Positions 1 through 64,000 of a stretch of 64,000 nucleotides of DNA are shown in pieces. The stretch lies in the UHGV virus genome UHGV-0038492, one strand, 5' to 3'. Numbering within the stretch: the first letter of the stretch is position 1; each line of letters begins with the position of its first letter. The notes under the pieces were generated by a model. That model made no database searches. It had not been told where the DNA came from and worked only from the letters and a program-made list of their open reading frames with translations. The position numbers and the translations under genes are program-made. This DNA comes from a virus.

Positions 1-24
1 GTCGAACAGTTAGTAAGACTGGAA

Positions 25-291
25 GTGATGCGACGGAAGTTCCAAATCGATAAGCGGACAGTTCAAGAGTTGTTCTTAGATATAATGAAGCGGTATCCCA
101 TCGTCGAGTTGGAGAAACCGAACAGTTACTGCCTTAATCATGTTATTGAAACCGAGCTGTTAGCCTCTAAGTCGTTATGGGCACGCTTAGAGGAAGAAGT
201 CCCATTCTTACCGAAATCAGATTTTCTTCTGTTTCATGTAGGCGGTGGTGTGTGGCGAATGTATACTACAGGAGTGATTTATGGTGCGTGA
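25..291 (+). CDS. hypothetical protein; reading frame is open to position 1, so it may be 5'-partial
   Basis: ORF track; GTG at 25 and ATG at 28; stop overlaps the next start. Confidence 0.4.
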   Translation: MMRRKFQIDKRTVQELFLDIMKRYPIVELEKPNSYCLNHVIETELLASKSLWARLEEEVPFLPKSDFLLFHVGGGVWRMYTTGVIYGA

Positions 292-790
292 GAGCTACTT
301 TATTATCCCGGACTATCAATTCATTTGTGGTCCATTAACCGAATTCGATCCCAATTCGATATTGCGAGAAATTAATACCGATCTTAATGAAGTGCTAAAC
401 TATGCGATTCAGTATGGAATAACTGGAGAGTTCCCTAAGCTGGATCGTTTTGCGATACAGGGCACCATTGAGTTTATCTCTCGCGAGTTAAATGCCCAGG
501 GGTATATCATCGAAGGTGAGAGAGCGCTCACTTATGTGAAAGCGGTTCAGGATGTGGCCAAAGCGTACTTACTCGCGGTCTCTAGTCATCCGCACTGGTT
601 CACCCGTTTTGGTACGTGGGTGGGCGCACGTTATTGTGCTAATAAACCAGGTGCTGTGGAGTTCCTGGTTCGTTATGAACAAGTAAAATACCCCGAATTT
701 GAGAACCCTGAGGCTATTCAAACGATGTCGGTTGGACTTCTTAGTGTTGTTGAGTTATTGCTTGGTAACCTGGCAGGGAAGATGCTCTAA
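281..790 (+). CDS. hypothetical protein
   Basis: 169-aa ORF packed against neighbours; stop overlaps next start (ATGA at 790). Confidence 0.5.
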   Translation: MVRESYFIIPDYQFICGPLTEFDPNSILREINTDLNEVLNYAIQYGITGEFPKLDRFAIQGTIEFISRELNAQGYIIEGERALTYVKAVQDVAKAYLLAVSSHPHWFTRFGTWVGARYCANKPGAVEFLVRYEQVKYPEFENPEAIQTMSVGLLSVVELLLGNLAGKML

Positions 791-1296
791 TGAGATACTA
801 CTTTCACGTAGCACAGCATGTACTTGATTACGGCAGGTTGAAGTTCTACGACGCCGTGCGCGAAGTTTTAGTGCAAGTTCTCGAAACAAGCAGGTTGACC
901 GTATCGGAGTACGATATACGTCGACTCTATGAGGACTTTGCAACCGCGTACATTATCGGTGTGAAAAGTCGTAATCCTGAACTGTTTAAAGAAATGGTGA
1001 TGACCGTTGCGTACGATGAGAATACCATCCCAGGTACTACGGTAGAAAGTATTAGTTTCCTTTCCACGCAGGGTACTGAGGACCAACATATTCTCGCAAT
1101 CGGAACCGCTGCCGATATTCTCTGTCGTGAATTGGAATCACAAACAGGGTTAGCCGGACTTATTAACTCTATGTTCCCTGGCCAGTTAGAAAACTGGTCA
1201 GGTGAGTCTTTTAGCGAATTGGTGATTATCTGTTATGATACTCTATATGGAAGTTTCGGAAGTGTTCTTTCGGGACCAACTGCTTTCGCGAGTTAA
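790..1296 (+). CDS. hypothetical protein
   Basis: 168-aa ORF, start overlaps upstream stop. Confidence 0.5.
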   Translation: MRYYFHVAQHVLDYGRLKFYDAVREVLVQVLETSRLTVSEYDIRRLYEDFATAYIIGVKSRNPELFKEMVMTVAYDENTIPGTTVESISFLSTQGTEDQHILAIGTAADILCRELESQTGLAGLINSMFPGQLENWSGESFSELVIICYDTLYGSFGSVLSGPTAFAS

Positions 1297-1297
1297 A

Positions 1298-1666
1298 ATG
1301 GCGGATCAATGTAAGGTGAAACCTGATTTGGCGTATCTGTTTCTGGCGAAGTATGCTGAGGAATCGGTACGCTCTATCGTTAAACGTATGGGCGAGGGTG
1401 AAACGTTTTTGACGTTCATCCCGCCCAACCGCTATTTTATTCTCACCCAGTTGTCACAAATGTATCCTGAAGATGAGGTTATTATCTTTTCGCATTCTTT
1501 AATGTGGGAAGAGATTGATAAAGGTATCGACTACCATCGTATACGTCAGTTGGTGGAGAGTTTGTGGCGAGAAAGCGGCTATACCGCAGAGGAAGGATCA
1601 AAAAGGTCGAGAGTCTCTTTGTTTATGAAAGAGATGGGAAAAGGTTTTATTCGTGTAGAGGTTTGA
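1298..1666 (+). CDS. hypothetical protein (start uncertain; ORF track allows 1235)
   Basis: ATG directly after upstream TAA; alternative ATG at 1235 overlaps previous gene. Confidence 0.4.
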   Translation: MADQCKVKPDLAYLFLAKYAEESVRSIVKRMGEGETFLTFIPPNRYFILTQLSQMYPEDEVIIFSHSLMWEEIDKGIDYHRIRQLVESLWRESGYTAEEGSKRSRVSLFMKEMGKGFIRVEV

Positions 1667-2269
1667 ATGTATAAAGTGCGTGGCGATCACTTTGTTCAGC
1701 CGAATTTAGGTTTACTGGAATATGTTTCCGGCGGTGACTTCTATAAAGAGTTGCTGATAAAATCGATGAATTTGTTTGACCAGCTAACGATTTCATTACC
1801 TACGGATATTGAAAATCCCGATGACGTCACGCGCATTTTCAACAAATGCTTGAACGAGCGTTCCGGTACGATTAAGTTTCCTGGTAACAAGAATGAGTTA
1901 GCCAAACTCGATAAATACCTAAAAGGGTTGAATAAGGAATATCGACAGTGGAATTTCATGTCAATGATGGAGACCTGTTATACAGACGCAGTTCTCGATG
2001 ACATGAAGCCACTTTTGGAAATTTACGAGTTCTGTAAATTGCAAGGCGATTCCTCATGGGGTGTTCTTCGTGAGCACGCTGTTGAGACGTTTCGTGAGGA
2101 GCTGGTCAGAATGTTTGACGAGAAATGTCGACCTGCTTTAGAACTGTTTCGTACAGCGCATAAGGGAAAAGTCTCTGGACTGGAACTTGCTATTAAAGTC
2201 TATAATCCGGGTTATGGTCAGGGTAGTTTGTTCTTGTCATTTACATTCCTGATTAAAATGAAAGGGTGA
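1667..2269 (+). CDS. hypothetical protein
   Basis: 200-aa ORF; GAGGT shortly upstream of ATG. Confidence 0.5.
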   Translation: MYKVRGDHFVQPNLGLLEYVSGGDFYKELLIKSMNLFDQLTISLPTDIENPDDVTRIFNKCLNERSGTIKFPGNKNELAKLDKYLKGLNKEYRQWNFMSMMETCYTDAVLDDMKPLLEIYEFCKLQGDSSWGVLREHAVETFREELVRMFDEKCRPALELFRTAHKGKVSGLELAIKVYNPGYGQGSLFLSFTFLIKMKG

Positions 2270-2272
2270 AAA

Positions 2273-2686
2273 ATGTACGACTTCAGTAACATCGAACCGG
2301 GTTCAATTGTAAACATCGTTTACGATACCCCGTTACGTGGTAACGAAACGCGAGTCCGTGTACTCGCATCAAAAGTGGGTTATGAGCTCGCTAAAAACTC
2401 AGGTGAAGATTTAGCCGCTATCCAGAAAAACATTTACTCGTCTTTGGTTGGTCAGCCGGTTAACGATTTGACCGCGTACAACTACATGTTGTTTAAGGAC
2501 TCCAGTAACCGCATCGGTGTCACTGCTGATGCTTGGGTACGTGAAGTTCGTGTGGTGAAAAGTCTCACTGCACGGTTTGTGGTTCAGTTAGACAACAAAC
2601 AAGAAAAAGACGATCTGGTAGCAGCGCTCAACGCACGCGGATTCAATGACGTCGAAATTGAAATCATTGAAAACGAAGCCGGTTAA
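2273..2686 (+). CDS. hypothetical protein
   Basis: 137-aa ORF with AAGGGTGA upstream; followed by terminator. Confidence 0.5.
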   Translation: MYDFSNIEPGSIVNIVYDTPLRGNETRVRVLASKVGYELAKNSGEDLAAIQKNIYSSLVGQPVNDLTAYNYMLFKDSSNRIGVTADAWVREVRVVKSLTARFVVQLDNKQEKDDLVAALNARGFNDVEIEIIENEAG

Positions 2687-2691
2687 AGTCA

Positions 2692-2730
2692 AGACCCTCT
2701 CTTCGGAGAGGGTTTATTTTTTTCTTTTTT
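2692..2730 (+). terminator. rho-independent terminator
   Basis: hairpin 'accctctcttcggagagggt' followed by T-run. Confidence 0.7.
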
Positions 2731-2783
2731 CACGTTACCTGCCATCCTTATAGCCGAGTTAAACTGCCTTTTCGAGGACAGCC

Positions 2784-5081
2784 GTGGAATACAATTCTCC
2801 TTTTCGTTTATCGGTAGACGAGTATCATCGTGATATCGATATTAACGATGCTTATCGTGAGCAGGTTGCGCTATACATTCACAACGTAACCGCACAAAAA
2901 TACCCTTTGGAATTATGTCGTAAAGAAGTTGACGAGATGTTGGCACCTGGTGGTGAATTATCAACCGAATCACCGTTGTGTAAGATGTGGGTGCGTAATC
3001 AAAAAACAGGAGACCGTGAAGAGAAATACACCACCGTTGATAAACTGTTTAAAACCGTAATTGATAAACAGATTATCTCCGCACCGTCATTAACCTTTTA
3101 TATCCCAGAACACATCAAACGTTCCAAGCTATCAGAATTCACTGCCGCTAACGTAGCTAAACGTGCAGCGGTGAAAAAAGAGATGTTTGCTGCCGAAGCA
3201 GCAGGTAATAGAGTTTTACAGATTAACAAAAAGAACGAACAGAACGCAGTCAAGACACTGAACAACGGGATGTCAGGCGCATTCTCTTCTCCATACACGA
3301 TCATCTTTAACCAATCGTCTCACTCTGTATTAACGTCAACCTGCCGTACTGCAACCTCATTCGGTAACGCAGGTAACGAACGTTTATTAGGCGGTAATCG
3401 TCATTATGACACACCGTCACGTATCATCGATCATTTCTTGTCCATCGGTACGTTAACCGATTGGGATAGCTTCAAGAAATGTATGGATACGTACGAGCTT
3501 CATTACCCAACCGTAGAAGAAGTGATGGATGTGATTCATTACTCTGCGGACTTCTACTTCAAGAACGAAGAGGGGATGGAGTTTGTCGAACACTATGTAT
3601 CAAATGTTTCTCCGCTCACTCGCGCGGCATTTGTTTACATGGGTGATTTTTATCATCTTGCGAAGTACAACGATCAGTTCATGCGCGGTTTTATTACCGC
3701 GTTGATTTCTCGCGAGATGATTGATGAAGTCGAAGACTGGGATGCTGCGGAAAAAACCATCGATGGTGACATGCAGATCATCATCTCCCAGTTCCGTACT
3801 GACGTGGTACCGATGGGTAAAGCATTCAGCCACGTTAAGAAACTCGACGATAAGAAAAAGCCATTGCCGTGGGATCAGCAGGACGACTACAAGGAACTGA
3901 TTCGTTCCGCACTGTTCTTACAGAAAACCATCGGTAAGTACGCACTTTTAATTCGTAATATCCTGACCACTAAAAACTTACCGATTAACATCGCAAGAAT
4001 GCCGGATGTGGTTCGTCGGGTAGGTGTGGTTTCAGATACCGACTCTACAATGATGACTGCACAATGGTGGGCGGTTTGGTATACCGGTAAGCATTACGGC
4101 GACGAAGCAACCCGTGTATCCAACGCAATGATTTATATTGCAACGCAGCACCTTCGTCACCTGATGGCGAGTATGTCTGCGAATATCGGTGTAGCGAAAG
4201 AACGCCTGTTCTTGTACGCGATGAAGAACGAATTTAAGTTCGATTCGTTTGCATTAACAACCAAAGCAAAACACTACTTCTCACTGATTACCGGTCAGGA
4301 AGGTCAGCTGAAAAAAGATCCCGAGCTGGAAGTAAAAGGAGTGTCTTTACGTACTTCGAACATTCCACCGATTATCATGAAGGAGTTTAAGAATACCATT
4401 AAAGGACTGTGTGAAGTCGTCGCACGCGGAGACCAGATTGAAATTATTCCGTTACTGGAAAAGGTTGCGCAGATCGAACACACCATTATGGATTCTATTC
4501 GTTCGGGTAATCCGGGTTATCTGAAAACAACGAACATTAAGGAACGTAGCGCTTATAACGAGAAGGACGAGAAAAACTATCACTACCATCGAATGTACAA
4601 CGCCATCTTTGGTCCGAAGTTTGGTCATCTGGAAGAACCGCCTTACGACGCTGTAAAACTACCGGTGGTTTTAGAAAACAAAACCAAGATTAAAGAGTGG
4701 TTGGACAGCATCGAAGATCCGATTATCCGAAACGGTGCAACCGCGTGGTTTGAGGAGAACAATTTCCGTAAATACAAAACGTTGATTCTGCCAGAGCACT
4801 TAGTAGAGAACTACGGTATTCCTAAAGAATTGATCGATATTGCGGACATTCGTCGCACGGCGTTCTCCACCGTAGAACCGTACTATCACATCCTTGAATG
4901 CTTAGGTGTGTTCATGATGGATAAGAACCGTATGCGTTTACTGTCGGATTTCTACGATAAAACTGCTGAAGACGATGGGCTGTATAAAGAGCTTGCGGAA
5001 GTACAGTATGTTAAGAAATCAGAAAGGGCAGGTGAGGATGATGAGGACGAAGATGAAGAAGAAACATTCGATGAAGAGTAA
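2784..5081 (+). CDS. large hypothetical protein with acidic C-terminus; weak candidate for the C-terminal half of a split family-B DNA polymerase
   Basis: 765-aa ORF, GTG start with GAGGA 5 nt upstream; contains 'VVSDTDS' (motif-C-like), 'KTLNNGMSGAF' (motif-B-like) and 'KAKHYF' (KKRY-like), but spacing is atypical; tail 'EDDEDEDEEETFDEE'. Confidence 0.5.
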   Translation: MEYNSPFRLSVDEYHRDIDINDAYREQVALYIHNVTAQKYPLELCRKEVDEMLAPGGELSTESPLCKMWVRNQKTGDREEKYTTVDKLFKTVIDKQIISAPSLTFYIPEHIKRSKLSEFTAANVAKRAAVKKEMFAAEAAGNRVLQINKKNEQNAVKTLNNGMSGAFSSPYTIIFNQSSHSVLTSTCRTATSFGNAGNERLLGGNRHYDTPSRIIDHFLSIGTLTDWDSFKKCMDTYELHYPTVEEVMDVIHYSADFYFKNEEGMEFVEHYVSNVSPLTRAAFVYMGDFYHLAKYNDQFMRGFITALISREMIDEVEDWDAAEKTIDGDMQIIISQFRTDVVPMGKAFSHVKKLDDKKKPLPWDQQDDYKELIRSALFLQKTIGKYALLIRNILTTKNLPINIARMPDVVRRVGVVSDTDSTMMTAQWWAVWYTGKHYGDEATRVSNAMIYIATQHLRHLMASMSANIGVAKERLFLYAMKNEFKFDSFALTTKAKHYFSLITGQEGQLKKDPELEVKGVSLRTSNIPPIIMKEFKNTIKGLCEVVARGDQIEIIPLLEKVAQIEHTIMDSIRSGNPGYLKTTNIKERSAYNEKDEKNYHYHRMYNAIFGPKFGHLEEPPYDAVKLPVVLENKTKIKEWLDSIEDPIIRNGATAWFEENNFRKYKTLILPEHLVENYGIPKELIDIADIRRTAFSTVEPYYHILECLGVFMMDKNRMRLLSDFYDKTAEDDGLYKELAEVQYVKKSERAGEDDEDEDEEETFDEE

Positions 5082-5236
5082 CCGTTCAGCGTTAGCCCCT
5101 AACGAATTGTGGTTTCGGTTAAAACCTGTGATTACAATCGATAACCAACCAGCTGACTTTAGTCGCGGTTGGTTAAGTCATGTAACGGGTAATAACGTTT
5201 TTGTTGAAGGTTACGTTTTGCGATAAAATAAAGAGG

Positions 5237-5262
5237 TAACGTTGCACATTTGTGCAACGTTA
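5237..5262 (-). terminator. perfect palindrome/hairpin in convergent intergenic region, possible terminator for the minus-strand gene
   Basis: 'taacgttgcaca ttt gtgcaacgtta'; T-rich tract follows on the minus strand. Confidence 0.4.
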
Positions 5263-5314
5263 TTACTCTATTATATGAGGATTCGAAAGAGTCCTCAGCG
5301 GGGGAGAGTAAGTC

Positions 5315-6376
5315 TTATTTTTCGAGTGCACTGTATAATGGCAGAATTAACTCGTGTCGGTAGTAGTTTCTTGCCGAGCGTGTGAGTTTCTCCAGAATCT
5401 TTGCATCCTCGAAACGGGCAATCCTTACCATCAGATTAGATTTGTATTTACCCATGCTCGCGTTGTCGTATTGCAGGCAGAACAATGCCCAATACCAGTT
5501 GACGATATTTCGATGCCAACTGCCCTGAATCGTCGAACCGGGTTCTTTAAACAGAATTCGATCCAACGCCGTGGACGGTTTGTGCGGGTCTTCAAAAATC
5601 TGAGGTATGTGAGCCATGACAACCGCAGGTAGTGGTTTACCAGCACGTAACGATTTTGAAATCGCTTTCGCGTGACGGATTGCTAAATCGCGTAGAGGTG
5701 GAGTAGGAATAACTCGTAACGGGTTTTCTTCTTCTATCTCTTTACCGAAGGCAATCGCACGATGGATATTTAAGAAAGCGATATCCATGTAACTGGGTAA
5801 CATCCTGTAGATGATGTGTCGCTGCGCATATACCAAGCGCGTGATGGGTTCTGGTTGTGTTCGGTAGTATTGTTCGGCAAGAACGTATTGCCACAGTAGT
5901 GCAACCAGATTTATCTCGATAATGCTGATCCCTCGGGGTTTGCCGTTACCGAGCGTCCAGTTAAGATTCGTGTATTCGTGATAAAGGTAAACCACCGGTG
6001 TGTAGTCACGGAATGAAAGATTAGGATCGACAGGTCTCGCAACTAACGAGATGATTTCATCCTGACCTTCTATAAAAGCGCCGTTAAAAACTTGACCATA
6101 CTCCCCCACAGAAGTTAAGCGTAGAGCGTTGCCGATATCTGACAGCTTTCGACGACAAGCCCATTCGATTTCTTCGTACGTGGGTTCACCGGCATAGCCG
6201 ATAGCTGCTAAGATTTTTAGGACGAGATGACCAGAACCAACGCTGGTTTGAATCGATTCTAAATAGTTGCGAATGCGCTGGTTATTATTTTTTACGGCAT
6301 TGACCAATTGTATAGCAGAAGGGTCTTCGTAGCGCCCCTTTATGACTGCTTGGTTTAACTCGGCTTGACTGAACAT
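5315..6376 (-). CDS. hypothetical protein
   Basis: minus-strand ORF; start moved to the ATG (MFSQAEL...) that has AAGGAG 6 nt upstream, instead of the track's 6400. Confidence 0.6.
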   Translation of the reverse strand: MFSQAELNQAVIKGRYEDPSAIQLVNAVKNNNQRIRNYLESIQTSVGSGHLVLKILAAIGYAGEPTYEEIEWACRRKLSDIGNALRLTSVGEYGQVFNGAFIEGQDEIISLVARPVDPNLSFRDYTPVVYLYHEYTNLNWTLGNGKPRGISIIEINLVALLWQYVLAEQYYRTQPEPITRLVYAQRHIIYRMLPSYMDIAFLNIHRAIAFGKEIEEENPLRVIPTPPLRDLAIRHAKAISKSLRAGKPLPAVVMAHIPQIFEDPHKPSTALDRILFKEPGSTIQGSWHRNIVNWYWALFCLQYDNASMGKYKSNLMVRIARFEDAKILEKLTRSARNYYRHELILPLYSALEK

Positions 6377-6427
6377 GACTGACTCCTTGGGGTTACACAT
6401 AGGAAACGGTCACATTCTACTCACATT

Positions 6428-6461
6428 GAAAAATATCTGAGAAAGATATTATCTATGTGAT
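6428..6461 (+). promoter_or_regulatory. phage promoter-like motif, copy 1
   Basis: 'aaaatatctgagaaagatattatctatgtgatgg', member of a recurring motif family. Confidence 0.45.
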
Positions 6462-6507
6462 GGTTCGGTGGTTAACTATTTTGAGTTATGTGTGTTCTAG
6501 ACGCATT

Positions 6508-6540
6508 CTAAAATATCTCAGGTATATGTTATCTACGTGA
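6508..6540 (+). promoter_or_regulatory. phage promoter-like motif, copy 2
   Basis: 'ctaaaatatctcaggtatatgttatctacgtga', tandem with copy 1 upstream of a highly expressed gene. Confidence 0.45.
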
Positions 6541-6582
6541 ACCAACACTACAATTGTATTAAACCTTTAAAGGATAAATAAA

Positions 6583-8421
6583 ATGGCTAAAGAGTTTAAC
6601 GATATTCCTAACAACGTAAATGCTGGCGCTGCTGGTGTAGACCCGGCTCCGTCTTTTGGTGGTGTGGGTGCTGGTGCAAGCAGCGTGGATAACACCCACG
6701 CAGCAAATGCTTTCGGTGGTATGACTAAGAATATCTCCACCTTCGATAAAGCGTTCGGCTATATGTCCTACGTTTCTGCCGCTTCACATTTCACCGCACT
6801 GATTGCGAAGATGGTTGAACGTAACCCGTACCTGAGCAAATTCCGCTGCGGTGTTATCGACGGTGTGAATCCAGAAATGGGTTCTGCGGCATACGTTGCT
6901 GCGCCAGCAGATGAAAACGGCAGCCACTGGATGTACGGTATCCTGTTCTTCGAACACGGTCAGTCTGTACGCTTCCGTGAAATCAACGGTAAAGAAACTT
7001 ATTACACCCTGGCTTCTCTGTTTGGTCAGGATGGTGTAATGGATTCTATCACCAAACAAATCTGCGAACAGCAGAACCTGCCGTCTGTGCAATTCATGGT
7101 AATGAACTGCATTCCAGACCTGGGTAAAACGCTGACTGAAGAGTGGGCTATCCAGCTGATGGGTCAGCTGACTCTGGGTATCTTTGGCCGTATTCCGGGC
7201 TACCTGGGTCAGATGAAACTGACTCGTGGCGATCGCTTCGTTGCACAGGTAACTGCGGTAGACGAAGGTTCTCTGACTGACGTTAACGGTTCTGCACAAC
7301 GTGCTGACCTGATGGTTCAAGTTGAACACACTCAGACCGGTAGCTTCGATACCAACCCGACGCTGATGTCCTCTGAACGTGTTCAGGGTTATCCGAGCGT
7401 TGCGGGTGTGGGTTACATCAACCTGCGTTACACTGGTCGTCGTGCACCTGAAAATGGCGTACAGGATTACAAACAGCTGCAAGCAGAAGTTGTTGTTTCT
7501 CTGATGGACTCTCAGTCTTCCGGGGCTATGGTACCAATCGAACGTCAGCTGATTGAACTGGCTGCCTTCGCAGAAATCGCCGCTATCGGTGGCTGGCGTG
7601 AACGCTTCATGCACTCTCTCAACAAAACCGATCGTCGTTTCTCCCGCGTTATGGAATACGTAGAGTGGGGTGACAAACGTCCTGATCTGAGCAAAATCGA
7701 TGGCAACCGCGAAGCTATCGAAGAGTGCCTGAACATGTTCGCCTACCCAGAAGCTGCGCTGGTTGTGAACCATCGTGCTGGTAACGGCATCGGTGGTCTC
7801 TCCACGATGTTCAGTGAAGTTTCCCAGGGTAACACTGGTACACTGTCTAACATCCTGACCATCCTGGACAACATGGCTCCGAAAGGTGCTACGGTGTTCA
7901 CGCAGCGTTTCGCTGAAATGCTGAAAGTTAATACCATCACCTGCAACCACGTTGTTATCGCTGGCGTGCCGACTGTTTCCGGTCAGTATTTCAGCAACAG
8001 CCAGAAACGTAGCTTCCAGGATCAGGACCTGGTGTCTGTTCTGAGCAAAGTTGGTGATAACCAACACGATGCCTACACTTACCTGTACGCGCAATCTTAC
8101 TCACACCGTCAGTTCAACGCGACTGAACAGCGTCTGTACCTGCTGAAGCTGGCCGCTTCCCTGTTCGGCAGCAAACAGCCGGTCGTAACTGGCGAGTCCA
8201 CCGATTTGGCAATCAACCCGAAATTCGCCAAAGCGCTGCTGGACTACGTGCGTGATAACTGCATCTTCCAAGTGAATGGTGTTACCGCAGTCAATAGCCT
8301 GGCTAATACGTTGTTCTTCAACAACGGCGGTGAAAACTTCACTCTGTCTGGTAACGGCCCGAATTCCTTCGGCAGTGACTACAACATGTCATTCGCTTCC
8401 GGTAACTACAGCCCTATCTGA
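6583..8421 (+). CDS. abundant protein with Gly/Ala-rich N-terminal tail; candidate nuclear-shell (chimallin-like) or major virion protein
   Basis: 612 aa; strong RBS 'aaaggataaataaaATG'; strong host-like codon bias (CTG/CGT/GGT) giving a 436-aa stop-free antisense frame. Confidence 0.7.
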   Translation: MAKEFNDIPNNVNAGAAGVDPAPSFGGVGAGASSVDNTHAANAFGGMTKNISTFDKAFGYMSYVSAASHFTALIAKMVERNPYLSKFRCGVIDGVNPEMGSAAYVAAPADENGSHWMYGILFFEHGQSVRFREINGKETYYTLASLFGQDGVMDSITKQICEQQNLPSVQFMVMNCIPDLGKTLTEEWAIQLMGQLTLGIFGRIPGYLGQMKLTRGDRFVAQVTAVDEGSLTDVNGSAQRADLMVQVEHTQTGSFDTNPTLMSSERVQGYPSVAGVGYINLRYTGRRAPENGVQDYKQLQAEVVVSLMDSQSSGAMVPIERQLIELAAFAEIAAIGGWRERFMHSLNKTDRRFSRVMEYVEWGDKRPDLSKIDGNREAIEECLNMFAYPEAALVVNHRAGNGIGGLSTMFSEVSQGNTGTLSNILTILDNMAPKGATVFTQRFAEMLKVNTITCNHVVIAGVPTVSGQYFSNSQKRSFQDQDLVSVLSKVGDNQHDAYTYLYAQSYSHRQFNATEQRLYLLKLAASLFGSKQPVVTGESTDLAINPKFAKALLDYVRDNCIFQVNGVTAVNSLANTLFFNNGGENFTLSGNGPNSFGSDYNMSFASGNYSPI

Positions 8422-8451
8422 TAGATGTAGTAGTGCGTAATTGGTAGTAAT

Positions 8452-8497
8452 TAGGGACAGGGGAAAAACCCCCTGTCCCTTCCCTCTCTTTTTTTGT
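8452..8497 (+). terminator. rho-independent terminator
   Basis: hairpin 'gggacagggg aaaaa cccctgtccc' followed by T-rich run. Confidence 0.7.
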
Positions 8498-8509
8498 TGA
8501 GGATTTGGC

Positions 8510-9877
8510 GTGAAAGACAGATTACAATACTTCGGTGTATCAGGGCGATTAATCAGTCACGATAAAATGTTACGTGACGCTTTCAAAGAGGCGGAGGAAA
8601 AGGGCTATAAACCGCCGATGATTATCAATGATGTTGCGAAATATAAAGACACCATTGAGACGTCAGAGTTGATTAACCGAATCTTACAGAACCGGATAGT
8701 CGACGAGACGCTAAATTCGGCACCTATTTGTAGTATTGATTGTGAAGCACCTATCGTTCATCGATATAATCTCGGTATGCGATGTCCTACCTGCGGCTAT
8801 GTGGTGACAGAACATCGTATTGTTTCAGAAGTCTGGATTCGTGCCCCGGAGGAAATAGGCAACTTTATTAACCCACGATTCTGGTCGATGTTTAATGCTT
8901 TCTTCGGTTCTAAACTTAAGAAGTTTAACCGAAACAAAGTGACCGTAGAACGTGGTTCTGATTTATTGATGTGGATGTTAGATCCGTGTTATAAACCTGA
9001 TAAAGACGAAGGTACTCGATCCCGAATAATCAAACGTATCTTTAGCGAGTATCAAGTTCCACGTGGTATTAGGAATTTTATTGACCATCATCGAACAATA
9101 TTCAATATCTTAACTTCTCCTGAAGTCTGGAAAGAAATTTATCCACCGACGAAAAATAACCGATATGAGAGCGAACGTACTCGCTTAGAGTGGAAAAAGT
9201 TCTTCGAAGAACAATCACACACTTTCTTTCCGGTTCATCTTCCAATCATTTCACCCAAACTGATCGTTACGGAGGAACGACGTCAGGGTATCTTTATCGA
9301 TCCTGTTTATACCAGTGCAATAGACGCGGTTAAGAACATCGCGTTACTTTATACCAATGCACGACGTATCCCAACGCATTTCATTATTAGTCGCGCATTG
9401 AAAGCAAATCGTCAGTTAGCGTACTTCTATATTGACCATCGTCAGGAGGTGATGGAAGGTAAACCTGGATTCTATCGTGCCAAATTAGGTTCAACACACA
9501 TCCCGTGGGGCGGTCGTGTAACAATCTCTCCAATCTCAGAACCACATGACGCTATGAAGGTTATTGCACCTTGGCGTTGGTTAGTGACGTTAGAATCTGT
9601 AGCTATTGAAAACAAACTCGGTCGACGGAACTTCACACCACGGCAGTGTGAACGTGTTATTGCATTTGCATCAATGCAGTACGTACCGTTGGTTCATGAA
9701 ATTATCAACGAACTTATTAAGGAGTCTCGTGGCGGTTACGGCCTGATGATATCAGCGCTACGAAACCCGACGCTTGTACAGTTGTCTATTCAGACATTAT
9801 TTATCTCAGCTGTTAACCCTGATGTTACACAGTGTTCGTTACGTATCTCCGATCGCGTCATCAAAGCTCCGAATGCT
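8510..9877 (+). CDS. RNA polymerase beta-prime subunit, N-terminal part, exon 1
   Basis: GTG start with GAGGA upstream; 'CPTCGY' zinc-finger-like element; 'RNPTLVQLSIQTLF...VIKAPNA' aligns to bacterial beta-prime 'NRAPTLHRLGIQAF...CAAYNA' immediately before the catalytic NADFDGD; exon end approximate. Confidence 0.7.
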
Positions 9878-10227
9878 AAAATTTGGCCCACTAGACGGGA
9901 AACCTCTAGTGCGTATCCCTCGAATTGCTGGGAACTCCTAAAGCTTACGATCCCGATAGGGTGGCGAAAGCCAGAAACAATTCGTAAGATAGCCTATGCT
10001 AACCAATAATGCTAAGGGTTGTGATAATGGATAACCAGCAGCGATGAAAATCGTTCAACGACTATCGAAAGGGTAAAACCGAGTAGAGTAGCTGCTTAGT
10101 TTAGCGGCGAAGTGGGGGAGACCTACGGGTAGCAATACCTACGGTTATGATATAGTCTGTGCCCATGTGAAAGCATGGGAGGGTGTCATTGCACACCTGC
10201 TCCAAAAGGAATGGAGTGGACAAACAG
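9878..10227 (+). ncRNA. group I self-splicing intron (no internal endonuclease ORF); boundaries approximate
   Basis: core elements in order: P 'gaattgctgggaa' (9922..9934), Q 'accagcagcg' (~10034), R 'gttcaacgactat' (10053..10065), S 'gatatagtc' (~10149); exon 1 ends in U, intron ends in G; downstream hairpins. Confidence 0.65.
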
Positions 10228-10467
10228 GATTTCGACGGCGACCAGTTACAGGTTAGACGTTTAGTTGATACCACGGAGATGGATTTAGCGCTGGCTTATC
10301 GTCCTGACAACGGATTTATGTCCAGCACAAACGTAGACGAAGTGTCTAGCAGCATGGTGTTACACAATGAGCTTATCAGCATGGAAAACCGTTTCTTACG
10401 CGATACCGAAGAAGATCTGGAGGCGGGTATCGCTATCGACTCAGAATTAATCTTAATGGCGGGGTAG
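10228..10467 (+). CDS. RNA polymerase beta-prime N-terminal subunit, exon 2, beginning with catalytic DFDGDQ
   Basis: 'DFDGDQLQVRRLVDTTEMDLALAYRPDNGFMSSTNV' aligns to '[32 protein letters not shown]'; no usable RBS or start codon for independent translation. Confidence 0.65.
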   Translation, partial: DFDGDQLQVRRLVDTTEMDLALAYRPDNGFMSSTNVDEVSSSMVLHNELISMENRFLRDTEEDLEAGIAIDSELILMAG

Positions 10468-10473
10468 TAAAAC

Positions 10474-11061
10474 ATGGGCATGTGGAATCTAGGCGGGTCT
10501 ATTTGGCAGCGTCAAGACGAAAATAGCGGTATGTATCGTTATTTCAAAGAGAACTTTAACCTGTCTAGTTTCGCACCGGATATGGTTGAACGCGTGAAGC
10601 AGAAGTGTAATGAACTGATCTCATTGCAACGTTTCCGCGAAATGTACGCAGCTGCGCGTAAGGTTCAGAATAGCGATGCAACGAATGTAGTAAGACAACT
10701 TGAAACTATCGGGCAATTCCAGTTTGCGAATGAGGCGTTACAACCGTTCTTAGTTGCAATGCCGGAATACCGACAGCTTTACAACAATAACATGGCGACG
10801 GGCTTTGAGAACGGCTACTCTAAGGTAGACCGATTCCGAGGCTCGGCGTACATGCACACTGACGATAACTATCGTGAAGTTACGTCAGGTATGTCAACGG
10901 AGTACGACGAGGATCGTATCTGGAACTGGGTATCCAACGAAGATCGCTCCAATCGACTTACTCGCGTTCAGCAAGTTGACATGCAGATTAACTGGGCACG
11001 TATGCGAAGTTTTGACTGGGAAGATGAAGATCCCTGTTCAGAACTTGGTGCGTCCTGCTAA
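10474..11061 (+). CDS. hypothetical protein
   Basis: 195-aa ORF followed by terminator. Confidence 0.5.
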   Translation: MGMWNLGGSIWQRQDENSGMYRYFKENFNLSSFAPDMVERVKQKCNELISLQRFREMYAAARKVQNSDATNVVRQLETIGQFQFANEALQPFLVAMPEYRQLYNNNMATGFENGYSKVDRFRGSAYMHTDDNYREVTSGMSTEYDEDRIWNWVSNEDRSNRLTRVQQVDMQINWARMRSFDWEDEDPCSELGASC

Positions 11062-11062
11062 A

Positions 11063-11092
11063 GTGAGGGGCTTCGGCCCCTTATTTTTTCTT
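11063..11092 (+). terminator. rho-independent terminator
   Basis: 'gaggggcttcggcccctt' followed by T-run. Confidence 0.7.
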
Positions 11093-11130
11093 AATTACGG
11101 CTCGAGCTATCAATGTGATAGGAGAGTAAG

Positions 11131-11514
11131 ATGGCTATTGCAGTAGGAACAGTTTCTACTCGCGGTTGGGCCAGAACTCCCCGCGAACGTATTCGTGAGG
11201 CAATGAATCACTATACAGAAGCAGGGTATAGCCAATCGCAGATTTATCAAGGGAATGTGCGTTCATTAGCAAAAGCACAGCAAATGTATGCACAAGATCC
11301 CGACGGTCTTGCTTCCAAAGTCAAATCTGACCTGACTGCTATCTACGGGAATATCTTCCCTGAAGGCGTTGAGGTCGAAACGAAATGGGAGTATCTCCCC
11401 GATACTGATGTTCGTTATCGTATCATTATTCAAGCTCGTGCGAAATCGGGCGGGATTTGGTACGATGTTGAACGGTATGTCGAAACTGAAACTTCAAGTA
11501 TTGAGGACGAATAA
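11131..11514 (+). CDS. hypothetical protein
   Basis: 127-aa ORF, GGAGAG upstream of ATG. Confidence 0.55.
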   Translation: MAIAVGTVSTRGWARTPRERIREAMNHYTEAGYSQSQIYQGNVRSLAKAQQMYAQDPDGLASKVKSDLTAIYGNIFPEGVEVETKWEYLPDTDVRYRIIIQARAKSGGIWYDVERYVETETSSIEDE

Positions 11515-11516
11515 AG

Positions 11517-12179
11517 ATGAGTCAAGAACCAGGAAAATTTAATGGGGTTCCTATTAATGAACTTTCTGGCCGCGCTAAATTCGAATACGATAAACTTCTG
11601 GAAATGGAGAGCGTACTCCAGCAAGGCCAGAATGTGTGCAGTGTTTTTACAGAATCGATGTTCCGTCGTCAAGGCTTACCTTTGTTGTCGGGGATGTTAG
11701 ACGGTACGTTTAACGAAGACACTTGGGTAGATTACGTCGGTAGCGCGTTTGTTCCGTTACAGATTGTTTCGGATGCTGACCATTCTAAACTGTTATTCAC
11801 TATCCCACCGTTGCTGAATACCGGTCGCTCTCTTCAACACGTTGAAGGTCAGCCCTCATTAACGGAGGAGACGGAAGCTATTCGCCAGACGGCCGATATC
11901 ATCTCCGAAGTGGGTGAGCAGCAGTTGCACCAGATGATCGATTACACGTTAGACGGCATCGAGAGACTGTCGTACGAAGAAAATGCACTGCGGGCAAAAA
12001 GAGTCATCGATCTCTTAAACTGGATTTTCCGTCGTTACCAAGTTAACGGTCAACTTCCTTATCCAGAAGGGTTGGAAGAACTTTGCAATCAGATTGAAGG
12101 TAAAAGTAAACCTGCTCAGGTTGTAGAGAAGAAACCTGAACCCGTTAAAACAAGACGTTTCGATGATTACGATTACTAA
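11517..12179 (+). CDS. hypothetical protein
   Basis: 220-aa ORF with RBS. Confidence 0.55.
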   Translation: MSQEPGKFNGVPINELSGRAKFEYDKLLEMESVLQQGQNVCSVFTESMFRRQGLPLLSGMLDGTFNEDTWVDYVGSAFVPLQIVSDADHSKLLFTIPPLLNTGRSLQHVEGQPSLTEETEAIRQTADIISEVGEQQLHQMIDYTLDGIERLSYEENALRAKRVIDLLNWIFRRYQVNGQLPYPEGLEELCNQIEGKSKPAQVVEKKPEPVKTRRFDDYDY

Positions 12180-13311
12180 TCCTCCGCCGAAACCTGCGGG
12201 CGTTAAACGTATCTTTTCAACAGGCGATGTACATCTCTTGCATCGCCGTGTACCGACGTGGCACATTGTTAATGTGTTGAAAGAGACGTTGGTGAAGTTT
12301 GAAAACACGATTGACGCTATTTATATAGCTGGTGATCTATTTGATGATTCCCGGCACTTGCGGCAGGAAGATTCTCAAGAAGCCATAGGGTTTTTAACTT
12401 GGTTGTTGTTCTGGGCTAAAAGCACCAATACGGCAATCCGTGTCCTGGAGGGAACACCGTCCCACGATCATAAACAGTCAAAAATTGTCGAGGAGCTGAA
12501 TTCAGCCGTTGGCGCAGATTGTTTGTATCTGGATAAGATTGGTGTTTTCTACGACGAGGCACTTGATGCTACGATTGGCTGGGTTCAGGACGAGTATAAA
12601 GCCCTAGGGTCGGAGACAATTGACGCCGCCGCAACGGAAAAGGAAATGGCTGAGCTTTTAGCCACGCGCGGTATAGAGCAGATGGACTTCTGCTTTATGC
12701 ATGGCTGTTTTCAGTTTCAAGTTCCTGTTGAGTCTACCCGTTTTTTCCACACTGATTTTTGGGAACCGTTAGTCAAGCATTTGATTATCATTCACCACGA
12801 TCATCGTCGAAAACAGTTGGGTAAGATTCGTGTACCAGGCAGTCCCGATCGTCTGGTAATGGGTGAAGAAGAGGACAAAGGCTTTGCTATTGTCGATTTC
12901 ACTCCTGAGTTGGCCAGAGATTATTTTCTGGTTAACGAACGCGCTTGCCCGCAAATAAAAATTGCGGCAGAAGAAGACTACGAATCGCAGTATGCGAAGT
13001 GTCTCAAGGCGTTAGAGTATATTGATACTCATCCGTCCTACGAGATAGGGCGGTTGGAAATTGAATATTATCCTGATTCTCCATTGGCCGAGGCCATTAC
13101 TAAATGGAAGTCGCAATATTCTTTCCATATTTCAGGCACGCGTATTCGTACGCCTGAAGAAGAGCAAGTTCTCGCAGCGGGTTTCGCTCTCGACGCTGAA
13201 GTCGAAGAAACTATCTCTGAAGAGAATGTTGAGTCGATTATGTTAGAAGCATTAGTGCCGTTTAAATACGATACACAAATTGTTACTGACATTATCAGGA
13301 GTATTAAATGA
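12163..13311 (+). CDS. SbcD/Mre11-like calcineurin-type phosphoesterase (putative nuclease)
   Basis: ordered motifs 'STGDVHL' (GDxH), 'AGDLFDD' (GDxxD), 'EGTPSHDH', 'MHGCF', 'HHDH'. Confidence 0.55.
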   Translation: MITITNPPPKPAGVKRIFSTGDVHLLHRRVPTWHIVNVLKETLVKFENTIDAIYIAGDLFDDSRHLRQEDSQEAIGFLTWLLFWAKSTNTAIRVLEGTPSHDHKQSKIVEELNSAVGADCLYLDKIGVFYDEALDATIGWVQDEYKALGSETIDAAATEKEMAELLATRGIEQMDFCFMHGCFQFQVPVESTRFFHTDFWEPLVKHLIIIHHDHRRKQLGKIRVPGSPDRLVMGEEEDKGFAIVDFTPELARDYFLVNERACPQIKIAAEEDYESQYAKCLKALEYIDTHPSYEIGRLEIEYYPDSPLAEAITKWKSQYSFHISGTRIRTPEEEQVLAAGFALDAEVEETISEENVESIMLEALVPFKYDTQIVTDIIRSIK

Positions 13312-14144
13312 CCCCAATCAGTGTTGATCGCACGTTTGGGTTTTATCAGATGTCAATTGCCACATCGTTGGCTTTTGAAGGGCTCCTCCATGAAGGAGAG
13401 TATGCCGACTGGAAGGGACCGATCCCTATCCACAAGTATCAGGAAATTTACCTGAATGTACGGACGCTGTTCCGTAACGCGTTTTACGCGTTTGAGACAA
13501 ATCGTGAAAGATTAACGCCTGAAGTGATGCTGGCATCGATTGAAGAAGATATCAATACTATCTACGCTACCGCGAAAGCGGTAGCGCCTTCGGTGCTATG
13601 TGTCCCTTATCTCTGTACGTACAAAAGTGCGAACAGAATCTTTCCCGAAGCGTCGTTCCGTACTATCGCAGGTGGGCAGGAAAAGATGACGCCTAACCAG
13701 TTACACTATAACGCGTTAGAACACGACACGTTAAAGTTGTACGGTGAAAAATATGCTGAGAAGTTCAAAAGCTTTGATGTATACCCGAAAGGGCAGCACG
13801 ACACGCTGATTTTAACCCATTACCCTGCCGACTTATTGGCCTACAAAGATTTCCCGTTACTGAATCTCTTAGAGTCGCACACGGGTAAGATTAAAGGCCG
13901 ATTAGAATGGTACACGAAACTAAACGGTAAACCCGAACAGATCCCGTTTAACAAAGCGTTCCTGACGTTATTTGGTGACGGGTATATGTTCGCTCCCCTG
14001 GACAGAAAAGTTCGTAAGGTGGTGTTAAATACCGCTGAAAAATATCACTGGCGACAAGACACGACGATGGATCGTATCTACAGTTGCTTAAAGTTGGTAA
14101 ACGAACCTTTCGTAATTGAGTTCCTTCACAGACTGGCTCGCTAA
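13308..14144 (+). CDS. hypothetical protein
   Basis: 278-aa ORF, GGAG upstream, start overlaps upstream stop. Confidence 0.55.
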   Translation: MTPISVDRTFGFYQMSIATSLAFEGLLHEGEYADWKGPIPIHKYQEIYLNVRTLFRNAFYAFETNRERLTPEVMLASIEEDINTIYATAKAVAPSVLCVPYLCTYKSANRIFPEASFRTIAGGQEKMTPNQLHYNALEHDTLKLYGEKYAEKFKSFDVYPKGQHDTLILTHYPADLLAYKDFPLLNLLESHTGKIKGRLEWYTKLNGKPEQIPFNKAFLTLFGDGYMFAPLDRKVRKVVLNTAEKYHWRQDTTMDRIYSCLKLVNEPFVIEFLHRLAR

Positions 14145-14202
14145 TTTTACAGAACGTTTTGTTAGTTTGAGCACTCCGAAAATGTAGAATAGGATAAAGT
14201 AA

Positions 14203-14844
14203 ATGGTTAACAAAAATTTCTTTAAAGAAAAATATCTTTACCCGCAAACCGAACCGGACCAGCAGGGCCGTACCCGTAAACTGGGTATTGAGCTTAACGA
14301 ATTCAACGGTGACGTTGAGCTGATGAAGTTCAGCTATTCTTTCGGTAAAGGCGAAGGTTTGTATTTTACTGCTGGCTATACCGTTTGTGTGGACATTTTC
14401 GAAACGCTCCGCACCGTGATGGTGAAACCAGAGAAAATCGTTTATAAATGGGAAGATGCTAAAGGGAAGAAATCGCCAGTTAGCCTGCACGTAGGCCGCG
14501 ATGAAAACCTGACGCCGTTCATGGCTATTAGCGGTGAGATCCCAGGGGTTGGCGCACGCCAGAAGAAATTCTACTTCACCTATCCGAAAGGTTATCGCGT
14601 ATTCCGTAATGGCCAACAGGTTTCTGATTTAGAACTGGCAGAACGTACTCTGCGTGCGTTTATTAAGAATGCTGATGTCTTCCTGGAAGATTTCCGTGAC
14701 AACTATAAACCTCGTGAGTTCAACAACACTGGTGGCGGTAGCTACGGTCGTGGTGGCTATAATAGCAACAACAACGGCGGTGGTTACAACCAGCAGGCAG
14801 CAAAAGCACCCGCACCAGACAGCAGTTTTGACGACATTATTTAA
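14203..14844 (+). CDS. hypothetical protein with Gly/Tyr/Asn-rich linker and acidic C-terminal tip; possible SSB-like protein
   Basis: strong RBS 'aggataaagtaaATG'; optimised codons; tail 'GGGSYGRGGYNSNNNGGGYNQQ...DSSFDDII' resembles SSB linker plus acidic tip. Confidence 0.55.
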   Translation: MVNKNFFKEKYLYPQTEPDQQGRTRKLGIELNEFNGDVELMKFSYSFGKGEGLYFTAGYTVCVDIFETLRTVMVKPEKIVYKWEDAKGKKSPVSLHVGRDENLTPFMAISGEIPGVGARQKKFYFTYPKGYRVFRNGQQVSDLELAERTLRAFIKNADVFLEDFRDNYKPREFNNTGGGSYGRGGYNSNNNGGGYNQQAAKAPAPDSSFDDII

Positions 14845-14863
14845 TTAACGTAAAAACAATAAT

Positions 14864-14895
14864 TCAGCCCCAGGGAATCCTGGGGCTTCTTATCG
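14864..14895 (+). terminator. hairpin terminator (weak T-tract)
   Basis: 'cagccccagggaatcctggggct'. Confidence 0.5.
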
Positions 14896-14921
14896 TGTAT
14901 GTGTGCAGAACACAGTCGAAG

Positions 14922-14958
14922 TTATCTTAGATAGATTTTATCTTTGTGGTCGACTATG
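14922..14958 (+). promoter_or_regulatory. phage promoter-like motif, copy 3
   Basis: 'ttatcttagatagattttatctttgtgg'. Confidence 0.4.
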
Positions 14959-14978
14959 TTATCCCTGGAGATTTTAAA

Positions 14979-16607
14979 ATGCGTATTGAGAAAAATCGCG
15001 ACCGTCTCATTATTAGTTACGGTGATAAGGAAGTAGGGTTTAACGGATTCCGTAATGGACGCAAAGATGCGAATGTGCCAGACGTACGCGATAGCTCCGG
15101 CAAAGTGGTTACCCATGACAAAATTATGTTCATGGAAATCGAACGTTATTGGTCAACGTTAACGTCGGAGGAAAAGGAAGAGTTATTCTCGGCGTACGAA
15201 GAGTTAGAAATGCTGGGTAATGAAGAACCCGAAACGATTCGTAAACATGCGCCAGAGATTGTTGCACAAATTGCCAAATTCCACCACGCGGACAGATTCC
15301 GCCAACTCTATCCACAAAGTTCCGTGTGGATTCCTCAAAACGTCCACGAAACTTACGAAGAAATGTCATCTAACTATCCGAAAGAGATGACGTATATCGT
15401 ACAAGACTACTACGAACTGGTCATACTGTCGCTGATGGTAAAACCGTTCATTCCGGTATTCTTGGTCATGGATGCTTTCCCGACAACACGCGCCGCTGTG
15501 GACTCTAAGCGGAAAAGCGTTTATAACTTAACCCATTGCATGGAATTGCTTTACGACACCGAGATAGCACAACTACCTGCAATCAGTAAATTGCGGGACT
15601 TCTTAGTGTCGGTGATTTCGAAAGTACAGGACGGTGGTAATAAAGGACCGAACAGTGCGAACTTAACGGTGCTGGCCTCTATCTGTGGTTACGGTACGGA
15701 TATGGTGGAAGAGTATATCATGGCATTCGCGGTGATTCGCTTAATCGCCATGAAACTCATCGGCGCAGAGTTACCTCCAGGCACGATGGTGGAGAACAAC
15801 ATCGTTGCGGGGATGTACTTTAATATCAAGCAGGAAATCGAAACAGGATTTGCAGGAAAGATTTCGTCACAGAACGTCATCTTAAAAGCGCATCCTGAAA
15901 AGATTATGTTTAACGGTGAGAAAGGGAAAACCTGTGCGATAGACTTGGTTCAGGCGCGTTCTAAAGCGCCAATGAAAGAGTTTGTTCGTACTCAAGAGTT
16001 TTTCAACGATTACCGTCGTGTGGTGCGTTCTTTAGGGATCGATATCGCCCCTGCGGATGCTAAGGTACTGATTGATTCTATTCACCTGAATCATCAATAT
16101 CCGTTCTACGAACTGTACGAGTGGCTGGTTGCAGCTGCACTGCATCGCTTTGCTGACCGCAGAACCTATAAGGACATTGACGCTGCTGCGTTTAAGAATG
16201 CAATGGGGATCGCACAAGCGATTTATATCTACTACGGAATGCATGAGATAGCACAGTTGCTAAGCTGTGAAATGGTCTTAGATCCCAATAACGGGGGCTA
16301 TCCAATCGAACCTATTGATAATGAGATCAAAATAAAATCGGATAGATTTTATCCTCAGGCATACCGTACCAATCGCAATATCTACGAACAGTCAACACTG
16401 AAGACGTCTTTGACGTTGTTGGTACGTGAACATATTGCACCGTTTAACTTCAATCTCAGGGCAACACCTGAAGCAGCAAGAATGCTTCGGAGTGGAGAAG
16501 TGATGTTAGGCTACACACCACACCCACGACTTCAGAACATGTTAGCAGAATTCCTGTTAATTCAGAACAGGAAGAAATGTGAAGAAGTGGCGTGGTTTAA
16601 TCAGTAA
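14979..16607 (+). CDS. hypothetical protein
   Basis: start moved to ATG (MRIEKN...) with GGAG 8 nt upstream; track start is 14946. Confidence 0.55.
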   Translation: MRIEKNRDRLIISYGDKEVGFNGFRNGRKDANVPDVRDSSGKVVTHDKIMFMEIERYWSTLTSEEKEELFSAYEELEMLGNEEPETIRKHAPEIVAQIAKFHHADRFRQLYPQSSVWIPQNVHETYEEMSSNYPKEMTYIVQDYYELVILSLMVKPFIPVFLVMDAFPTTRAAVDSKRKSVYNLTHCMELLYDTEIAQLPAISKLRDFLVSVISKVQDGGNKGPNSANLTVLASICGYGTDMVEEYIMAFAVIRLIAMKLIGAELPPGTMVENNIVAGMYFNIKQEIETGFAGKISSQNVILKAHPEKIMFNGEKGKTCAIDLVQARSKAPMKEFVRTQEFFNDYRRVVRSLGIDIAPADAKVLIDSIHLNHQYPFYELYEWLVAAALHRFADRRTYKDIDAAAFKNAMGIAQAIYIYYGMHEIAQLLSCEMVLDPNNGGYPIEPIDNEIKIKSDRFYPQAYRTNRNIYEQSTLKTSLTLLVREHIAPFNFNLRATPEAARMLRSGEVMLGYTPHPRLQNMLAEFLLIQNRKKCEEVAWFNQ

Positions 16608-16640
16608 TTTATCGGCATAACCTAAAGGAGTATTTACAAA

Positions 16641-18344
16641 ATGGCAATGAAACTTCTAAAGCTTCAAATCAACCCAGTGTACGAAATCCCTAAACAGATT
16701 CGTCGTCGTATTGGGTTCTTTGAATCTAAGTACGCTTTAGATGAACTCGTAAACGTTGTGGCGCAACATGGCGAGAATGCGACCAAGACTCGAGATTATC
16801 AAGAAGCGTTAGGGCAGATTGTAGGGTTTGATAATACTCCGACCGGTGTTGAATCTCCGCTGATTAACGTAAGCGATGATGAATCCCGTCCGGTACAATT
16901 CCAGTATAATTCCCGTGACACTGGCGTGTATAACTTCGTTGCGATTATCGTAGGTAACGTGATTAACGAATGTCGTACGCAAGAAACCCGTTATGTTGTC
17001 TCGGGTTATACCTCCCAGGCAGAGCGCTCCGTATTTAACCACCTGCCAGATGACATGGTGTTATACATCAATGAAATCTACGGCTTGCAGTGTACGTACA
17101 TTACCGATGCGTTCGGGGGACGTCGTATCAACCCAGATTCATTCCGTCTGGTTGATAACTACGTGCTGTCTAAAACATTGACAGCGGATAGCTACAGTGA
17201 GCACACTATCGATGCGATCTCTACTGCAAAAGCAGCATCCACGATTCGTAATCTGATTAACGCAGGTGAGAAGTTCACTTACGATGACCAAACGGTTATC
17301 TCTGCGAACTGTCAATCCGCACCGCAGCTGATGTCTGGTCAACTGACTCGTCCTGAGTCTTTCGTCACAGCGATTGCTAACTCTTTCATCAACACGATGG
17401 GGATTGAAACAGAACTGAGCACGGTAGACAGCTTCTTTGCAGGTGACCATTCTCTCGGTGTAGAATCCGAGCTGAACCAAATCGGGGTAATGCGCAATTT
17501 CAATAACTACGAACTGATCCGTGCTTTCCGTGCCGCGTTAACGAACGCGACGTCGGATGTGACTGGTGGTTGGAACGCAGTCAACCGCGCAGCGTTTAAG
17601 TTAGCTGATTTGCGTAACGCAATCATGAACCCGCAAGATTTGGATATTGCGATTTCGCAATCTCTAGCGGTAGCTGACCGCCGTGGTTTCGGTGAGATTG
17701 AACGTACCGATGATTGGGTAGGACGTAATAACTATTCTACCCAAGGTTCTCTGGTTGCGTTTGATTTGGCGATGGTACTCGGTCCAATCGTGTCCCGTAA
17801 CTTGATTGGTGAGATTACTTTCTTCTACGATAACCGCATGGCGGATATTTCCACGCAACCGATGCTGCAAGTTGCTCACCACACAGTCGGCGCGTTAACT
17901 GATGAAGGTTTGCCAGATGTATTAGCACGTCGTTTCATGAGCGATCTCCAGGGTTTGATGCTACAAGTGACCAAACACAACCGTATTCGTTGCTGCATGA
18001 CAGTAACTTGTATCGTTGGTGTGGTAACGCGCATTGAGATTGAACTCGATGGTGAGATGCCTGAGTATTACACCTTTGCATCGTTCATGAAAGCGCGTAT
18101 CCATAGTGGGGTGACAACTGATCTTAACTACACCAATCAGTTGGCTGTCGAAACGGCACAGCTGATGAATAAAGTAGAAGAAGGTTATCAGGAATTCAAC
18201 CGTGGACAAAACCGGACTAATATCCTGTCCAACATTCCTACGGCAGCGGCTGCGCCTACCAATAGCTTCGGTTCTTTCGGTAGCTTTGGTGCTCCTGACA
18301 ATACTTCCACCACAGGCGGTCTATTCGGCGCTTTCGGCGAGTAA
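16641..18344 (+). CDS. hypothetical protein with FG-rich C-terminal tail
   Basis: 567 aa; RBS 'aaaggag'; tail '...APTNSFGSFGSFGAPDNTSTTGGLFGAFGE'. Confidence 0.6.
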   Translation: MAMKLLKLQINPVYEIPKQIRRRIGFFESKYALDELVNVVAQHGENATKTRDYQEALGQIVGFDNTPTGVESPLINVSDDESRPVQFQYNSRDTGVYNFVAIIVGNVINECRTQETRYVVSGYTSQAERSVFNHLPDDMVLYINEIYGLQCTYITDAFGGRRINPDSFRLVDNYVLSKTLTADSYSEHTIDAISTAKAASTIRNLINAGEKFTYDDQTVISANCQSAPQLMSGQLTRPESFVTAIANSFINTMGIETELSTVDSFFAGDHSLGVESELNQIGVMRNFNNYELIRAFRAALTNATSDVTGGWNAVNRAAFKLADLRNAIMNPQDLDIAISQSLAVADRRGFGEIERTDDWVGRNNYSTQGSLVAFDLAMVLGPIVSRNLIGEITFFYDNRMADISTQPMLQVAHHTVGALTDEGLPDVLARRFMSDLQGLMLQVTKHNRIRCCMTVTCIVGVVTRIEIELDGEMPEYYTFASFMKARIHSGVTTDLNYTNQLAVETAQLMNKVEEGYQEFNRGQNRTNILSNIPTAAAAPTNSFGSFGSFGAPDNTSTTGGLFGAFGE

Positions 18345-18364
18345 AAAATATCAAGGATTAATAA

Positions 18365-19744
18365 ATGAAAATTATTGAATTCTATAAATCGTTTCTTAAA
18401 TCACAAGGATTCGATTTCGAGAACGATTTGCTTACCCGTGATGACGGTGAGCCAGCAGAATTTACCTACAACAAAGTGAAGCGCCGCCTGGCGCTTCCAA
18501 CGTCAGCAATGATTAAGAAAGGAATGGAAGATGACGACGGACGTGAATGTCAGGCATTCCATCCTCTCTGTGAATCTGTGCTGGCCGGTGAATCGGGCAC
18601 TATCCGTTTCTTGAAGAAATCCATCAATGCGAATTTGTTCATTCGTTCCTTTGCGTTGATTGACGCTATTCTGGAAACGGCTGCCAGTGGTAAAGCAATT
18701 CGTTCTGCGGCGTACAAGAAGTTCTTAACGGAACAGATTTGTGAAGGGATGAAAGATCCGACGTTTGACGATCGTTTGGTGAAATCCTGGGAAGCAGTTA
18801 AACAATACGTTTATGGCTTATTGGAGCGCGATAAAAAGCACAAAGTTACCCAGCTCTTTATTGCATCTGATTTAGTTATCGACGGTGTGAAGTTTAACCG
18901 TGTGGCTAATTATCGCCATATGTTCGAAGAAGAATCCTTAGATGGTACTGCAATGTACTTCTCGGTGAAGCTTCAACGTAAACAGGATAAGGTGATTATT
19001 CATCGTCTGCTGACCACTGTGTTCGGTTGGTATCCAAGTGTCACCGGTTCTAACGATTCCCGTCCGTACTTCGGGTCGTTAGCACGCGGTTGGGCACAGT
19101 ACGTGGTAAACTACAATAACGTAGTGAAAGGGTTACGTGACCACACACCACTGCGTCCGTTGGACGATGAATGGATTTCACAGCTGGACAACATGGAGAT
19201 TTACGATAATGTCATTCAGACCTTGCCGTATAACACCGGTCCACGTTCAGACAATCCTGAGCGTGATACCAGTGCCCGCGAGTTCAGAATTGACAGATCG
19301 TCGGCAACGGAACAGATCCCGACGAAGAAGGCGTCTGATGCGGATAAACCGAACCTGGACGATCCGGTAGAGTTCTTCCGTGCGCGTAAGCAACGGATGA
19401 CGCCGACAAACAGCTTCGGTAATCTTTCTCCAGCAATGCAGCGTTTTGTGGAAGAGCACAACACAACTAACCTGGCTGGTACAGGAATGGTAGGACGGAT
19501 TTCTGTAGTAGATGCTTTCGGTGGCGAGCGTAAGAGTAGTGGTTTTGGTGACGTAGGTGGATTCGGTCAACCGAACTCGTTGTCGAATACGTTTGGTGGT
19601 GGGCACTCTTTTGGCGGGGGTTCATCATTCGGAGGCAGCTCTTTCGGCAGCCAGCCTCAGTTTGGTTCGTCTAGCGGATTTGGTAGTAGTACAGGCAACC
19701 CATTTACCAGTGCTTCTACGAGTCCGTTTAAGAGCTCGTACTAA
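18365..19744 (+). CDS. hypothetical protein with long FG/GF/Ser-rich low-complexity tail
   Basis: 459 aa; tail 'SGFGDVGGFGQPNSLSNTFGGGHSFGGGSSFGGSSFGSQPQFGSSSGFGSS'; shares 'PTNSFG' with the upstream protein. Confidence 0.6.
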   Translation: MKIIEFYKSFLKSQGFDFENDLLTRDDGEPAEFTYNKVKRRLALPTSAMIKKGMEDDDGRECQAFHPLCESVLAGESGTIRFLKKSINANLFIRSFALIDAILETAASGKAIRSAAYKKFLTEQICEGMKDPTFDDRLVKSWEAVKQYVYGLLERDKKHKVTQLFIASDLVIDGVKFNRVANYRHMFEEESLDGTAMYFSVKLQRKQDKVIIHRLLTTVFGWYPSVTGSNDSRPYFGSLARGWAQYVVNYNNVVKGLRDHTPLRPLDDEWISQLDNMEIYDNVIQTLPYNTGPRSDNPERDTSAREFRIDRSSATEQIPTKKASDADKPNLDDPVEFFRARKQRMTPTNSFGNLSPAMQRFVEEHNTTNLAGTGMVGRISVVDAFGGERKSSGFGDVGGFGQPNSLSNTFGGGHSFGGGSSFGGSSFGSQPQFGSSSGFGSSTGNPFTSASTSPFKSSY

Positions 19745-19751
19745 GGTAGTA

Positions 19752-19783
19752 AAAAGAAGGGACAGTGTCCCTTCTTTTTTTAA
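19752..19783. terminator. bidirectional terminator between convergent genes
   Basis: 'agaagggacagtgtcccttct' followed by T-run. Confidence 0.65.
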
Positions 19784-20103
19784 TCGTCTACGATGGTGCT
19801 AAGAATACTGGCGACGACCCCGGCATCTGGAACTATCAGCTCTGTAATCTCAGGGGTGAAGTTCATAGGGTCTTCCAAGTTATTGAGCAGCATCATTGGG
19901 TAGATGATGTTTTCGGCATAACCTTTCAGTTTGCAGTAAGCGTAGAAATTGTGAATCTCAGGATAACTGAATCGTGGGTCTACAGTTTCTACTTTAGTTT
20001 GTGGGTGTTTACGCAGAAAATCTGTGTAATCGTGCAGCACTTTCCAGGTGCTGGTATAGGGCGCAGGTATGATTTCTTTTAGGGTAATAAAATCTTCAAG
20101 CAT
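19780..20103 (-). CDS. hypothetical protein
   Basis: 107-aa minus-strand ORF with AGGAA upstream of ATG. Confidence 0.5.
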   Translation of the reverse strand: MLEDFITLKEIIPAPYTSTWKVLHDYTDFLRKHPQTKVETVDPRFSYPEIHNFYAYCKLKGYAENIIYPMMLLNNLEDPMNFTPEITELIVPDAGVVASILSTIVDD

Positions 20104-20114
20104 AGTTGTTCCTA

Positions 20115-20145
20115 AATTAAGTGAGATAGATATTATCCTACCGAA
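20115..20145 (+). promoter_or_regulatory. phage promoter-like motif, copy 4
   Basis: 'aagtgagatagatattatcctacc' in a divergent intergenic region. Confidence 0.4.
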
Positions 20146-20166
20146 TCAACCTAAAGGAGCATTAAA

Positions 20167-22407
20167 ATGAAAACGCCGGTTGAGCTATTGAGCAGCGTCG
20201 CTGACCGTGAAGTTAATATCGCACAGGTATCAGGTGCAAGGGCATCGATGGTAGGTAACCATATGAAATCCTCGGTGCCGATTGACCATCCTGAGCCGTC
20301 GCCTCACTTTACGGGCGCAGATACCAATTACCACGATTTTCTGTTTAACGATATTGTGGAAGACAGTGGGAGCATCTGTCATTACACAACTAAGGAAGGT
20401 AGACAACGTCGCGCAACGTTTACCCGTTATGGTCGTCGTGGGGATTCCCGTGCGCTGGAACACGCGATATTCTTCCGCCGTGCAGAATGCCGTATTCCGG
20501 GCAAAACAATGATAGACGTTATCGAGATTAACTTTTATACTAATCACGATAACGTGTTCTCTTCCGAGAAATGGGAATCACCAAAGCTGCGTAGTTTGTT
20601 ACGCGGTGAAACCGACCAGTTAGAAAAGGATGAAATCCTGACGACGATGCCGTGTATGGTGGATGGTGAATTCGCAGACAGTGTGGTGCTGCCAACGGTT
20701 ACCATTTCACACCCAGACATTATCGAGGATTCCTACACGATTTCCGAAGAAGCGGCACAGAAGCTTCACGGATACGGGTTGAAGGTTATCGAGAAAACCT
20801 TACGTGAAGATGAATTCTTGCTGGATACCTACGGCTATAACGATCCCGAGGGAAATCGTGTACCGCGCTATTTTCCAGACGTGGGTGAAGCGATTCGTGA
20901 TGACGGATTAGTTATCGCTTCTCGTCGTTTCGATGACCTGTACGCAGCGATTGATGCAACCTTAGGGGAAACTCAACACGTTTCTCCGTTCTTCGATAAC
21001 TGTGATTACGTGGATGCCGATCCGATACACTATAAAGCGCGTTTGGAAAACAATCACGAACTGATGGAACGTAGCGGAACTCGCATTGTTGATATTCAGG
21101 TTTGGCGTGATGAAACGTCATGCGGTAATGGAACGAATAACATTAACTGTACTGAAGAGAACAAACGTGAGCTTGACAAATACGCATTGGCGTTAAAGGA
21201 CTACTACAATGCGATTGTTCGCTTCTATTTCTCCGTGTCGAGAGATAAAAACATTATCTGGTCTCCCAAAGCGTGTGTGTTGCTGGAGAAAGCTTTTGCA
21301 TCCGAAACGTACGAAGTCTACGCAGAGTTTCGTGAAGAAATTCGCGGAGTGATTGAAGACGCAATTCGTCGCGGCGAATACGGTAAAGAGAACGTAAGTC
21401 AACAGATTATCTCCAAATTGACTTCACCTGTTCAGCGCGGATTAAGCGATCCCATCAATACGTGCACAATTCGTATCGCGGTACGTTATCCGATCCCGGT
21501 GACGGTGTCTTCTAAGATTACCGACCGCTCGGGTACGAAAGGGATTGTGGGTCGTGTACTGCCAGTTGAACAGATGCCAATTAACGAGTTCGGCGAACGT
21601 GTCCACGTACTACGTTCAATGAACGCCGTGATTCGTCGTTCTACCTACGCCGCGCTGTTCCACATGTATTGGTCAGCAGCATCTGAACAGCTGAAGATGC
21701 GTCTTAAACCGATGCTGGATGAAGGACGTATTGGTGAGTGTTGGGAAATCCTGATGGACTACCTTTCACGCTATAATCCAGAATGGGCGAACACGTTACA
21801 GGCTACGCATCCTACGGAGGATTTGCAGCGAGAACTCTTTAAAGAGATTTACGATTTCACCATCCGCATTTACTTACCTCACGAACTTGATGACACTCCG
21901 GTGGAAATCAGTGAACGTTTAGGTGAGTTTAAACCTCGTAAGTCGAAACTGCTTATTACCAATTACGATGGTAAACAGGAATGGACAAAAGACGAGTTTT
22001 ACGTGGGTGGTGTAGAAACATTACGGCTTGATAAGACGGGACGTGAATTCTCAAGTATTTCGTCGATGTACCTGAACTACCTGGGCACGATTGATGCGTC
22101 TAACCAAGGACGTGGTTCGTATCCGGTAAACTATAAAACGTTAAAATGGGCTGGTCCTTCGGAAGAACGACTATTAGCGGGTTATGGTCCAGGTAACTAC
22201 GAAGAGGTTCACGATAGGGCAAATAACCCTGCTGTACATCGAGAGATTTTAGTAGGGCTGTACCGATCTCAAACCCCTTCCAATCCGGGCGTACTGGTAG
22301 ACCGGAATAAACTCCCATTAGGAGATTCGCAGATTGACAGAATGATGAAAAACATTCATAGCTGCGAAGGGTTTGAATTGGTGAAAATGAAAAGGGGCGA
22401 AGAATAA
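20167..22407 (+). CDS. RNA polymerase beta subunit, C-terminal fragment
   Basis: 'DRSGTKGIVGRVLPVEQMPINEFGERVHVL' aligns to beta '[31 protein letters not shown]'; 'EERLLAGYG' aligns to 'GEMEVWALEAYG'. Confidence 0.7.
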   Translation: MKTPVELLSSVADREVNIAQVSGARASMVGNHMKSSVPIDHPEPSPHFTGADTNYHDFLFNDIVEDSGSICHYTTKEGRQRRATFTRYGRRGDSRALEHAIFFRRAECRIPGKTMIDVIEINFYTNHDNVFSSEKWESPKLRSLLRGETDQLEKDEILTTMPCMVDGEFADSVVLPTVTISHPDIIEDSYTISEEAAQKLHGYGLKVIEKTLREDEFLLDTYGYNDPEGNRVPRYFPDVGEAIRDDGLVIASRRFDDLYAAIDATLGETQHVSPFFDNCDYVDADPIHYKARLENNHELMERSGTRIVDIQVWRDETSCGNGTNNINCTEENKRELDKYALALKDYYNAIVRFYFSVSRDKNIIWSPKACVLLEKAFASETYEVYAEFREEIRGVIEDAIRRGEYGKENVSQQIISKLTSPVQRGLSDPINTCTIRIAVRYPIPVTVSSKITDRSGTKGIVGRVLPVEQMPINEFGERVHVLRSMNAVIRRSTYAALFHMYWSAASEQLKMRLKPMLDEGRIGECWEILMDYLSRYNPEWANTLQATHPTEDLQRELFKEIYDFTIRIYLPHELDDTPVEISERLGEFKPRKSKLLITNYDGKQEWTKDEFYVGGVETLRLDKTGREFSSISSMYLNYLGTIDASNQGRGSYPVNYKTLKWAGPSEERLLAGYGPGNYEEVHDRANNPAVHREILVGLYRSQTPSNPGVLVDRNKLPLGDSQIDRMMKNIHSCEGFELVKMKRGEE

Positions 22408-24506
22408 TGAAGGCGACTCCGGTTCACGTAAGAGACTTGTGCAAGTTGAATTCGGATCAGGTGTGGCTACTTCGGGGCGTTTACGACGTGTCCTTCGACG
22501 ATGGGGTCACGTTGAGAATGTCTGGTCGACACATTAAGTTGAGCTGGCCGTATTGGGGATTAACCCAGTTTTATCCCCAGGTGCCAATCTCGTCGAACAT
22601 GGCGTATAAGCATGGCGACACGGCAACTGACGATGCGCATCTGCGCTTTATGTCGTTGGCGGCTGTAGCGGCACGTAAGGCCGGAGTGGATCTGGCCGAT
22701 ACCCGTTACCTGTTATCACAACACGTTTATGCAAACGCGTTTAACCTGACGGTGAAAAACTTGTTGTCGTATTGTGTTACCATTGACTACGATACGATGA
22801 TGGAGATTTATCAGCATGAAAACTTCAAGCTGATTATTGAGTGGTCTAAGCACTATCCGACGGGTTACGATGAAGAGGGTAACGATAAGGTAGAAGAAGC
22901 CTATCAGCTCATTGAGAAAATCTTTAAAGATCCGAGACTCTCAAACAACCCGGTCGTCATGTCTGTGTTAGACCGCACACTGAAAATGGATCAGATTCTC
23001 CAGGCTTACATTCGTGGTAAGACTTCAGAGATTGATTCCCGTGTGTATTCTAACCAGGTATGGGAAGGTTTCTTCACCGGCCTGCATTCTGTTATCAGTC
23101 GACTGAAAGAAGCAGGTGCGACATCGCGTTCACACCTGTATAACACCGACAAGATTGCAGACGCAGAGTACGCATCACGTAAGTTGCAGTTAGCGGCTAA
23201 CGTGCTGATGTTCTTCGATTACGAAGACTGTGGTACACATCACGTACACAGACACACCTTTACGAATTCGCCGTTGGAAGAAGCGAAATTCAAAGCGATG
23301 AAAGGAATGCGTTATCGCTTCGAAGGTACTGGTGGTCCGTGGTTACGATTCGAAGACGGTGAGTTTGAGAAAGTCTTGAACAAACCTATCGAGTTCCGTA
23401 CCGCGATGTGTTGTAAAGGGATGTCACGGCAGACTATCTGTGCAACGTGTATGGGTGACTTGATTTATAACCTGTCACCTGGTACATCACCGGGTCACCT
23501 TGCGTCAACCGCAATCTCGGAAAAGGGTACTCAGGGTATTCTGTCGACGAAACACCTTGACTTCCTGCGTTATCTGCTGAACTTGGTTTTGTCGCCAAGA
23601 ATGCGTGATTATCTCACGGAGTATAAACACAACTCCGTTAAAGGGATTAGTTTACTGGAGAAGCCGCAATACGGTACTTGGGATGAATACCAACTGGTAA
23701 TTTCGGATGAAGTCTATTCAGAGATTAGCCAGATTGCGTATCATGAAGACCTGGACGATATTGATGAAACGGCACTCCCGGAAATTAACGACCTTACGTT
23801 TGTTCGTTTAGATGCAGAAGGGAATATCCTGGCAGAAGATCCGATTGACGTTCGAATGGGCGTCTGCGGTAACTTCTCTAAGTCATTCCTTCGCTTCTTC
23901 TTGAAGAATCGTGATAAGCTCGTATTCCCCAGCAAGAAAACGGTGCGTGTTCCGCTAAAAGGGTGGAAACCGTCCTGGCCGATCCTAATTTATACGAATC
24001 GGTCTGAATCTATGGCGGAGTTTGTAGCAGGGTTGGAATTGATTTTACGTTCGGTAGCATCGGACAAGTCAGATAACTTCGAACAGTTCTCGGACGAGTC
24101 AATGCGTTTGAGCAAGAAGAGTGGTAAGGTTAAACCGATTACCCTCGTTCAGATGCGTGGTGCCACGGAGAAACAATGTACTCATGCGTTGTTCTACGTG
24201 TTCAAATATATCCAACGTAAACTCAAAGGGATTCCGATGACGCACATCGCGATTATGTTGGCAATCTCTCGTGTTGAGTCACCTACTAACCCATTCCCGG
24301 CAGTAGGGTTTGACAGTGAGGATGCTGATGCCGCAGAAGGAAAACGTTTCGAAGATCACAATACGCTGATTGCGATGCGTTCTGCGATTCCGATGTTGCT
24401 GTTTGAGGGACAACAGAAGAACTTGGACAACGTACGTTTCTATACGTCACGTAAACGTCCTGCTTCGTTGTACGACAATTCTGTCGCGGCAACGATTATT
24501 GAGTAA
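22407..24506 (+). CDS. RNA polymerase beta-prime subunit, C-terminal fragment
   Basis: bridge-helix-like 'GATSRSHLYNTDKIADAEYASRKLQ...EDCGTH' and trigger-loop region 'CCKGMSRQTICATCMGD...AISEKGTQGILSTKH' align to beta-prime '[24 protein letters not shown]...DDCGTH' and 'CAHCYGRDL...SIGEPGTQLTMRTFH'. Confidence 0.7.
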   Translation: MKATPVHVRDLCKLNSDQVWLLRGVYDVSFDDGVTLRMSGRHIKLSWPYWGLTQFYPQVPISSNMAYKHGDTATDDAHLRFMSLAAVAARKAGVDLADTRYLLSQHVYANAFNLTVKNLLSYCVTIDYDTMMEIYQHENFKLIIEWSKHYPTGYDEEGNDKVEEAYQLIEKIFKDPRLSNNPVVMSVLDRTLKMDQILQAYIRGKTSEIDSRVYSNQVWEGFFTGLHSVISRLKEAGATSRSHLYNTDKIADAEYASRKLQLAANVLMFFDYEDCGTHHVHRHTFTNSPLEEAKFKAMKGMRYRFEGTGGPWLRFEDGEFEKVLNKPIEFRTAMCCKGMSRQTICATCMGDLIYNLSPGTSPGHLASTAISEKGTQGILSTKHLDFLRYLLNLVLSPRMRDYLTEYKHNSVKGISLLEKPQYGTWDEYQLVISDEVYSEISQIAYHEDLDDIDETALPEINDLTFVRLDAEGNILAEDPIDVRMGVCGNFSKSFLRFFLKNRDKLVFPSKKTVRVPLKGWKPSWPILIYTNRSESMAEFVAGLELILRSVASDKSDNFEQFSDESMRLSKKSGKVKPITLVQMRGATEKQCTHALFYVFKYIQRKLKGIPMTHIAIMLAISRVESPTNPFPAVGFDSEDADAAEGKRFEDHNTLIAMRSAIPMLLFEGQQKNLDNVRFYTSRKRPASLYDNSVAATIIE

Positions 24507-24507
24507 A

Positions 24508-24537
24508 CGAGAGGGGCCTGCGCCCCTCTTTTTTTGT
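24508..24537 (+). terminator. rho-independent terminator
   Basis: 'gaggggcctgcgcccctc' followed by T-run. Confidence 0.7.
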
Positions 24538-24548
24538 AAGAGGGGAGC

Positions 24549-26258
24549 ATGTACGAATTCCACATGACCTTTACCAGCATGGGGGTGAGGGTTGAAGTCC
24601 CGTGCCGACAGATAGAGTCGGCGATACTTAAGTGGGCAGAAGAACATATGCACGCTCCTAAGATGGGCAAGCAATACGGTCGTATATTCACTGAACGTGG
24701 CGATCCGTATTACGCGCATATACCTTCTCTCCGCTCGTTTATCTTCCACAGGAACTTTTCTGAGCGTTTACGCATTATTATTAATCGTACGGCAACCGAA
24801 TTTGGTATTGAGTATAAGCTCTACGAGCATTACTTAACGCAGGGAACACCTTATAGGTGTAAGTTTGAAAACTACGGCTTTAAGATGGTGGAGGACGATG
24901 AGAAATCACGTTTCTTTTACCAGAACGCTGTGGTTGAAACGGCTTGCGAACCAAATCGTTTTCAAACCATCTTTGAAATTGGTACAGGGATGGGTAAGTC
25001 GAAAACGAACATGAAAGTAATGGTACGTAAGGGTGTCAGGACGCTACTGATTCACCGTCCGACGTACATCTCAAAATGGTTGTTTGATTTAACTGAAGAC
25101 CCAACGGGCTTACGTGAGTCGAAAGACGACGTTTTGGTTATCCAAGGCGTTCAGGCTATCTACGAAGCGTTAGAAATGGGGGAATCAGGCGAATTAGACA
25201 AACGTGGGATTAAGGTTATCATTATCTCAACGGTAACGTTGCAACGATTCCTTAAAGAGTACATTAACACTGCCGCAACTAACCCAGTGAACATTGATGA
25301 TTTCTACAACACCTTAGGTGTTGGGTTTTTGTCAATGGATGAAGTGCACGAGCATTTCCATCTGGTGTACATGGCAGGGATAATGCTCAACCCGCCACCG
25401 TCTGTTGAGATGTCTGCGACGTTACAGCCGGGTGAATCAAAAGCGTTTTTAGCCGAACGGTATCGAGAGCGTTTTCCACAAGAGTCACGTATATTCATTC
25501 CGATTATTCCTGCTGTGCACGTTAAAGCGTTGTACTACAGCATTGAGAATAAACGGTTTGCGTGGTGGGCGAATAAGATGACGCCGTATAATCACAAACT
25601 ATTCGAAGGTAAGTTAATAAGTGAGAACATGCACTTATCTTACGCGGATATGGTGTGGGACGTCATCGAGCGAACGTATCTGGCGAGTTACCAGCCTGGT
25701 CAGAAAGTGTTGGCGCTGTTTGCAACCGTTGCGATGTGTGAGTTCTTTACAGAGTACGTGCGAGAGAAACTGGCACAGTCTGATAAGTTCCACGCCCTGA
25801 TGGTTGCGAAATACAACGCGGGGGATTCGTATGACGACTTTATTCAAGCGGATTTCTCGATTTCAACACCAGGGAAAGCAGGCACTGCGGTCGACAAACC
25901 GGGGTTGGTTCACATGTACATTACCACCCCTGTGGAAGACCAGCAGTTAAACCGTCAGATGGCCGGTCGTCCGCGTAAGATACTTCACAACGATTGGGGT
26001 GAACTCGATCCCGTTGTGTGGTTATTCCATTCACTCTCGATAGGGAAACACTGCAATTACTTGAACGCGCGTCAGAAGTCGCTGAGTGATTCCGTGTTGT
26101 CGTTTAAGATAGCCTCTTCACCGTATGTTGTAAGGAAAACCAATGTTACTACCGCCGCAGCCGACCGAGCCAACAGCACCGTATGCCGGGCTGAACTTAG
26201 CAAGTTTTCTCGAAAAGGTTTTAAAGGCATACCCAGACGTCGAAAACGTCGTCGATAA
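24549..26258 (+). CDS. superfamily-2 DExH-box helicase/ATPase
   Basis: motif I 'GTGMGKSKT'; motif II 'SMDEVHEH'. Confidence 0.6.
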   Translation: MYEFHMTFTSMGVRVEVPCRQIESAILKWAEEHMHAPKMGKQYGRIFTERGDPYYAHIPSLRSFIFHRNFSERLRIIINRTATEFGIEYKLYEHYLTQGTPYRCKFENYGFKMVEDDEKSRFFYQNAVVETACEPNRFQTIFEIGTGMGKSKTNMKVMVRKGVRTLLIHRPTYISKWLFDLTEDPTGLRESKDDVLVIQGVQAIYEALEMGESGELDKRGIKVIIISTVTLQRFLKEYINTAATNPVNIDDFYNTLGVGFLSMDEVHEHFHLVYMAGIMLNPPPSVEMSATLQPGESKAFLAERYRERFPQESRIFIPIIPAVHVKALYYSIENKRFAWWANKMTPYNHKLFEGKLISENMHLSYADMVWDVIERTYLASYQPGQKVLALFATVAMCEFFTEYVREKLAQSDKFHALMVAKYNAGDSYDDFIQADFSISTPGKAGTAVDKPGLVHMYITTPVEDQQLNRQMAGRPRKILHNDWGELDPVVWLFHSLSIGKHCNYLNARQKSLSDSVLSFKIASSPYVVRKTNVTTAAADRANSTVCRAELSKFSRKGFKGIPRRRKRRR

Positions 26259-26526
26259 ACTGTGTACCGACCCAACAATGTCCGTAGCGTTCCACTACTA
26301 TATGGTAACGGAGCACTTCGCCGGTATGCAGATTTTCCAACGTGGTAAATGTTATTACATTACGCGTAACTCCAGTATCCGCAATACCTCGTCTTACGAG
26401 CTTTACAGCTGGGTACTGTGGTCTGAAAACCCTGCGGGCAATATTGATGAAAACCCGAAGGTGGCTTATCGACTATACTCTGAGAAATGGCACAGTTGGG
26501 TAGCCGTTCCTCACGATAGCAATTAA
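26143..26526 (+). CDS. hypothetical protein (overlaps helicase 3' end by 116 nt)
   Basis: 127-aa ORF with AAGGAAAA upstream of ATG. Confidence 0.45.
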   Translation: MLLPPQPTEPTAPYAGLNLASFLEKVLKAYPDVENVVDKLCTDPTMSVAFHYYMVTEHFAGMQIFQRGKCYYITRNSSIRNTSSYELYSWVLWSENPAGNIDENPKVAYRLYSEKWHSWVAVPHDSN

Positions 26527-26536
26527 AAAGTACAGA

Positions 26537-26572
26537 ACGGGTGTATATTGTGTACACCCTTTCTTTTTTTGT
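26537..26572 (+). terminator. rho-independent terminator
   Basis: 'gggtgtatattgtgtacaccc' followed by T-run. Confidence 0.7.
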
Positions 26573-26587
26573 TAAAGGAATATTAAA

Positions 26588-27160
26588 ATGTCACGTCGTA
26601 AGAAGAAACCCGCTTATAACCCGCGTACTCTGGCGAAAAAAGAACTTCGCGATAGCGTGAAATCAGTGTATAAACTACTGGTTATCTTTGAAGAACAGAT
26701 GAAGATTCTGGCGGAGCGTATCGACAAAGAACGTGAAGTCCTGGAAGCTCTGGAGGAGCCAGAATACAAAGCCTTTGCTATTAAAGCGTTGGACGAAGCC
26801 AAAGCTGCGTTTGTTGGCCTGATGGCAGAAGGGAAAGAAAAACTGGGTGCAAAACTTATTGAGATCGATAAGGTTGCAACCAATGCAAAAACCATGCTGG
26901 AAAACAACAGCTGGGCGTCTGTGAAAGACGAGTTTAGCGTGGAAAGCATGAACGTAACCACGTTAGAGACCGAAGCTGTGTGGCTGGGTAAAGATATCCA
27001 GGGCGCTGCCATTGAAATCCTGTCGCTGTATAATGGCCGCGCTGATTTTGTAAAACGTGCTATGCACCAGGGTCACACCTTCGCAGAAGCCTACGAACTG
27101 CTTCAACAAGCTGAAGCCGCAGTAAAACAACCCGACACTGAAGTCGTTACCGAGGTATAA
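26588..27160 (+). CDS. hypothetical protein, coiled-coil-like
   Basis: 190 aa; strong RBS; optimised codons (132-aa antisense open frame). Confidence 0.6.
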   Translation: MSRRKKKPAYNPRTLAKKELRDSVKSVYKLLVIFEEQMKILAERIDKEREVLEALEEPEYKAFAIKALDEAKAAFVGLMAEGKEKLGAKLIEIDKVATNAKTMLENNSWASVKDEFSVESMNVTTLETEAVWLGKDIQGAAIEILSLYNGRADFVKRAMHQGHTFAEAYELLQQAEAAVKQPDTEVVTEV

Positions 27161-27162
27161 AG

Positions 27163-29121
27163 ATGTCTGATTCATTAGACCAACGTCCTGGCAACGGACG
27201 CCGTCGTCTACAGACGGAACCTGTACAGGTTCACATCCCTGAGCTCGACTACAGCACTATGTCAGCGGACGATGGGATTATGGCCATTAAACGTGCCAAC
27301 CCACAACTGTCCTTTGCAGAAGCTGAAGAAGCGTACAAAGGACTGAACGTGGTGAAAGAAGAACATATTCTTCAACCGCCTACGTTCGAAGAAGAACCCC
27401 TTCCTGAATCTCTACAGACCGAACTGACAGGACAACCCGTCATTGCTGAAGTTGTAGAGCGTAAAGAAGTGGTCGTTGAAGAACGTAAGCCGGAACGTGT
27501 CCTGGTAGCGGAGAAAACGCGGGAAGAATATGTTCCACCGGCTCCTGAGCCTCAGGCACCTGCGGCGGATCACGAACCAGAAGCCACTCCCGCAGTAAAA
27601 GAGAAAGCTTCTACCGATCGTATCAACTTCGGCGATCAGCCCGTTCACGAAGAGTTCTCGGAAATGGAAGAGGACTCAGAAGCGGCGATTATGGCCAGCT
27701 TCCGCACGCTTATCGGTCTTTGCCAGGACCCGAACCTGGTTGGAAACGATCTGAAGAAATTCTTCTCAAGTATCCCAACGAGCAAAGACGGACGTCTGTT
27801 GTTCAAGTCCGAAGAACAGCGTGATTTGTACGAACGTCTGCGTCGTGCTCTGAATATGACGCCACCGCGTTTGCAGAATAACCTGCAAGCGTTCGATGTG
27901 GCTCTGTCGCGTGACGACACAGCGTGGGAACAGCGAGTACAGTTGCCGGGGATGAATAAACCGGTAGGTCTGATCAGTACCCGTCTCAACCAGCAGACAG
28001 GTGCAATTGCAGCCCTGCGTCGTCGTCGTAAATCCGGTATTCCTAACTGGGTATGGCTACCTGCTACGGGTATCTTTGTCGGTTTCCGTGCACCGCTGGA
28101 GCGCGAGATTTGTGACTTCGATATTGAACTGGCGTTAGAAACCGCGAAGATTGGGATGCAGACTTACGGTCTGATGCTCTCTGCATCTTCTGGTGTGTAC
28201 TTAAGCCACATGATCGAATTCGCTTTACGGTTTGTTACCGATTGCAGCTTAGACTGCGAAGGTAACGACATGAAGACCGTACTGATGGATACCATCGACA
28301 TTGCTGACTACTGGTTACTGTTAATCGGTGTTATGCAGGCGAAGTTCCCAGGTGGTTTACCGTGGACGCTGATTTGTGGTCACGAAGGTTGTGGCCATCA
28401 GGAAGACGTTCGTCTGAACCTGGCACGCTGTATCCGTATGGGGACTTCTCTGTATACGGATATTCAACGTAACCTGTGGGCACTTCAACGCGGTAAAGAC
28501 GACGCGACGATCACCCGTGCCGACCAACGTAAGTTCGTTGAAGAACACATCAAAGACCCATCGGCGATTTTCGAACAAGACGGGATTATCGTTAAGTTCG
28601 GTCGTTCTACTCTGGGTAAATTCTTCGACAACACCGAACGTTGGATTGAAGAAACCAACGCGGCCACAACCTCTGCGTTGGCAGAAAAAGGTACAGAACG
28701 TGAGCGTGAAGACCATTTACGCTTAACCGCTGAGGCACGTCGTCTAACCCGTTATGCGCACATGGTTGAATCTATCACCGTTATGGAAGAAATCTACGAC
28801 GGTGAAGAATCCCACGAAGAACCTATCGTAGAGAAAGATTACGATAAGATCGTCCAGATGTTGGAAGAACTGTCGTCCGATCGTAAATACGTGGCTAACT
28901 TCGAAGGCGCTATTGCGACGTACAACGACCGCAGCCGTCTGGCGGTGTTCGGGTATATGGGGCAACGTTGCCCAGCATGTGGTAAAGCCGATGAAGGCGA
29001 GAAAGAAGGTGTGTATCGTGGTATCGTAACGATTTCCCCGGACCGCGTTTTTTTCGAGCTATCTCGAGTGGTGTTCGAGATTCAGCGGTTTATGAGGGAT
29101 CAATTCGGCGTTACTGGCTAG
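27163..29121 (+). CDS. hypothetical protein with disordered acidic/Pro-rich N-terminus; possible frameshift extension into 29235..29543
   Basis: 652-aa ORF; TTTTTTC slippery heptamer at 29049..29055, 22 codons before the stop. Confidence 0.55.
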   Translation: MSDSLDQRPGNGRRRLQTEPVQVHIPELDYSTMSADDGIMAIKRANPQLSFAEAEEAYKGLNVVKEEHILQPPTFEEEPLPESLQTELTGQPVIAEVVERKEVVVEERKPERVLVAEKTREEYVPPAPEPQAPAADHEPEATPAVKEKASTDRINFGDQPVHEEFSEMEEDSEAAIMASFRTLIGLCQDPNLVGNDLKKFFSSIPTSKDGRLLFKSEEQRDLYERLRRALNMTPPRLQNNLQAFDVALSRDDTAWEQRVQLPGMNKPVGLISTRLNQQTGAIAALRRRRKSGIPNWVWLPATGIFVGFRAPLEREICDFDIELALETAKIGMQTYGLMLSASSGVYLSHMIEFALRFVTDCSLDCEGNDMKTVLMDTIDIADYWLLLIGVMQAKFPGGLPWTLICGHEGCGHQEDVRLNLARCIRMGTSLYTDIQRNLWALQRGKDDATITRADQRKFVEEHIKDPSAIFEQDGIIVKFGRSTLGKFFDNTERWIEETNAATTSALAEKGTEREREDHLRLTAEARRLTRYAHMVESITVMEEIYDGEESHEEPIVEKDYDKIVQMLEELSSDRKYVANFEGAIATYNDRSRLAVFGYMGQRCPACGKADEGEKEGVYRGIVTISPDRVFFELSRVVFEIQRFMRDQFGVTG

Positions 29122-29234
29122 ACCCGAGAGAGATTCCTTCAGACCACGTCATTAACACGCTTAAGTTAGACACCACCTCTTTATTCAAGCAACGCAGTAC
29201 CCGCCCTATCACTTATCAGGAAGCGCATGACGAA

Positions 29235-29543
29235 TTGTTAGGTGCCTACGATTTGTCGATAGGGTTGGACACCGGTTCAAAGCACGTCGGCTTGTCAGAT
29301 TTCGAAAACCCGGAATACGGGAGCTTACACGAAATCTGGATGGAAGTTTATTTGCGTGAGCAGATAAATGAACATTATCGGCTCTCGTTTGACGAGTGGC
29401 TTAATCGCCCTCGTTGGGAGATTATGATGATGCTCCGTGTGCTTAATCGTCGTAAAGCGTCGATTAAGAAAATCATGAACGATGTTGCTGGCAGTGACCC
29501 AGAACTGCAAAATCTTGAAAAAGAGCTTAAGTTGAAAGGTTGA
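29235..29543 (+). CDS. ORF lacking a convincing start; likely the C-terminal extension of 27163..29121 reached by -1 frameshift or a homopolymer indel
   Basis: TTG start with no RBS; same frame is stop-free back to 28995; protein-like translation across 29122..29234. Confidence 0.35.
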   Translation: MLGAYDLSIGLDTGSKHVGLSDFENPEYGSLHEIWMEVYLREQINEHYRLSFDEWLNRPRWEIMMMLRVLNRRKASIKKIMNDVAGSDPELQNLEKELKLKG

Positions 29544-29545
29544 AT

Positions 29546-29590
29546 TTAAGGGAGTCTTAATAGACTCCCTTAGCTTTTTCTTTTTTTTGC
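29546..29590 (+). terminator. rho-independent terminator
   Basis: 'aagggagtcttaatagactccctt' followed by T-run. Confidence 0.7.
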
Positions 29591-29622
29591 TTTGGTATGA
29601 ACCCCTTGTATTGGAAAAGGCT

Positions 29623-30474
29623 ATGATTGACATTTATACAGATTACGCCGCCGTTCTTACCGTCAATCGTTCGGAGGAACGTGCTGCACCGTTTCTGGAT
29701 TTAGTCACGCTTTGCATGGACTACGGATACGACGTTGCGTTAAGTGATGTGTACTGGCAACCGTCTTCTGACCCGGCAGACGAAACGGTTCGATTAGAAG
29801 GCATTATCGTTAAGTGTGCGGTAGCGTTAGGTAACCGTCTAGGGATAGCGTTAAATCCCCAGGAAGTTTACCATAAACCCAAAGAGACCGTACGTATTCT
29901 GGACGGTATTACTTCCAAGTTTGAAGAGTTTGAAGACACCGATACGCTTTACGGTATCGTGATGTCAGGCGAGACGCCGGAATACATTCTGGAAAGTATC
30001 TGTCGTTATGTTTACGGTGACGACAATATTCATTTCGAAGATTTGGTTGTTCGGGTGTCTCCTCGTGTAATGACCGTGATGAGAAACTACCTGTCTTCTG
30101 TGACCGTGGATGAACAATTAGCGGCAGGTAACGACAGACGTTTGTCTCGTATTGCTGATTACCTTCGTTTATATCCTCAAAACCCATCAGCATTTGTATT
30201 CCTTAACTTACCAGACCTGCCTGATTTGACCGTGGTTCAGCAGTCGCTGGTCTTCGATGTTGAAGACTACTCGGAAGCCGAGCTGTTGGAAATGTATGCA
30301 GTGGGCTTAACGATTATCGATAACGAGGATTACGAAGATGCGTATGGTGCGTTATCAGAGAACCTGGAGAAGCTCAACAACGAAGGGTTAAAACCTATTC
30401 CTATCTTGCAACCTGCTCTGGAAAGCTTGAAGGAGATTTATAAGGTGGCGGAGGAAGACAATGACGAGATTTGA
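29623..30474 (+). CDS. hypothetical acidic protein (start uncertain; track start 29587 lies in the terminator T-run)
   Basis: ATG at 29623; 3' end overlaps next gene. Confidence 0.45.
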   Translation: MIDIYTDYAAVLTVNRSEERAAPFLDLVTLCMDYGYDVALSDVYWQPSSDPADETVRLEGIIVKCAVALGNRLGIALNPQEVYHKPKETVRILDGITSKFEEFEDTDTLYGIVMSGETPEYILESICRYVYGDDNIHFEDLVVRVSPRVMTVMRNYLSSVTVDEQLAAGNDRRLSRIADYLRLYPQNPSAFVFLNLPDLPDLTVVQQSLVFDVEDYSEAELLEMYAVGLTIIDNEDYEDAYGALSENLEKLNNEGLKPIPILQPALESLKEIYKVAEEDNDEI

Positions 30475-31762
30475 GTTTCTGGTGGCGGCGTGTAAAGCCG
30501 AAGCCTGGCGTCGTTTAGTGTGGCGTATTGCAATATTCAACATGTCAGTGTTCCCGTCGAATCGTGAAGAACCTGAAGCGTTCGATATTACGTATATTGA
30601 CGGAATGCCGCACTACTACGCGGTAGAAGATGGGAAAGGAGATTGGCAGCCCATTACTGATGGCGTGAAAGACCAAGAACTGTTTATTCCTGAAGAACAG
30701 TTTGAGTTGAAAGTCGACGACTACCCAGGATTAGAAGGACCGATTCCTACTACCGTAGGGCGTTATATCTTTAACTGGGTTGTTATCTGGTATGCGTTTG
30801 GTACACGCTTGCCGTATATGGGTATTTCACAAAACCCGTTAGAGTATCGTAAAGAGATGCACCGTCGTTGTTTGGATCACGAAACCGATGAACCTGAGAA
30901 CGAAGGTGCTATTCGTCCGAGCATGATAGAACGCTTTGTAAGCGGTTTACACGAGCTTGCACCGTTAACCGCTGGTATTGCACCAACAGGTACACTTAGA
31001 AGCCTTACAGTGCATCCTGATGCGTATAAAATACGTGATGCGTTGCTATTAAAGCATAAGGACGAGTTAGACGACCCAGCGGTGATTGTTAAGATAGAAA
31101 AAGCACTGGACGAACTGGATAAACAGTGGTTGTCGGGTGACCAATCTATCGAGTTCTATAACTCACCGAAATCACGAATGCGTCGACGTAAGTTGATGCT
31201 GATGTACGGGATTGAATCGTCTTTCCAGGAAGGGGGTAACTATACGTTAATTCCTAACGCATTGGTGGAAGTCGATAAAGCGGGAATGGATAATCTGGTC
31301 GCGAAGTTTAACTCTATTCGTGAAGGTTCGTTCTCGCGTGGTGCGGAAACCGCGAAAGGTGGGGAACAGGTACGTATCATTCAGATGATTTTCCAGAACC
31401 ACCGAATCGTTACAGGTGACTGCGGGACGAAACTCACGCACCCTGTGGTTATCACAAAAGACAACGTAAAACGTTACGTTGGGATGAACGCGATGGTTAA
31501 TGGGAAACTAACCTCCCTGACGGAAGAGTTTTTGAATAGTCAGCTAGGGAAAGTTGTGCGCCTACGCCGACCCATCTTATGTCAATACGGCCACATCGAC
31601 TGCTGTACTGCGTGCTCCTCCGAAGCGAAAGGTGAAGAACCTCGCGCTATCGCAGCGGATATTTCGTCAGCGTTTTCTAACGTTATGTCCGTGGCAATGG
31701 CCGCAATGCACGGTAAAGAAACCGTCGTTCACGAATACGATCCGTTGATCCATATCACCTAA
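30461..31762 (+). CDS. second RNA polymerase beta-prime C-terminal-like protein
   Basis: 'RGAETAKGGEQ...TGDCGT' and 'ILCQYGHIDCCTACSSEAKGE' parallel the bridge-helix and C..YG..C..C elements seen in 22407..24506; GGAGGAAG upstream of ATG. Confidence 0.5.
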   Translation: MTRFEFLVAACKAEAWRRLVWRIAIFNMSVFPSNREEPEAFDITYIDGMPHYYAVEDGKGDWQPITDGVKDQELFIPEEQFELKVDDYPGLEGPIPTTVGRYIFNWVVIWYAFGTRLPYMGISQNPLEYRKEMHRRCLDHETDEPENEGAIRPSMIERFVSGLHELAPLTAGIAPTGTLRSLTVHPDAYKIRDALLLKHKDELDDPAVIVKIEKALDELDKQWLSGDQSIEFYNSPKSRMRRRKLMLMYGIESSFQEGGNYTLIPNALVEVDKAGMDNLVAKFNSIREGSFSRGAETAKGGEQVRIIQMIFQNHRIVTGDCGTKLTHPVVITKDNVKRYVGMNAMVNGKLTSLTEEFLNSQLGKVVRLRRPILCQYGHIDCCTACSSEAKGEEPRAIAADISSAFSNVMSVAMAAMHGKETVVHEYDPLIHIT

Positions 31763-31774
31763 GGATTATTAGTA

Positions 31775-32284
31775 ATGGCAACCAAAGACATTTCTACCCA
31801 AGATGCTCGTCCTGCTGCTGTTAAGCGCTCCGCAGAAGCGGCAGTAGCTTATAGCCAAGATGACTCTTATCAGGTAAACCTTATTGCTGCGCAGTTAGAC
31901 GAAGCAGGGAATACCATCGGCACCAACAAACCGAAAAATACGTCGGAAGCAGATGACGCTTTCCGTAAACTGCATCAGTCTTTCCGTAGCCTGTTTGAAC
32001 TGCGCGGTCAAGCGTTTATCGACGCTTTTAACGTTTTCGTTGCTGCTGCGATTAAACACAAGCGTAGCATCTTCTATTACCCGAATGTGAACTACCACCT
32101 GGATTGGTTCCACGATTCTGCTGAACGTGAAACTTACGTGGTGTTTATCAACATGCTGGTACGTTTTGCTAACTCTCAAGATAAAGCAAACTTCGCACAG
32201 CGTGACAACGTTAACCGTCTGCTGCAACGCGTAACTGACCCAGAACTGCAACAGCTGCTGGCGTACTGCTTCAACGCGGCTTAA
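31775..32284 (+). CDS. hypothetical protein
   Basis: 169 aa; RBS 'aaggattattagtaATG'; optimised codons. Confidence 0.6.
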   Translation: MATKDISTQDARPAAVKRSAEAAVAYSQDDSYQVNLIAAQLDEAGNTIGTNKPKNTSEADDAFRKLHQSFRSLFELRGQAFIDAFNVFVAAAIKHKRSIFYYPNVNYHLDWFHDSAERETYVVFINMLVRFANSQDKANFAQRDNVNRLLQRVTDPELQQLLAYCFNAA

Positions 32285-32289
32285 TAAGC

Positions 32290-32332
32290 ATTACCCTACT
32301 CCTCTCGGGAGTAGGGTAGCTTTTATTTTTTC
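32290..32332. terminator. bidirectional terminator between convergent genes
   Basis: 'taccctactcctctcgggagtagggta' followed by T-run; near-duplicate of the hairpin at 37655. Confidence 0.7.
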
Positions 32333-34114
32333 TTAGTGAGTGGTTTTGATGTATTCAAACGGATCGGTAACGGTTTCTCCCTGACGACGTAAGAATGCTT
32401 CTAACACAACGTTCTTATCCGGCAGTAAGAAGAAGTCCGTTGCGATTTCCATTGCATTAACACGCCCTGCGGTAAGGTTAATCCCTACACGACGACGTAC
32501 TTCTTCAGGAACACCATGAATACTCAGCAACTCGATTAACGTTGTTTCACGAGACTGGTTCATCATGTTCGTTGCAGAAGGATACGCCTGGGTTAAGTCC
32601 GCATCTGCGGTTTGCCCACGGAAAGCAGTGTAGAAATCATCAAACTCTTTAATGATTCCTCGCAGACCGTTTTCTGCGTTCATACACGCAGTTAACGTAA
32701 CAATCCAACCGTCCGTACCGATAACTTCTTCATCGAAATCATTACGCATTGCACTACCTACACAACCGATAACCAATCCTTGTTCATAAAGGTAATAGGT
32801 GTAAGCAATACAAATACGTTTTGGTAACGAAGGGAAGATATCGTACATCGAATAACCTGCCAGTACGGAAATTGCCGAAGACAAGTCGTTCGTCTTTTTA
32901 TCCAACAACACAATCATCAGGTTATCGAAGATGTTATAAACGCAGTATTCGAGCGGGAACTCTTTCTGTGCTTTTAAGTGCCATTCCAGTTTCTCCTCGT
33001 AAGGCAACTCTGGCAAGTCTAACTTGTTTAAGCCCAGTTCGGTTTCCAGAATAGCGTTAAGTTTGTAAGAAGGACGTTGGCCTTCGTGAACACGCAGTGA
33101 ACGAAATAGACACATTGCATCCACACAGTAGAACGATGCGGTACAATAAAGTACGTGCCACTGTTGTGAAGGTGCTTTGGTCAGTGATTTCGATTCCGTT
33201 TTCTTCGATGCTTCGTCTTTCTTGAAGTAAACACGACGGTATTGTTTCGGTACATCAGGATGGCAAAAGACGTCTTCTGGTGGAATCCCTGCGGCTTCCA
33301 GTGCTTCTAACATGCGTGAAATATCGAACTCGTGGTTCCATGCAACTAATAAGTCAGGTAGACGAGGGTGAATCTCTTCAAACATGCGTTGAATACAGCA
33401 GCCAGAGTTTAAGCATTCGTAAACGAAGATTTTATATCCGTCGATAACGTCTTTGATTTCAGTCTTAGGATTGCCTTCTTTGTCTTTGCCACGAAAAGCA
33501 ATTTTAGAAAGTAACTCCTTCGCACGTTTAATTAGTCGCGCTTCGAAGTTCTCACGGCCACAACGCGCAACGTAGTCTTTCGTTGCGAAGAAATGAATTT
33601 CGTCATCCAAAACAAAACTCATAATCCAAGGGTCTCGAGATTTGTCTTCTTCTCGAGTTTCCACGTCGTATACACAAATACGGTTAGGTGAAACGGCGTT
33701 AGGCCATTTCTTTACATACCTTTCTTTAATCCAGCTGGTGATAGGTAAGTCAGCCCAGTATACGTACGGAGAGGTACAGACTTGGCGTAATGAACGTTTT
33801 TTGTCAGGAAATCTTGCCCCTAGACCCATCTGGATAGTTTGTGACATCATCACATCCGTGGTCATGTATTCCTGACACTTACTGCGTTCTTCGTATTCTT
33901 TCTTTTCTTGATGGTTACGGTGTTGTGGTAAAGTAATGTAGATAGGCCGTTTCAGATTTTCACGCATGACGATACGCGGGATGAATCTGCCATCTTTAGT
34001 ATGGACGACCTCCTTTATGAGCACGAAGTCGTTTTCTTTCTGCTGATCGGTTGCGTACGAAACAAATTTGCACTCTTTGGCAATAACGTCTTCCGGTGCG
34101 TAATAGTTATTCAT
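32333..34114 (-). CDS. family-B DNA polymerase, N-terminal fragment (3'-5' exonuclease domain plus motif A)
   Basis: Exo I 'YDVET', Exo II 'WNHEFD', Exo III 'YNIFD', motif A-like 'DADLTQAYPSA'; ORF ends ~70 aa after motif A with no motif B or C; start set at MNNYY (track start 34249). Confidence 0.55.
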   Translation of the reverse strand: MNNYYAPEDVIAKECKFVSYATDQQKENDFVLIKEVVHTKDGRFIPRIVMRENLKRPIYITLPQHRNHQEKKEYEERSKCQEYMTTDVMMSQTIQMGLGARFPDKKRSLRQVCTSPYVYWADLPITSWIKERYVKKWPNAVSPNRICVYDVETREEDKSRDPWIMSFVLDDEIHFFATKDYVARCGRENFEARLIKRAKELLSKIAFRGKDKEGNPKTEIKDVIDGYKIFVYECLNSGCCIQRMFEEIHPRLPDLLVAWNHEFDISRMLEALEAAGIPPEDVFCHPDVPKQYRRVYFKKDEASKKTESKSLTKAPSQQWHVLYCTASFYCVDAMCLFRSLRVHEGQRPSYKLNAILETELGLNKLDLPELPYEEKLEWHLKAQKEFPLEYCVYNIFDNLMIVLLDKKTNDLSSAISVLAGYSMYDIFPSLPKRICIAYTYYLYEQGLVIGCVGSAMRNDFDEEVIGTDGWIVTLTACMNAENGLRGIIKEFDDFYTAFRGQTADADLTQAYPSATNMMNQSRETTLIELLSIHGVPEEVRRRVGINLTAGRVNAMEIATDFFLLPDKNVVLEAFLRRQGETVTDPFEYIKTTH

Positions 34115-34185
34115 GTTTTCACTCTCAAATCTAGCGGCTGCTATACTGATTTGTGGGTAATGTAATTTCTCAAAAGGAAACACAA

Positions 34186-35520
34186 ATGGGATACTGGCAA
34201 AATCACATTGCATCAGTTGCGGATGCAAAGGTTGTAGCCGCAGAATCAATTAAATTCCAAGATAAAAAGAAACTCGCAGAACTGGCAGACATTATTGCTA
34301 AATTTCGTGCAGCCGGAGACTTCAGTCCGGCCGGTTACGAGAGTTCTGGCGTTTCTGATTGGGTATTTAAAACCAACGGCATTAGCATTAACTTTAAGAA
34401 CGGTAGCGAACTCGGATTATTCGACGTTGCCTTCGCAGGTGTAGAACCGCCTAAACTGGACGCGAACAGTCCGGTCATTGCGTCAATGGCGCGTGCACTG
34501 TACGCAGGCAATAAAGACCTGGATATGTACAGTAAGTTTATTAAAGAAAACGAACTGAACAGCACCATTGACGATTCCAGTGCGAAAATCAGCGGTGATT
34601 TAAGCAAAGTCGCTTCCCCGCTCTATCTGACTCCGGTGTTGTTAGAGAAGCTGGAGCTGACCGATTTGGAGGTTGCTGCGGTAATCCTTCACGAAGTCGG
34701 GCACGTTTATTATTACTTCCGTACGCTGATGCGAACCGTGGTAACGGATTTACTGGCAGACGCTGCGGCTAACCGTATCATGGAAAGCGAAGACCCAGCT
34801 GTTCGTTTACGTGTGGTTAAAGACGTTGAACGAATGCTGAACACGAAAGTGAATCAGCCTGAGACCATCTGCACTGAGTACAAGAAAGAAAACGTCTACA
34901 TGCATCTGGTAACAGATTTGCTGTTAGACCGTCCGTTCATTACCGGTAGTCAAGGCTTTGCAAACCGTACCTGGGAACGTGCTGCTGACGACTTCGCTGC
35001 CCGTTTTGGTGCGGCCCCGTACTTAGCTTCTGCGCTGTACAAAATGGAAACCAGCCCGTTCTATCTACTGCGTAACTCGTCGTATATGAACATGGGCGTC
35101 CACCTGACGATTGAGTTGTTCCGTGTGACTGCGCTGATTGCTCAAGCCGCCATTCCGATTCTTCCGGTTATCTCTGTTACGTTCGGGATGATTCTGAACG
35201 ACCCAGATAACACCATCTACGATCCGCCGCAGGAACGTTTTGAAGCGATGCGTCGTACGCTGGTAGAAGAACTGAATACCATCAAAGACAAAAACACGAA
35301 AGCGGCTAACGAGCAACGTAAACGTATTCTGGATGGTATCGCGGTAATTGACCGAATTCTCCTTACGGTTAAAGACAAAGATAACCTGTATCAGTTTATC
35401 TGGAAGACGCTGACACCGAAAGGGCGTCGTGACCGTGCTGCGGTGGATTATCAGCGCGCTATCGGGAAGTATATGTCGAATGACCTCCGTATCGCATCTG
35501 CCATGTTTAACGTCGATTAA
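34186..35520 (+). CDS. hypothetical protein
   Basis: start moved to ATG with AAAGGAAA upstream (track start 34153 is GTG). Confidence 0.55.
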   Translation: MGYWQNHIASVADAKVVAAESIKFQDKKKLAELADIIAKFRAAGDFSPAGYESSGVSDWVFKTNGISINFKNGSELGLFDVAFAGVEPPKLDANSPVIASMARALYAGNKDLDMYSKFIKENELNSTIDDSSAKISGDLSKVASPLYLTPVLLEKLELTDLEVAAVILHEVGHVYYYFRTLMRTVVTDLLADAAANRIMESEDPAVRLRVVKDVERMLNTKVNQPETICTEYKKENVYMHLVTDLLLDRPFITGSQGFANRTWERAADDFAARFGAAPYLASALYKMETSPFYLLRNSSYMNMGVHLTIELFRVTALIAQAAIPILPVISVTFGMILNDPDNTIYDPPQERFEAMRRTLVEELNTIKDKNTKAANEQRKRILDGIAVIDRILLTVKDKDNLYQFIWKTLTPKGRRDRAAVDYQRAIGKYMSNDLRIASAMFNVD

Positions 35521-35534
35521 GTAAAGGTAAAACC

Positions 35535-35978
35535 ATGACGCATAAAGTTTCTCTGAATTCGTTAGTTCTGGATTTTAAACGTGCTAACGAAGGTAAAGGT
35601 GTTCAGGCGCAGCGTGCCCTGACTGGCCTGGTTGCATTCTCGCTGGCGTATAATGCCGATATGCCAGACAACGGACCGTATGGTTCTAACGAAGTTTCAC
35701 AAATCAAACTTCGTCCACTGATGAAAAACGTGGTATCCGACGTTAACGAGCTTTACTGCGTTGACTTAGGCACTATTGAAGACCTGACCGTTGCGTTGTT
35801 CTGTAACCGTTACGACAGCGCCTGGGGTGGACGTCGTGCAATTGAAAACTTCTCCGTACGTGAGATTTTCAACGAAGCCTTAGGTGATGATGTTTGGAAC
35901 ACCGTCAACCTGTGGCTGGAACGTTTTGTCGACGCAGTGAAATTCTACATGGATGAAACGCGAGGCAAATTATCATGA
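35535..35978 (+). CDS. hypothetical protein
   Basis: 147-aa ORF with RBS 'aaaggtaaaaccATG'. Confidence 0.55.
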   Translation: MTHKVSLNSLVLDFKRANEGKGVQAQRALTGLVAFSLAYNADMPDNGPYGSNEVSQIKLRPLMKNVVSDVNELYCVDLGTIEDLTVALFCNRYDSAWGGRRAIENFSVREIFNEALGDDVWNTVNLWLERFVDAVKFYMDETRGKLS

Positions 35979-37648
35979 GCATGGAAATGACAGCAAACAT
36001 TGCACAACCGCAATGGAAACTCGACGAACTTCCAACCATTATCGAACAGCGAATGGAAGAACGTATCGATTCTGTCAGCCAGCTCAACCTCTACATGCAG
36101 CGTAACGAAGCCGATTTGATTTACGGTTCACGTATTATCGCGCAGATTGAAGCGATTCTTCGTGAAGTTCGTAAAGCGGGTCTAAATCGTGACGTTGCCG
36201 TAGCGACGGAATCTTTGCGTCCAGGTACCATTCCAAAAGCAGTGCAAAGCATCCTGACGTCGAATTACAGCCGTACCCATCAGAAAGAAACCGTCATCGC
36301 GTTAGAGTCTTACGCAAACTTCGGTAAGATCAGTCTTATCGTGATGGTAATGATGGGGATTATGAAAATCCTGAACTGGATTATCAGTAACGCTGTACCG
36401 TTTGCAGGGGCTGCTGACGTGGATGGGGACGAGTATCGTGACAAGCTCTTAGAGAAGATCGATGCGGTTCCTTTCTTTGAACGTCTGAAAATTACCGCGC
36501 TGAAAGAAGCGTATATGGACGCATCGAAGGGACTGAAAGACGGCGAACTGAATAACCTGGAATTGGCTATTCTGATGGCGGATGAAGTCCTGACGAACAT
36601 GAACGCGGAAGACCTGCTGAACAAGCTCAGTGCGGCACTGGGTCGTTCTCCGTTCGTAGGGATGTTTAAAGACTACACGAAACGCCGTCAGAACGAACAG
36701 CAGGTTATCCACGATATCCTCGATACGTTGCTGCGTACCAATATCGGTTGTGCAGTATTCAGTCAGCAGGTTTGTGACGAAGTGTACAAAGGTTTACCGG
36801 CGGACGTTCGTAAAGCAGGTGTCAACATTCCTAACGAAGCGTTCTACCGCCAGATGGGAAGAAACCTGGAGAACTTCTCCGCAGGGTTAAAACGTTTAGA
36901 ACAGTCGTTAAAAGACCTCAAGACCTATTACTTCTCGGGTGACCGTAGGCTGGGTACGGATCAAGAAAACCGTATTAGCGCAACGGGCATCGTTCAAGCA
37001 CTGGCGTTGCTTAACGGTGAAATTGAAATAGGGTTAACTGATTTTGCATCGTGCCGTGGCGCACCCTTACCGACGATAATGGTGAAATCCGATCGTGACT
37101 TAATCGGCTATTCATCTCGTGAGTTCGGTAATGGTTTCATTATCGCTTCTGCGGGCGTTAACTCGTATTTCGGTTCTGCGGCTAACATGGAAATTATGCG
37201 CCAGGAGCTGAGCTTTACCAGCGGTGATTCTCGTGAACTGTTAGCGTGTCTGATTACGTTAGCTCGTAGCGGTATTACCAAAGGGCCAGCCGATACGTCT
37301 CTTGACCGTTTCAAAGTGGTAGAGAAACAGATCGAGAAAGTGGTTAGCCAGTTGAAAGACATGTCTCGCCAATCTCGCTCTGGTATGAACAGCAAAGCTT
37401 GGCAGATGATGGAACAAGCGTTCCGTGACGAAGCACAACGTTCAGAACTGTACGAATTGGACATTGGTCGTGAACTGACGACGATGACCGTGATGGACCC
37501 AGACCGAAACGTGTGGGATTCTGTTGCGTTTACAACGGAACTGATTAAGTCCTGGACAACTGCCGCCGGTGCGCTGGCGACGATTCTGAAACGGGCTAAG
37601 AACAACCCGCTGGTAAAAGGTGGGAAGTTTAATAAACTCGTCGACTAA
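35975..37648 (+). CDS. hypothetical protein with hydrophobic segment
   Basis: 557-aa ORF, ATGA overlap with upstream stop. Confidence 0.55.
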   Translation: MSMEMTANIAQPQWKLDELPTIIEQRMEERIDSVSQLNLYMQRNEADLIYGSRIIAQIEAILREVRKAGLNRDVAVATESLRPGTIPKAVQSILTSNYSRTHQKETVIALESYANFGKISLIVMVMMGIMKILNWIISNAVPFAGAADVDGDEYRDKLLEKIDAVPFFERLKITALKEAYMDASKGLKDGELNNLELAILMADEVLTNMNAEDLLNKLSAALGRSPFVGMFKDYTKRRQNEQQVIHDILDTLLRTNIGCAVFSQQVCDEVYKGLPADVRKAGVNIPNEAFYRQMGRNLENFSAGLKRLEQSLKDLKTYYFSGDRRLGTDQENRISATGIVQALALLNGEIEIGLTDFASCRGAPLPTIMVKSDRDLIGYSSREFGNGFIIASAGVNSYFGSAANMEIMRQELSFTSGDSRELLACLITLARSGITKGPADTSLDRFKVVEKQIEKVVSQLKDMSRQSRSGMNSKAWQMMEQAFRDEAQRSELYELDIGRELTTMTVMDPDRNVWDSVAFTTELIKSWTTAAGALATILKRAKNNPLVKGGKFNKLVD

Positions 37649-37654
37649 AAAAGA

Positions 37655-37700
37655 AGTACCCTACTCCCGAAAAGGAGTAGGGTAGCTTTTTATTTTTTTA
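37655..37700. terminator. bidirectional terminator between convergent genes
   Basis: 'taccctactcccgaaaaggagtagggta' followed by T-run. Confidence 0.7.
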
Positions 37701-40652
37701 GTCTGCGGTGGTGTCGTGACGGTTGTAAACGATAACAACGTCGTCTTTCAGACCGATGTCACCACTGGCTTCAATATCCAGTTTCTTACCAATCGTTGCG
37801 CGTGCAGCTTCGGATACCACAGTAAACAGACGCATGTCTTTGTCTGGACCCATCGCATCCAACTCAACCCCGATGATCGACGTGTCAAGCGTTTCGCTGA
37901 GCTCATTACCAATCTCTGTTGCCGAGATAGTAAGATGTGAACCCAAGTAGTCGTTGATAACTTGAGACGTTTTCTTACGAATCTGCGTTAACAGATCGCT
38001 GTTGCTACGGTTAGCCGCTGTGAGGTAATAACGAACGGTAAACTGGTTTTCAGCCGGTTTCGGCGTCACCACCCCGTCTTCGGTACGTGCATCGATATAA
38101 CCCATCGTGGTGATAGGAACGAAATACCCTTCCGTACGCTCTAACAACATCGGTTTTAACGTCGGTAGAACCACGGTCACGTAGTTAACGATATTCTCAA
38201 TAACTGCGTTCAGATAGGATTTCGCAGACGCTGTGGTAGCGAATTTATAACGTGCGTCGAAGACCGCCATTTCACTACGGAACTTAATAGAACGAGATTT
38301 CGCAATCTTAGGATTACCGTACTCGTCTTTTACTAAGTCCCCTTCGTGGTGCAGGATAATCTGCTGGCCGGTTTCGTCAAGCTTAGGATCGCCTTTACGG
38401 TGTTCGTAAGTGATTTGTAGCGGTGGTGTACGGCCTGCGTCATACGTGTAAACCGGAACCCCATTCTCATCACGTTTCACCACGTCAATTTCCCACGTCG
38501 CTAACACGTCTTTGTCGTAATACTCGTAGTTGATGCTGTCAGTAACAGCACGCGCTTTACGCCAATAGTACGTCATCGCTTTACCCAGTTCGATTTTGAA
38601 TATCTCGTGGGTAATACCGATAGCGTCACGAGAAGGCGCTGTGATTAACGTATCCATCTCTACACGTTCGTAGTTCCCAGGGTAATAACCTGTGCAACCG
38701 TAGAACAGGTTAAAATCTGTCAGCAGTGGAACAGGTGTTTCCGTTGGGTTACTTCCGTTAATGCGGGTGTTGGTCAGTACCAGTTCGTCGTTACGGTCAA
38801 CGTCCAGGTTAGTTTCCAGCAAGAACTCCCAAACACGTTCACTGCCCTGCTTACCGACTAACGTACCGTTAATGTACGCCAAGGTGTTATCGGAATTACG
38901 AGGACGGAAAGACAGCTGTGCAAAGACTTGGTCATCAGTCAGTGCCTGGTAAGGTGCTTCTGACTTCGTAATCGTACGCAACACATAACCTGCTTCCGTT
39001 TTCTCGATAGTGTAGTCAGCAGTAACGACGCTGAGCTCCGTCGAGACGTTGGTCGCAATAAAGCGTTTGGAGTTTAATAGCGGTTTATCCAACTGGTAAA
39101 TACGCACGTCAATCGCTTTGTTGTTAATGTCAACAACGTAATGGAACGGTGTAAACAAATAACGGTTCGTGTTTGCTGCGTTAATCAAGTCTTCCTTACG
39201 CATGGTCTTCGCCAATACCGTCATCTCGGCATCTACAGTCAGACTGGTATCCGTAAAGCGATAGAGTGTGTCAGGAAGAATGGTCAGGCGATTACCGTTG
39301 ACTTTCACTGTCGGAAGATTAACCAGCTCGTTCCAGGAGAAATAGAACGGCGCAGTAATCGTACCAATCGGTGAGCTGACGTTAGCAATCGTCGATTCCA
39401 ACATCGGTGCTGTCATGAAGTACGTACGACTGGTCACATAGTCGTTAGGTTTAGACAGCGTAAGACCGTAATCGGAAACCGTAGCTTCAAGCTGCTTTTC
39501 CGTCACAGGTAATTTACGTGCACCCACAGCGTTATTAACAACGCGAGTACGTAAGTCACTGAACGAGAGCTGACTGCGACCACCCGACAGCATCTTCCCA
39601 GCTTTTGCTGCAAGCTGTTTAATAGAGAATGCTTTAATCGGGTTGATATAGTTCGCGTCATACTCTTCGTTTAAGTCACGTAGACTGAAGCTATACTCAT
39701 CAGACGGGTATGCAGAGATGTCTAACTCCAACGGCCCTAAGGTCGTATAGACGTCCATCCTGATAGTCCCACTGACGAGATTCTTCGCCATGTAAATAGA
39801 TGGAATCGTACAACGGATGTTGCCGTTACCCACCTGAATCAATGCTGTTGGCGTGTTCGGGTCGTAAACATCCCGACTGTGGGTGTGCTGTATCTCTACC
39901 CACTTGTTGCTGCCCGTTGCCTTCATCCAAACACGAACGTAGAAGAACTTGTTAGTGTAAGCACGGGTCATGACGAAAGTGTTGTTACCTTCGACAGTGT
40001 TACTTTCTTCTTTCACCGCATACTGCATAACCGGGATATGAATAGCCAGCAGCTGTGACGACGTTGTGTTAGTGGACGTTAGTTCCCATTCCAGGGCGTT
40101 CGTGGAAACTGGTGAAATCGGCGATTGTGTTTCAGTAATCCACAGTACCTGGAATGCCGGGTTCTCGTTCGTTCCGTATGGAAGTACACGGATTTCGATT
40201 GGGTACTGAATAGCAAACGTGTAACCAGAAACCGTAAAAACAGTGTCACGTGGGATAACGACTTTACGAACCCCCGCGATTTGCAACGGATACGCTTTCG
40301 AGATTAAGCTGTCAACGTCAATTAACAGTAACAGTTCTGTAGTAGCAGGCTGCGCAAAGACGTCAACGTAATCCACGTCTGACATGTGTCGGAACAGGTC
40401 ATCGTAGGTCTGTGCCATTGACGGGAACGTTTTAGGAATAGATTCCTGGAGCCCCATCAACGTCGCGTGTCCCATCATCGTTCCCATTTCTGCCAAATAA
40501 ACGACAGGGTCGGTAGGGTCACGGAGATAAATTTGACCATCGGCATCTTCAACATCTTGAAGCTGGTTTAGCAGCATTGTCTGCATCGCCGCAGGGTTGT
40601 GTGCGAACAGCAGAAGTTTCTTTGCCAAAGTATCGTAAGTTGTTGAACTCAT
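37698..40652 (-). CDS. large hypothetical protein (984 aa), plausibly structural
   Basis: long minus-strand ORF; start overlaps upstream stop (TGATG). Confidence 0.6.
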   Translation of the reverse strand: MSSTTYDTLAKKLLLFAHNPAAMQTMLLNQLQDVEDADGQIYLRDPTDPVVYLAEMGTMMGHATLMGLQESIPKTFPSMAQTYDDLFRHMSDVDYVDVFAQPATTELLLLIDVDSLISKAYPLQIAGVRKVVIPRDTVFTVSGYTFAIQYPIEIRVLPYGTNENPAFQVLWITETQSPISPVSTNALEWELTSTNTTSSQLLAIHIPVMQYAVKEESNTVEGNNTFVMTRAYTNKFFYVRVWMKATGSNKWVEIQHTHSRDVYDPNTPTALIQVGNGNIRCTIPSIYMAKNLVSGTIRMDVYTTLGPLELDISAYPSDEYSFSLRDLNEEYDANYINPIKAFSIKQLAAKAGKMLSGGRSQLSFSDLRTRVVNNAVGARKLPVTEKQLEATVSDYGLTLSKPNDYVTSRTYFMTAPMLESTIANVSSPIGTITAPFYFSWNELVNLPTVKVNGNRLTILPDTLYRFTDTSLTVDAEMTVLAKTMRKEDLINAANTNRYLFTPFHYVVDINNKAIDVRIYQLDKPLLNSKRFIATNVSTELSVVTADYTIEKTEAGYVLRTITKSEAPYQALTDDQVFAQLSFRPRNSDNTLAYINGTLVGKQGSERVWEFLLETNLDVDRNDELVLTNTRINGSNPTETPVPLLTDFNLFYGCTGYYPGNYERVEMDTLITAPSRDAIGITHEIFKIELGKAMTYYWRKARAVTDSINYEYYDKDVLATWEIDVVKRDENGVPVYTYDAGRTPPLQITYEHRKGDPKLDETGQQIILHHEGDLVKDEYGNPKIAKSRSIKFRSEMAVFDARYKFATTASAKSYLNAVIENIVNYVTVVLPTLKPMLLERTEGYFVPITTMGYIDARTEDGVVTPKPAENQFTVRYYLTAANRSNSDLLTQIRKKTSQVINDYLGSHLTISATEIGNELSETLDTSIIGVELDAMGPDKDMRLFTVVSEAARATIGKKLDIEASGDIGLKDDVVIVYNRHDTTAD

Positions 40653-41956
40653 CAGTTAGTACCTGCCTCTGTAACAAGACCATTGACGCTGTCAAGTAAT
40701 CCTGCTTTCTTGAGAATATATTGATAGTCTGCTTGGTAGACATACCAGGTAAGCTTGCGCCGTACGGAATCGATATGTGGATAGCCGTAATAGTTAAATA
40801 AAGGCAATAACTGTGGCGCGATAGGAACAAGTTGGCTGCTGGCCATCGGGATAAAATTCCCCGAAGCGACTGAGCCGGGTTGTGGGAGCATATCTGGGTT
40901 AAACATCCCAACGGTTTTATTGAACATCTCCATGTAAAGCGGATCGTTAAACCGTGCCCCGATTGCTTGCCAGTTGATGTTAATCGTTACATCGTCATTT
41001 AACTGTGGTTTTGAGTTATCGACGTTCGCCATTTGACCCGCGTTATCGTTCATCGGCCAGGCTACACAGATTGTCCAGAAACGGGTGATGTTCCCTAACG
41101 CATCGTAACGTAGACCGTAGATACGTGACTGGTAATCAATGCGTCGTTGGATGGAGTTGCGCATCTTCGGACGGAACTTACCCATCTTAACGCCCGCCAT
41201 ATACTCCAACCACACGCCCATCATTCGCATTAATGGGTCACCGTAAGGGTTGTTTAAGGACATTGACACAGAGAACGCGTTGTTGATTTCGTGCGTAGAA
41301 TCAACCATACCCCATTGTTCGCGCATCAACCCTTCACTGGCCATCCAGTTGTCGACGGACTGATCGGGTGTTCCGCTTAAACTGATCAGCTGTGTACTGA
41401 GTATTGGTATGAACGCTTGTAGATTATCGAATCTTACCTGCGGCATAAACGGAGTACCTAAGCGGTTTCTTCGTATCCCCGTTTTGCTCTCAACAGGTGA
41501 GTCCGAAAACCCTAATTCGAAATCAGGGTCGAGAGCAGCAAGTATCGAATAATCTAAAGAGTCCTTCGGCTGCAATGCCATGTTTGACATTTTACGCGAC
41601 TTGGCAATGTTGTCGTAGCACAGGTTGAAATCGGGCCGGGTAATAAATGTTAGACCGCCGTATTCTCGGTTGATTGGCGTGGGGTTAGACGCCATCATAT
41701 GGTTGAACCCCATGTAGGGGTTGGTCAAACGCTGCGCAGCAAGACCCAAACCTACAGTAAGGCGGATACGATCGTTCCATGCCGTAAGTTCGGTGTTTGC
41801 ATCGTAAGGTGTTGCCGGATTGTTGTTGCTGAGTCGGTTATTAAAATACCCGGCAACAGAAGGCACCGCGTCCGCGTTATTCGGATTGTGGAGAGAATCG
41901 TCGTAATCAGTATTCGGGTCATACCCCGGATCGTTCTTATCTGTCTCGTCACTCAT
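40652..41956 (-). CDS. hypothetical protein (434 aa)
   Basis: minus-strand ORF with GGAG 8 nt upstream of ATG. Confidence 0.6.
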   Translation of the reverse strand: MSDETDKNDPGYDPNTDYDDSLHNPNNADAVPSVAGYFNNRLSNNNPATPYDANTELTAWNDRIRLTVGLGLAAQRLTNPYMGFNHMMASNPTPINREYGGLTFITRPDFNLCYDNIAKSRKMSNMALQPKDSLDYSILAALDPDFELGFSDSPVESKTGIRRNRLGTPFMPQVRFDNLQAFIPILSTQLISLSGTPDQSVDNWMASEGLMREQWGMVDSTHEINNAFSVSMSLNNPYGDPLMRMMGVWLEYMAGVKMGKFRPKMRNSIQRRIDYQSRIYGLRYDALGNITRFWTICVAWPMNDNAGQMANVDNSKPQLNDDVTININWQAIGARFNDPLYMEMFNKTVGMFNPDMLPQPGSVASGNFIPMASSQLVPIAPQLLPLFNYYGYPHIDSVRRKLTWYVYQADYQYILKKAGLLDSVNGLVTEAGTN

Positions 41957-41982
41957 CTTTAACTCCGGAGTTCATTAGGAAA

Positions 41983-43089
41983 ATGTTAGAAAAAACGTTT
42001 GAGACAAGCGTTGTCTCTTTCCTCTCCAGACTTCCCATGCTATTTCGTTCGCGTGCGGAGTCGACGGAGGAATTTAACTCCGTGCTCTATAATGAGCACA
42101 TTACCTTAGTCGAACAAAGCCTGCTGGGTTTAGATTACCTTCCGGGAATTCTGGAGAAAATCCAAGTTTTGCTGGCAGGAAACCAACTTACTGCAATCTC
42201 ACTGTTAACGGGTGTGCCTGACGTTGATATTATCGGTACACTGGATCAAGTAAGTACCCGTCGTAGCGCACTCGATAACGCAGTGCGTAGCGGCTCACGC
42301 TTAGCAGCACTGGCAGTCGGCGAATCTTCCCGCCTAGGATTACCATCATACGATAAAATCGGCATTGCTGTGGGTGAATGCGCCCGCCGTGTCGCACAGG
42401 AATCCAAAGGTTCCGTTACCGGTGGTAAAGCAGACCCGATTAAACAACTGTTCGATCAGGAAGGGCTGTCTAACGGGAAAATGTTCTCTGTAACGTTTGA
42501 ACGTGACGGTAATAAAGTCGAACTTCCAATGCGTTTACGTTTGGACGTTAAGTCTCTTCCGACTGAGCAGATTGAAACCCTGATTGCATTCAGCGACCAG
42601 ACGAAAACGTTCTGGGAACGTTGGCTGCGTGCGCGTGTAGGTGCACTGAGCTATGTTAAAGACATTGCGTTCTGTAACGACCTGGTAGAAGAATACCGTA
42701 AGAACCGTTATCGCGATAAGTCAGGTTACTATCGTAAGATGATGGAGAAGAAAAACGGCAACTGGCTGTCTGGCTTGCTGACGCTGGCACCGTCTATTAA
42801 TAACGCTTCTTCTGTCATGGTGGTTTCTCAAGACACTATCGACGGTCTGACTGCCCAGCTAGGCGGTGAGTTTGACGATTTCAATATTCGTCAGCGTGTC
42901 TTCAAAGACACCTTAACCGTCTATTACGTGGTAGTGGACACCGCGTGGAACCGCGTTACTATTTATACTCGTGGTCAGAACGGTTCTCAGGAACTTGATA
43001 AATCCGATTTCAGCAAAGCGAAGTCCGGTAGCGCTGATGTGAACAAAATCATTGAAGCGTATCGCTCTGGCGCACAGCCAGTTCTTTAA
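41983..43089 (+). CDS. hypothetical protein
   Basis: 368-aa ORF with RBS; divergent from 40652..41956. Confidence 0.55.
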   Translation: MLEKTFETSVVSFLSRLPMLFRSRAESTEEFNSVLYNEHITLVEQSLLGLDYLPGILEKIQVLLAGNQLTAISLLTGVPDVDIIGTLDQVSTRRSALDNAVRSGSRLAALAVGESSRLGLPSYDKIGIAVGECARRVAQESKGSVTGGKADPIKQLFDQEGLSNGKMFSVTFERDGNKVELPMRLRLDVKSLPTEQIETLIAFSDQTKTFWERWLRARVGALSYVKDIAFCNDLVEEYRKNRYRDKSGYYRKMMEKKNGNWLSGLLTLAPSINNASSVMVVSQDTIDGLTAQLGGEFDDFNIRQRVFKDTLTVYYVVVDTAWNRVTIYTRGQNGSQELDKSDFSKAKSGSADVNKIIEAYRSGAQPVL

Positions 43090-43099
43090 GGGGTAAGGC

Positions 43100-44035
43100 A
43101 TGGCATTCCCGAATATGCTCGCTATGTTGTTGCCGAGCTTTGAAGCAACAAACTTGAAAAACCAGCTTTCGTCCAACTGCGATGCAATTGGCGAACAACT
43201 TTTACCACGTTTCCAGTCTTTACAAGAACTGGTAGCGTCGAAAGAAGGCAAACCGTTTAAATCGAAAACGGTACAAGAAATATCCGATGAAGTGGTTAAC
43301 TACCTGCGGACTTCCGGTCTGGAAGCCAAAGGTCTCCGCAATCCATCGATGTTAGAGTACATCGTTTCCTCGATGGAAAACGTGTTGCAGTTGCGTTCTT
43401 TCTTAGACCAATGTATTGCGCGTGACATTGGTAAATCGTTAGTCACGTCTTCAATGACGTTTAATAAATTAACGGTGCTCAGACTGCTTGACCTGATTGA
43501 TTTCTTCACAGGTTACAGTGCTACGTTACTTAACTACGTTACCGCAGAAGAGATTGCCGCTGTTGAAGGCTCGAATATTGAAGTGAAGGGCATCGGTCCG
43601 AATGACCTTCAATACCTCAATACTCGTTCGGTCTCTTACTGCATCGCCATCCGTGTTTTGGCAACGCCGGTAAATAAACTGAAAGCGGATTATGCCGAAA
43701 TCCCAGAAGCGATTTTCAACGACGAAACTTACGGTGAGTTGGTTCAGCAGTTCGGTTCGGGCTCGACTGACCCGCTGGGAATGAGCAGTGTACCGTTCCC
43801 GATCTCACTGATACTTCGCGTTCGTTTGAATATTGCTGAAAGGCAGATGGATAAATACGACGAGTGTGTAGAAGCAGCGAAAGCTGCGGAGTTGCGTATC
43901 CTGCTTTACAAAAAGCAAGTAGCGGAAGGTAAGGGAGATGCGCATATCGAAAAACTCATCGAGCTAAGTGAAAAGCATCTGTTGGAACTCAAGCATAAGC
44001 GTGAGCGTCTTGAGAAGAAATACGGTTTAGTGTAA
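43100..44035 (+). CDS. hypothetical protein
   Basis: 311-aa ORF with RBS. Confidence 0.55.
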   Translation: MAFPNMLAMLLPSFEATNLKNQLSSNCDAIGEQLLPRFQSLQELVASKEGKPFKSKTVQEISDEVVNYLRTSGLEAKGLRNPSMLEYIVSSMENVLQLRSFLDQCIARDIGKSLVTSSMTFNKLTVLRLLDLIDFFTGYSATLLNYVTAEEIAAVEGSNIEVKGIGPNDLQYLNTRSVSYCIAIRVLATPVNKLKADYAEIPEAIFNDETYGELVQQFGSGSTDPLGMSSVPFPISLILRVRLNIAERQMDKYDECVEAAKAAELRILLYKKQVAEGKGDAHIEKLIELSEKHLLELKHKRERLEKKYGLV

Positions 44036-44052
44036 ACCGTTAGGAGAGCCTC

Positions 44053-44613
44053 ATGTTTGAGCACGATAGTCCCGATTTTAATGTGGCCGTAGAGCGCATT
44101 AAAACCTATATGTCGATTTTATCAAAAAACCCAATCGACACACACGATGACGAGCTTATTCACAAAACGCTGGAAGCGTGTGCGGTTATATTGCCGTATT
44201 TTCGTCTGTTCGCTGCTGACTCTGTGCAGCAGGTATTATATGACGAATATCCGCAGGTCGGATTTACCTTTAATACGTTTTATAACGAAAGCGTAGCCTT
44301 CCTGCTTGATGGTAAACGACGCACCGTGACGTTAGGACAGTGGTCCGTATTGCTGTCGTCGTACATGAATGATGTTCGCAATACGAAGAACGTTGAACAG
44401 ACGGGCTCATTGGGTGCACGTCTTCTTGCTGCTGCGTTTGGTCGCCGGGGTACTGTACGTAATATGGGTTCCGCTCACCAGTCTGTTGAGTGTAGCAAAC
44501 GTCTTTTATCTTATGCAGACCATGAACTGCTGGCACGCTGGATGACACGCCCGAACGGGTTGTCCGACATGATCTCGTCGTTAGCAGTGTTTTTGAAAAT
44601 CGCACGTCCCTAA
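44053..44613 (+). CDS. hypothetical protein
   Basis: 186-aa ORF; RBS 'taggagagcctcATG'. Confidence 0.55.
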   Translation: MFEHDSPDFNVAVERIKTYMSILSKNPIDTHDDELIHKTLEACAVILPYFRLFAADSVQQVLYDEYPQVGFTFNTFYNESVAFLLDGKRRTVTLGQWSVLLSSYMNDVRNTKNVEQTGSLGARLLAAAFGRRGTVRNMGSAHQSVECSKRLLSYADHELLARWMTRPNGLSDMISSLAVFLKIARP

Positions 44614-44672
44614 GGGGGCCCCTCATTCTAGGGGCGTGTAATTGGGTTATATAACCAAAGGAAATAAACGAA

Positions 44673-45944
44673 ATGGCAAATTTCGCAAAAACTCGCGCCG
44701 CTCGTGAATCAATGGAAGCGGCCGATGAAGTAATCGACGGTATCAGCAACGTTGAACCGGCAGAAGAGAACCTGGACGTCCAGCTTGCAGAAGTAGCCTC
44801 TATGGATGGTGAACTGGATCAGCTGGAAACTGACGGTGAAACTTTGGCCGCCGATACTGAGCGTACTGAAGACGCTATCGATCAGGCGGAAGAAGCCGTT
44901 GCTAACGGTGAAGAAATGCCGGAAGAAGCGGTTGCCCTGCACGAAGTGGCCCAGGAATCCATCGCACGTCGTTGGTGCCTGGAACGTACCAAACTGGCTC
45001 GTGAATCCTATCGCCGTGGCCGTGGCATGACTGCTGCTGCGCAGGAAGGCTGGAAAGAAACCCTGAAAGATCTTTACGATCGTTTCATTCAGTTCTGTAA
45101 AGAAGTGATTGCGAAGATCAAAGACCTGAAACTGAAATATTTCAACGTCGGTAAGACCGCACAGAAACGTGCGAAGAAATATCAGGAAATGCTGCGTAAG
45201 CTGGGCAAACAGAAGAAAGATGAAATCTCTGGTGGCTTTATCACCAAGCTGTCGATCGAAGGTAAATTCGATGCTGCTGGCTCTATCGCTATTGCGAAAG
45301 AAGTTACCGCTGGCAAAGCTAAAGGTTCCATCAGTGTTCTGGAAAAACAAGCTGGTGAAGCTGTGACCGCTGTGAGCAAAGGTGACGACGACGCATTCAA
45401 AGCAATGCGTGGCGATCAGCCGGTAGAACTGTTTGGTAAAGCGGCTTCTAAACTGCACACTCTGCCGAACTTTGAAAAAGGTGATGCGTCCAAACTGCTG
45501 GCTCTGCCGGGCAACGCATACGTTCAGGCTGGTACTAAAGAACTGGCTGGCGGTCACAAGTTCACTGCAATTGCATTCATGAGCACCGGTGACGCGTCTG
45601 AAGATAAAGACGTGAAAACTCCGTCCGTTTCTGAAATGGCTGGCGCTGCTTCTGCTCTGGAAGCAATCGGTAAAGGCTTCGAAGCTGTACTGAAAGATTT
45701 CCGTGCTTATGACGCTGAAATCGTGAAGCTGCAACAGGCTGCTGAGAAAGCTGCTACCGCACTGAATACCGAAAAAGACCAGAGCAAGTGGGATGGCCTG
45801 CGTAATGCACGTCAAGCTGCTGATTGGTCTGTGAAGAACTACCAGACCCTGAACCGCGCCGTTAGCTATGTTGCTAACACCGTTATTAGCGGTCTGAACG
45901 GCTACCTGGGTGCTGGTATCGGTGCTTACGAAAAATCTAAATAA
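44673..45944 (+). CDS. abundant protein, paralog A (candidate major head/inner-body-type virion protein)
   Basis: 423 aa; strong RBS; heavy codon optimisation (368-aa antisense open frame); paralogous to 46027..47292. Confidence 0.7.
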   Translation: MANFAKTRAARESMEAADEVIDGISNVEPAEENLDVQLAEVASMDGELDQLETDGETLAADTERTEDAIDQAEEAVANGEEMPEEAVALHEVAQESIARRWCLERTKLARESYRRGRGMTAAAQEGWKETLKDLYDRFIQFCKEVIAKIKDLKLKYFNVGKTAQKRAKKYQEMLRKLGKQKKDEISGGFITKLSIEGKFDAAGSIAIAKEVTAGKAKGSISVLEKQAGEAVTAVSKGDDDAFKAMRGDQPVELFGKAASKLHTLPNFEKGDASKLLALPGNAYVQAGTKELAGGHKFTAIAFMSTGDASEDKDVKTPSVSEMAGAASALEAIGKGFEAVLKDFRAYDAEIVKLQQAAEKAATALNTEKDQSKWDGLRNARQAADWSVKNYQTLNRAVSYVANTVISGLNGYLGAGIGAYEKSK

Positions 45945-46026
45945 TCATTTAGATTCGTAGTTCCGTACAGTTCTTGAAATAAATCATCAGGGGAACAACG
46001 CGTTCCCCTTAGAGGAAAAGCTTAAA

Positions 46027-47292
46027 ATGGCGAATTTCTACAAAAACAAAATTGCTCGTGAGTCTATGGAGTCTACTTCTACTGTAGTTCCAGACGGCAT
46101 CGAACTGCCAGCAGAATCTGTAGAAGGTACTCTGGCCGATATCGAGCATGACACCAAACCGATCGAAGCAATGGACGCAGACGCAGAGCTGCTGGCCGAA
46201 GACGGCGACGAAACCGATGCTCAGCTGGAAGTCCTGGACGAAGCTCAGGCTGCTGCTGACGGTGAAGGCGCTGAAGACGGCGAAGAGCCGATGGACGCTG
46301 AAGAAGACATGCCGGACGACGCTGCTAAAGCGCTGGACGTTGCTCAGGAATCCATCCGTTCTCGCTGGAACTTCGAACACCGTTCTTCTGTTGCTCACGA
46401 ATCCTACGGTTCTCGTAACCGCCGTCAGGTTGCTCGTGAATCCCTGTGGGAAGACATTAAAGCCTTCATGAAACGTATCCTTGATTGGCTGAAAGAACAG
46501 GGTCGTAAGATCAAAGATCGTTGGCTGAAATTCCACAACCAGGGTAAATCTATCCAGGCGCGTGCGAAGAAAAACGACGCAATTATCCGTAAGCTGGGCA
46601 AACAGAAGAAAGATGAAATCTCTGGTGGTTTCATTAAATCTCTGTCCATCGACGGTAAGTTCGTTGGTGACGACTCCACGAAACTGAAAGGTATTCTGAC
46701 CCAGGTTTCCAGCTTCTATAGCTCTAAAATGCCTTCTATGGCTGCTAAAGCCTCTGCCATGGTTGAAGATGTTACTAAAGGTAACGGCGCTAAGATTGAA
46801 AACCTGAAAGCCGAGTTCGGTGAACTGGCTAAACAAGATAATCTTAAGAACTTCAAGCTCGGTAACATGGCTGTTAAGTCTGAGTACGATAACGAAGGCG
46901 GTTTCTCCACTACCTTCGTTGAGTCTGAAAACACCGTTGAAACCAGCGTGAAAACTCCGTCTGTTGGCGATCTGGCTAAACTCAATGCCTTCTTCAACGA
47001 AGTGGGTAAACAGATTGAGAAGAACGTTCAGGATTATCGTAAAGTTGAAAGCGCACGTAAGTCTTTCGAAGACAGCATCGATAAGCTGCTGAAAGAAATC
47101 GACAAAGTTAAGATCGATGAAAAACCGGAACTGACCGAAAACGTGCGTCGCGCTCGTCGTTACGTTACCAGTGTTAACCAGGCTCTGTCTCTGGGTGAGA
47201 AAGTTATTGCTTCTACTCAGAAACATCTGGCTAACGGTCTGAACGGTTATATCTCAGCAGGTATTGCCGCTTACGAAAAGACTAAAGCTTAA
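46027..47292 (+). CDS. abundant protein, paralog B
   Basis: 421 aa; shared blocks 'MANF..K..ARESME', 'IRKLGKQKKDEISGGFI', 'VKTPSV', 'LNGY..AGI.AYEK.K'; 405-aa antisense open frame. Confidence 0.7.
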   Translation: MANFYKNKIARESMESTSTVVPDGIELPAESVEGTLADIEHDTKPIEAMDADAELLAEDGDETDAQLEVLDEAQAAADGEGAEDGEEPMDAEEDMPDDAAKALDVAQESIRSRWNFEHRSSVAHESYGSRNRRQVARESLWEDIKAFMKRILDWLKEQGRKIKDRWLKFHNQGKSIQARAKKNDAIIRKLGKQKKDEISGGFIKSLSIDGKFVGDDSTKLKGILTQVSSFYSSKMPSMAAKASAMVEDVTKGNGAKIENLKAEFGELAKQDNLKNFKLGNMAVKSEYDNEGGFSTTFVESENTVETSVKTPSVGDLAKLNAFFNEVGKQIEKNVQDYRKVESARKSFEDSIDKLLKEIDKVKIDEKPELTENVRRARRYVTSVNQALSLGEKVIASTQKHLANGLNGYISAGIAAYEKTKA

Positions 47293-47306
47293 CTGAACAG
47301 TTAGGC

Positions 47307-47355
47307 AAGAGAACCACCCTGTAATGGGGTGGTTCTCCCTTTTCTTTTTTTTTCG
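47307..47355 (+). terminator. rho-independent terminator
   Basis: 'gagaaccaccctgtaatggggtggttctc' followed by long T-run. Confidence 0.75.
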
Positions 47356-47359
47356 ATTA

Positions 47360-47398
47360 AAAATAATCTCAGATAGATATTACCTTAGTGAGATTACG
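47360..47398 (+). promoter_or_regulatory. phage promoter-like motif, copy 5
   Basis: 'aaaataatctcagatagatattaccttagtgagattacg'. Confidence 0.5.
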
Positions 47399-47443
47399 CT
47401 GTAATCTTTTAACGACCTGTTTATTACGTTTAGGAGAATTATC

Positions 47444-47620
47444 ATGAACCGCTTCCAATCCAAGAAAGAATTCCAGACAACCGAAGACATGGTGGTCACT
47501 GTGGAAACACCAACCACTGATGTCGTTTGCTTAGTGACACCCATCATAGCGCACAAGAGAAAAGAAGTTTCTCAGTGCCCAGAGGTTCGGGCAGTAAAAC
47601 GTTTTATTAAAGCGCTATAA
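47444..47620 (+). CDS. small protein (58 aa), below ORF-track cutoff
   Basis: RBS 'taggagaattatcATG'; sits between promoter motif and terminator. Confidence 0.5.
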   Translation: MNRFQSKKEFQTTEDMVVTVETPTTDVVCLVTPIIAHKRKEVSQCPEVRAVKRFIKAL

Positions 47621-47624
47621 TTGC

Positions 47625-47654
47625 TAAGCCCTTCGTAGAGGGCATTATTTTTTC
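47625..47654 (+). terminator. hairpin terminator
   Basis: 'gcccttcgtagagggc' followed by T-run. Confidence 0.55.
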
Positions 47655-47673
47655 GACCTTTAGGAGAATAGAA

Positions 47674-48225
47674 ATGAACAAATTTAATATCTTAGACGCT
47701 AAAATCGTATCCGAGTCTTCTATTCAGCAAGAAATCTTTCGTGTTCAGTTCGGTGAGAAAGTTCTGAATATTCCGCGCCCAGTTATGATTGGCTTAGCGA
47801 TATTCGTTAACAACAGTCATTGCAACGGTTCGGCGTTGTCAGTTCTTGAGTACGGTAACTATCAGTTCTATATTCCAGAACACCTCGAGTATAACCGTTT
47901 TATTGAACTTAAACCGTTCTATAAGTTCATGCTTGATGCAGGGTATTCGATTCTAACCAAAACGTATATTCGTGACTACTCGAAGTTAGAATCTTTCTAT
48001 CGTGCCCGTGGTTTTCGTGTCCCACAACCGTTTGACGGATACCAGACACGTGTTGTGTTAACTGCACCGTTAACGAAAGAACTGGCTTCCTACAAACTGG
48101 ATATCGAGCAGAAACTGCTGCGTGACGACTTACTGAAAATCTATAACCAGTTGTCCGTGGTTCCTTCTTCAACTATCTCGAACATTGAACCAGAATACGG
48201 AATAAGACAATACATGGAAGGTTAA
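47674..48225 (+). CDS. hypothetical protein
   Basis: 183 aa; RBS 'taggagaatagaaATG'. Confidence 0.55.
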   Translation: MNKFNILDAKIVSESSIQQEIFRVQFGEKVLNIPRPVMIGLAIFVNNSHCNGSALSVLEYGNYQFYIPEHLEYNRFIELKPFYKFMLDAGYSILTKTYIRDYSKLESFYRARGFRVPQPFDGYQTRVVLTAPLTKELASYKLDIEQKLLRDDLLKIYNQLSVVPSSTISNIEPEYGIRQYMEG

Positions 48226-48226
48226 G

Positions 48227-48532
48227 ATGAATCCGAGAGCCGACAGAATAGACGTGATACGTTTTGAAGAGTGTGAAACCGAGTACCAGGTTAAACGTAT
48301 CGAATTACGTTTAGTTATCCCTAAGCTAAACGAGCCTGAGTGGAACGGTGAGCTGATGGTACCGCTCGCCGAACCAATTAAAACGGGGGCAGGTGAGATT
48401 AATTATCTTCATTTAGAGGCGGCGGGTCGAAAAGTAACCGTTTGGCATCTTGCCGACGGTTACAAAACCAGTCAGCTTACACGTAAAGCTTTTATTCGGA
48501 AATTAAGAGAGTCGATGGGAGTTGTGAAATGA
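48227..48532 (+). CDS. hypothetical protein
   Basis: 101-aa ORF with RBS. Confidence 0.5.
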   Translation: MNPRADRIDVIRFEECETEYQVKRIELRLVIPKLNEPEWNGELMVPLAEPIKTGAGEINYLHLEAAGRKVTVWHLADGYKTSQLTRKAFIRKLRESMGVVK

Positions 48533-49065
48533 CAGTTACTGTATCTTTGATTGCAGCAGCGGGACTTAATAATGAAATAGGGAAAGACAATAAACTCCCT
48601 TGGCATATTCCCGATGACTTGAAGAACTTCAAAGCACTTACGTCAGGTAGGGTCATCGTGATGGGACGCAAGACGTGGGAATCGTTGGGGTATAAGCCCT
48701 TACCGAACCGACACCATGTTATCTTAACACGAAAACAAGGCGGTGTTCCTGATATCGACGGTGTGTTGAACCTTAAAGGTGATATGGGGTCGGTTATCGA
48801 GTTTCTCAAGAAAGAAGTTGTGGAGAAAGATTACCCGAAAGAAATCTTTATTATTGGCGGTGCAGAGATTTACCAACAAGCGATGCCTTATGCGGATAAG
48901 ATTTACTTGTCTCGTGTTGAGGTTAAGGTAGAGGGTGCGGATGCGTTCTTCCCTGAAATCGATCGCGATGAGTTTAAATTGACTTATAACTTAACACACT
49001 GCTCGAAACCAGAAAGTGGTATTCCGCGTTGGCATTATCAGATTTGGAAAAGAGATGGAAACTGA
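48529..49065 (+). CDS. folA: dihydrofolate reductase
   Basis: 'VSLIAAAGLNNEIGKDNKLPWHIPDDLKNFKALTSGRVIVMGRKTWESLG' matches the DHFR N-terminal signature. Confidence 0.85.
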   Translation: MTVTVSLIAAAGLNNEIGKDNKLPWHIPDDLKNFKALTSGRVIVMGRKTWESLGYKPLPNRHHVILTRKQGGVPDIDGVLNLKGDMGSVIEFLKKEVVEKDYPKEIFIIGGAEIYQQAMPYADKIYLSRVEVKVEGADAFFPEIDRDEFKLTYNLTHCSKPESGIPRWHYQIWKRDGN

Positions 49066-49351
49066 GTTTGTAACCTTAGAAAAACTCTTTTTAGGCAGCG
49101 TCGCGAAAAGGAAGATAGTCAGTTTCACTTGGAGCCGCACTCCCGTAAAATACGCGTTTCTACGTCGTTTACACTACGAGAAAAGCATCAAGCTGGTCTT
49201 GGTCGTGTTGTTCGAAAACAAACGCGGATTGTTGATTAATAATCATCGTTTTGCGGCGGAGATCTGGGCGACCACATCTGGCGGTGAGGAAGCGTCTGTT
49301 GGCTTTGCTAACGATAAGGTTATCTTTGAGGATATACCTTATCTGTTATAG
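49052..49351 (+). CDS. hypothetical protein (start uncertain; track start 49016)
   Basis: ATG with AAAGAG upstream, overlapping DHFR end. Confidence 0.4.
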   Translation, partial: EMETEFVTLEKLFLGSVAKRKIVSFTWSRTPVKYAFLRRLHYEKSIKLVLVVLFENKRGLLINNHRFAAEIWATTSGGEEASVGFANDKVIFEDIPYLL

Positions 49352-49362
49352 CACAGATAAAC

Positions 49363-49400
49363 ATAAAAGGGGACTTCGGTTCCCTTTTATTTTTTTTTTC
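49363..49400 (+). terminator. rho-independent terminator
   Basis: 'aaaaggggacttcggttccctttt' followed by T-run. Confidence 0.75.
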
Positions 49401-49441
49401 ATTTCGCGCCTGTGATATGACTATAACGAAGGAACAAGCCA

Positions 49442-50950
49442 ATGCAACAGTATTTTGAAATTCCGTCGTTAGACGCGACCATTCGCAAACCAATAATCGA
49501 TGGCGTTATACAACGTGTACTTAATGAATCAGGTATTGATAAAGCAGCGGTTGTTTTCCTTGATGAATTCAATAGCGCGCATCAACCCGATTCCACGTTA
49601 GGCGACGGTACAGAAGTTGAGTACAGCTCGCCTGAAAAGGTGTATGTTGAAGTAGAAGAAGAACGCGATGAGTGGGCCAGAATCAATCGTCAGGTTGGTC
49701 AGCAAGCCGAACCGTACTTCTTTGAAAACTCCGTCGATCAGGTGCGTGCCTGGCCCGTTAGAACGATGTATAACGTAACGGTAACGTTACGACGTACCAG
49801 TGCTTCTCGTGATGAGTTATTGCGCTGGACAAACCGTTTGGACTCGTTAGTGGACATGGGTCGTTATTCGACAATGACCGAGTCAGAAGCGTTTTATTAT
49901 ATTCCGAAACCGGCACTGAAGTTATTGAATGCCTGTTATGTCGCCGCAGGGACTCGTGTACCGACGTTTGATGATTTTAAAGCCTATCTCAAAGCGTACT
50001 TTACACCCGACGTGTTCCGCGCTGCTAACGTTGCCGGTGGTCAGGAATCTATTGCGGTACGCTATGCACCTACTCGCTTAGAGACTGTATACGACGTTCA
50101 GACACCTGCCTGGGATAAAGACGAGAACCACTGGGAAGCCACATTCGTTGTGCGTTTCTCTTATCAACGTCCCGAAGAGATTGTGGTTTCGTATCCGTAT
50201 ATCATCAACCAGACACCGCTTCCTGATGAATACTGGCCAGAGATAGATCCACCGTGGGTGTCTAACGAAGAACTGGTGTATCGTCATCCGCAACAAAAGA
50301 ATCTCGATTCAACGTGGTGGATTAACGAAACCCGTCAGTATATTCGTTTACCGTATCTACTGTCGCCGACAGAACAGTTCCACCGTACACATTCCCCGTT
50401 AAAAGATAAACTCCTGCACGTCTTCGGTACAGACGTTGTATTCGATGAAGACAACATGAGTTCACCGAAAGTGTTATCTGTCGAGGATTTACCGTACGAG
50501 TGGAATCCAGATTTGTTGCCGTATATCGAACACTGTCGAGCAATAGACCCTACCGGGCAGACGGGTGTCTTCCGTGTAGAGCTGTTCGAAGAAGGACAAA
50601 TCATCGAACCCCGTTTCTATCATTGGGAAGACAATACCTTCTTTTTGAAAGGACGTGATTTAAAAGTTAACAAGAGTTACTACCTAACCGAATCGGTGAT
50701 GTTCGATTGGCGAGGGATGAACCTGTGGCCACTCCAGCTTTATCCTAAAGCCGCGAAAGTGTTGATAGAATGGTTGTTCCCGAAATGGGATGTACCGGAC
50801 TGGTGGTGGGATAAACCCGTATTACCGCCGAGTGTTATCGACGACATTAATAAACTGATTCCTAACGTAGAAGCCCGCGTCTTGCTGACGGTGCTGAACT
50901 CGACCGTGATTACCATGCGAGGGACAGAGAATGCTCAAAGCGAAGCGTGA
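49442..50950 (+). CDS. hypothetical protein
   Basis: 502-aa ORF with RBS. Confidence 0.55.
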   Translation: MQQYFEIPSLDATIRKPIIDGVIQRVLNESGIDKAAVVFLDEFNSAHQPDSTLGDGTEVEYSSPEKVYVEVEEERDEWARINRQVGQQAEPYFFENSVDQVRAWPVRTMYNVTVTLRRTSASRDELLRWTNRLDSLVDMGRYSTMTESEAFYYIPKPALKLLNACYVAAGTRVPTFDDFKAYLKAYFTPDVFRAANVAGGQESIAVRYAPTRLETVYDVQTPAWDKDENHWEATFVVRFSYQRPEEIVVSYPYIINQTPLPDEYWPEIDPPWVSNEELVYRHPQQKNLDSTWWINETRQYIRLPYLLSPTEQFHRTHSPLKDKLLHVFGTDVVFDEDNMSSPKVLSVEDLPYEWNPDLLPYIEHCRAIDPTGQTGVFRVELFEEGQIIEPRFYHWEDNTFFLKGRDLKVNKSYYLTESVMFDWRGMNLWPLQLYPKAAKVLIEWLFPKWDVPDWWWDKPVLPPSVIDDINKLIPNVEARVLLTVLNSTVITMRGTENAQSEA

Positions 50951-52301
50951 TAAGCCGTCAACATTTGAACCTGTAGACCGGCCTATCCCCGAATTAAACA
51001 AACCCCAGGACGGTGTAAAAGAAACCACCAACATCGTTACGCAACCCACACGTACAACCGTTACTGATTTAGACCGTATTCCAAAGCAATACCTAATGAA
51101 GTATCTGGAAGGGTCAGCATGGACGGTGGACTTCTTTAACTTCCTGAAAGGAAGAAACGACGCCAAGAAGTTTTTCGATTCGAAAGTGCTTACACCTGAC
51201 CAACAGGTAGAGAAAATCATCGGGTTGGAACTGCGTGTAACGACACCACTCGACCGTAGCCAAGACACCACGAACAAAACGTTCAGCATGTCAGGCGCTG
51301 CAACAATCGCAAACTCGATTATCCCTAACGAGGGTTGCTTTTTCATCGCCCCTATCGGTGACGGTCGTTTTGCGTTGTTTAACGTTACCAACGTTGTGCG
51401 TATGTCGAATAACAAAGTCGCGACGTACAACATCGAATACACGTTACTTTTCGAAGTTGACCCAGAAACCGCAGAAACGATTCGTCGTTGTACCGTACGT
51501 GAATACTACTACGTTGCAGAGCGTGCCTGGACAGGCGGTGATACACTTCTCACACCGAAAGAGTACCGCGCGTTCCTGGAAGTCGTTGACGCGATTGAAG
51601 ACATTGAGCAGACGTATGTAAAACGTTTCTACGACGGTGAAACGGCCACATTGTTGTTCCCACACGATCGGCACAGTGACGGTTTGCGTAGCCGTGCTTA
51701 CTACGATGTGTTCTTAGCGCTGTTTGTGCGCGCGCTGGGATTACGTACCGTAGGTAAGGATATTCAGATTTATCCGCACCCACCGATGAACGTGGAAGAC
51801 ATTGAAACGGTGTGGACAGCGCTGCTGCAACAGTCGCCAACGTTCTTAGCAGATTACAAACGTGACAGTTCGGTGTGGCAAACGAAAACTTTCCGTACGA
51901 TGCAACATCGTAATTCAGTAACGTGGTCGTTGATTTCTGACACCCGATTCTTTACGGAAGAGTTAAAGCCCGGTTACGGGATGGCACAACGTTTCCCCGG
52001 TCAGTGGCCAGAATGGAAACCGTTTGAACCGGTTGAAGTTGAAAACTATCGTGGGAACGAAGGAGAGTCTATTCCGGCCTTCCTACCGCTGTCCTTTAAA
52101 CCGTATTTGCTGAGCGAGACGTTCTACGACGGTTCTTACAGTTCGTTGTTGGAATACGGCTTGTACTTGTACCTGCATAAACGTCCGCTACCGTCGGTAA
52201 TTGCGTTAAAATTGTTTGAGGAGGTTTATAAACTTCCGAAAGACGCACAGTTCTATTACATTCCGATGGTGTATCTGCTTTTAAGATATTCGAGGGATTA
52301 A
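50931..52301 (+). CDS. hypothetical protein
   Basis: 456-aa ORF, overlaps upstream gene by 20 nt. Confidence 0.55.
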   Translation: MLKAKRDKPSTFEPVDRPIPELNKPQDGVKETTNIVTQPTRTTVTDLDRIPKQYLMKYLEGSAWTVDFFNFLKGRNDAKKFFDSKVLTPDQQVEKIIGLELRVTTPLDRSQDTTNKTFSMSGAATIANSIIPNEGCFFIAPIGDGRFALFNVTNVVRMSNNKVATYNIEYTLLFEVDPETAETIRRCTVREYYYVAERAWTGGDTLLTPKEYRAFLEVVDAIEDIEQTYVKRFYDGETATLLFPHDRHSDGLRSRAYYDVFLALFVRALGLRTVGKDIQIYPHPPMNVEDIETVWTALLQQSPTFLADYKRDSSVWQTKTFRTMQHRNSVTWSLISDTRFFTEELKPGYGMAQRFPGQWPEWKPFEPVEVENYRGNEGESIPAFLPLSFKPYLLSETFYDGSYSSLLEYGLYLYLHKRPLPSVIALKLFEEVYKLPKDAQFYYIPMVYLLLRYSRD

Positions 52302-52302
52302 T

Positions 52303-52842
52303 GTGTCAGTGAAACGTAGTGCAGCATTTATGCTGTTCCATAAGTGGGTAGCGTGGCGTGTTCCTGAATGGACAACCATCACCCAGTATATGTCGCAAGA
52401 ACACGGATTGTTCTTGCCGGATGACGAAAAGAAAGCACGAGCGATTTTGTTGAACAAGAAAACGGTGTATATGCGGCCATTTGAAGTGGCGGTGTATGCT
52501 GAGACCGGTGCTGCGTTAGATGTTCACGATCCGAATGACGGTATTATCGTTTACGGGTATATCATGGAACACCTGGCAGATTGGTTACATTACATGCAAG
52601 AACCTCATCTGACGACGCGCAAAGTGCCGATAGAAGGACTCCGGCAGTTCAACGCCTTAGCGTGTAAACTCTTTCCCGTTGCTAACCGATACGGTTACTT
52701 TAAGAAGCCGGAAGTGACGATGGCGACGTCGGTACAAGCGTTATTTGGAGAGGTGCGTTTAGAAGCGCAGCAACACCGTTTTAACGATACGATAATGCGA
52801 CGTATAGAAACGATTTATCGTAAAAGGGGAGGTATACTGTAA
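52303..52842 (+). CDS. hypothetical protein (GTG start)
   Basis: 179-aa ORF; GAGGGA upstream. Confidence 0.45.
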   Translation: MSVKRSAAFMLFHKWVAWRVPEWTTITQYMSQEHGLFLPDDEKKARAILLNKKTVYMRPFEVAVYAETGAALDVHDPNDGIIVYGYIMEHLADWLHYMQEPHLTTRKVPIEGLRQFNALACKLFPVANRYGYFKKPEVTMATSVQALFGEVRLEAQQHRFNDTIMRRIETIYRKRGGIL

Positions 52843-54161
52843 TGTCGTTTGGTCGGTTACAGAACATAGCAAACGTGCATATCGCACAAGCGGCGGGATT
52901 ACCGGCCATCGAATACGTACCTATCATTACGGTACGTGGCACAGTTATCAGCGTGTTTAAAACGTTGTCGATAATCCATGCCAGTAACTTCGCGCAGGAC
53001 TTAACGACCATCACCCATCTTACCGTGATGATACCGTTAAGCCAACAGCGTGTGTTAACGTCTTCCGCAGACGGGGATTTGTCCGTGAAAATTCTAATGC
53101 GGACAATGAACAAGAAAACCGTTGCGAAACTCGACTATCGGGGTATCGTCGTAAACAACCACGATCCCGACATGGAATCACCCACGATGTTCTTAGGTGA
53201 GTCTGACCAGAAAGCGTTAGCGGTCGTCACCCTGGAGCTGATGGACGAGTCAATGTGGTTCTTACGTTGCCGACAAGTCGGTGGGATTTATCACGAGACA
53301 GACGGTCTTAGTGTTGTTCGTGCACTGCTGTCAGATACGTTACCTACTGGTGATGCGCCAGAAGGTCAGTTGGTGGGCGTGGAATACGAGGAAGAGGAGC
53401 AACAACCGTATCGGGATATTTTGATTCCTGACTCGGAAAGTTTCTTGTCTGTGTTCGATTACCTTCAGAATCGTTACGGGGTTTATAGCCAAGGGCTGGG
53501 GGTGTTCCTTTACAAACACCGCTGGTATATTTTCCAACCTTGGGATTCTAAGAAGTTTTCATCAGCGAAGAATAAGCTGGTGATTATAAATCTACCGAAA
53601 GAGAAAGCAGCGTATCTGAATAAGACTTGCCACATTGACGGTGACGTGATTTACCTGATTTGTGGGGGTGATGTACACACCTTCGAAGATAAAGACTCCT
53701 TAGCACTAAACCAAGGTACCGGTTATCGTGTGGGGTCTATCCGTGCGTTGGATGGTCGTGCGTCCTCGTTCTCGTCAGGTGATGTTTCTGCTACAACGTC
53801 TGATTCGTTCGTGTCAGCGGCTGACCCGACGCAATATCCGGGTGGGGTAGTTAACGCACCAATTGACCCGAACCAACACTTCTCGGACACAGATAAACCG
53901 CAACGGTCTAAGTTAGCGGCGGCGAAAGGAACGCTAACCGCAACAACCTGGAACGCATCAACGTATGGCCTACTCCGTCCGGGGATGGCAGTAAAATACA
54001 TTTATGCGAATAACTATGGTGTATACACGCGTTACGGAACATTGGTTGCAGAAGTTTTCCAAGGTGCAATTGATGGCGGTTCAGCGGCTTCACCACGGTT
54101 TAATACCATTAGTCAGTTGACGTTGTGGCTGACTAATGAAAATTTTACATCCACAACGTAA
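52842..54161 (+). CDS. hypothetical protein
   Basis: 439-aa ORF, start overlaps upstream stop. Confidence 0.5.
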   Translation: MSFGRLQNIANVHIAQAAGLPAIEYVPIITVRGTVISVFKTLSIIHASNFAQDLTTITHLTVMIPLSQQRVLTSSADGDLSVKILMRTMNKKTVAKLDYRGIVVNNHDPDMESPTMFLGESDQKALAVVTLELMDESMWFLRCRQVGGIYHETDGLSVVRALLSDTLPTGDAPEGQLVGVEYEEEEQQPYRDILIPDSESFLSVFDYLQNRYGVYSQGLGVFLYKHRWYIFQPWDSKKFSSAKNKLVIINLPKEKAAYLNKTCHIDGDVIYLICGGDVHTFEDKDSLALNQGTGYRVGSIRALDGRASSFSSGDVSATTSDSFVSAADPTQYPGGVVNAPIDPNQHFSDTDKPQRSKLAAAKGTLTATTWNASTYGLLRPGMAVKYIYANNYGVYTRYGTLVAEVFQGAIDGGSAASPRFNTISQLTLWLTNENFTSTT

Positions 54162-54187
54162 GTTATGTCGACAGCAACCTAAAGGAT

Positions 54188-54994
54188 TTGTTAATGAGCA
54201 ATTTACTTACTTTCCGCATGTCTGGTCAAACGTTAATGCAGATTGACGAGTACGAAAAAGAACATTTCGCTAAACCGTCTAAACTGTTAGAACGTTGCTT
54301 AAAGGTTATTCCAGGCGGCGAGCATTGTCAGCTAGATTTCGTCATGGCGTCTTCTGCTGACAAAACGGTCTCTGTTATCTACACGGTTGACGGAGTACAG
54401 GGCCATCGCTTATTACCGATTGAAGAAAAAGGTTCTTTGGGTAATTTGTTGTTCTTGCACGCAATCACGACAGCGGTAGTGACGGGTGCACTGGAAGCAC
54501 AGTACGGTTTCGCGTATTGCTATTTCTACGCACAGAAGCTGGCGAATGCGGTAGTTCCAGGAGAGCCGGAAACGTATCCGAAGTATATCGAACGTTTGCT
54601 TCCGACACACTTTGCTGAGTCTGACGACTATGAGTTCAATGCTTTCCGTTTCACGATGATTGGCGAAGCGCGCGATCCTGAAAACACCATTGCGTTACGT
54701 GCCGTTGTTCGTTACGCGGTAATTTCGTCTGACAGCGGAATGGCAAGCAACTTCAACGAAGTGTTCCCGGTTATGCAACTCGGTCCGTATATCACGTTTA
54801 ACGCGTACGTACCGTTTACTTGTCAGTTAATCGGCCCGCAGGATAACGATTCTATCCTCCCGATTACTGAAGAGAAAGGTCTGCATATTCGTGACGCCGT
54901 AGAAGTCATCAACGATAAACGTTTTACGATCTCATCGAAAAGCGGCATTGCTGATGAAGAACTTGCGGTCGTGAACAAAATGCAAGTGATGTAA
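54188..54994 (+). CDS. hypothetical protein
   Basis: 268-aa ORF with RBS; followed by terminator. Confidence 0.55.
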   Translation: MLMSNLLTFRMSGQTLMQIDEYEKEHFAKPSKLLERCLKVIPGGEHCQLDFVMASSADKTVSVIYTVDGVQGHRLLPIEEKGSLGNLLFLHAITTAVVTGALEAQYGFAYCYFYAQKLANAVVPGEPETYPKYIERLLPTHFAESDDYEFNAFRFTMIGEARDPENTIALRAVVRYAVISSDSGMASNFNEVFPVMQLGPYITFNAYVPFTCQLIGPQDNDSILPITEEKGLHIRDAVEVINDKRFTISSKSGIADEELAVVNKMQVM

Positions 54995-54997
54995 AAT

Positions 54998-55040
54998 TAT
55001 CCCGTTACCTTTGTGGGTAACGGGATGTCCTTTTATTTAC
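54998..55040 (+). terminator. rho-independent terminator
   Basis: 'tcccgttacctttgtgggtaacggga' followed by T-rich tract. Confidence 0.65.
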
Positions 55041-55149
55041 TCGTAAATGCGTCTTAGACGCTGTTTTACACCTTAAGACGATTAATGGTGTTTAAAAAAT
55101 AAAAGGTCGTCAGAATGCGATACAGCGCGTTTTAGAGGGTGTTTTAATT

Positions 55150-55190
55150 AAAATATTTTCAGATATATATTACTTAGGTGAGAGAATTAC
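55150..55190 (+). promoter_or_regulatory. phage promoter-like motif, copy 6 (near-identical to copy 5)
   Basis: 'aaatattttcagatatatattacttaggtgagagaattacg'. Confidence 0.5.
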
Positions 55191-55230
55191 GTAATACTCA
55201 TTTATCGAATACCTAATTAGGAGCTATATC

Positions 55231-55374
55231 ATGATTTCTGTAAAACACAAAAAAGCTATCTTCGCTGTTGTTATCGCTGTTGTTCTGGGTTGCCTGTACC
55301 TGGATATCGACAAAGGCTACGACACTTGCATCGACAACGGTAATTCCGTTGCACAGTGCACTGGTCGTGGTTAA
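55231..55374 (+). CDS. small hydrophobic peptide (47 aa), below ORF-track cutoff
   Basis: RBS 'taggagctatatcATG'; 'MISVKHKKAIFAVVIAVVLGCLYLDIDKGYDTCIDNGNSVAQCTGRG'; optimised codons; own terminator. Confidence 0.6.
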   Translation: MISVKHKKAIFAVVIAVVLGCLYLDIDKGYDTCIDNGNSVAQCTGRG

Positions 55375-55378
55375 TGTA

Positions 55379-55410
55379 TAAGGCACCTTCGGGTGCCCTT
55401 AATTTTTTAT
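55379..55410 (+). terminator. rho-independent terminator
   Basis: 'ggcaccttcgggtgcc' followed by T-run. Confidence 0.7.
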
Positions 55411-55428
55411 CTATTGGAGTATTTTTAA

Positions 55429-56244
55429 ATGAAAACTATCAAAGACTATTTTCCGACTGGCATCAGTAGCGACCATTTCGTACCAGCGGATTCGATGGAA
55501 ATTATCAGCAAGTCCAGTAGCGGTGAGTTTGTTATTTACCTAACTAATGTAGGAGGTAGACCGAGTTTCATTCTCCTCGAGCCTAAAGAAATAAGTGTCT
55601 GTACGGTTGCTGTAAATGTTTCTTGCGGCCTTAGCTGGTTGAAGTCCAGGCTGTTACGCTTGCTCGTGGTTAATACTGACCCAGCAGTACGCTTAGAGCG
55701 ATTAAAAGCAATGAATGAAGTTATCCTGGGTTTTCTGCTACATCCTATTTACGGTAACCCTAAAGTCGCAGAAGCAATACAAAACGTACAGTTAGTAGAG
55801 TGGAGTGATATTAACTACGAGCGTGCCTCCGAATTTGTATTACAGGCAGACGACAACACCGGTGTGTTCTCACAAACGTTGGATAACGTAACGGTAACCG
55901 CGCGTGTGTTGTTTGGTTTACAACGCGTAGAGTTTGAATTGAAACACGTCTACGTGAGCAATGAGCCAGAGATGGTGGAAACGTTGATTCGTGCGTTCGC
56001 ATATCCGTTAGACGGTGAATGGGAACAGCAGATTAACGGAGCGTTGGAAGCCATGCATTTCCTGGCTCAAACGTTAAGGAAGGATGAGAAATTGAAAGGT
56101 CGTGTTTATCCAGAACACGATTTTGTTTGTGAAGAATGTGGGGCACAGTATCAAATCCGTGTTCCTTTAACCGGCCTAACATTCCCGCAAGCCAACGTGC
56201 AATGTAAGGAATGTGGCCATGTTCAATACGTAGCGATTAAATAA
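55429..56244 (+). CDS. hypothetical protein with C-terminal CxxC...CxxC zinc-ribbon-like motif
   Basis: 271 aa; 'CEECGAQYQ...CKECGH'. Confidence 0.55.
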   Translation: MKTIKDYFPTGISSDHFVPADSMEIISKSSSGEFVIYLTNVGGRPSFILLEPKEISVCTVAVNVSCGLSWLKSRLLRLLVVNTDPAVRLERLKAMNEVILGFLLHPIYGNPKVAEAIQNVQLVEWSDINYERASEFVLQADDNTGVFSQTLDNVTVTARVLFGLQRVEFELKHVYVSNEPEMVETLIRAFAYPLDGEWEQQINGALEAMHFLAQTLRKDEKLKGRVYPEHDFVCEECGAQYQIRVPLTGLTFPQANVQCKECGHVQYVAIK

Positions 56245-56248
56245 AAGC

Positions 56249-56296
56249 AACCCCTAATCCCGAAAAGGATTAGGGGTACACTTTATTTATTTTCGC
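56249..56296 (+). terminator. hairpin terminator
   Basis: 'cccctaatcccgaaaaggattagggg' followed by T-rich tract. Confidence 0.6.
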
Positions 56297-56320
56297 AATT
56301 TCAACATAGGAGAAAAGTTC

Positions 56321-56479
56321 ATGAAACATGAACAGTTGTTTCAAAGGTTAAACGAGTTGTCCGTAAAACAGCTCGAATTTCAACGAAGGGTTAGTGAAAT
56401 AGCGCAACCAACGTTAACTCAGCCCAAAGTTGCTTATCCAAGAAACACCCAGTTGATAGTTGAAAGGAGAAGTAACTGA
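56321..56479 (+). CDS. small protein (52 aa), below ORF-track cutoff
   Basis: RBS 'taggagaaaagttcATG'; followed by hairpin plus T-run. Confidence 0.45.
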   Translation: MKHEQLFQRLNELSVKQLEFQRRVSEIAQPTLTQPKVAYPRNTQLIVERRSN

Positions 56480-56486
56480 TAAAAAC

Positions 56487-56515
56487 AAGGGGGTGCTGCC
56501 ACACCCCTTTTTTAC
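56487..56515 (+). terminator. rho-independent terminator
   Basis: 'ggggtgctgccacacccc' followed by T6. Confidence 0.6.
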
Positions 56516-56601
56516 GCTTTAACTTTTCCAAAGAGAAGTTAAAGCAGTAGGGGATGACCGACATCCCCTACTGTACGGTGCCAACGCATAAAGACGTTGG
56601 C
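56516..56601 (+). other. three tandem perfect stem-loops (9-, 10- and 7-bp stems) in intergenic region; candidate structured RNA or regulatory element
   Basis: 'ctttaactt..aagttaaag', 'gtaggggatg..catcccctac', 'gccaacg..cgttggc'. Confidence 0.4.
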
Positions 56602-56633
56602 GTTTCTTACAACGTTACTAAAGGTAATGAAAA

Positions 56634-56804
56634 ATGAACGATTATCAATTACAGATGTTTAATGCGGCGATGCGTAACCGTGAAAAACAAATTCAGTTCA
56701 ACCAACGCATGGATGAATATGTTCGCCTCGGTCTTGTTGCGGCACCTAAAACATCTAATAACCAGAATATACAGCAACCCTATGTAAGGAGAACTGGCTA
56801 CTAA
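56634..56804 (+). CDS. small protein (56 aa), below ORF-track cutoff
   Basis: RBS 'aaaggtaatgaaaaATG'; followed by hairpin 'agggggtg..caccccct'. Confidence 0.45.
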   Translation: MNDYQLQMFNAAMRNREKQIQFNQRMDEYVRLGLVAAPKTSNNQNIQQPYVRRTGY

Positions 56805-56941
56805 TTAACTAATACAGGGGGTGCACTACCACCCCCTACTTGGTTCAGTAGTTGACTTTCGTTCATAATTATTAGATGTCTTGTTTTTTTTGCTTTTCAG
56901 GACGCATAAGGGGTCGTAGGGGGAGCCGAAGCTCCCCAGAC

Positions 56942-58504
56942 TCAAAAGAGTTCGTCACCCATACCGCCTGTAAAGACGTTAATCGACGATGCAGTCACTG
57001 TTTCTTCTTTATCGCAATCCCAAGGCAGAATGCCAACTTCACGGAAAGGTATTACTGTATAATGGTAAGCTTCTTTAGTATCGATAATTGTACGGTGTTT
57101 ACCACGTTGTACTTCTAAGTAACTATGTCCATTGACAACACGTTTGTTAAAATACATCTCACCGTCAGCTTCGTTATCCAAGCTGGAGCAGTTATCGTAA
57201 AGACCGCGACCTGGTAAGTTCTTACAGAAACTTGCTGGGTCTAACGCTTTTAATTTTTTGCCTTCTGGTGAGATTTGGTGTGGTGCTAACAAGAAACCAC
57301 GGTTACGTACTACCTGGATGTTTCGAGCGATACGATAAATTTCTTTAATGTCGCTACCGGCAATCCCGTTACCGTGACCTGCTTTACTGATAGTCCCGAA
57401 ATAGTCTCCGCGAATCCCAGCTACATGATAACCTCGACGCTTTAAGTCCAGTATTAAGTCGTTTAAGTAGTGTATTTTAAAATCTGAGTTTGTGTGTTTC
57501 TGAAAGATGTATTCCCAACCGTTAGCCCGCATTTTACTACAGAGGTAGTCCGACATTTTTGTGTTGTGTAAAGCTTTCTCTTCGTCGGTAGCGTTTTCAG
57601 AAGCAACCATAACCGGTGCTTCACCTTCAAAATGACCGTAGAGCGCTTGGTACGCATACGCCAAGTTAACGTCCAGTTCGTTCTCTAAACTTAAATCGAG
57701 AATAACCGGCTGCAAATCCCCTTTAACATTTTCCATTACTTTTTCGGGTGTATTGAATACCGGAATACTGATAGACAACAACAGACTAAAAAGTGATTTA
57801 CAGTTAAAAGGCAGTGCAGGCATTAACCAAAGCTCTTCGGTAATCCCTTTGTTACAACCCAGCATCTGGTTAATGGCTTTCCATCCGGTACGTAAACCGT
57901 TACCCGCTGCTTTCTTACTGATGGAGTCGAACACATGCACGAACGGTGCACGGTTATCCGTAATAAGCTCGCCTACGAGTGAGGGAATCTTATTATGAGA
58001 GCGTTCACTGAACGTAGAGAGACTATCTCTGAGGTCGTTGAGCGCCGTTTGTAAATCAACGCGCGTTTCGGTTCCGTTCAGTGCGCCTAACGTACGACCT
58101 AATTTTTGTTTCAGTTGTACGCCTTGAATAGCTTGACGTAATTGGAAGTAGTATTGTGCTACTTGACGGTTAAGATGCTCGATGCGTGCTTCTGGTTCTT
58201 CTGGAATATCATCTTCCAGGAATTTGGTAATCGTATCGTATAGAGGACGTATTTGCGTAGTGGCCAACTTCAAACGTTTCATGACGTTTGTGTGGTCGTA
58301 AGGCATACCGCCGTCTATGATGGATGTGATGATATCCTTGATTTCGACGAGGGCGGCACGTTCGTCACCTTCCTCTACGTAATCAGGAAGCTTAGCCTCT
58401 AACAGCACTTTTCTTATGACCTCATGATCCTTCTCAGGGTCGGTCAACAGACTTTCAGTGTATAGTGTGGCTAATGCGGTTATCAACATCATTTTGTTAT
58501 TCAT
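56942..58504 (-). CDS. hypothetical protein (520 aa), antisense to the surrounding plus-strand cluster
   Basis: minus-strand ORF; AAGGA upstream of ATG; hairpin 'ggggagccgaagctcccc' just beyond its stop. Confidence 0.6.
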   Translation of the reverse strand: MNNKMMLITALATLYTESLLTDPEKDHEVIRKVLLEAKLPDYVEEGDERAALVEIKDIITSIIDGGMPYDHTNVMKRLKLATTQIRPLYDTITKFLEDDIPEEPEARIEHLNRQVAQYYFQLRQAIQGVQLKQKLGRTLGALNGTETRVDLQTALNDLRDSLSTFSERSHNKIPSLVGELITDNRAPFVHVFDSISKKAAGNGLRTGWKAINQMLGCNKGITEELWLMPALPFNCKSLFSLLLSISIPVFNTPEKVMENVKGDLQPVILDLSLENELDVNLAYAYQALYGHFEGEAPVMVASENATDEEKALHNTKMSDYLCSKMRANGWEYIFQKHTNSDFKIHYLNDLILDLKRRGYHVAGIRGDYFGTISKAGHGNGIAGSDIKEIYRIARNIQVVRNRGFLLAPHQISPEGKKLKALDPASFCKNLPGRGLYDNCSSLDNEADGEMYFNKRVVNGHSYLEVQRGKHRTIIDTKEAYHYTVIPFREVGILPWDCDKEETVTASSINVFTGGMGDELF

Positions 58505-58517
58505 GGAGCATCCTTAA

Positions 58518-59042
58518 ATGCAAATTCGTTTTAGTCCACCGTGGGAAGTTCAGCCTAACATAGATAAAGGCGCTGCCGTTAAAAGTGTAGAATTGCTCCA
58601 GGCAGGGTTCTTTAACTGGTTATATGACTGTCCGAATGGTTTCAGTTCTATCATTATACCTGAAGTAAGTCGTTCTGCTATTTATAAAGCGTTAATGGCT
58701 CCGCCTGTACTTCCAGGTAAATATTATGATCAGGTGTTACGTCTGGTCGAATCAGGCGAAAAGGTTTCCCTTGACGATTTATATGGGGAAACAATTCCTT
58801 GTCGCTTACGCTGGGTCTTTACCCAACGTGGTGATACGATTGTGGCGTCATTTGCAGAAGCGAAGTCCGGTTCGGGTTTTTCTTCGGGTGAAGACCACGC
58901 TGCGAAAAAGATGTTCTGCGCAGAACTTTTTAAATATATGCGTACCAAGACTCGCGTCGTGGATGACTGCTTCAGTACCTCAACGCAGTTTGCCGCTAAC
59001 GAAGTGCTGACGCAATTATACGCATGTCATTTATCTCATTAA
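58518..59042 (+). CDS. hypothetical protein
   Basis: 174 aa; RBS 'ggagcatccttaaATG'; start 13 nt from divergent gene start. Confidence 0.55.
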   Translation: MQIRFSPPWEVQPNIDKGAAVKSVELLQAGFFNWLYDCPNGFSSIIIPEVSRSAIYKALMAPPVLPGKYYDQVLRLVESGEKVSLDDLYGETIPCRLRWVFTQRGDTIVASFAEAKSGSGFSSGEDHAAKKMFCAELFKYMRTKTRVVDDCFSTSTQFAANEVLTQLYACHLSH

Positions 59043-59054
59043 GGTATTAAACAA

Positions 59055-61340
59055 ATGAAAGATACCCGAATCTCTAATTTAGAGAAACTCGTAGAAGCCG
59101 GTACTAGTCTGGCCCAAAACGTCATCGGCAACAACACCGCCAGCGAAATGTGGAATACGATTGTTGCAGGCGAGTCCGTACGCAGCAACGCAAAAGTGTT
59201 TGGCGTTCTGCGTGACGAAGCATCACAGCACTATGCCAACGCTTTTGGTGGCAAGAAAATGTCTCATGCTGCGACTGTCGCCTCCGCAATGATTCTGGGT
59301 GCAGCTAACCACGGTAAAGACCTGCAAGAACGTGTTGCCCAGGAATACGCTAAGCCGGAATTCCACACCAAGTATAACCTGGATATTGGTATCCCTGGTG
59401 CGCAAGGTGGTGACTGGGGTCGTGAGCGCATGGTTGTTGCTCAGGAATATTACAGCAACAAAGACTACGACAAAAACCTGGGCCTGACCTGGACCCTGAA
59501 CGTACGTGCTCTGGAAACTCAGTCCAAGTTTGCTGAAACGCTGTTCCCGACCATTACCGTTGACACCAACGATGTTGGTATTACCGTACGTACTAAAGTG
59601 ACTACCGTTTCTCGCGGTATCATGAACGCGCTGCTGAGCAAAGACGTGGTTGAAGACCATCGTCGTCCGCTGCACAACGCACTGACTGACCACACCGTTC
59701 TCCAGGACGAAGCGATCAACATCGTTCCTTACGTAATGGAAACCGGTGAAAACCAGGAATACTTCGTAAGCGAAGAACTGGTTCCGAACGAAAAAGTTCG
59801 CCTGGGTCGTGTACCTCCGTACCCGACTAACTACCTGAGCTTTGCAAACGACACGCTGAACCTGTTCCAGCTGTCTGCGCATCCGGGTATCGTTCAGGAA
59901 GGTTACGATGAAACTGATGAAATCGCACCGGGTTGTGCTCTGGGCAGCCTGCTGATTTCTGTACGTAAACCTGCCGAAGAAGCGAAAGCAGGTAAATTCA
60001 TCAAACTACACGTTCGTGACATGCAGTTCGCAACCTTCCAGCGTCCTGCTGAAGGTGACGGCCGTGAACTGGTTCTGCAATTCCGTCGTACCGCGTTCTC
60101 TCTGAATGCGAAAACCACTGACTGGAAAGGCGACGCTATTCCGGCTCTGCAAGCACTGGGTCAGAACTCCTACACCCTGCGCTACGTTATCACCATCACC
60201 ATGTCCCTGTTCACCAGCGGCCAGTTCGGTGGTAAAGTAGACATTTCCGGCCACAAACTGGAAATCGAAGGTCTGTACGATGCAACTGGTAACAAAGTTG
60301 ATACCAAGTCTGGTACCGGTAAAGTTATCCTGGACGGCCTGAAACTCGAACTGATGGGCTGGCGCTTCGATGGTACTCGTACCAACGAAAACCGTCGTAC
60401 CCAGGGTCTGCTGCTTGACCCAATTTGGGAACAGGAAAACTACAAACTGCAATACGGTTCTCCGATTCTGACCAAGTCTCCGGTTGGTGTTGAATACGAC
60501 GACACTGAACGTCTGGACGACCTGATCTCTGCGGTGAACATCCGTAACGAACAGCTGGCTATTACTCAGACGCTGTCTTACACTGAAGCAGTACGTAACG
60601 CAGCCGCTGCGATGATCACTCCGTGGGACAAACCGGCTATCCGTGGTCTGGGCCGTCACTGGGTTGCTCCGTGGTTCAAAGAGTCTGACTACAAAGTCGA
60701 TGAAGTTGTTCAGTCTCTGGATACCAAAGAAGCGCTGATCAACGCTCGTCAGGGTCTGTTGCAGCGTATCGGTAGCCAGGTAACTCAGGCTATCCAGGAT
60801 TCTCGTTTCATTCCTGCACTGCGCCTGCTGACCGCTGATCCGGACATTCTGCCGAAAGTTATCATCGCAACTGACGAACCGACTGCATCTATGCTGCTGC
60901 TGGTTCAGGGCGACCAACGTCTGCTGGGCGACCGTTATGAATACGAAGTCGTTACCACCAACGATGACCGCTGGCGTATCTACAACGCAGCTGACGATTC
61001 CTGGACTCGTCGTCTGCAATGGTTCCTGAAAGTTCCGACTGCGGACGATGGTTCCTACTGCGTACTGAACTGGGGTAACCACTTCTGGTCTCCGATCATG
61101 GTTACCAACATCAACATCCAGCGTAACGGTTCTACTTCTAAAGAACTGGCTGTACAGCCGCGTAACGCGCATATCTGCCACTGCCCGATCACTGGTCTGA
61201 TTTGGGTTAAAGGCATCACCAAACTGGTTGAAGAAAAACTGGCTTACAACGTTTCTGTAGAACAGAACGGCCAGAAACAAACCGACGGTGGTGTAGCAGG
61301 TAATGTTGCTGGCGACGGTAAAGACAAAGCTGGTAAATAA
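59055..61340 (+). CDS. candidate major capsid protein (abundant structural protein)
   Basis: 761 aa; strong RBS; extreme codon optimisation (424-aa and 219-aa antisense open frames); size matches phiKZ-type major capsid proteins. Confidence 0.65.
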   Translation: MKDTRISNLEKLVEAGTSLAQNVIGNNTASEMWNTIVAGESVRSNAKVFGVLRDEASQHYANAFGGKKMSHAATVASAMILGAANHGKDLQERVAQEYAKPEFHTKYNLDIGIPGAQGGDWGRERMVVAQEYYSNKDYDKNLGLTWTLNVRALETQSKFAETLFPTITVDTNDVGITVRTKVTTVSRGIMNALLSKDVVEDHRRPLHNALTDHTVLQDEAINIVPYVMETGENQEYFVSEELVPNEKVRLGRVPPYPTNYLSFANDTLNLFQLSAHPGIVQEGYDETDEIAPGCALGSLLISVRKPAEEAKAGKFIKLHVRDMQFATFQRPAEGDGRELVLQFRRTAFSLNAKTTDWKGDAIPALQALGQNSYTLRYVITITMSLFTSGQFGGKVDISGHKLEIEGLYDATGNKVDTKSGTGKVILDGLKLELMGWRFDGTRTNENRRTQGLLLDPIWEQENYKLQYGSPILTKSPVGVEYDDTERLDDLISAVNIRNEQLAITQTLSYTEAVRNAAAAMITPWDKPAIRGLGRHWVAPWFKESDYKVDEVVQSLDTKEALINARQGLLQRIGSQVTQAIQDSRFIPALRLLTADPDILPKVIIATDEPTASMLLLVQGDQRLLGDRYEYEVVTTNDDRWRIYNAADDSWTRRLQWFLKVPTADDGSYCVLNWGNHFWSPIMVTNINIQRNGSTSKELAVQPRNAHICHCPITGLIWVKGITKLVEEKLAYNVSVEQNGQKQTDGGVAGNVAGDGKDKAGK

Positions 61341-61352
61341 TACCGAATAAAA

Positions 61353-61396
61353 AGTGTCTAAGCCCTTCGGGGCTTAGACCTTTTATTTTTTTCTTT
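61353..61396 (+). terminator. rho-independent terminator
   Basis: 'gtctaagcccttcggggcttagac' followed by long T-run. Confidence 0.8.
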
Positions 61397-61408
61397 CTAT
61401 TATTTTTT

Positions 61409-61437
61409 GGATAGATATTATCAAAGGGAGACTGTCA
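61409..61437 (+). promoter_or_regulatory. phage promoter-like motif, copy 7
   Basis: 'ggatagatattatcaaagggagactgtcag'. Confidence 0.45.
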
Positions 61438-61457
61438 GTTGGTTTAAAGGAGACTTT

Positions 61458-61508
61458 ATGGAAAAATTACAGTTAAAACTAAAGATATGTACCATTATTA
61501 AAACTTAA
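61458..61508 (+). other. 16-codon upstream mini-ORF with strong RBS, in frame with the downstream gene and separated from it by one TAA
   Basis: 'aaaggagactttATG'; MEKLQLKLKICTIIKT-stop, then 4 codons, then ATG at 61521. Confidence 0.35.
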
Positions 61509-61520
61509 TCTGGCCCCTAC

Positions 61521-62531
61521 ATGAACCGTCTTGATATTGATGTGGTGCCCAGTATTACTGACCGCTCGTTGTATCAAAAGTCAGGACTGCAAAAACTCAT
61601 CACTTTTGAGAATAATACTGGTGTGCCAATTTACGTCACTGAAACCAGTGGCGGTAGCTTTATTTTAACTCCGTCCAAAAGCCCGGCTGATGAGCATGGG
61701 GTTGTTGTTTATGTAACGTATCAATCGTTCGGAAATCTGGTTAACCTGAACGGGTTTGCAGAAGTCTTACCAGAAAAACAATTCACTAAATTCTGTGCAG
61801 ATTTAAAGGAGAAAGGAGAGGTCACACTCCGATACGTGGTTGACGATATCGGTGCTTTATTACGTGGGGACTTGGTTGTATTGAAGCAGCTAGGATTCGC
61901 ATTTTCAATCACACCAGTTCGATTAGAAAGTACGCCACCGAGCGTAAGACCAGGAGGCGAGAGAACTGAATTTACATTAGGTGTTATTGTTGTGCAGCGT
62001 TACGACGATCCCGAACTATATCGATGGATTAGATTCTACGGAACGCGCATGGAAGTACAACCGATTCTATCTCGATATTACGAACCGGGTGTGTACATGG
62101 TAATCGGAGGAGGAGACAAAGTAGAAGGGAGTAGGATGATTCACTTCGAGTTCGATGACTTACTGTCACCGTTCCGTGTTTTTAAAGATAAAGAAACAGC
62201 CACTGCGTTTCGATGGCAAGAAACGTTACCGGATATTCACGAGATAAAGGAAAAGCTGGAAAGTCAATACAGAGAAAAATTAGAAAGTTTGGATTCGGCA
62301 AAAGACAAACTGGAAATAGAACACAAAAAACAACTACAGAATTTGGCTTTGGAAAAGGAGCGTTTGACTCTAGCGTATAAACAACAAGAACTAGAAGCAA
62401 AGTCTCGGGCAGAGGCACGAAAAGAATTCTACGAGACTCGTTCTTACATTCGTAAAGATGGGTCAGACCTATTTAAATCAGTCCCTGCGTATCTGGCGGC
62501 GGGTGTCGCATTTATAGGGATGCTAAAGTAA
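61521..62531 (+). CDS. hypothetical protein with C-terminal coiled-coil and hydrophobic tail
   Basis: 336-aa ORF; no RBS of its own; tail 'AYLAAGVAFIGMLK'. Confidence 0.5.
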   Translation: MNRLDIDVVPSITDRSLYQKSGLQKLITFENNTGVPIYVTETSGGSFILTPSKSPADEHGVVVYVTYQSFGNLVNLNGFAEVLPEKQFTKFCADLKEKGEVTLRYVVDDIGALLRGDLVVLKQLGFAFSITPVRLESTPPSVRPGGERTEFTLGVIVVQRYDDPELYRWIRFYGTRMEVQPILSRYYEPGVYMVIGGGDKVEGSRMIHFEFDDLLSPFRVFKDKETATAFRWQETLPDIHEIKEKLESQYREKLESLDSAKDKLEIEHKKQLQNLALEKERLTLAYKQQELEAKSRAEARKEFYETRSYIRKDGSDLFKSVPAYLAAGVAFIGMLK

Positions 62532-62541
62532 GGAGCGTGGC

Positions 62542-64000
62542 GTGTTTAAAGATGCAATCAGAAAGCTTAAAGAGGATGGCAAAATAGTACCCTTTAACCG
62601 AGCGATTGCGGAAGGTGTCGGTTATACACAGGCCAAAGACGGTATACACGAGCGTGTTCAGATTATCTTGAAACGTGAGCTGGATTATCATCCTGTTGAT
62701 AATCCGCGTGTTCCTGAAGGGCTGGCTGTATTAGGCGTACGGTTAATGTCACCGTTTGAAACGTTCATCTATAAGCTGTCTCGTTCTGAGAGCAGCAGAA
62801 TGGATAGACGTCGTGGTGTGATGTCCATTGCGAATACTGATGCGTATATGGTCATGTCAACATTCCGTATTCCAGGAGATTCTCGACCGATCTCAAGACC
62901 GATTAACTTACCCTTTATCCGTCGTGGTGGTTTAATGAACTACTACGGTACGACGTATCACGTTGCACCGGTTATTCACCAGCCAGGTATCTGTCGCGAA
63001 CACGGTGGGGTATTTGTTAACTTTGACTTTAAACGTAAAGCCTCGTTGAAATTCTGTAAGCAACCTGTCCGTGTGTTAGTCAACGGCAAGAAAGAGGAGC
63101 TATTCTTACCAGGCACCAAAAACCTGTTCAAAGCGAAGAACGCAACACATCCTGATACTGACGAGAAACCGTTAATGTATTGGTTGTTCGGACGTTACGG
63201 ATTTAAAGAAGCGATTAAACGCTATACTGGTGTTGACGTAGAAATTTATCCGTCGTTTAAGATCCCAGAACTCGATCTCAACGAGAAAGTTGTAATCAGT
63301 TCCGGTGAATCGAAATATAACCGTTCGATAATGTACGCGGTTGTCGTGCCCGCGGAAGCATTGCCGAACGTGGATAAAGTCGGTTGGGATCAAAACGAGC
63401 ATTTGTTGCTGGCCGCAATTGCCGCGTTCTTCAAAGCCGCTCATTACTATTGCAGTAAACAATCCATTAAGAACGGTAACGTCACGCCGCTCCCGCCGCT
63501 GTTTACCGCAATTAACGAGTTAGCGATGGAAGACGATATTGCTAACCTGAACTCTGCTCCGATTTGGCGTGAGATTCTGGGAAGAAGTATCGTAGGACTA
63601 AAACCTTCCGATATTGAGTTAGCACACAGTATGGCGAAACACTATACTGAATGCGATCGCTATGTTAACTCAACGTTCCGTGCAGAACTGAAGATGACCG
63701 ATCCCGACATTCCAGACGACATGGATATGTTCGATTTCTTCTGGTATGCAACGAAGCTGATGGTACGTACCCGTTTAACCAAACAGGGTGACATTCCGTC
63801 AATGTACGGAAAACGTTTAACCGTAACTGACTACTTACTGTTAGGTGACCGTGGCTTTACACCAACGGTAGCGGCTATTCGTTTCCACCTGGGACAAACG
63901 GAGAATCGTTCGCCAGAATCCTGCGCGAATATGATTCGTAGCGCACTCAATAAAGAAATTGTCACGAGTCTGGTGTTGCGTAATATCACTGGTAACGGTG
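62542..64000 (+). CDS. hypothetical protein, 3'-partial (runs off the window end)
   Basis: GTG start with AGGAG 6 nt upstream; frame open to position 64000. Confidence 0.5.
   Translation, partial: MFKDAIRKLKEDGKIVPFNRAIAEGVGYTQAKDGIHERVQIILKRELDYHPVDNPRVPEGLAVLGVRLMSPFETFIYKLSRSESSRMDRRRGVMSIANTDAYMVMSTFRIPGDSRPISRPINLPFIRRGGLMNYYGTTYHVAPVIHQPGICREHGGVFVNFDFKRKASLKFCKQPVRVLVNGKKEELFLPGTKNLFKAKNATHPDTDEKPLMYWLFGRYGFKEAIKRYTGVDVEIYPSFKIPELDLNEKVVISSGESKYNRSIMYAVVVPAEALPNVDKVGWDQNEHLLLAAIAAFFKAAHYYCSKQSIKNGNVTPLPPLFTAINELAMEDDIANLNSAPIWREILGRSIVGLKPSDIELAHSMAKHYTECDRYVNSTFRAELKMTDPDIPDDMDMFDFFWYATKLMVRTRLTKQGDIPSMYGKRLTVTDYLLLGDRGFTPTVAAIRFHLGQTENRSPESCANMIRSALNKEIVTSLVLRNITGNG

Follow-up and report, generated by a model that had tools for sequence, protein, structure and literature searches.

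Matched low-complexity tails on a predicted nuclear import factor and its shell-associated neighbour in an Asesino-like chimallivirus

Introduction

In phages that enclose their DNA in a chimallin shell, the low-complexity C-terminal tails of two neighbouring gene products, the import factor Imp1 (also known as PicA) and gp70, are matched in amino-acid dialect within each genome, and the gp70 tail is matched in the same way to the C-terminal docking tail of chimallin. The within-phage matching of tail style between Imp1 and gp70 is apparently an undescribed pattern. The window considered here, which is the whole 64-kb stretch of DNA that was analysed, carries the two genes side by side (ORF A and ORF B), with tails rich in Phe-Gly (FG). 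From sequence comparison, we lean towards reading the tails as co-evolving multivalent modules that would tether Imp1 and gp70 to each other at or within the chimallin lattice.

How folded proteins pass the chimallin lattice stands as the main open question on the phage nucleus, with the translocation mechanism described as unknown in reviews as late as mid-2026. The two genes flagged in the initial annotation encode the orthologues of an import factor and of its shell-associated neighbour, and their tails, overlooked in the literature found, appear to act as a co-evolving unit across the Chimalliviridae. In the literature searched, which did not extend to the Nature 2025 paper on Imp1, the tails are undescribed, no work was found that links the phage nucleus to FG repeats, Imp1 to disorder, or chimallin to nucleoporins, and no mention of PHIKZ070 was found. 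The matched dialects open the construction of the import site to experiment, and even if the tails are simple tethers they would be useful for a shell interaction map and would give a first functional clue for gp70.

The nuclear-shell locus

Its gene content marks the window as the core nuclear-shell locus of an Asesino-like chimallivirus. The gene for chimallin (ChmA), the nuclear shell protein, lies at 6583..8421 on the plus strand, between the DNA polymerase gene and the nvRNAP genes, and its product shares 58% identity with Asesino gp39 over 573 aa; Asesino gp39, as a GFP fusion, makes a shell, visible as a GFP ring (PMC11724907). The premise of the initial annotation, a lineage that builds a proteinaceous nucleus, is borne out by this relationship. 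The window chimallin is also 39% identical to a homologue that has a match to the Pfam Chimallin family; it has itself no match in Pfam or in a PDB sequence search. Its C-terminal docking tail contains GPNSFGSD (PNSFG at 8359-8373), and its N-terminal tail contains PSFGG and NAFGG.

The genes for chimallin, Imp3 and ChmC/Imp6 are all upstream of ORFs A and B. The Imp3 homologue (phiKZ gp59; 10474..11061, plus strand) matches phrog_3254 at 6.3e-69, a family that also holds PhiPA3 gp55, and the homologue of ChmC/Imp6 (phiKZ gp67; 14203..14844, plus strand), an RNA-binding Whirly protein, matches phrog_3284 at 1.1e-50, with PhiPA3 gp61 in the same family. The homologue of the nvRNAP subunit phiKZ gp68 (14946..16607, plus strand; phrog_3209, which includes PhiPA3 gp62) precedes ORF A (16641..18344, plus strand, 567 aa) and ORF B (18365..19744, plus strand, 459 aa). 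Between gp70 and nvRNAP beta stands a small conserved antisense gene (19780..20103, minus strand; phrog_3455, with the phiKZ-like fnug_86 in the same family) that has a counterpart in every chimallivirus locus retrieved. The nvRNAP beta and beta' genes (20167..24506, plus strand, as 20167-22407 and 22407-24506; phrog_3295 and phrog_3015, Pfam RNA_pol_Rpb2_6) are the downstream limit of the conserved block, whose order, ChmC, gp68, Imp1, gp70 and nvRNAP, is common to Asesino, PhiPA3, a phiKZ-like phage, Goslar, 201phi2-1, RAY, and pVa-21.

Identity of the two proteins

ORF A is the orthologue of Imp1/PicA (phiKZ gp69, PhiPA3 gp63, Asesino gp48, Goslar gp174), an assignment made from PHROG membership, profile alignment, and gene order. 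ORF A and PhiPA3 gp63 match phrog_3141 at 6.9e-126 and 4.2e-170, respectively, and hhalign aligns the ORF A family with characterised Imp1 at a probability of 97.4% (E 1.6e-11, 191 columns); a single-family HMM for Imp1 homology is weak alone (E 0.003-0.09), and identity to PhiPA3 gp63 is only ~17%. Further likenesses are size, a folded body without structural relatives, co-encoded chimallin, and a gene that follows that of the gp68 nvRNAP subunit and precedes those of gp70 and nvRNAP beta. Imp1/PicA is a cargo-selecting specificity factor of nuclear protein import, which forms one punctum on the shell for the phiKZ, PhiPA3, and Goslar homologues, and the Goslar PicA is both essential and punctate. 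Import selectivity has been mapped to folded surfaces of Imp1 and of its cargo, not to the Imp1 tail. The FG-repeat tail of ORF A is absent from the Imp1 literature found, and the role of ORF A itself in import is predicted.

ORF B is the orthologue of phiKZ gp70, PhiPA3 gp64, and Asesino gp49, and would be a nuclear-shell-associated protein. It matches phrog_3520 at 9.1e-130 (PhiPA3 gp64 at 1.8e-133), finds PhiPA3 in tblastn at E 2e-13, and belongs to a gp70 family whose HMM recovers PhiPA3 gp64 at 2.6e-21 and phiKZ gp70 at 5.4e-11; gene order agrees. In PhiPA3, gp61, gp63, and gp64 are shell-localised and were found via ChmA proximity labelling (ChmA-miniTurboID). ORF B shares with phiKZ gp70, PhiPA3 gp64, and 201phi2-1 gp126 its gene position, a long low-complexity C-terminal region, and an NPF-like motif near the end, which is kept across the gp70 family. 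It differs from the Pseudomonas phage homologues in a folded-domain identity of ~25% and in its tail, which is rich in FG, Ser, and Gly where theirs is rich in Met, Gln, Pro, and Gly.

Each of the two proteins is built as a folded body without a known structural relative and a disordered, nearly uncharged Gly/Ser-rich C-terminal tail, in which hydrophobic residues follow one another at short intervals. In ORF B, the folded domain (aa 1-285; 18365..19219, plus strand) is joined to the uncharged FG block by a charged disordered linker (aa 286-383; 19220..19513, plus strand), with pLDDT mostly <65 and 29% charged residues.

Composition and evolution of the tails

The two ORFs are 20 nt apart, with the boundaries given in the initial annotation, and the FG- and Ser-rich strings that it quoted from their ends are present in both. 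The tail of ORF A (aa 535-567; 18243..18341, plus strand) is 33 aa long and reads AAAAPTNSFGSFGSFGAPDNTSTTGGLFGAFGE, with 5 FG, one of them GLFG. That of ORF B (aa 384-459; 19514..19741, plus strand) is 76 aa long and holds 9 FG at a spacing of 5-10 residues, followed by NPF and SPF near the C-terminus. Both are ~6% charged and ~75% G/S/T/N/Q/P/A, and AlphaFold2 gives pLDDT <50 across residues 531-567 of A and 386-459 of B, so that a disordered, low-complexity tract with clustered FG is present in both ORFs. Elsewhere in the 64 kb, no ORF exceeds 3 FG in any 40 aa; chimallin ranks third. Gly follows 5 of 5 Phe in the ORF A tail (1.06 expected on shuffling the tail, p ~9e-5) and 9 of 11 in the ORF B tail (2.9 expected, p ~5e-5).

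The frames and stops of A and B are intact in metagenomic relatives that are 99% and 81% identical. Relative to the latter, tail identity is 56% and 41% and body identity 83% and 93%, with the FG pattern retained. This faster evolution of the tails would suit functionless spacers whose likeness arose from mutation or slippage processes common to two adjacent genes, as would the Imp1 proteins that have no tail. We regard that explanation as rather improbable. Tandem repeats are absent from the DNA and codon choice varies among the SFG units, so the repeats are maintained at the protein level; a search for gene conversion or slippage between the two tails found no DNA repeats beyond a 17/20 match at PTNSFG. 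The excess of Gly after Phe over the expectation from composition, and the retention of a tail by every gp70 homologue, even in very distant phages, also speak against it.

The hexamer PTNSFG is indeed common to both proteins, as the initial annotation had stated, at aa 539-544 of ORF A within the FG tail (18255..18272, plus strand) and at aa 347-352 of ORF B within the charged linker (19403..19420, plus strand); a common hexamer arises by chance in ~0.9% of shuffles. A check of its conservation failed, as the 81% relative carries APTSLG in ORF A and THSPYG in ORF B, and PTNSFG as a conserved motif is ruled out.

Every one of the 70-plus gp70 homologues examined carries a low-complexity tail, as do most Imp1 homologues (the L028 contig stops short of the gp70 tail). 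The Imp1 proteins of Goslar and RAY have none, and the Imp1 tail is therefore not universal. The dialect differs by clade. It is FG in the window clade; Asesino, phiEaH2, and SPN3US have LG or GLG instead, the ChrisDB group has NSLLD, and a distant lineage has NPF(G), whereas the tails of Pseudomonas phages are rich in Met/Gln/Pro and those of a Vibrio phage in Arg/Asp. The distant Imp1 P0113 is also of FG type. The nearest clades have Leu at the places where the window clade has Phe; window SFG aligns with SLG of the 81% relative, and TFGGG and SFGG with ALGGG and GLGG of phiEaH2, in low-complexity alignments that are uncertain. The FG clade is nested within LG-type clades and a second Phe-type clade branches apart, which implies at least two concordant switches. 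By this phylogenetic placement, FG is a derived state of the window clade, with Leu to Phe changes made jointly in several shell proteins. The initial annotation had named absent or unconserved tails and diffuse localisation as evidence against a role; the tails are present and the homologues shell-localised, but FG itself is unconserved.

Matching of dialects within genomes

Across 18 genomes, the compositions of the Imp1 and gp70 tails are correlated (Spearman 0.62 for Phe, 0.75 for Leu, 0.76 for Gly, and 0.75 for Gln). When the pairing is permuted, with kinship ignored, the match is significant among 15 clade representatives (p<1e-5 for 1-, 2-, and 3-mers) and among the 9 close clades only (p<=1e-3); shared ancestry leaves perhaps 5-7 independent concordant changes rather than 15. 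The top 3-mers of gp70 tails occur 33 times in the Imp1 tails of their own genomes against 7 expected from other genomes. Exact motifs are shared in only 5-6 of 17 clade representatives, and in the remainder composition alone matches.

Folded regions behave differently. Folded bodies have 3-6% Phe and mostly 5-11% Leu everywhere, so the Phe and Leu contents of the folded regions are not shifted with the tails, and matched similarity is 0.13-0.17 in folded-segment controls against 0.51 in the tails. The weak background similarity of these controls would suit a shared mutational process; the unshifted folded regions would not, and neither would the ChmC tail and the chimallin N-tail, which are disordered, belong to the same genomes, and stay outside the dialect. 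ChmC tails do not co-vary with the Imp1 tail or the gp70 tail. The candidate idea that the chimallin N-tail follows the dialect was rejected, as tests of whole-tail composition were not significant (p 0.18-0.65). Its PSFGG in the window corresponds to APLGG in phiEaH2 and SPN3US, a suggestive pair that is treated as anecdotal.

The C-terminal docking tail of chimallin, taken as its last 25 residues, matches the gp70 tail of its own genome (0.41 vs -0.04, p=4e-5). This raises a second explanation, to which we assign a modest chance, namely that the tails are arrays of motifs that mimic the C-terminal segments of chimallin and are plugged into the chimallin pockets that otherwise take the tail of a neighbour, which would stitch Imp1 and gp70 into the lattice with no cohesion of tail with tail. 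Subunits of the chimallin lattice are joined by N- and C-terminal segments that dock on neighbours (PMC9365700). NSFG occurs in the six frames of the window only three times, in chimallin, A, and B; like the repeated NSLLD and NPF, it looks like a recognition motif. Several Imp1 and gp70 C-termini resemble those of chimallin (FTF/FSF/FTF in L018, for example, and NFKL), and ChmA-miniTurboID labelled both proteins in PhiPA3. On the other side, the chimallin C-tail is not significantly matched to the Imp1 tail (p=0.16), the Imp1 and gp70 tips of PhiPA3 and 201phi2-1 are alike (LGLL) and differ from those of chimallin (GFY, SFY), and tails rich in Arg/Asp or Gln/Met are improbable ligands of a pocket. 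The tails are like the chimallin terminal segments, which in chimallin make lattice contacts, in being flexible ends, and the window chimallin C-tail shares NSFG and an aromatic-rich dialect with them; they are unlike them in being repeat arrays, whereas cryo-EM resolves those of chimallin as single docking peptides. Docking of the tails is hypothetical.

Localisation in model phages bears on the same point. C-terminal GFP fusions localise anyway: PicA-sfGFP, its C-terminus blocked, still forms puncta, and the free end of the tail is thus unnecessary for localisation in phiKZ, PhiPA3, and Goslar. C-terminally tagged Imp1 localises yet is inactive. When phiKZ Imp1 was co-expressed with gp70 in E. 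coli, gp70 was not pulled down.

A proposed role for the tails

In the co-evolving module reading, which we favour, the tails would be multivalent "sticker and spacer" modules that evolve together and join Imp1 to gp70 at or within the chimallin lattice, where model phages show a single import punctum. The joining could come about through weak like-with-like contacts between tails, through occupied chimallin tail pockets, or through both, and the choice of cargo would remain on the folded surface of Imp1. The FG repeats would then be assembly or tethering elements that have the physical chemistry of cohesive FG domains, and not a conserved nucleoporin-like barrier.

The initial annotation took FG repeats as a hallmark of nucleoporin barriers and suggested a role in selective transport or condensate formation. 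The link to transport gained ground, ORF A being the Imp1/PicA orthologue and ORF B that of a shell protein; the emphasis on FG did not hold, because the nearest clades carry Leu instead of Phe and the dialect is quite different elsewhere. A nucleoporin-like barrier is unlikely, given the shortness of the tails and the unconserved Phe, and, like a condensate, it is at most a possibility. We give little credence to its specific form, in which a cohesive FG phase of clustered Imp1 and gp70 tails would fill the import opening of the lattice and cargo would partition in while bound to Imp1. The same low standing applies to the wider proposal that the matched Imp1/PicA, gp70, and chimallin tails are a convergent miniature pore barrier, a cohesive FG/GLFG meshwork that proteins would cross at the single import site, and whose co-evolving dialect would add to the known phage-specificity of import.

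Several features do point towards such a barrier. The tails have the make-up of cohesive FG domains (FG, SFG, GFG, and one GLFG, with an FG every 3-13 residues, Gly/Ser/Asn/Thr spacers, and ~6% charged residues), the charged linker of gp70 precedes the uncharged FG block, a single Imp1 punctum suggests higher-order assembly, the adjacent ChmC forms condensates via its own disordered tail, and matched but chemically different dialects (Arg/Asp, Gln-rich) fit like-with-like cohesion of tails. The tails are like GLFG-type domains (Nup98/Nup100/Nup116) in their clustered FG, disorder, low charge, richness in Gly/Ser/Asn/Thr, and place at the boundary of a DNA compartment, and, as in nucleoporin FG domains, motifs are retained while spacers drift.

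Other features speak against it. There are only 5 and 9 FG in 33 and 76 residues; nucleoporin FG domains are hundreds of residues long against tens in these tails. Phe is exchangeable for Leu or for other chemistry, selectivity lies on the folded surfaces of Imp1 and cargo, and the Goslar PicA has no such tail and is nevertheless essential and punctate. No homology to a nucleoporin FG family is seen: Pfam scans gave no match, either with the whole proteins (E<=0.01) or with the tails alone (E<=10), with low-complexity filters that may mask weak matches, and the gp70 tail, compared with PDB sequences, had nothing beyond a chance match to PsaK (E 1.2). We know of no transport-receptor-like protein in chimalliviruses, and a pore scaffold is likewise not known. 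The tails nevertheless allow FG-domain physics to be tested in a bacterial virus.

The Asn/Gly-rich region of ChmC/Imp6, a disordered C-terminus encoded by a neighbouring gene, offers a comparison within the conserved block. In phiKZ, ChmC/Imp6 binds directly to Imp1, and its disordered C-terminal tail is required for condensates with RNA in vitro. In contrast to the Imp1 and gp70 tails, the ChmC/Imp6 tail is dialect-independent and has few hydrophobic residues, being composed of Gly/Asn/Tyr/Gln with an acidic tip; in the window it is Gly/Asn/Tyr-rich and ends in an acidic tip.

Two adjacent proteins with FG tails

ORF A (16641-18344, + strand, 567 aa) and ORF B (18365-19744, + strand, 459 aa) are separated by a gap of 20 nt. 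The initial annotation was correct as an observation: both + strand ORFs are present with the tail strings quoted for them, and PTNSFG occurs in each product, at residues 539-544 of A and 347-352 of B. In the last 33 residues of ORF A, Phe is followed by Gly in five of five cases (1.06 expected from tail shuffling; p about 9e-5), and in the last 76 residues of ORF B in 9 of 11 (2.9 expected; p about 5e-5), an excess that bears out the description of the two tails as FG-rich. Both tails contain ~6% charged residues and ~75% G/S/T/N/Q/P/A, with FG dipeptides spaced 3-13 residues apart in A and 5-10 in B. In ORF B the uncharged FG block is preceded by a charged linker (residues 286-383, 29% charged). 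AlphaFold2 with family alignments gave pLDDT <50 for residues 531-567 of ORF A, and for ORF B a confidently folded region (residues 1-285) followed by mostly low confidence at 288-459; disorder is thus predicted for both tails. No further ORF of the 64 kb has a comparable FG density, the next being the N-terminus of chimallin (ChmA, the nuclear shell protein) with 3 FG in 40 aa.

Neutral drift, of which the tails would simply be a product, is disfavoured by the make-up of these regions: no tandem repeats were found in the tail DNA, the codons of the SFG units differ between copies, and the Phe-Gly order departs from that of shuffled tails. The only DNA likeness between the disordered parts of both genes is a 17/20 match at PTNSFG. 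The frames and stops of both ORFs are retained in 99% and 81% identical relatives.

Identity of the two proteins

Both protein families are already known. ORF A matches phrog_3141 (6.9e-126), as does PhiPA3 gp63 (4.2e-170), and profile-profile comparison of its family with the Pseudomonas, Goslar, and RAY homologues gave 97.4% probability (E 1.6e-11); the single-family HMM alone gave a marginal match only. ORF B and PhiPA3 gp64 both match phrog_3520 (9.1e-130 and 1.8e-133), and the ORF B family HMM finds PhiPA3 gp64 at 2.6e-21 and phiKZ gp70 at 5.4e-11. The closest deposited phage is Erwinia phage Asesino, with protein identities of 60% and 73%; its nucleus formation is verified by experiment, and it is without PhuZ (PMC11724907).

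[quoted passage not shown] Imp1 tagged at the C-terminus localises without complementing, and gp67 (ChmC/Imp6) co-purified when Imp1 was pulled from E. coli, whereas phiKZ gp70 did not (bioRxiv 10.1101/2024.03.27.586873). PhiPA3 gp61 (ChmC), gp63, and gp64 were detected via chimallin proximity labelling and are localised to the nuclear shell (PMC10643120). The link to transport, initially raised as a possibility from the FG repeats, holds as far as the protein identities go, ORF A being an import factor orthologue. The nucleoporin analogy is no more than a likeness in physical chemistry, confined to a single young clade. The literature searched, short of the final Nature 2025 Imp1 paper, does not mention FG repeats, nucleoporins, or disordered tails for Imp1/PicA, gp70, or chimallin.

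Conservation and dialects of the tails

The tails are conserved as low-complexity tails and not as FG repeats. A long low-complexity C-terminal region is present in every one of the >70 gp70 homologues examined, whether the phage is close or very distant, a universal retention that also speaks against neutral drift. Imp1 homologues of ~550-580 aa are tailed, and shorter distant forms, including those of Goslar and RAY, are without a tail. The sequence style, or dialect, varies by clade: FG in the window clade (the window and relatives' loci L003-L006); GLG/LG in Asesino, phiEaH2, and SPN3US; NSLLD in ChrisDB, Caitlin, Huxley, and L013; LG/SLLGG in Wellington; GF/NPF in Derbicus, CR5, and Phobos; SLFG/GLFG in L027; and NPF(G) in L030, where gp70 has 11 NPF among its final 110 residues and Imp1 has NPFG twice. 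The tails of PhiPA3 and phiKZ are rich in Met/Gln/Pro/Gly and those of 201phi2-1 in Gln/Pro/Asn/Tyr, and pVa-21 carries an Arg/Asp-rich tail on each of the two proteins.

A nucleoporin-like barrier in the true sense, built of these tails, is quite unlikely: the tails are short, Phe is not conserved, no transport receptor is known, Goslar Imp1 does without a tail, and selectivity maps onto folded surfaces.

Conservation of PTNSFG fails in the 81% relative, where A reads APTSLG and B reads THSPYG. The core NSFG occurs only three times in the six frames of the window (8359-8373, 18255-18272, and 19403-19420), each time in a disordered part: the chimallin C-tail (GPNSFGSD), Imp1 (PTNSFGSF), and gp70 (PTNSFGNL). 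Beyond the window clade it shows no conservation. In gp70 homologues (window 19700-19741; L001, L022, L023, L030), a [ND]P[FY] motif close to the C-terminus persists across very distant chimalliviruses, examples being GNPFTSA in the window, ANPFAAA in PhiPA3, ANPFMAA in 201phi2-1, and the RAY-type QNPYLQVF.

The extreme ends were compared for Imp1 and ChmA in L008, L014, L016, L018, L027, and entries P0113-P0115. Imp1 often ends in aromatic-x-hydrophobic-COOH (GFKL, NFKL, GFTL, KYKF, GLKF, KLF), to which the GAFGE end of the window clade is an exception, and chimallin within that supergroup has comparable ends (NFKL, DYNL, SFTL, HFTF). F-[TS]-F terminates all three shell proteins in L018, and LGLL/GLI terminates Imp1 and gp70 alike in PhiPA3 and 201phi2-1.

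Matched tails within genomes

Across 18 genomes, the Phe, Leu, Gly, and Gln fractions of the Imp1 and gp70 tails correlate (Spearman 0.62 to 0.76). When gp70-Imp1 tail pairings were shuffled, with one representative for each of 15 clades, matched pairs were more alike than unmatched ones in centred composition, 2-mers, and 3-mers (p<1e-5, kinship ignored); the nine close clades alone gave p at most 1e-3, again with kinship ignored. The most frequent 3-mers of the gp70 tail turn up 33 times in the Imp1 tail of their own genome against 7 expected from other genomes, and exact 3-mer sharing stems from 5-6 of 17 clades (the window, phiEaH2, SPN3US, L030, L018, and Huxley). The matching is specific, a further point against neutral drift: the matched similarity is 0.13-0.17 when folded 100-aa segments are set against the tail of the partner protein, and 0.51 for tail against tail. 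In all phages the folded bodies hold ~3-6% Phe and mostly 5-11% Leu (maximum 13%).

Neither the ChmC tails nor the N-tails of chimallin track the Imp1/gp70 dialect (p 0.09-0.65). The C-terminal 25 residues of chimallin do follow the gp70 tail (0.41 vs -0.04, p=4e-5, kinship ignored) but not the Imp1 tail (p=0.16). The chimallin N-tail (window 6583-6750) contains PSFGG and NAFGG where phiEaH2/SPN3US have APLGG, SSLGN, and APLGGLGN, and Derbicus/Phobos have SGFSVG there, comparable to GGFSFG of their Imp1. These variants are suggestive of a dialect shared with the tails; tests of whole-tail composition are not significant.

Evolution of the FG state

Neighbour-joining on the folded regions nests the FG clade within Leu-type clades with phiEaH2 as its sister, and FG in the window clade is therefore derived. 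The Phe-type Derbicus/Phobos clade forms a separate deep branch, and this placement implies at least two concordant Phe/Leu switches, other dialect changes apart; we estimate 5-7 independent concordant tail changes. SFG of the window aligns to SLG of the 81% relative, and NTFGGG/HSFGG to SALGGG/GLGG of phiEaH2, with the uncertainty of low-complexity alignment. When the window is compared with the 81% relative, tail identity is 56% and 41% and body identity 83% and 93%, yet the FG pattern is kept.

Putative role of the tails

The chimallin lattice is held by flexible N- and C-terminal segments docked on adjacent protomers (PMC9365700). ChmC, encoded two genes upstream of Imp1, forms condensates via its disordered tail; it also binds Imp1 (bioRxiv 10.1101/2024.03.27.586873). 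The single Imp1 punctum suggests a higher-order assembly with further components (PMC11087766). In this setting, co-evolving modules for multivalent interaction are the most probable reading of the tails. They would hold Imp1 and gp70 to each other at the chimallin lattice or within it, and cargo selection would remain with the folded surface of Imp1. The holding could come from like-with-like tail contacts, from tail-binding pockets of chimallin, or from both: the Arg/Asp and Gln-rich dialects speak for cohesion between tails, and the discrete motifs NSLLD, NPF, and NSFG, together with the chimallin C-tail resemblance, for pocket docking.

Gene neighbourhood

The genes around ORFs A and B follow the conserved chimallivirus order, SbcD - gp66 - gp67 - gp68 - gp69 - gp70 - small antisense gene - nvRNAP beta/beta' - helicase, as observed in Asesino, PhiPA3, a phiKZ-like phage, Goslar, 201phi2-1, RAY, and Vibrio phage pVa-21. 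The window encodes chimallin (6583-8421), which shares 58% identity across 573 aa with Asesino gp39, a protein that forms the shell ring as a GFP fusion (PMC11724907). It also encodes homologues of Imp3 (phiKZ gp59; 10474-11061, + strand; phrog_3254), ChmC/Imp6 (14203-14844, + strand), and the gp68 nvRNAP subunit (14946-16607). With the Imp3 homologue present, the window carries the full proposed core import set (Imp1, Imp3, and Imp6/ChmC) plus chimallin.

The ChmC/Imp6 homologue ends in a Gly/Asn/Tyr-rich linker and a tip that is both acidic and hydrophobic (...APAPDSSFDDII). All relatives keep the tip (YDDFV, FDEFL, FDEMF; GFDDEIPNF in PhiPA3, AFDEDMPSF in phiKZ, DFADDLPF in RAY), and it is similar to DFDDDIPF, the C-terminal tip through which E. 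coli SSB interacts with other proteins. The linker and tip thus give this Whirly-fold nucleic-acid binder an SSB-like layout.

The small antisense gene (19780-20103, - strand, 107 aa; phrog_3455) lies between gp70 and nvRNAP beta, the position it also has in Asesino (gp50), the phiKZ-like phage, Goslar, 201phi2-1, RAY, and pVa-21. In the related metagenomic phage L027, the helicase 3' of nvRNAP (17932-20664) has 910 aa and a weak LAGLIDADG match; its window counterpart (24549-26258) has 569 aa, and the extra length is probably an intein or mobile endonuclease insertion. In several deposited Salmonella phage SPFM genomes (records P0028-P0031 and P0074-P0078), both tailed genes are annotated as broken or chimeric, with alignments covering only 4-13% of the query at 34-100% identity, which suggests sequencing frameshifts in those records.

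What the first reader, a model, noticed from the sequence alone, without database searches (positions are those of the whole stretch)
20167..24506. Split multisubunit RNA polymerase, with evidence for two beta-prime C-terminal homologs
Beta C-terminal (20167..22407) and beta-prime C-terminal (22407..24506) fragments lie side by side in rpoB-rpoC order, and the beta-prime N-terminal subunit is encoded separately at 8510..10467. A second protein at 30461..31762 repeats the bridge-helix 'GDCGT' and 'C..YG..C..C' elements. This suggests the window contains parts of two distinct phage RNA polymerases, as known for phiKZ-like phages with virion and non-virion enzymes.
Basis: partly seen in the sequence, partly recalled or inferred. 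Interest (0 to 1): 0.55.

Follow-up and report, generated by a model that had tools for sequence, protein, structure and literature searches.

The report
Two phage RNA polymerases, one intron-split
This stretch of a phiKZ-like giant phage genome encodes pieces of the two multisubunit RNA polymerases these phages are known to carry, which is ordinary for the group; one polymerase gene is also interrupted by a self-splicing intron inside the codons of its catalytic site.

Summary
The finding holds, with corrections, and describes known biology. The window comes from an undeposited ~225-kb phiKZ-like jumbo phage about 72% identical in DNA to Erwinia phage Asesino and the SPN3US group.

**Non-virion polymerase (nvRNAP).** Four of its five subunits are here:
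- beta'N at 8510..10467 (phiKZ gp55-like)
- betaC at 20167..22407 (gp71-73-like)
- beta'C at 22407..24506 (gp74-like)

**Virion polymerase (vRNAP).** ORF 30461..31762 is 72% identical to SPN3US gp42, the "beta' middle" subunit found in virions by mass spectrometry. Pfam gives no hit. A family profile hits bacterial beta' at E 1e-11, and all 50 listed top Foldseek matches of an AlphaFold model are beta' chains.

**Corrections.**
- The second protein covers only split site, bridge helix, zinc site and first trigger helix, not the whole beta' C-terminus.
- Its motif is GDCGT; the nvRNAP copy has EDCGT.
- 8510..10467 is not one ORF. A 350-nt group I intron (9878..10227) sits between the Ala and Asp codons of NADFDGD.

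Conspecific metagenome contigs carry intronless, intron-only and intron-plus-homing-endonuclease alleles. The first of these proves the splice junction.

The parts
8510..9877 (+). nvRNAP beta'N (phiKZ gp55-like), exon 1. It has 456 codons, carries the Zn ribbon C74/C78/C92/C95, and ends ...K-A-P-N-A.
   Evidence: PHROG 2987, E 5e-137, matched over aa 9-456 only. The spliced protein hits 7OGP_A at E 8e-37.
9878..10227 (+). Group I self-splicing intron, 350 nt, with no ORF of its own. It is inserted between the Ala and Asp codons of NADFDGD. The exon ends in U (9877, paired with G9885 in P1) and the intron ends in G (10227).
   Evidence: Rfam RF00028 at 9867..10179, 60.7 bits against a gathering score of 50, E 6e-13. 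Intronless conspecific alleles equal exon 1 + exon 2 exactly. Covariation: 35 of 90 pairs carry compensatory changes, and 97.6% of cells pair versus 36-44% in slid controls.
10228..10467 (+). nvRNAP beta'N exon 2, 79 codons plus stop. It starts with DFDGDQ, the catalytic Asp triad.
   Evidence: The alignment to phiKZ gp55 runs through the junction: 'KAPNADFDGDQL' is identical in both. The spliced product is 535 aa and 534-535/535 identical to intronless alleles. A Pfam Rpb1_2 hit spanning the junction appears only after splicing (E 9e-4, below cut-off).
14946..16607 (+). nvRNAP fifth, sigma-like subunit (phiKZ gp68 homolog). The true start is probably the ATG at 14979, which has a GGAG ribosome-binding site.
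   Evidence: 7OGP_B (PHIKZ068) at E 8e-10, aa 53-465 aligned to 34-434. PHROG 3209 'unknown function', E 2e-150, matched from aa 10.
20167..22407 (+). nvRNAP beta C-terminal subunit (phiKZ gp71-73 homolog), carrying the beta DPBB motif SKITDRSGTKG (aa 449-459).
   Evidence: PHROG 3295, E 2e-254. 7OGP_C at E 2e-30, plus bacterial beta residues about 860-940. Pfam Rpb2_6, 25.5 bits against a cut-off of 23.4. 77% identical to Asesino gp51.
22407..24506 (+). nvRNAP beta' C-terminal subunit (phiKZ gp74 / SPN3US gp35 homolog). It contains the bridge helix, EDCGT (273-277), Cys cluster 335-348 and a trigger-loop-like ISEKGTQGILSTKH (370-383).
   Evidence: PHROG 3015, E 1e-222. 7OGP_D at E 1e-32. Motifs. 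Its start overlaps the beta C stop (TAATG).
30461..31762 (+). vRNAP beta' 'middle' subunit (SPN3US gp42 / phiKZ gp80 family). It runs from the post-DPBB split site through the bridge helix, GDCGT (319-323) and Cys cluster 374-385, to helix 396-417 ending in invariant His417.
   Evidence: PHROG 2962, E 5e-169. 72% identical to SPN3US gp42. Family profile versus bacterial beta', E 1.3e-11. AF2 model pLDDT 83; Foldseek matches are beta' chains only. Virion location of gp42: PMC5105663.
20124..20137 (+). Candidate phage (early, vRNAP-type) promoter motif AGATAGATATTATC, 30 nt upstream of the beta C / beta'C operon. A second copy lies at 14929..14942, upstream of the gp68-like gene.
   Evidence: 7 matches in the window against 0.73 expected, with 0 of 100 shuffles reaching 7. 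The motif sits at the homologous positions in Asesino. AT-rich motifs of about 10 nt define early promoters in these phages (PMC7598289).
24509..24537 (+). Intrinsic-terminator-like hairpin and T run that close the two-gene beta C / beta'C unit.
   Evidence: 9-bp stem with 6 GC pairs, followed by TTTTT (sequence).

Best explanation
The window is part of the conserved core region of a phiKZ-like (Chimalliviridae-type, Asesino/SPN3US-related) jumbo phage that encodes two split multisubunit RNA polymerases.

**Virion enzyme (vRNAP).** ORF 30461..31762 is the beta' middle piece. By analogy with SPN3US and phiKZ, this enzyme is assembled late, packaged in the head, injected with the DNA, and transcribes early genes from short AT-rich promoters.

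**Non-virion enzyme (nvRNAP).** Among those early genes are the nvRNAP subunits. Four of its five are here:
- beta'N, 8510..10467
- sigma-like gp68 homolog, 14946..16607
- beta C, 20167..22407
- beta'C, 22407..24506

The last two form a translationally coupled pair in rpoB-rpoC order, bounded by a phage promoter-like motif and a terminator. The beta N subunit and the other four vRNAP subunits lie outside the window.

**The intron.** The beta'N pre-mRNA must first remove a 350-nt group I intron (9878..10227). This joins Ala456 to Asp457 and rebuilds NADFDGD. Unspliced message yields a 499-aa product without the Mg-binding aspartates.

**What is shown:** gene identities, motif content, the exact exon junction, intron structure conservation, and allele polymorphism.
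**What is inferred from relatives:** virion packaging, timing, promoter use, and actual self-splicing.
For: **Subunit homologies to solved phiKZ nvRNAP chains**
- gp55, E 8e-37
- gp68, E 8e-10
- gp71-73, E 2e-30
- gp74, E 1e-32

**Synteny and identity.** Synteny with Asesino and SPN3US is strict, and the five proteins are 54-77% identical to their counterparts.

**The 433-aa protein**
- PHROG 2962, E 5e-169
- 72% identical to SPN3US gp42
- Family profile versus bacterial beta', E 1.3e-11, covering the bridge helix (E. coli 734-820) and the DCGT/Cys site
- AF2 model pLDDT 83; all 50 listed Foldseek PDB matches are beta' chains
- Invariant residues C321, C374, C382, C385 and H417 across 29 homologs

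**Literature.** gp42 is a virion protein dependent on vRNAP beta gp241 (PMC5105663). The phiKZ vRNAP is GP178/149/180/80/176 and the nvRNAP is GP55/71-73/74/123 plus GP68 (PMC7618050).

**Intron**
- Rfam hit above the gathering score
- Five intronless conspecific alleles of 1608 nt equal exon 1 + exon 2, with 534-535/535 aa identity
- Covariation
- The same insertion site in EC001, SPLA3 and Proteus phage 7

**Transcription signals**
- Promoter motif enriched and positionally conserved
- Sigma-70-like sites not enriched: 20 found against 25.8 expected
Against: - No proteomic or transcript data exist for this phage, so 'virion' versus 'non-virion' rests on orthology.
- nvRNAP beta N and the other four vRNAP subunits were not found in the window (PHROG scans of most ORFs of 100 aa or more), so neither enzyme is complete here.
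- Pfam finds nothing in either beta' C-side protein.
- The two beta' fragments are not significantly similar by BLASTP.
- The beta'N gene has no copy of the promoter motif directly upstream. A terminator-like hairpin lies between it and the preceding gene.
- Self-splicing is predicted, not observed.
Confidence: 0.9

Rival explanations
1. The 433-aa protein (30461..31762) is not an RNAP subunit. It is an unrelated Cys-rich or zinc-binding protein, and its DCGT / Cys motifs resemble beta' by chance.
For: Pfam gives no hit. Single-sequence phmmer against the PDB finds nothing. BLASTP against the neighbouring beta'C gives E about 5.
Against: The family profile hits dozens of bacterial beta' chains, with E down to 1.3e-11, over more than 300 residues in the correct order. 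Foldseek matches are beta' chains only, with probability 1.00. PHROG cross-hits are reciprocal and hhalign gives E 5e-5. The orthologous SPN3US gp42 behaves as a vRNAP subunit genetically and proteomically.
Confidence: 0.02
2. There is only one phage RNAP. The 433-aa protein is an alternative beta' module that swaps into the non-virion enzyme, for example to make the proposed 'alternative form' that reads middle promoters, rather than being part of a separate packaged enzyme.
For: The window contains only one vRNAP-type gene and no partner subunits. The literature notes that the phiKZ nvRNAP does not use middle promoters in vitro and that an alternative form was suggested (PMC7598289).
Against: SPN3US gp42 is found in heads and disappears, together with gp218, gp240 and gp244, when vRNAP beta gp241 is knocked out. 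The phiKZ vRNAP composition includes the homologous GP80. The protein ends after the first trigger helix, so it needs a gp244-like partner that the nvRNAP does not have.
Confidence: 0.04
3. The break in 8510..10467 is a sequencing or assembly error, or a decaying pseudogene, not an intron.
For: There is an in-frame stop at 10007-10009 and a frame change. Databases annotate the equivalent genes of EC001 and SPLA3 as two separate 'beta subunit' CDSs.
Against: The inserted 350 nt scores 60.7 bits as a group I intron. It is precisely bounded by exon-U and intron-G, and its removal restores a 535-aa protein identical to intronless alleles. The same allele occurs in independent assemblies, with 344-348 of 350 nt identical. 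Structure is maintained by compensatory changes. The gene is an essential catalytic subunit.
Confidence: 0.02

Closest known systems
phiKZ non-virion RNA polymerase (GP55, GP68, GP71-73, GP74, GP123; PDB 7OGP, 7OGR, 8QUE, 9RJS)
   Same: The subunit split pattern, gene neighbourhood (gp68 ... gp71-73, gp74) and motifs (NADFDGD, beta DPBB lysines, bridge helix, DCGT/Cys site, trigger loop) are the same. Four of the five subunits are detected here at E 8e-10 to 8e-37.
   Different: Similarity to phiKZ is remote and scattered: the aligned stretches share few residues outside the conserved motifs. In phiKZ the intron with an endonuclease (gp72) interrupts the beta C gene (own knowledge; hence the name gp71-73). 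Here beta C is uninterrupted and the intron is in beta'N. The beta N (gp123-like) gene is outside the window.
SPN3US / Asesino RNAP gene set (SPN3US gp42 = vRNAP beta'M, gp35 = nvRNAP beta'C; Asesino gp40, gp47, gp51, gp52, gp59)
   Same: Gene order is identical and the proteins are 54-77% identical. The 433-aa protein is 72% identical to gp42, which is proven to be in virions.
   Different: DNA identity is only about 72%, so this is a distinct species or genus. SPN3US and Asesino themselves have intronless beta'N genes with NGDFDGD. This phage has NADFDGD, like phiKZ, plus the intron.
Mobile group I introns with HNH/NUMOD homing endonucleases in phage genes. Examples: the PhiPA3 gp210 intron in a vRNAP gene (Birkholz 2024; read here via the review PMC12908238); phiKZ gp72; T4 td/nrdB/sunY; SPO1 and Bastille DNA polymerase introns.
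   Same: It is inserted at the most conserved active-site codons of an essential gene. Related alleles carry an I-HmuI-like HNH/NUMOD1 endonuclease in the P1 loop. Presence is patchy among close relatives.
   Different: The copy in the window has no endonuclease ORF. The target is the nvRNAP beta'N catalytic loop. I found no description of an intron at this site in the searchable literature (weak negative).
Cyanobacterial and plastid split beta' (rpoC1/rpoC2)
   Same: Both phage beta' chains are split just after the DPBB domain, at the position of the cyanobacterial split (PMC7598289).
   Different: The phage vRNAP beta' is split a second time, apparently within the trigger loop. The phage enzymes also lack alpha and omega.

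Membership tests
phiKZ-type non-virion RNAP (nvRNAP) | A beta'N subunit with an N-terminal Zn ribbon and the NADFDGD catalytic loop, homologous to phiKZ gp55 | tested here: met
   The spliced 535-aa product hits 7OGP_A at E 8e-37. NADFDGD is at aa 455-461 and C74/C78/C92/C95 are present.
phiKZ-type non-virion RNAP (nvRNAP) | A beta C subunit with the second DPBB and its two conserved lysines, homologous to gp71-73 | tested here: met
   7OGP_C at E 2e-30; SKITDRSGTKG aligns with phiKZ FKMTDFHGGKG. Pfam Rpb2_6 is above its cut-off.
phiKZ-type non-virion RNAP (nvRNAP) | A beta'C subunit (gp74-like) with bridge helix, Zn site and trigger loop | tested here: met
   7OGP_D at E 1e-32. EDCGT, the Cys cluster and ISEKGTQGILSTKH are present.
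phiKZ-type non-virion RNAP (nvRNAP) | A fifth, sigma-like promoter-specificity subunit (gp68-like) | tested here: met
   ORF 14946..16607 hits 7OGP_B at E 8e-10 over about 410 residues.
phiKZ-type non-virion RNAP (nvRNAP) | A beta N subunit (gp123 / SPN3US gp77-like) | tested here: not met
   Not found among the window ORFs scanned with PHROGs. It is expected elsewhere in the genome, as in SPN3US where gene 77 is distant. This reflects the limit of the window, not evidence of absence from the phage.
phiKZ-type non-virion RNAP (nvRNAP) | Absent from virions, made during infection, transcribes late genes | not testable with these tools
   Needs proteomics and transcriptomics.
phiKZ-type virion RNAP (vRNAP), beta' middle subunit (SPN3US gp42 / phiKZ gp80) | Orthology to a protein shown to be in virions as part of the vRNAP | tested here: met
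   71.8% identity over 433 aa to SPN3US gp42. Genomic position is the same. gp42 mass-spectrometry data are in PMC5105663.
phiKZ-type virion RNAP (vRNAP), beta' middle subunit (SPN3US gp42 / phiKZ gp80) | A beta' fold covering the segment from the split site to the bridge helix and Zn site | tested here: met
   Profile versus bacterial beta', E 1.3e-11. Foldseek matches are beta' chains only.
phiKZ-type virion RNAP (vRNAP), beta' middle subunit (SPN3US gp42 / phiKZ gp80) | Physical presence in this phage's virion, with partner subunits (gp240, gp241, gp218, gp244-like) | not testable with these tools
   The partner genes are not in the window, and there is no proteome.
Group I self-splicing intron (Rfam RF00028) | Covariance-model score at or above the curated gathering score | tested here: met
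   60.7 bits against 50, E 6e-13, full model 1-253.
Group I self-splicing intron (Rfam RF00028) | The 5' exon ends in U paired with G in P1, the intron ends in G, and excision restores the reading frame | tested here: met
   U9877 pairs with G9885 (read from the sequence) and G10227 is the last intron base. Exon 1 + exon 2 equals the intronless allele exactly.
Group I self-splicing intron (Rfam RF00028) | Conserved secondary structure supported by covariation | tested here: met
   35 of 90 pairs carry double changes. 97.6% of cells pair, against 36-44% when slid, and 0 of 500 shuffles reach the observed value. The alignment has only 6 sequences, and the P3/P7 pseudoknot was not modelled.
Group I self-splicing intron (Rfam RF00028) | Autocatalytic splicing with guanosine cofactor | not testable with these tools
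   Needs an in vitro splicing assay or RNA-seq.
Mobile (homing) intron | An intron-encoded homing endonuclease | tested here: not met
   The window copy has no ORF apart from read-through of exon 1. A conspecific allele (L014) has a 1064-nt insert in the P1 loop with a 330-aa NUMOD1 / I-HmuI-like ORF. Proteus phage 7 and phiKp_32 copies carry HNH/NUMOD1 ORFs. The window copy is therefore an endonuclease-less derivative or precursor, and is not itself autonomous.

The most novel reading that the evidence does not exclude
The beta'N intron may be an actively cycling homing element aimed at the catalytic-site codons of the non-virion RNAP. Within one phage species, natural populations hold intronless, intron-only and intron-plus-HNH-endonuclease alleles. 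The intronless alleles differ from the window's intron-only allele at every wobble position for five codons upstream and three downstream of the insertion site, and the single endonuclease-carrying allele has a mixed upstream flank. This could reflect an arms race in which the endonuclease cuts the RNAP gene of co-infecting intronless relatives (interference competition, as shown for PhiPA3 gp210), with synonymous recoding giving immunity.
Probability: 0.3. Interest if true: 0.5.

Novelty: new member of a known kind. Interest (0 to 1): 0.3.

Why it matters
The two-polymerase strategy lets phiKZ-like nucleus-forming phages transcribe independently of the host. Finding it here simply classifies this abundant, uncultured ~225-kb phage, whose exact 433-aa protein occurs in 419 blocks of the assembly collection.

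The practical value is a corrected gene model. The catalytic beta' subunit is encoded in two exons, which public annotations of relatives list as two separate 'beta subunit' genes.

The three coexisting intron alleles also offer a natural system for studying intron homing, endonuclease loss and target-site immunity in an essential polymerase gene of a nucleus-forming phage.

Tried and rejected
- **Pfam on the beta'C and 433-aa proteins:** no hits. I used profile and structure searches instead.
- **Single-sequence PDB search with the 433-aa protein:** nothing found.
- **BLASTP between the two beta' fragments:** not significant.
- **PDB searches with ORFs 16641..18344 and 18365..19744,** as candidate RNAP subunits: no hits.
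- **PHROG scans for further RNAP subunits:** none found beyond the five.
- **Rfam boundaries (9867..10179) as the intron limits:** rejected. They break the frame and would insert 14 residues before DFDGD. The true limits, 9878..10227, include two extra 3' hairpins that the model does not cover.
- **Look-up of the 499-aa read-through product in the assembly collection:** not on record. I reached the alleles through the neighbouring gene instead.
- **Rfam on the second insertion of Raoultella phage VB_ZK_P1:** no hit at E up to 1.
- **Sigma-70-type promoters:** not enriched.
- **Literature search for an intron at this site in Seoulvirus / SPN3US-like phages:** nothing specific found.

Full report
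**1. What the window is**

The 64-kb window is almost entirely coding on the + strand. Its closest deposited relatives are Erwinia phages Asesino, Stratton and phiEaH2 and the Salmonella SPN3US group, at only about 72% nucleotide identity over the region of the finding.

Gene order is collinear with Asesino gp28-gp72 and SPN3US. The exact 433-aa protein of ORF 30461..31762 occurs in 419 blocks of the public assembly collection. It lies on contigs of about 224-225 kb from ENA metagenomes and one NCBI assembly. The window therefore comes from a common but undeposited phiKZ-like jumbo phage.

**2. Checking the observation**

ORFs 20167..22407 (746 aa) and 22407..24506 (699 aa) exist as stated. 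They share one base (TAATG), which suggests translational coupling.

| ORF | PHROG | PDB match | Other |
|---|---|---|---|
| 20167..22407 | 3295, E 2e-254 | phiKZ gp71-73, 7OGP_C, E 2e-30 | bacterial beta at about 860-940 of about 1170 residues; Pfam Rpb2_6 above cut-off |
| 22407..24506 | 3015, E 1e-222 | phiKZ gp74, 7OGP_D, E 1e-32 | |

In phiKZ the two DPBB domains are contributed by GP55 and GP71-73, and GP123 is the beta lobe (PMC7618050). 'Beta C-terminal' and 'beta-prime C-terminal' are therefore correct. The conserved beta lysine motif (SKITDRSGTKG, aa 449-459) is present.

The motif claim is roughly right:
- The 433-aa protein has GDCGT at 319-323 and CQYGHIDCCTAC at 374-385.
- The nvRNAP beta'C has EDCGT at 273-277 and CCKGMSRQTICATC at 335-348.
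- The literal regex C..YG..C..C matches neither.

In the profile alignment to Clostridium thermocellum beta' (8I23_D), these elements align with 'DCGT' directly after the bridge helix and with 'C..(Y)G.C..C'. From my own knowledge, this is the second zinc site of bacterial beta' (E. coli C814/C888/C895/C898).

**3. Is the second protein an RpoC homolog?**

Three tests were negative:
- Pfam gives no hit.
- A single-sequence PDB search finds nothing.
- BLASTP against the neighbouring beta'C gives E about 5.

More sensitive tests are clear:
- PHROG cross-hits are reciprocal: 6e-5 and 1.5e-7 over the same ~80 residues.
- hhalign of a 29-member family alignment against the 699-aa protein gives E 5e-5.
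- The family profile hits bacterial beta' chains down to E 1.3e-11. The matches cover E. coli beta' 734-820 (bridge helix) and extend through the Cys site.
- An AlphaFold2 model (mean pLDDT 83) matches only beta' chains among the 50 listed Foldseek PDB hits. These are led by AR9 nvRNAP beta'C (7S01_D, 3.7e-8) and phiKZ gp74 (9RJS_D, 9.8e-8).

The protein stops about 16 residues after an invariant Met-His (M416, H417), at the end of a long helix (396-417). I read this as the first trigger helix, by comparison with ISEKGTQGILSTKH in the nvRNAP copy and AAQSIGEPGTQLTMRTFH in E. coli. This is an inference from my own knowledge. The protein is thus a 'middle' fragment.

This agrees with Thomas et al. 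2016 (PMC5105663):
- SPN3US gp42 (431 aa) is listed as vRNAP beta'M.
- It was detected in virions.
- It was lost together with gp218, gp240 and gp244 in a gp241 amber mutant.
- gp244 supplies the extreme C-terminus.

The window protein is 71.8% identical to gp42 and 76.8% identical to Asesino gp59.

**4. The rest of the non-virion enzyme**

ORF 14946..16607 is labelled 'unknown function' in PHROGs. It is nevertheless the homolog of phiKZ GP68 (7OGP_B, E 8e-10). GP68 is the sigma-like promoter-specificity subunit. Its real start is probably the ATG at 14979, behind a GGAG.

Neighbouring ORFs 16641..18344 and 18365..19744 have no PDB relatives. No other ORF scanned is RNAP-like. The nvRNAP beta N subunit and the other four vRNAP subunits must therefore lie outside the window, as they do in SPN3US.

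**5. The beta'N gene is interrupted**

The span 8510..10467 is not one ORF. The frame from 8510 stops at 10009. The catalytic DFDGDQ lies in another frame, in a 94-codon ORF at 10183..10467. PHROG 2987 matches only aa 9-456. Rfam finds a full-length group I intron at 9867..10179 (60.7 bits against a gathering score of 50, E 6e-13).

The Rfam limits do not restore the frame. Comparison with intronless Asesino gp40 and with phiKZ gp55 places the junction after GCT (Ala, U9877) and before GAT (Asp, 10228). This gives ...VIKAPNA|DFDGDQ.... The intron is therefore 9878..10227, 350 nt. It ends in G and has two additional 3' hairpins beyond the Rfam model.

In P1, G9875-C9887, C9876-G9886 and U9877-G9885 pair (read). 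In EC001 the exon codon is GGU and the guide sequence changes from GGC to GCC, a compensatory change.

Decisive support comes from contigs of the same phage species, retrieved through the identical neighbouring gene:
- **Five contigs** carry an uninterrupted 1608-nt gene. Its length equals exon 1 + exon 2, and its 535-aa product is 534-535/535 identical to my spliced prediction.
- **Two contigs** carry the same ORF-less intron, with 344-348 of 350 nt identical.
- **One contig (L014)** carries the same intron with a 1064-nt insertion between intron nt 5 and 6, in the P1 loop. The insertion encodes a 330-aa NUMOD1 / I-HmuI-like protein.

Homologous introns of about 70-73% identity occupy the same site in EC001, Lh1B, JN03, phage 1252, SPLA3, SPLA5c, SaP7 and Proteus phage 7. 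SaP7 carries an insertion of about 1 kb beyond the intron, and in Proteus phage 7 the insertion encodes an HNH/NUMOD1 ORF. The same introns are found in phiKp_32 and VB_ZK_P1.

On a six-sequence alignment, 35 of 90 predicted pairs show compensatory double changes. Cells are 97.6% paired, against 36-44% with slid partners, and no shuffle of 500 reaches the observed values.

Without splicing, the product would lack the Mg-binding aspartates. Splicing is therefore obligatory for nvRNAP activity (inference).

**6. A signature around the insertion site**

Four of the five intronless alleles differ from the window at every third codon position from -15 to +9 around the junction, and three of those four also differ at +18. 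Divergence elsewhere is about 1-2%.
- L012 is mosaic: its upstream flank is like the window's and its downstream flank is like the intronless type.
- The endonuclease-bearing allele again has a mixed upstream flank.

This pattern is what co-conversion tracts or selection for endonuclease-resistant synonymous variants would produce. I did not test which of these applies.

**7. Transcription signals**

A 14-nt motif, RGATAGATWTTAYC, occurs 7 times in the window against 0.73 expected. The sites include:
- 30 nt upstream of the beta C / beta'C pair (20124)
- just upstream of the gp68-like gene (14929)
- in the divergent intergenic region at about 6440

The motif sits at the homologous positions in Asesino. 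Early promoters of these phages are described as conserved AT-rich elements of about 10 nt, recognised by the vRNAP (PMC7598289). This is consistent with nvRNAP genes being early genes, but it is an inference.

Sigma-70-like sites are not enriched. A strong terminator-like hairpin follows beta'C at 24509..24537.

**8. Comparison with what is known, and verdict**

All the main elements are established features of phiKZ-like phages:
- two split multisubunit RNAPs
- the common beta' split after the DPBB
- the extra split of the vRNAP beta'
- the gp68-like factor
- group I introns with homing endonucleases in RNAP genes

These are documented.

What is new here is modest:
- a new set of family members from an undeposited phage
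- a corrected two-exon model for the catalytic beta'N gene
- a three-state intron polymorphism at the NADFDGD codons

I found no description of an intron at this particular site in the searchable literature. That is a weak negative. I rate the finding as a new member of a known kind, with low-to-moderate interest.

Noticed in passing
window 9878..10227 and flanks 9860..10250; loci L012-L019: Contigs of the same phage species show three alleles of the nvRNAP beta'N gene: intronless, intron without ORF (as in the window), and intron with a 330-aa HNH/NUMOD1 endonuclease in the P1 loop. Most intronless alleles differ from the window at every wobble position from -15 to +9 (some also +18) around the insertion site, against 1-2% divergence elsewhere. 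L012 is a mosaic.
   Followed up: partly
window 6440..6458, 14929..14942, 16340..16353, 20124..20137, 47371..47384, 61409..61422: A conserved 14-nt motif, RGATAGATWTTAYC, occurs 7 times against 0.73 expected. Most copies lie 30-150 nt upstream of + strand genes, and the motif sits at the homologous positions in Asesino. It is a candidate phage promoter, possibly of the early / vRNAP type.
   Followed up: partly
locus L005 (Raoultella phage VB_ZK_P1) 1594..2281; also L004 (Klebsiella phage phiKp_32): In these phages the homologous intron is followed by only 12 nt of exon (GATTTTGACGGT, encoding DFDG). A second insertion of about 311 nt follows before the frame resumes with GAT ACC ATG (D-T-M...). 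This looks like a 12-nt micro-exon between two introns inside the catalytic motif. Rfam does not recognise the second insertion (E > 1).
   Followed up: partly
window 14946..14981: The gp68-like ORF is listed from GTG 14946. The promoter-like motif ends only 4 nt upstream of that codon, while an ATG at 14979 has a GGAG ribosome-binding site. The real start is probably 14979, giving 542 aa.
   Followed up: partly
window 2784..5081 (+) and 32333..34249 (-): The phage DNA polymerase also appears to be encoded as two separate genes on opposite strands, about 27 kb apart (PHROG 2927 and PHROG 3011, both 'DNA polymerase'). Asesino and SPN3US have the same arrangement.
   Followed up: no
window 44673..45944 and 46027..47292: Two tandem paralogous internal head protein genes, both PHROG 2497 (E 1e-147 and 5e-117). 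A long antisense ORF (46009..47226) overlapping the second is probably spurious.
   Followed up: no
window 10053..10091 (intron nt 176..214): A segment of about 40 nt in the intron core is 95% identical to sequences in T4-like Escherichia phages (JSE, ECD7 and others) and in Acinetobacter phages. There it lies next to HNH/NUMOD3 endonuclease genes. It is presumably the conserved catalytic core of related group I introns.
   Followed up: no
whole window; loci L008-L011: The exact 433-aa vRNAP beta'M protein is on record in 419 blocks of the assembly collection, on contigs up to about 225 kb. These include ENA metagenomes and NCBI assembly GCA_037096255.1. Yet no deposited phage genome exceeds about 72% DNA identity, so this is a widespread but uncultured or undeposited jumbo phage.
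   Followed up: partly
window 8300..24700: Sigma-70-type promoter matches are no more frequent than in shuffled sequence (20 against 25.8 expected). This is consistent with transcription independent of the host RNAP.
   Followed up: no

Follow-up and report, generated by a model that had tools for sequence, protein, structure and literature searches.

Evidence for a probable programmed −1 ribosomal frameshift in cg18, a core gene of nucleus-forming jumbo phages

The DNA analysed here (the window) is a stretch of 64,000 nucleotides of the virus genome UHGV-0038492, which is that of a Salmonella-associated jumbo phage of the SPN3US group; a search for near-identical DNA across the phage collection gave no match to it. 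On the evidence of sequence similarity, the ORF at positions 27163..29121 is cg18, a jumbo-phage core gene of the phiKZ gp077 family. This gene is among the 72 core genes common to chimallin-encoding (nucleus-forming) jumbo phages and corresponds to phiKZ gp077, PhiPA3 gp074, RAY gp267 and Goslar gp081 (Table S3, PMC10299810). Its translation product of 652 aa (computed mass 73.9 kDa) matched PHROG 8054 at E 4e-270, with the match ending at the end of the profile, as well as PHROG 4585, and was found by tblastn in 144 phage records. Direct tblastn searches linked the window to the cg18 genes of PhiPA3 and RAY; the phiKZ and Goslar homologues were reached through a search with PhiPA3 gp074, which also recovered the SPN3US clade. 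The gene sits between a helicase gene (24549..26258) and a gene for a virion RNA polymerase subunit (the beta subunit gene, 30461..31762), with two small ORFs and a 295-aa ORF as its other neighbours. The features relevant to the analysis are the following.

27163..29121, plus strand: zero-frame gene, cg18 homologue, in frame 1 (ORF list and translation).
29049..29055, plus strand: slippery heptamer T_TTT_TTC (sequence and frame arithmetic).
29055..29543, plus strand: −1 frame extension of 162 codons plus the stop codon at 29541-29543 (translation).
29055..29121, plus strand: dual-coding overlap (codon conservation and substitution pattern).
29062..29086, plus strand: candidate weak stem-loop of uncertain role, 6 nt past the heptamer, in which 29062-29068 pairs with 29081-29086 (RNAalifold consensus).
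29235..29543, plus strand: ORF counted from the first start codon, a TTG; 102 aa, 12.0 kDa (mechanical ORF call).
29546..29583, plus strand: hairpin resembling an intrinsic terminator, with a T tail, immediately past the −1 frame stop (12-bp stem followed by CTTTTTCTTT).

Near the 3′ end of cg18, a run of seven T residues (29048..29054) is followed by a C at 29055. The zero-frame codons across the site are GTT (29047-49), TTT and TTC (29053-55), placing the heptamer in the X_XXY_YYZ register with TTT (29050-52) in the P site and TTC in the A site. Inspection of the sequence thus bore out an earlier sequence-only reading of the window, which had noticed a −1 slippery heptamer in register within the ORF and given its position. 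Heptamers of the form U_UU.U_UU.Y, where Y is C or U, belong to the efficient class in E. coli, yielding more than 0.1% shifting without a stimulator, and serve as shift sites in IS elements (PMC4066793). T7 runs are not enriched in the window (19 matches, against 29 expected). They occupy 13 loci in the 64 kb, and the one at 29048 is the only one lying well inside a long ORF; 11 others are between ORFs and one is located 11 nt into a short ORF with a GTG start.

The −1 frame has its last stop before the site at 28992-28994 and is then open up to the stop at 29541-29543, providing 165 codons counted from the heptamer. Its first ATG, GTG or TTG is the TTG at 29235, 240 nt past the opening of the frame, so that two further statements of the sequence-only reading held: the downstream ORF has only a TTG start, and its frame is free of stops for 240 nt upstream, into the preceding gene. 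A protein read from 27163..29055 and then from 29055..29540 would comprise residues 1-631 of the short form and 162 additional residues, 793 aa in all with a computed mass of 90.4 kDa, close to the fusion of roughly 790 aa that had been proposed. In the overlap, the same bases specify the C-terminal 22 residues of the short form and the N-terminal 22 of the extension. The extension matched PHROG 7580 at E 5e-45, with profile position 1 falling at about 29166, and tblastn similarity spanned 29130 onward. The PHROGs families matched by the two parts of the protein are of "unknown function", and a Pfam search with the zero-frame gene, the extension and the neighbouring ORFs gave no match.

The short-form part and the extension were modelled separately with AlphaFold2. 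Residues 165-652 of the short form were predicted with a pLDDT of 86 and a pTM of 0.86. In this model the slip site coincides with the start of the last helix, and the 22 short-form residues encoded in the overlap make up most of that helix. The extension was modelled, with low confidence (mean pLDDT 61), as a disordered linker of ~40 aa leading to a helical domain.

The arrangement proved to be widely conserved. T7 followed by C is invariant in all 18 distinct sequences of the SPN3US clade, always 73 nt before the stop, while the cg18 proteins of these sequences are only 44-82% identical. The distant homologues were too divergent for a locus search with one alignment and were split into three; they include phiKZ, PhiPA3, Goslar, RAY, PCH45, an EL-like phage and a Bacillus phage. 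In each of 34 such loci the same two Phe codons carry a run of T5 to T8, from which a −1 ORF of 150-182 codons starts, and the distance from the run to the zero-frame stop ranges from 36 to 142 nt. All of the ~50 related loci examined, some from very divergent phages, thus retain the slippery run in its register along with the open −1 frame. All 26 lineages that were aligned share a homologous extension; 21 of them have a perfect U_UU.U_UU.N heptamer and six a T8 run. The wobble T of the codon preceding the run is retained despite changes in the amino acid encoded (V, A, G, L, I, T or S). Only T5 or T6 is present in pVa-21, PS119XW, PhiPA3 and Psa21, and even these short runs give a U_UU.Y A-site tetramer or, as in ACT TTT TTC, the full heptamer.

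The pattern of substitutions points to coding in both frames across the overlap. Upstream of the site, synonymous changes account for a share of 0.35 of the codon differences when these are read in the zero frame and of 0.07 in the −1 frame; past the zero-frame stop the values are 0.10 and 0.43, respectively. Within the overlap, the zero frame has a share of 0.29, the −1 frame 0.32 and the +1 frame 0.05, and all three codon positions are conserved (0.77-0.87, compared to 0.57 at third positions in the flanks). As judged from these figures, the −1 frame is under purifying selection within the overlap and directly past the zero-frame stop, before any start codon. The zero-frame tail and the position of its stop are themselves conserved.

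Signals that might stimulate a shift were sought on both sides of the heptamer. RNAalifold consensus folding and comparison of fold z-scores with shuffles revealed no stable or clearly conserved downstream RNA structure: single-sequence folds near the site were no better than shuffles, with z-scores between −0.8 and +1.9. The helix at 29062-29086 is paired in 97.8% of cells, compared to 12-61% in slid controls, and shows one covarying pair (A-U to U-A or U-G) at a consensus energy of only −1.3 kcal/mol. The hairpin "tcgag ctat ctcga", which the sequence-only reading had placed immediately after the heptamer, is present at 29054-29067 but does not qualify as a conserved stimulator. It starts inside the heptamer, and in 11 of 16 aligned sequences its CGAG arm is replaced by CGTG or CGCG; having no spacer to the heptamer, it cannot act as a classical downstream stimulator. 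A 7-bp stem pairing 29061-67 with 29075-81 in the window was discarded in the same role since it is not conserved. Inspection by eye of the upstream sequence disclosed no convincing Shine-Dalgarno-like stimulator. With no clear stimulator, the efficiency of the shift may be low. A search of Rfam returned nothing relevant, only sub-threshold chance matches at the terminator.

Three of the features by which programmed −1 frameshifting is recognised are found together at the site: an in-register heptamer, a long conserved −1 ORF and purifying selection in the overlap. We consider it probable, from the sequence comparisons, that cg18 undergoes a programmed −1 ribosomal frameshift and directs the synthesis of a 73.9-kDa short form and a 90.4-kDa long form. 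At GTT TTT TTC, the P and A sites of ribosomes translating 27163..29121 would each hold tRNA-Phe; some of these ribosomes would slip back by one base onto TTT TTT and resume with CGA at 29055. Those that do not shift would terminate 22 codons further on, at the TAG at 29119-21, to give the 652-aa form ending in an α-helix. In those that shift, most of the terminal helix would be exchanged for the 162-aa extension, with its linker and small helical domain, to yield the 793-aa form. Residues 1-631 would be common to both forms and the frequency of slipping would set their ratio. We infer that the shift takes place on the ribosome, with some efficiency, and that both forms are needed. Of the two options left by the sequence-only reading, the run, the register and the open frame in ~50 loci, combined with the coding pattern in the overlap, support programmed frameshifting.

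The other option, a homopolymer indel or sequencing error in a single 793-aa gene whose true run would be T8, had in its favour the error-prone nature of homopolymers and a single fused CDS in the SEGD1 record. It was rejected, as the 652-aa form is found in hundreds of independent assemblies: it recurs in two IMG/VR contigs and an NCBI Salmonella assembly, and one 90%-identity cluster of this form has 282 members. The same −1 relation is seen in ~50 loci from independent projects and sequencing technologies, on runs from T5 to T8, and the conservation of the zero-frame tail and stop speaks against a chance disruption. As for SEGD1, its record retains the T7 run, and the fusion stems from a scrambled 17-nt patch with one extra base, ~15-30 nt upstream, not from the T run. 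A sequencing error or split pseudogene can be regarded as effectively refuted. Another alternative is that the region holds two separate genes. Translation of the downstream ORF would then begin at TTG 29235 or at a non-canonical ATT (29133 or 29151), possibly by re-initiation after the TAG, and no fusion would be made. This is how 21 of the 22 inspected records present the locus, as two CDS, SEGD1 being the exception; moreover, in some relatives (SPN3US, Machinavirus and Psa21) an ATG occurs near the start of the conserved region. The statement that TTG 29235 lacks a ribosome binding site was nearly right: a weak AGGAAG precedes it by 11 nt, but this lies within conserved codons (YQEA) and is itself not conserved, being lost in Asesino, which reads CAAGAAGC. 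Against separate genes, the coding pattern and amino-acid conservation of the −1 frame begin in the overlap, ahead of every start codon, and the −1 relation with a frame open to the T run is kept in ~50 of ~50 loci despite the variable spacing. TTG 29235 cuts into the conserved region, given that PHROG 7580 begins about 23 codons earlier. Among lineages, the first start codon in the −1 ORF varies from codon 15 to codon 90. In phiKZ, AgentSmith and RAY, no ATG, GTG or TTG precedes the conserved "AY(D/E)..(F/Y)GI" motif; the TTG at 29235 of the window is inside this motif, and no start codon lies ahead of the conserved residues (LKLDTTSLFKQRSTRPITYQEAHDE) that come before the TTG. The peptides AISSGVR, DSAVYEGSIR, YWLDPR and EIPSDHVINTLK are likewise encoded in the −1 frame upstream of any start codon. 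Since residue conservation and a coding-type pattern of substitution extend upstream of TTG 29235, 29235..29543 is probably not an independent gene, and we regard the two-gene arrangement as improbable. Independent initiation may nonetheless add to shifting, or replace it, in lineages with an early ATG, such as SPN3US (codon 40) and Psa21 (codon 20).

A different route to the same 793-aa protein would be transcriptional slippage, the RNA polymerase of the host or the multisubunit enzyme of the phage adding a U at the T run to produce a U8 mRNA. By frame arithmetic, the extra U would create an identical junction (...VFF-RAIS...). In favour of this route, the site is a homopolymer, T7 in the window and T8 in the six lineages mentioned above, and the lack of a strong ribosomal stimulator at the cg18 site would also fit. 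However, bacterial RNA polymerase as a rule slips efficiently only on runs of about 9 residues or longer, a length that neither the T7 of the window nor the T5-T8 of its relatives attains. Furthermore, the arrangement persists in the four phages with only T5 or T6, and the tetramer or heptamer preserved by these short runs fits ribosomal re-pairing better than dependence on run length. Transcriptional slippage is on balance unlikely. Also improbable is the more specific idea that U is inserted at the T run by the phage's own unusual multisubunit RNA polymerase inside the phage nucleus, the recoding then not being ribosomal. Were it true, the proportions of the two forms would be decided during transcription and could shift when one polymerase takes over from another in the course of infection; it would also be the first case of programmed transcriptional realignment to be ascribed to a multisubunit polymerase encoded by a phage.

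Existing annotation gives little hint of the −1 frameshift that we favour. None of the 22 inspected records marks slippage in its annotation, and the starts chosen for the downstream CDS are inconsistent: ATG, GTG or TTG has been used, and the two CDS are separated by 12-219 nt or overlap by as much as 135 nt. The phiKZ annotation covers just the final 81 codons of the extension, under the name PHIKZ076.4. A search of database proteins for a natural in-frame fusion of the two parts found none, and a full-text search of the literature turned up no report of a frameshift at this cg18 site; mentions of "gp77" in papers on Goslar, PCH45 and PhiPA3 concern other genes. If the frameshift is real, current annotation overlooks a second and larger cg18 product, the proteome lists used in mass spectrometry and cryo-EM assignment would be corrected accordingly, and synonymous changes in the heptamer would offer a simple genetic handle.

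Some indications on function came from fold comparisons. Comparison of cg18 with solved structures gave no match in the PDB. Among predicted models in BFVD, fold matches to the cg18 family itself had TM values of 0.67-0.96, and Foldseek returned remote matches to "Baseplate hub assembly protein, T4-like" (E 4e-4), "hub assembly chaperone" (8e-4) and "baseplate hub subunit" (1e-2); the TM values of the T4-like hub protein matches are only 0.46-0.55 relative to the target. A few GenBank records also name cg18 homologues "Baseplate hub assembly protein, T4-like". The T4 proteins gp26 and gp51 have been classed as hub assembly chaperones, and the particle itself contains no gp51 (PMC3004832). The remote resemblance of the cg18 fold is to predicted structures, and cg18 is two to three times larger. 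T4 is not known to rely on a frameshift in the genes for gp51 or gp26. Based on the remote resemblance to predicted T4-like baseplate-hub assembly proteins, and by analogy with the tail assembly chaperones G and GT, the short and long forms may represent an assembly factor made in two versions. If the frameshift is real, this resemblance would suggest that giant phages too use short and long assembly factors in a fixed ratio, as smaller tailed phages do with G and GT.

The proposed cg18 frameshift is a new instance and not a new mechanism. Xu, Hendrix and Duda reportedly described in 2004 a conserved −1 frameshift in the tail assembly chaperones G/GT of lambda and most long-tailed phages. The shift proposed for cg18 resembles it in several respects: both lie near the 3′ end of the gene, yield two proteins of different length with a common N-terminal part, are kept over great divergence, and are usually annotated as two overlapping or adjacent ORFs. 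However, lambda G has ~140 aa, compared to the 652 of cg18, which has no similarity to it; the G/GT genes lie between those for the tube and the tape measure, unlike cg18 with its helicase and polymerase neighbours; and the heptamer is G_GGA_AAG in G/GT and U_UUU_UUC in cg18. G/GT is a gene of phage morphogenesis, whereas an assembly role for cg18 is only a lead. The gene position, the length of 652 aa and the lack of a Pfam match led us to dismiss cg18 as a tail assembly chaperone pair of the G/GT type. In the IS3 and IS1 families, whose biology is unrelated, frameshift sites usually have a clear stimulator, either a downstream pseudoknot or hairpin or an upstream Shine-Dalgarno sequence, and none is evident at the cg18 site. 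The orfA-orfB fusions of these elements arise by −1 frameshifting on X_XX.Z_ZZ.N heptamers, and U_UU.U_UU.C is among the motifs used (PMC4066793). The site type itself has a counterpart in gene 10A/10B of phage T7, which resembles the proposed cg18 case in having a −1 shift near the gene end on a U-rich tRNA-Phe site and a C-terminal extension.

In phage T7 the C-terminally extended protein is a minor product. Gene 10 of T7 encodes the major capsid protein, and the cg18 extension differs from that of 10B in being far longer (162 aa) and in having a conserved domain of its own.

The ORF at 27163..29121 is the window's copy of cg18, a core gene of nucleus-forming jumbo phages (phiKZ gp077, RAY gp267, Goslar gp081) whose product goes by the name "hypothetical protein" in Table S3 of PMC10299810. 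Near its 3′ end, a run of seven T's (29048-29054) is followed by C at 29055. A sequence-only reading had identified a slippery heptamer here that would fuse this ORF to the downstream one; checked against the sequence, all of its coordinates were correct. The T_TTT_TTC motif (29049-29055) lies in the classical register, the zero frame reading GTT TTT TTC, and the −1 frame, uninterrupted between 28995 and its stop at 29541-29543, has no ATG, GTG or TTG ahead of the TTG at 29235. A slip at the heptamer would join residues 1-631 to 162 more in a protein of 793 aa and 90.4 kDa, in agreement with the roughly 790 aa estimated from the sequence; the unshifted product has 652 aa (73.9 kDa). The 64-kb window is made of densely packed plus-strand ORFs, those near the site being the following.

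ORFs around the slippery site
24549..26258: helicase-like protein
between the helicase-like gene and the 652-aa ORF: two small ORFs
27163..29121, plus strand: 652-aa ORF (cg18)
29235..29543, plus strand: TTG-start ORF, 102 aa
between the TTG-start ORF and the RNA polymerase gene: 295-aa ORF
30461..31762: RNA polymerase beta subunit

Runs of at least seven T's occur at 13 loci of the window (2717, 8489, 19775, 24529, 26564, 29048, 29581, 37693, 47345, 49390, 56884, 61386 and neighbours), and the one at 29048 alone is deep within a long ORF. Of the others, one is found 11 nt past the start of a short ORF that begins with GTG, and eleven are intergenic, frequently behind terminator-like hairpins; the intergenic runs, all except 29048 and 19775, are typically terminator tails. 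Every such run is on the plus strand and the window has no run of seven A's, a strong asymmetry consistent with the mostly plus-strand gene order.

A DNA search of GenBank returned no phage near-identical to the window. The region is about 72% identical in nucleotide sequence to the group of SPN3US, Asesino and phiEaH2, jumbo phages of Salmonella and Erwinia, and the last 350 residues of the 652-aa protein are encoded identically on two IMG/VR contigs (225 kb and 152 kb). We compared 18 distinct SPN3US-clade sequences (Seoulvirus, Erskinevirus, Machinavirus, Wellingtonvirus, Derbicusvirus and metagenomic contigs) whose cg18 products are 44-82% identical to that of the window over the C-terminal 350 residues. 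All 18 have the seven T's and the C in the same register, exactly 73 nt ahead of a TAG stop, and a −1 frame open from the T run through the end of the downstream ORF.

The arrangement extends to 34 more distant loci, from 18 metagenomic contigs and a set of phages (phiKZ, PhiPA3, PS119XW, Psa21, RAY, SA002, LucasX, RSF1, Moabite, FBKp24, PCH45, Goslar, an EL-like phage, Vibrio phage pVa-21, Halocynthia phage JM-2012 and Bacillus phage AgentSmith). In every one of them a run of five to eight T's encodes a conserved Phe-Phe near the C-terminus (once Leu-Phe, once Phe-Leu) and the ORF that follows occupies the −1 frame, which stays open for 150-182 codons from the T run; this holds even though the zero-frame stop lies anywhere from 36 to 142 nt beyond the run. 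A perfect U_UU.U_UU.N heptamer is found in 21 of 26 lineages, where the preceding codon ends in T whether it specifies Val, Ala, Gly, Leu, Ile, Thr or Ser. The extensions of the 26 lineages align throughout as one homologous domain. In phiKZ (AF399011, locus 1864-2367), PHIKZ077 has ACT TTT TTT, a run of seven T's, followed by a 167-codon −1 ORF of which the annotation covers only the last 81 codons, as PHIKZ076.4; no ATG, GTG or TTG occurs in this ORF before codon 87.

Use of the two frames was assessed in a gapless alignment of 16 SPN3US-clade sequences, the score being the synonymous share of codon differences.

Synonymous share of codon differences in the three frames
120 nt before the site: zero frame 0.35; −1 frame 0.07; +1 frame 0.10
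63-nt overlap: zero frame 0.29; −1 frame 0.32; +1 frame 0.05
66 nt after the zero-frame stop: zero frame 0.10; −1 frame 0.43; +1 frame 0.06

Column conservation reveals a clear wobble position (0.57) both 5′ of the site and 3′ of the zero-frame stop; within the overlap it is 0.77-0.87 at all three codon positions. Since both measures agree, the substitution pattern indicates that the −1 frame is translated as protein from within cg18, where no start codon exists. This is the strongest argument against two separate genes with independent initiation of the downstream ORF, an explanation we regard as very unlikely. Annotators have placed the start of the downstream gene differently by genome: at an ATG in SPN3US, at a GTG 12 nt past the stop in Asesino, 30 nt before the zero-frame stop in Wellington and 114-165 nt after it in others. 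PHROG 7580, built from the downstream proteins of SPN3US-clade genomes, begins about 23 codons 5′ of the window's TTG, and tblastn similarity of the downstream part starts only 9 nt past the zero-frame stop. The first possible start codon of the −1 ORF varies from codon 15 to codon 90 among the 26 lineages. A conserved motif of the extension lies 5′ of any start codon in phiKZ, AgentSmith and RAY; the window's own first start codon is within this motif and is preceded by conserved residues. Several lineages with a perfect heptamer have no start codon until codon 54-90. The site is degenerate (five T's, or six out of register) in 5 of the 26 lineages, namely pVa-21, an IMG/VR Vibrio-like contig, PhiPA3, PS119XW and Psa21. 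As all five possess a start codon no later than codon 38, some of them may have shifted from frameshifting toward independent initiation. The other possibility raised from the sequence, a homopolymer indel or sequencing error splitting one gene, is excluded: the arrangement recurs in too many and too diverse genomes, and the zero-frame tail and its stop are conserved. No natural in-frame fusion of both parts was found among database proteins. A single fused CDS appears in one record only, Enterobacteria phage SEGD1 (KU726251; 795 aa across both ORFs). There the T7 run is intact, and the frame changes a little further upstream, in a garbled 17-nt patch that contains one extra base (locus 2671-2688, matching window ~29020-29037) and differs from SPN3US at nearly every base. 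Because it abolishes the conserved RGIVTISPDR motif, the patch looks like an assembly or sequencing artefact. Salmonella phages SPFM6, 7, 8, 10, 12, 14 and 20 have fragmentary, odd-sized proteins at the cg18 locus (91-638 aa, partial matches), which suggests local frameshift errors in these assemblies.

A programmed −1 ribosomal frameshift at the heptamer is the probable explanation. The same fused protein would arise if one U were added at the T run during transcription. This latter route is unlikely, though slightly less so than independent initiation; persistence of the arrangement with runs of five or six T's speaks for ribosomal slippage. U_UU.U_UU.C and U_UU.U_UU.U belong to the most efficient heptamer class in E. 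coli, shifting above 0.1% without a stimulator; E. coli genes contain them less often than expected, IS elements make use of them, and among tetramers U_UU.C and U_UU.U rank next after A_AA.G (PMC4066793). RNA structure analysis near the site found no convincing stimulator of a −1 shift. The possible hairpin tcgag ctat ctcga, which the sequence-only reading placed directly after the heptamer, starts inside it and has a first arm that varies in relatives; it was rejected as a conserved stimulator, and so was a 7-bp stem of the window, which is disrupted in many relatives. RNAalifold returned one weak helix, 6 nt 3′ of the heptamer (29062-68 pairing with 29081-86), with one covarying pair, 97.8% pairing versus 12-61% in slid controls and a consensus energy of −1.3 kcal/mol. 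Single-sequence folds were no more stable than shuffles. Dual coding accounts well enough for the high nucleotide conservation 3′ of the T run. Immediately 5′ of the slip site, the third positions of the Pro-Asp codons CCGGAC (29038-29043) are invariant in all 18 SPN3US-clade sequences, in contrast to surrounding third positions, which vary; this hexamer could be a piece of the frameshift signal or a pairing partner. The mechanism of frameshifting itself is already well known. A full-text literature search found no paper on a frameshift in cg18 or any phiKZ-like phage gene, and none of 22 records with inspected annotation notes slippage at the site; its interest is moderate and lies in the gene concerned, which belongs to the core set of a heavily studied phage family.

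AlphaFold2 gave a confident model for residues 165-652 (pLDDT 86, pTM 0.86). The slip site coincides with the start of the last helix, and therefore the long form would be without most of that helix. The extension was modelled, with low overall confidence, as ~40 residues of disordered linker leading into a helical domain. Residues 1-165 (27163-27655) form an acidic tract of low complexity, with abundant Glu, Pro, Ala and Val, whose length varies among relatives (proteins of 528-706 aa). Cys405, Cys410, Cys603 and Cys606 (28375-28392 and 28969-28980), arranged as C-x4-C ... C-x2-C, change little or not at all across the family, the SPN3US and phiKZ groups included, and probably form a zinc-binding site. 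Neither a PDB match to the fold nor a Pfam match to the protein was found. BFVD returned the protein's own family and remote matches (E 4e-4 to 1e-2) to models named T4-like baseplate-hub assembly protein/chaperone. For T4, PMC3004832 names gp26 and gp51 among the hub assembly chaperones, the latter being absent from the particle. A cryo-EM preprint on the Goslar virion does not mention gp81 or gp80. A role as assembly factor, in which the two forms would behave like G and GT, is thus a reasonable lead at most.

An NCBI assembly of Salmonella enterica serovar Agona encodes exactly the window's 652-aa protein, annotated as hypothetical, on a contig of 221,768 bp, and one 90%-identity cluster of this protein has 282 members from public read-set assemblies. 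Thus, the phage seems to accompany Salmonella isolates, either in a carrier state or as a contaminant.
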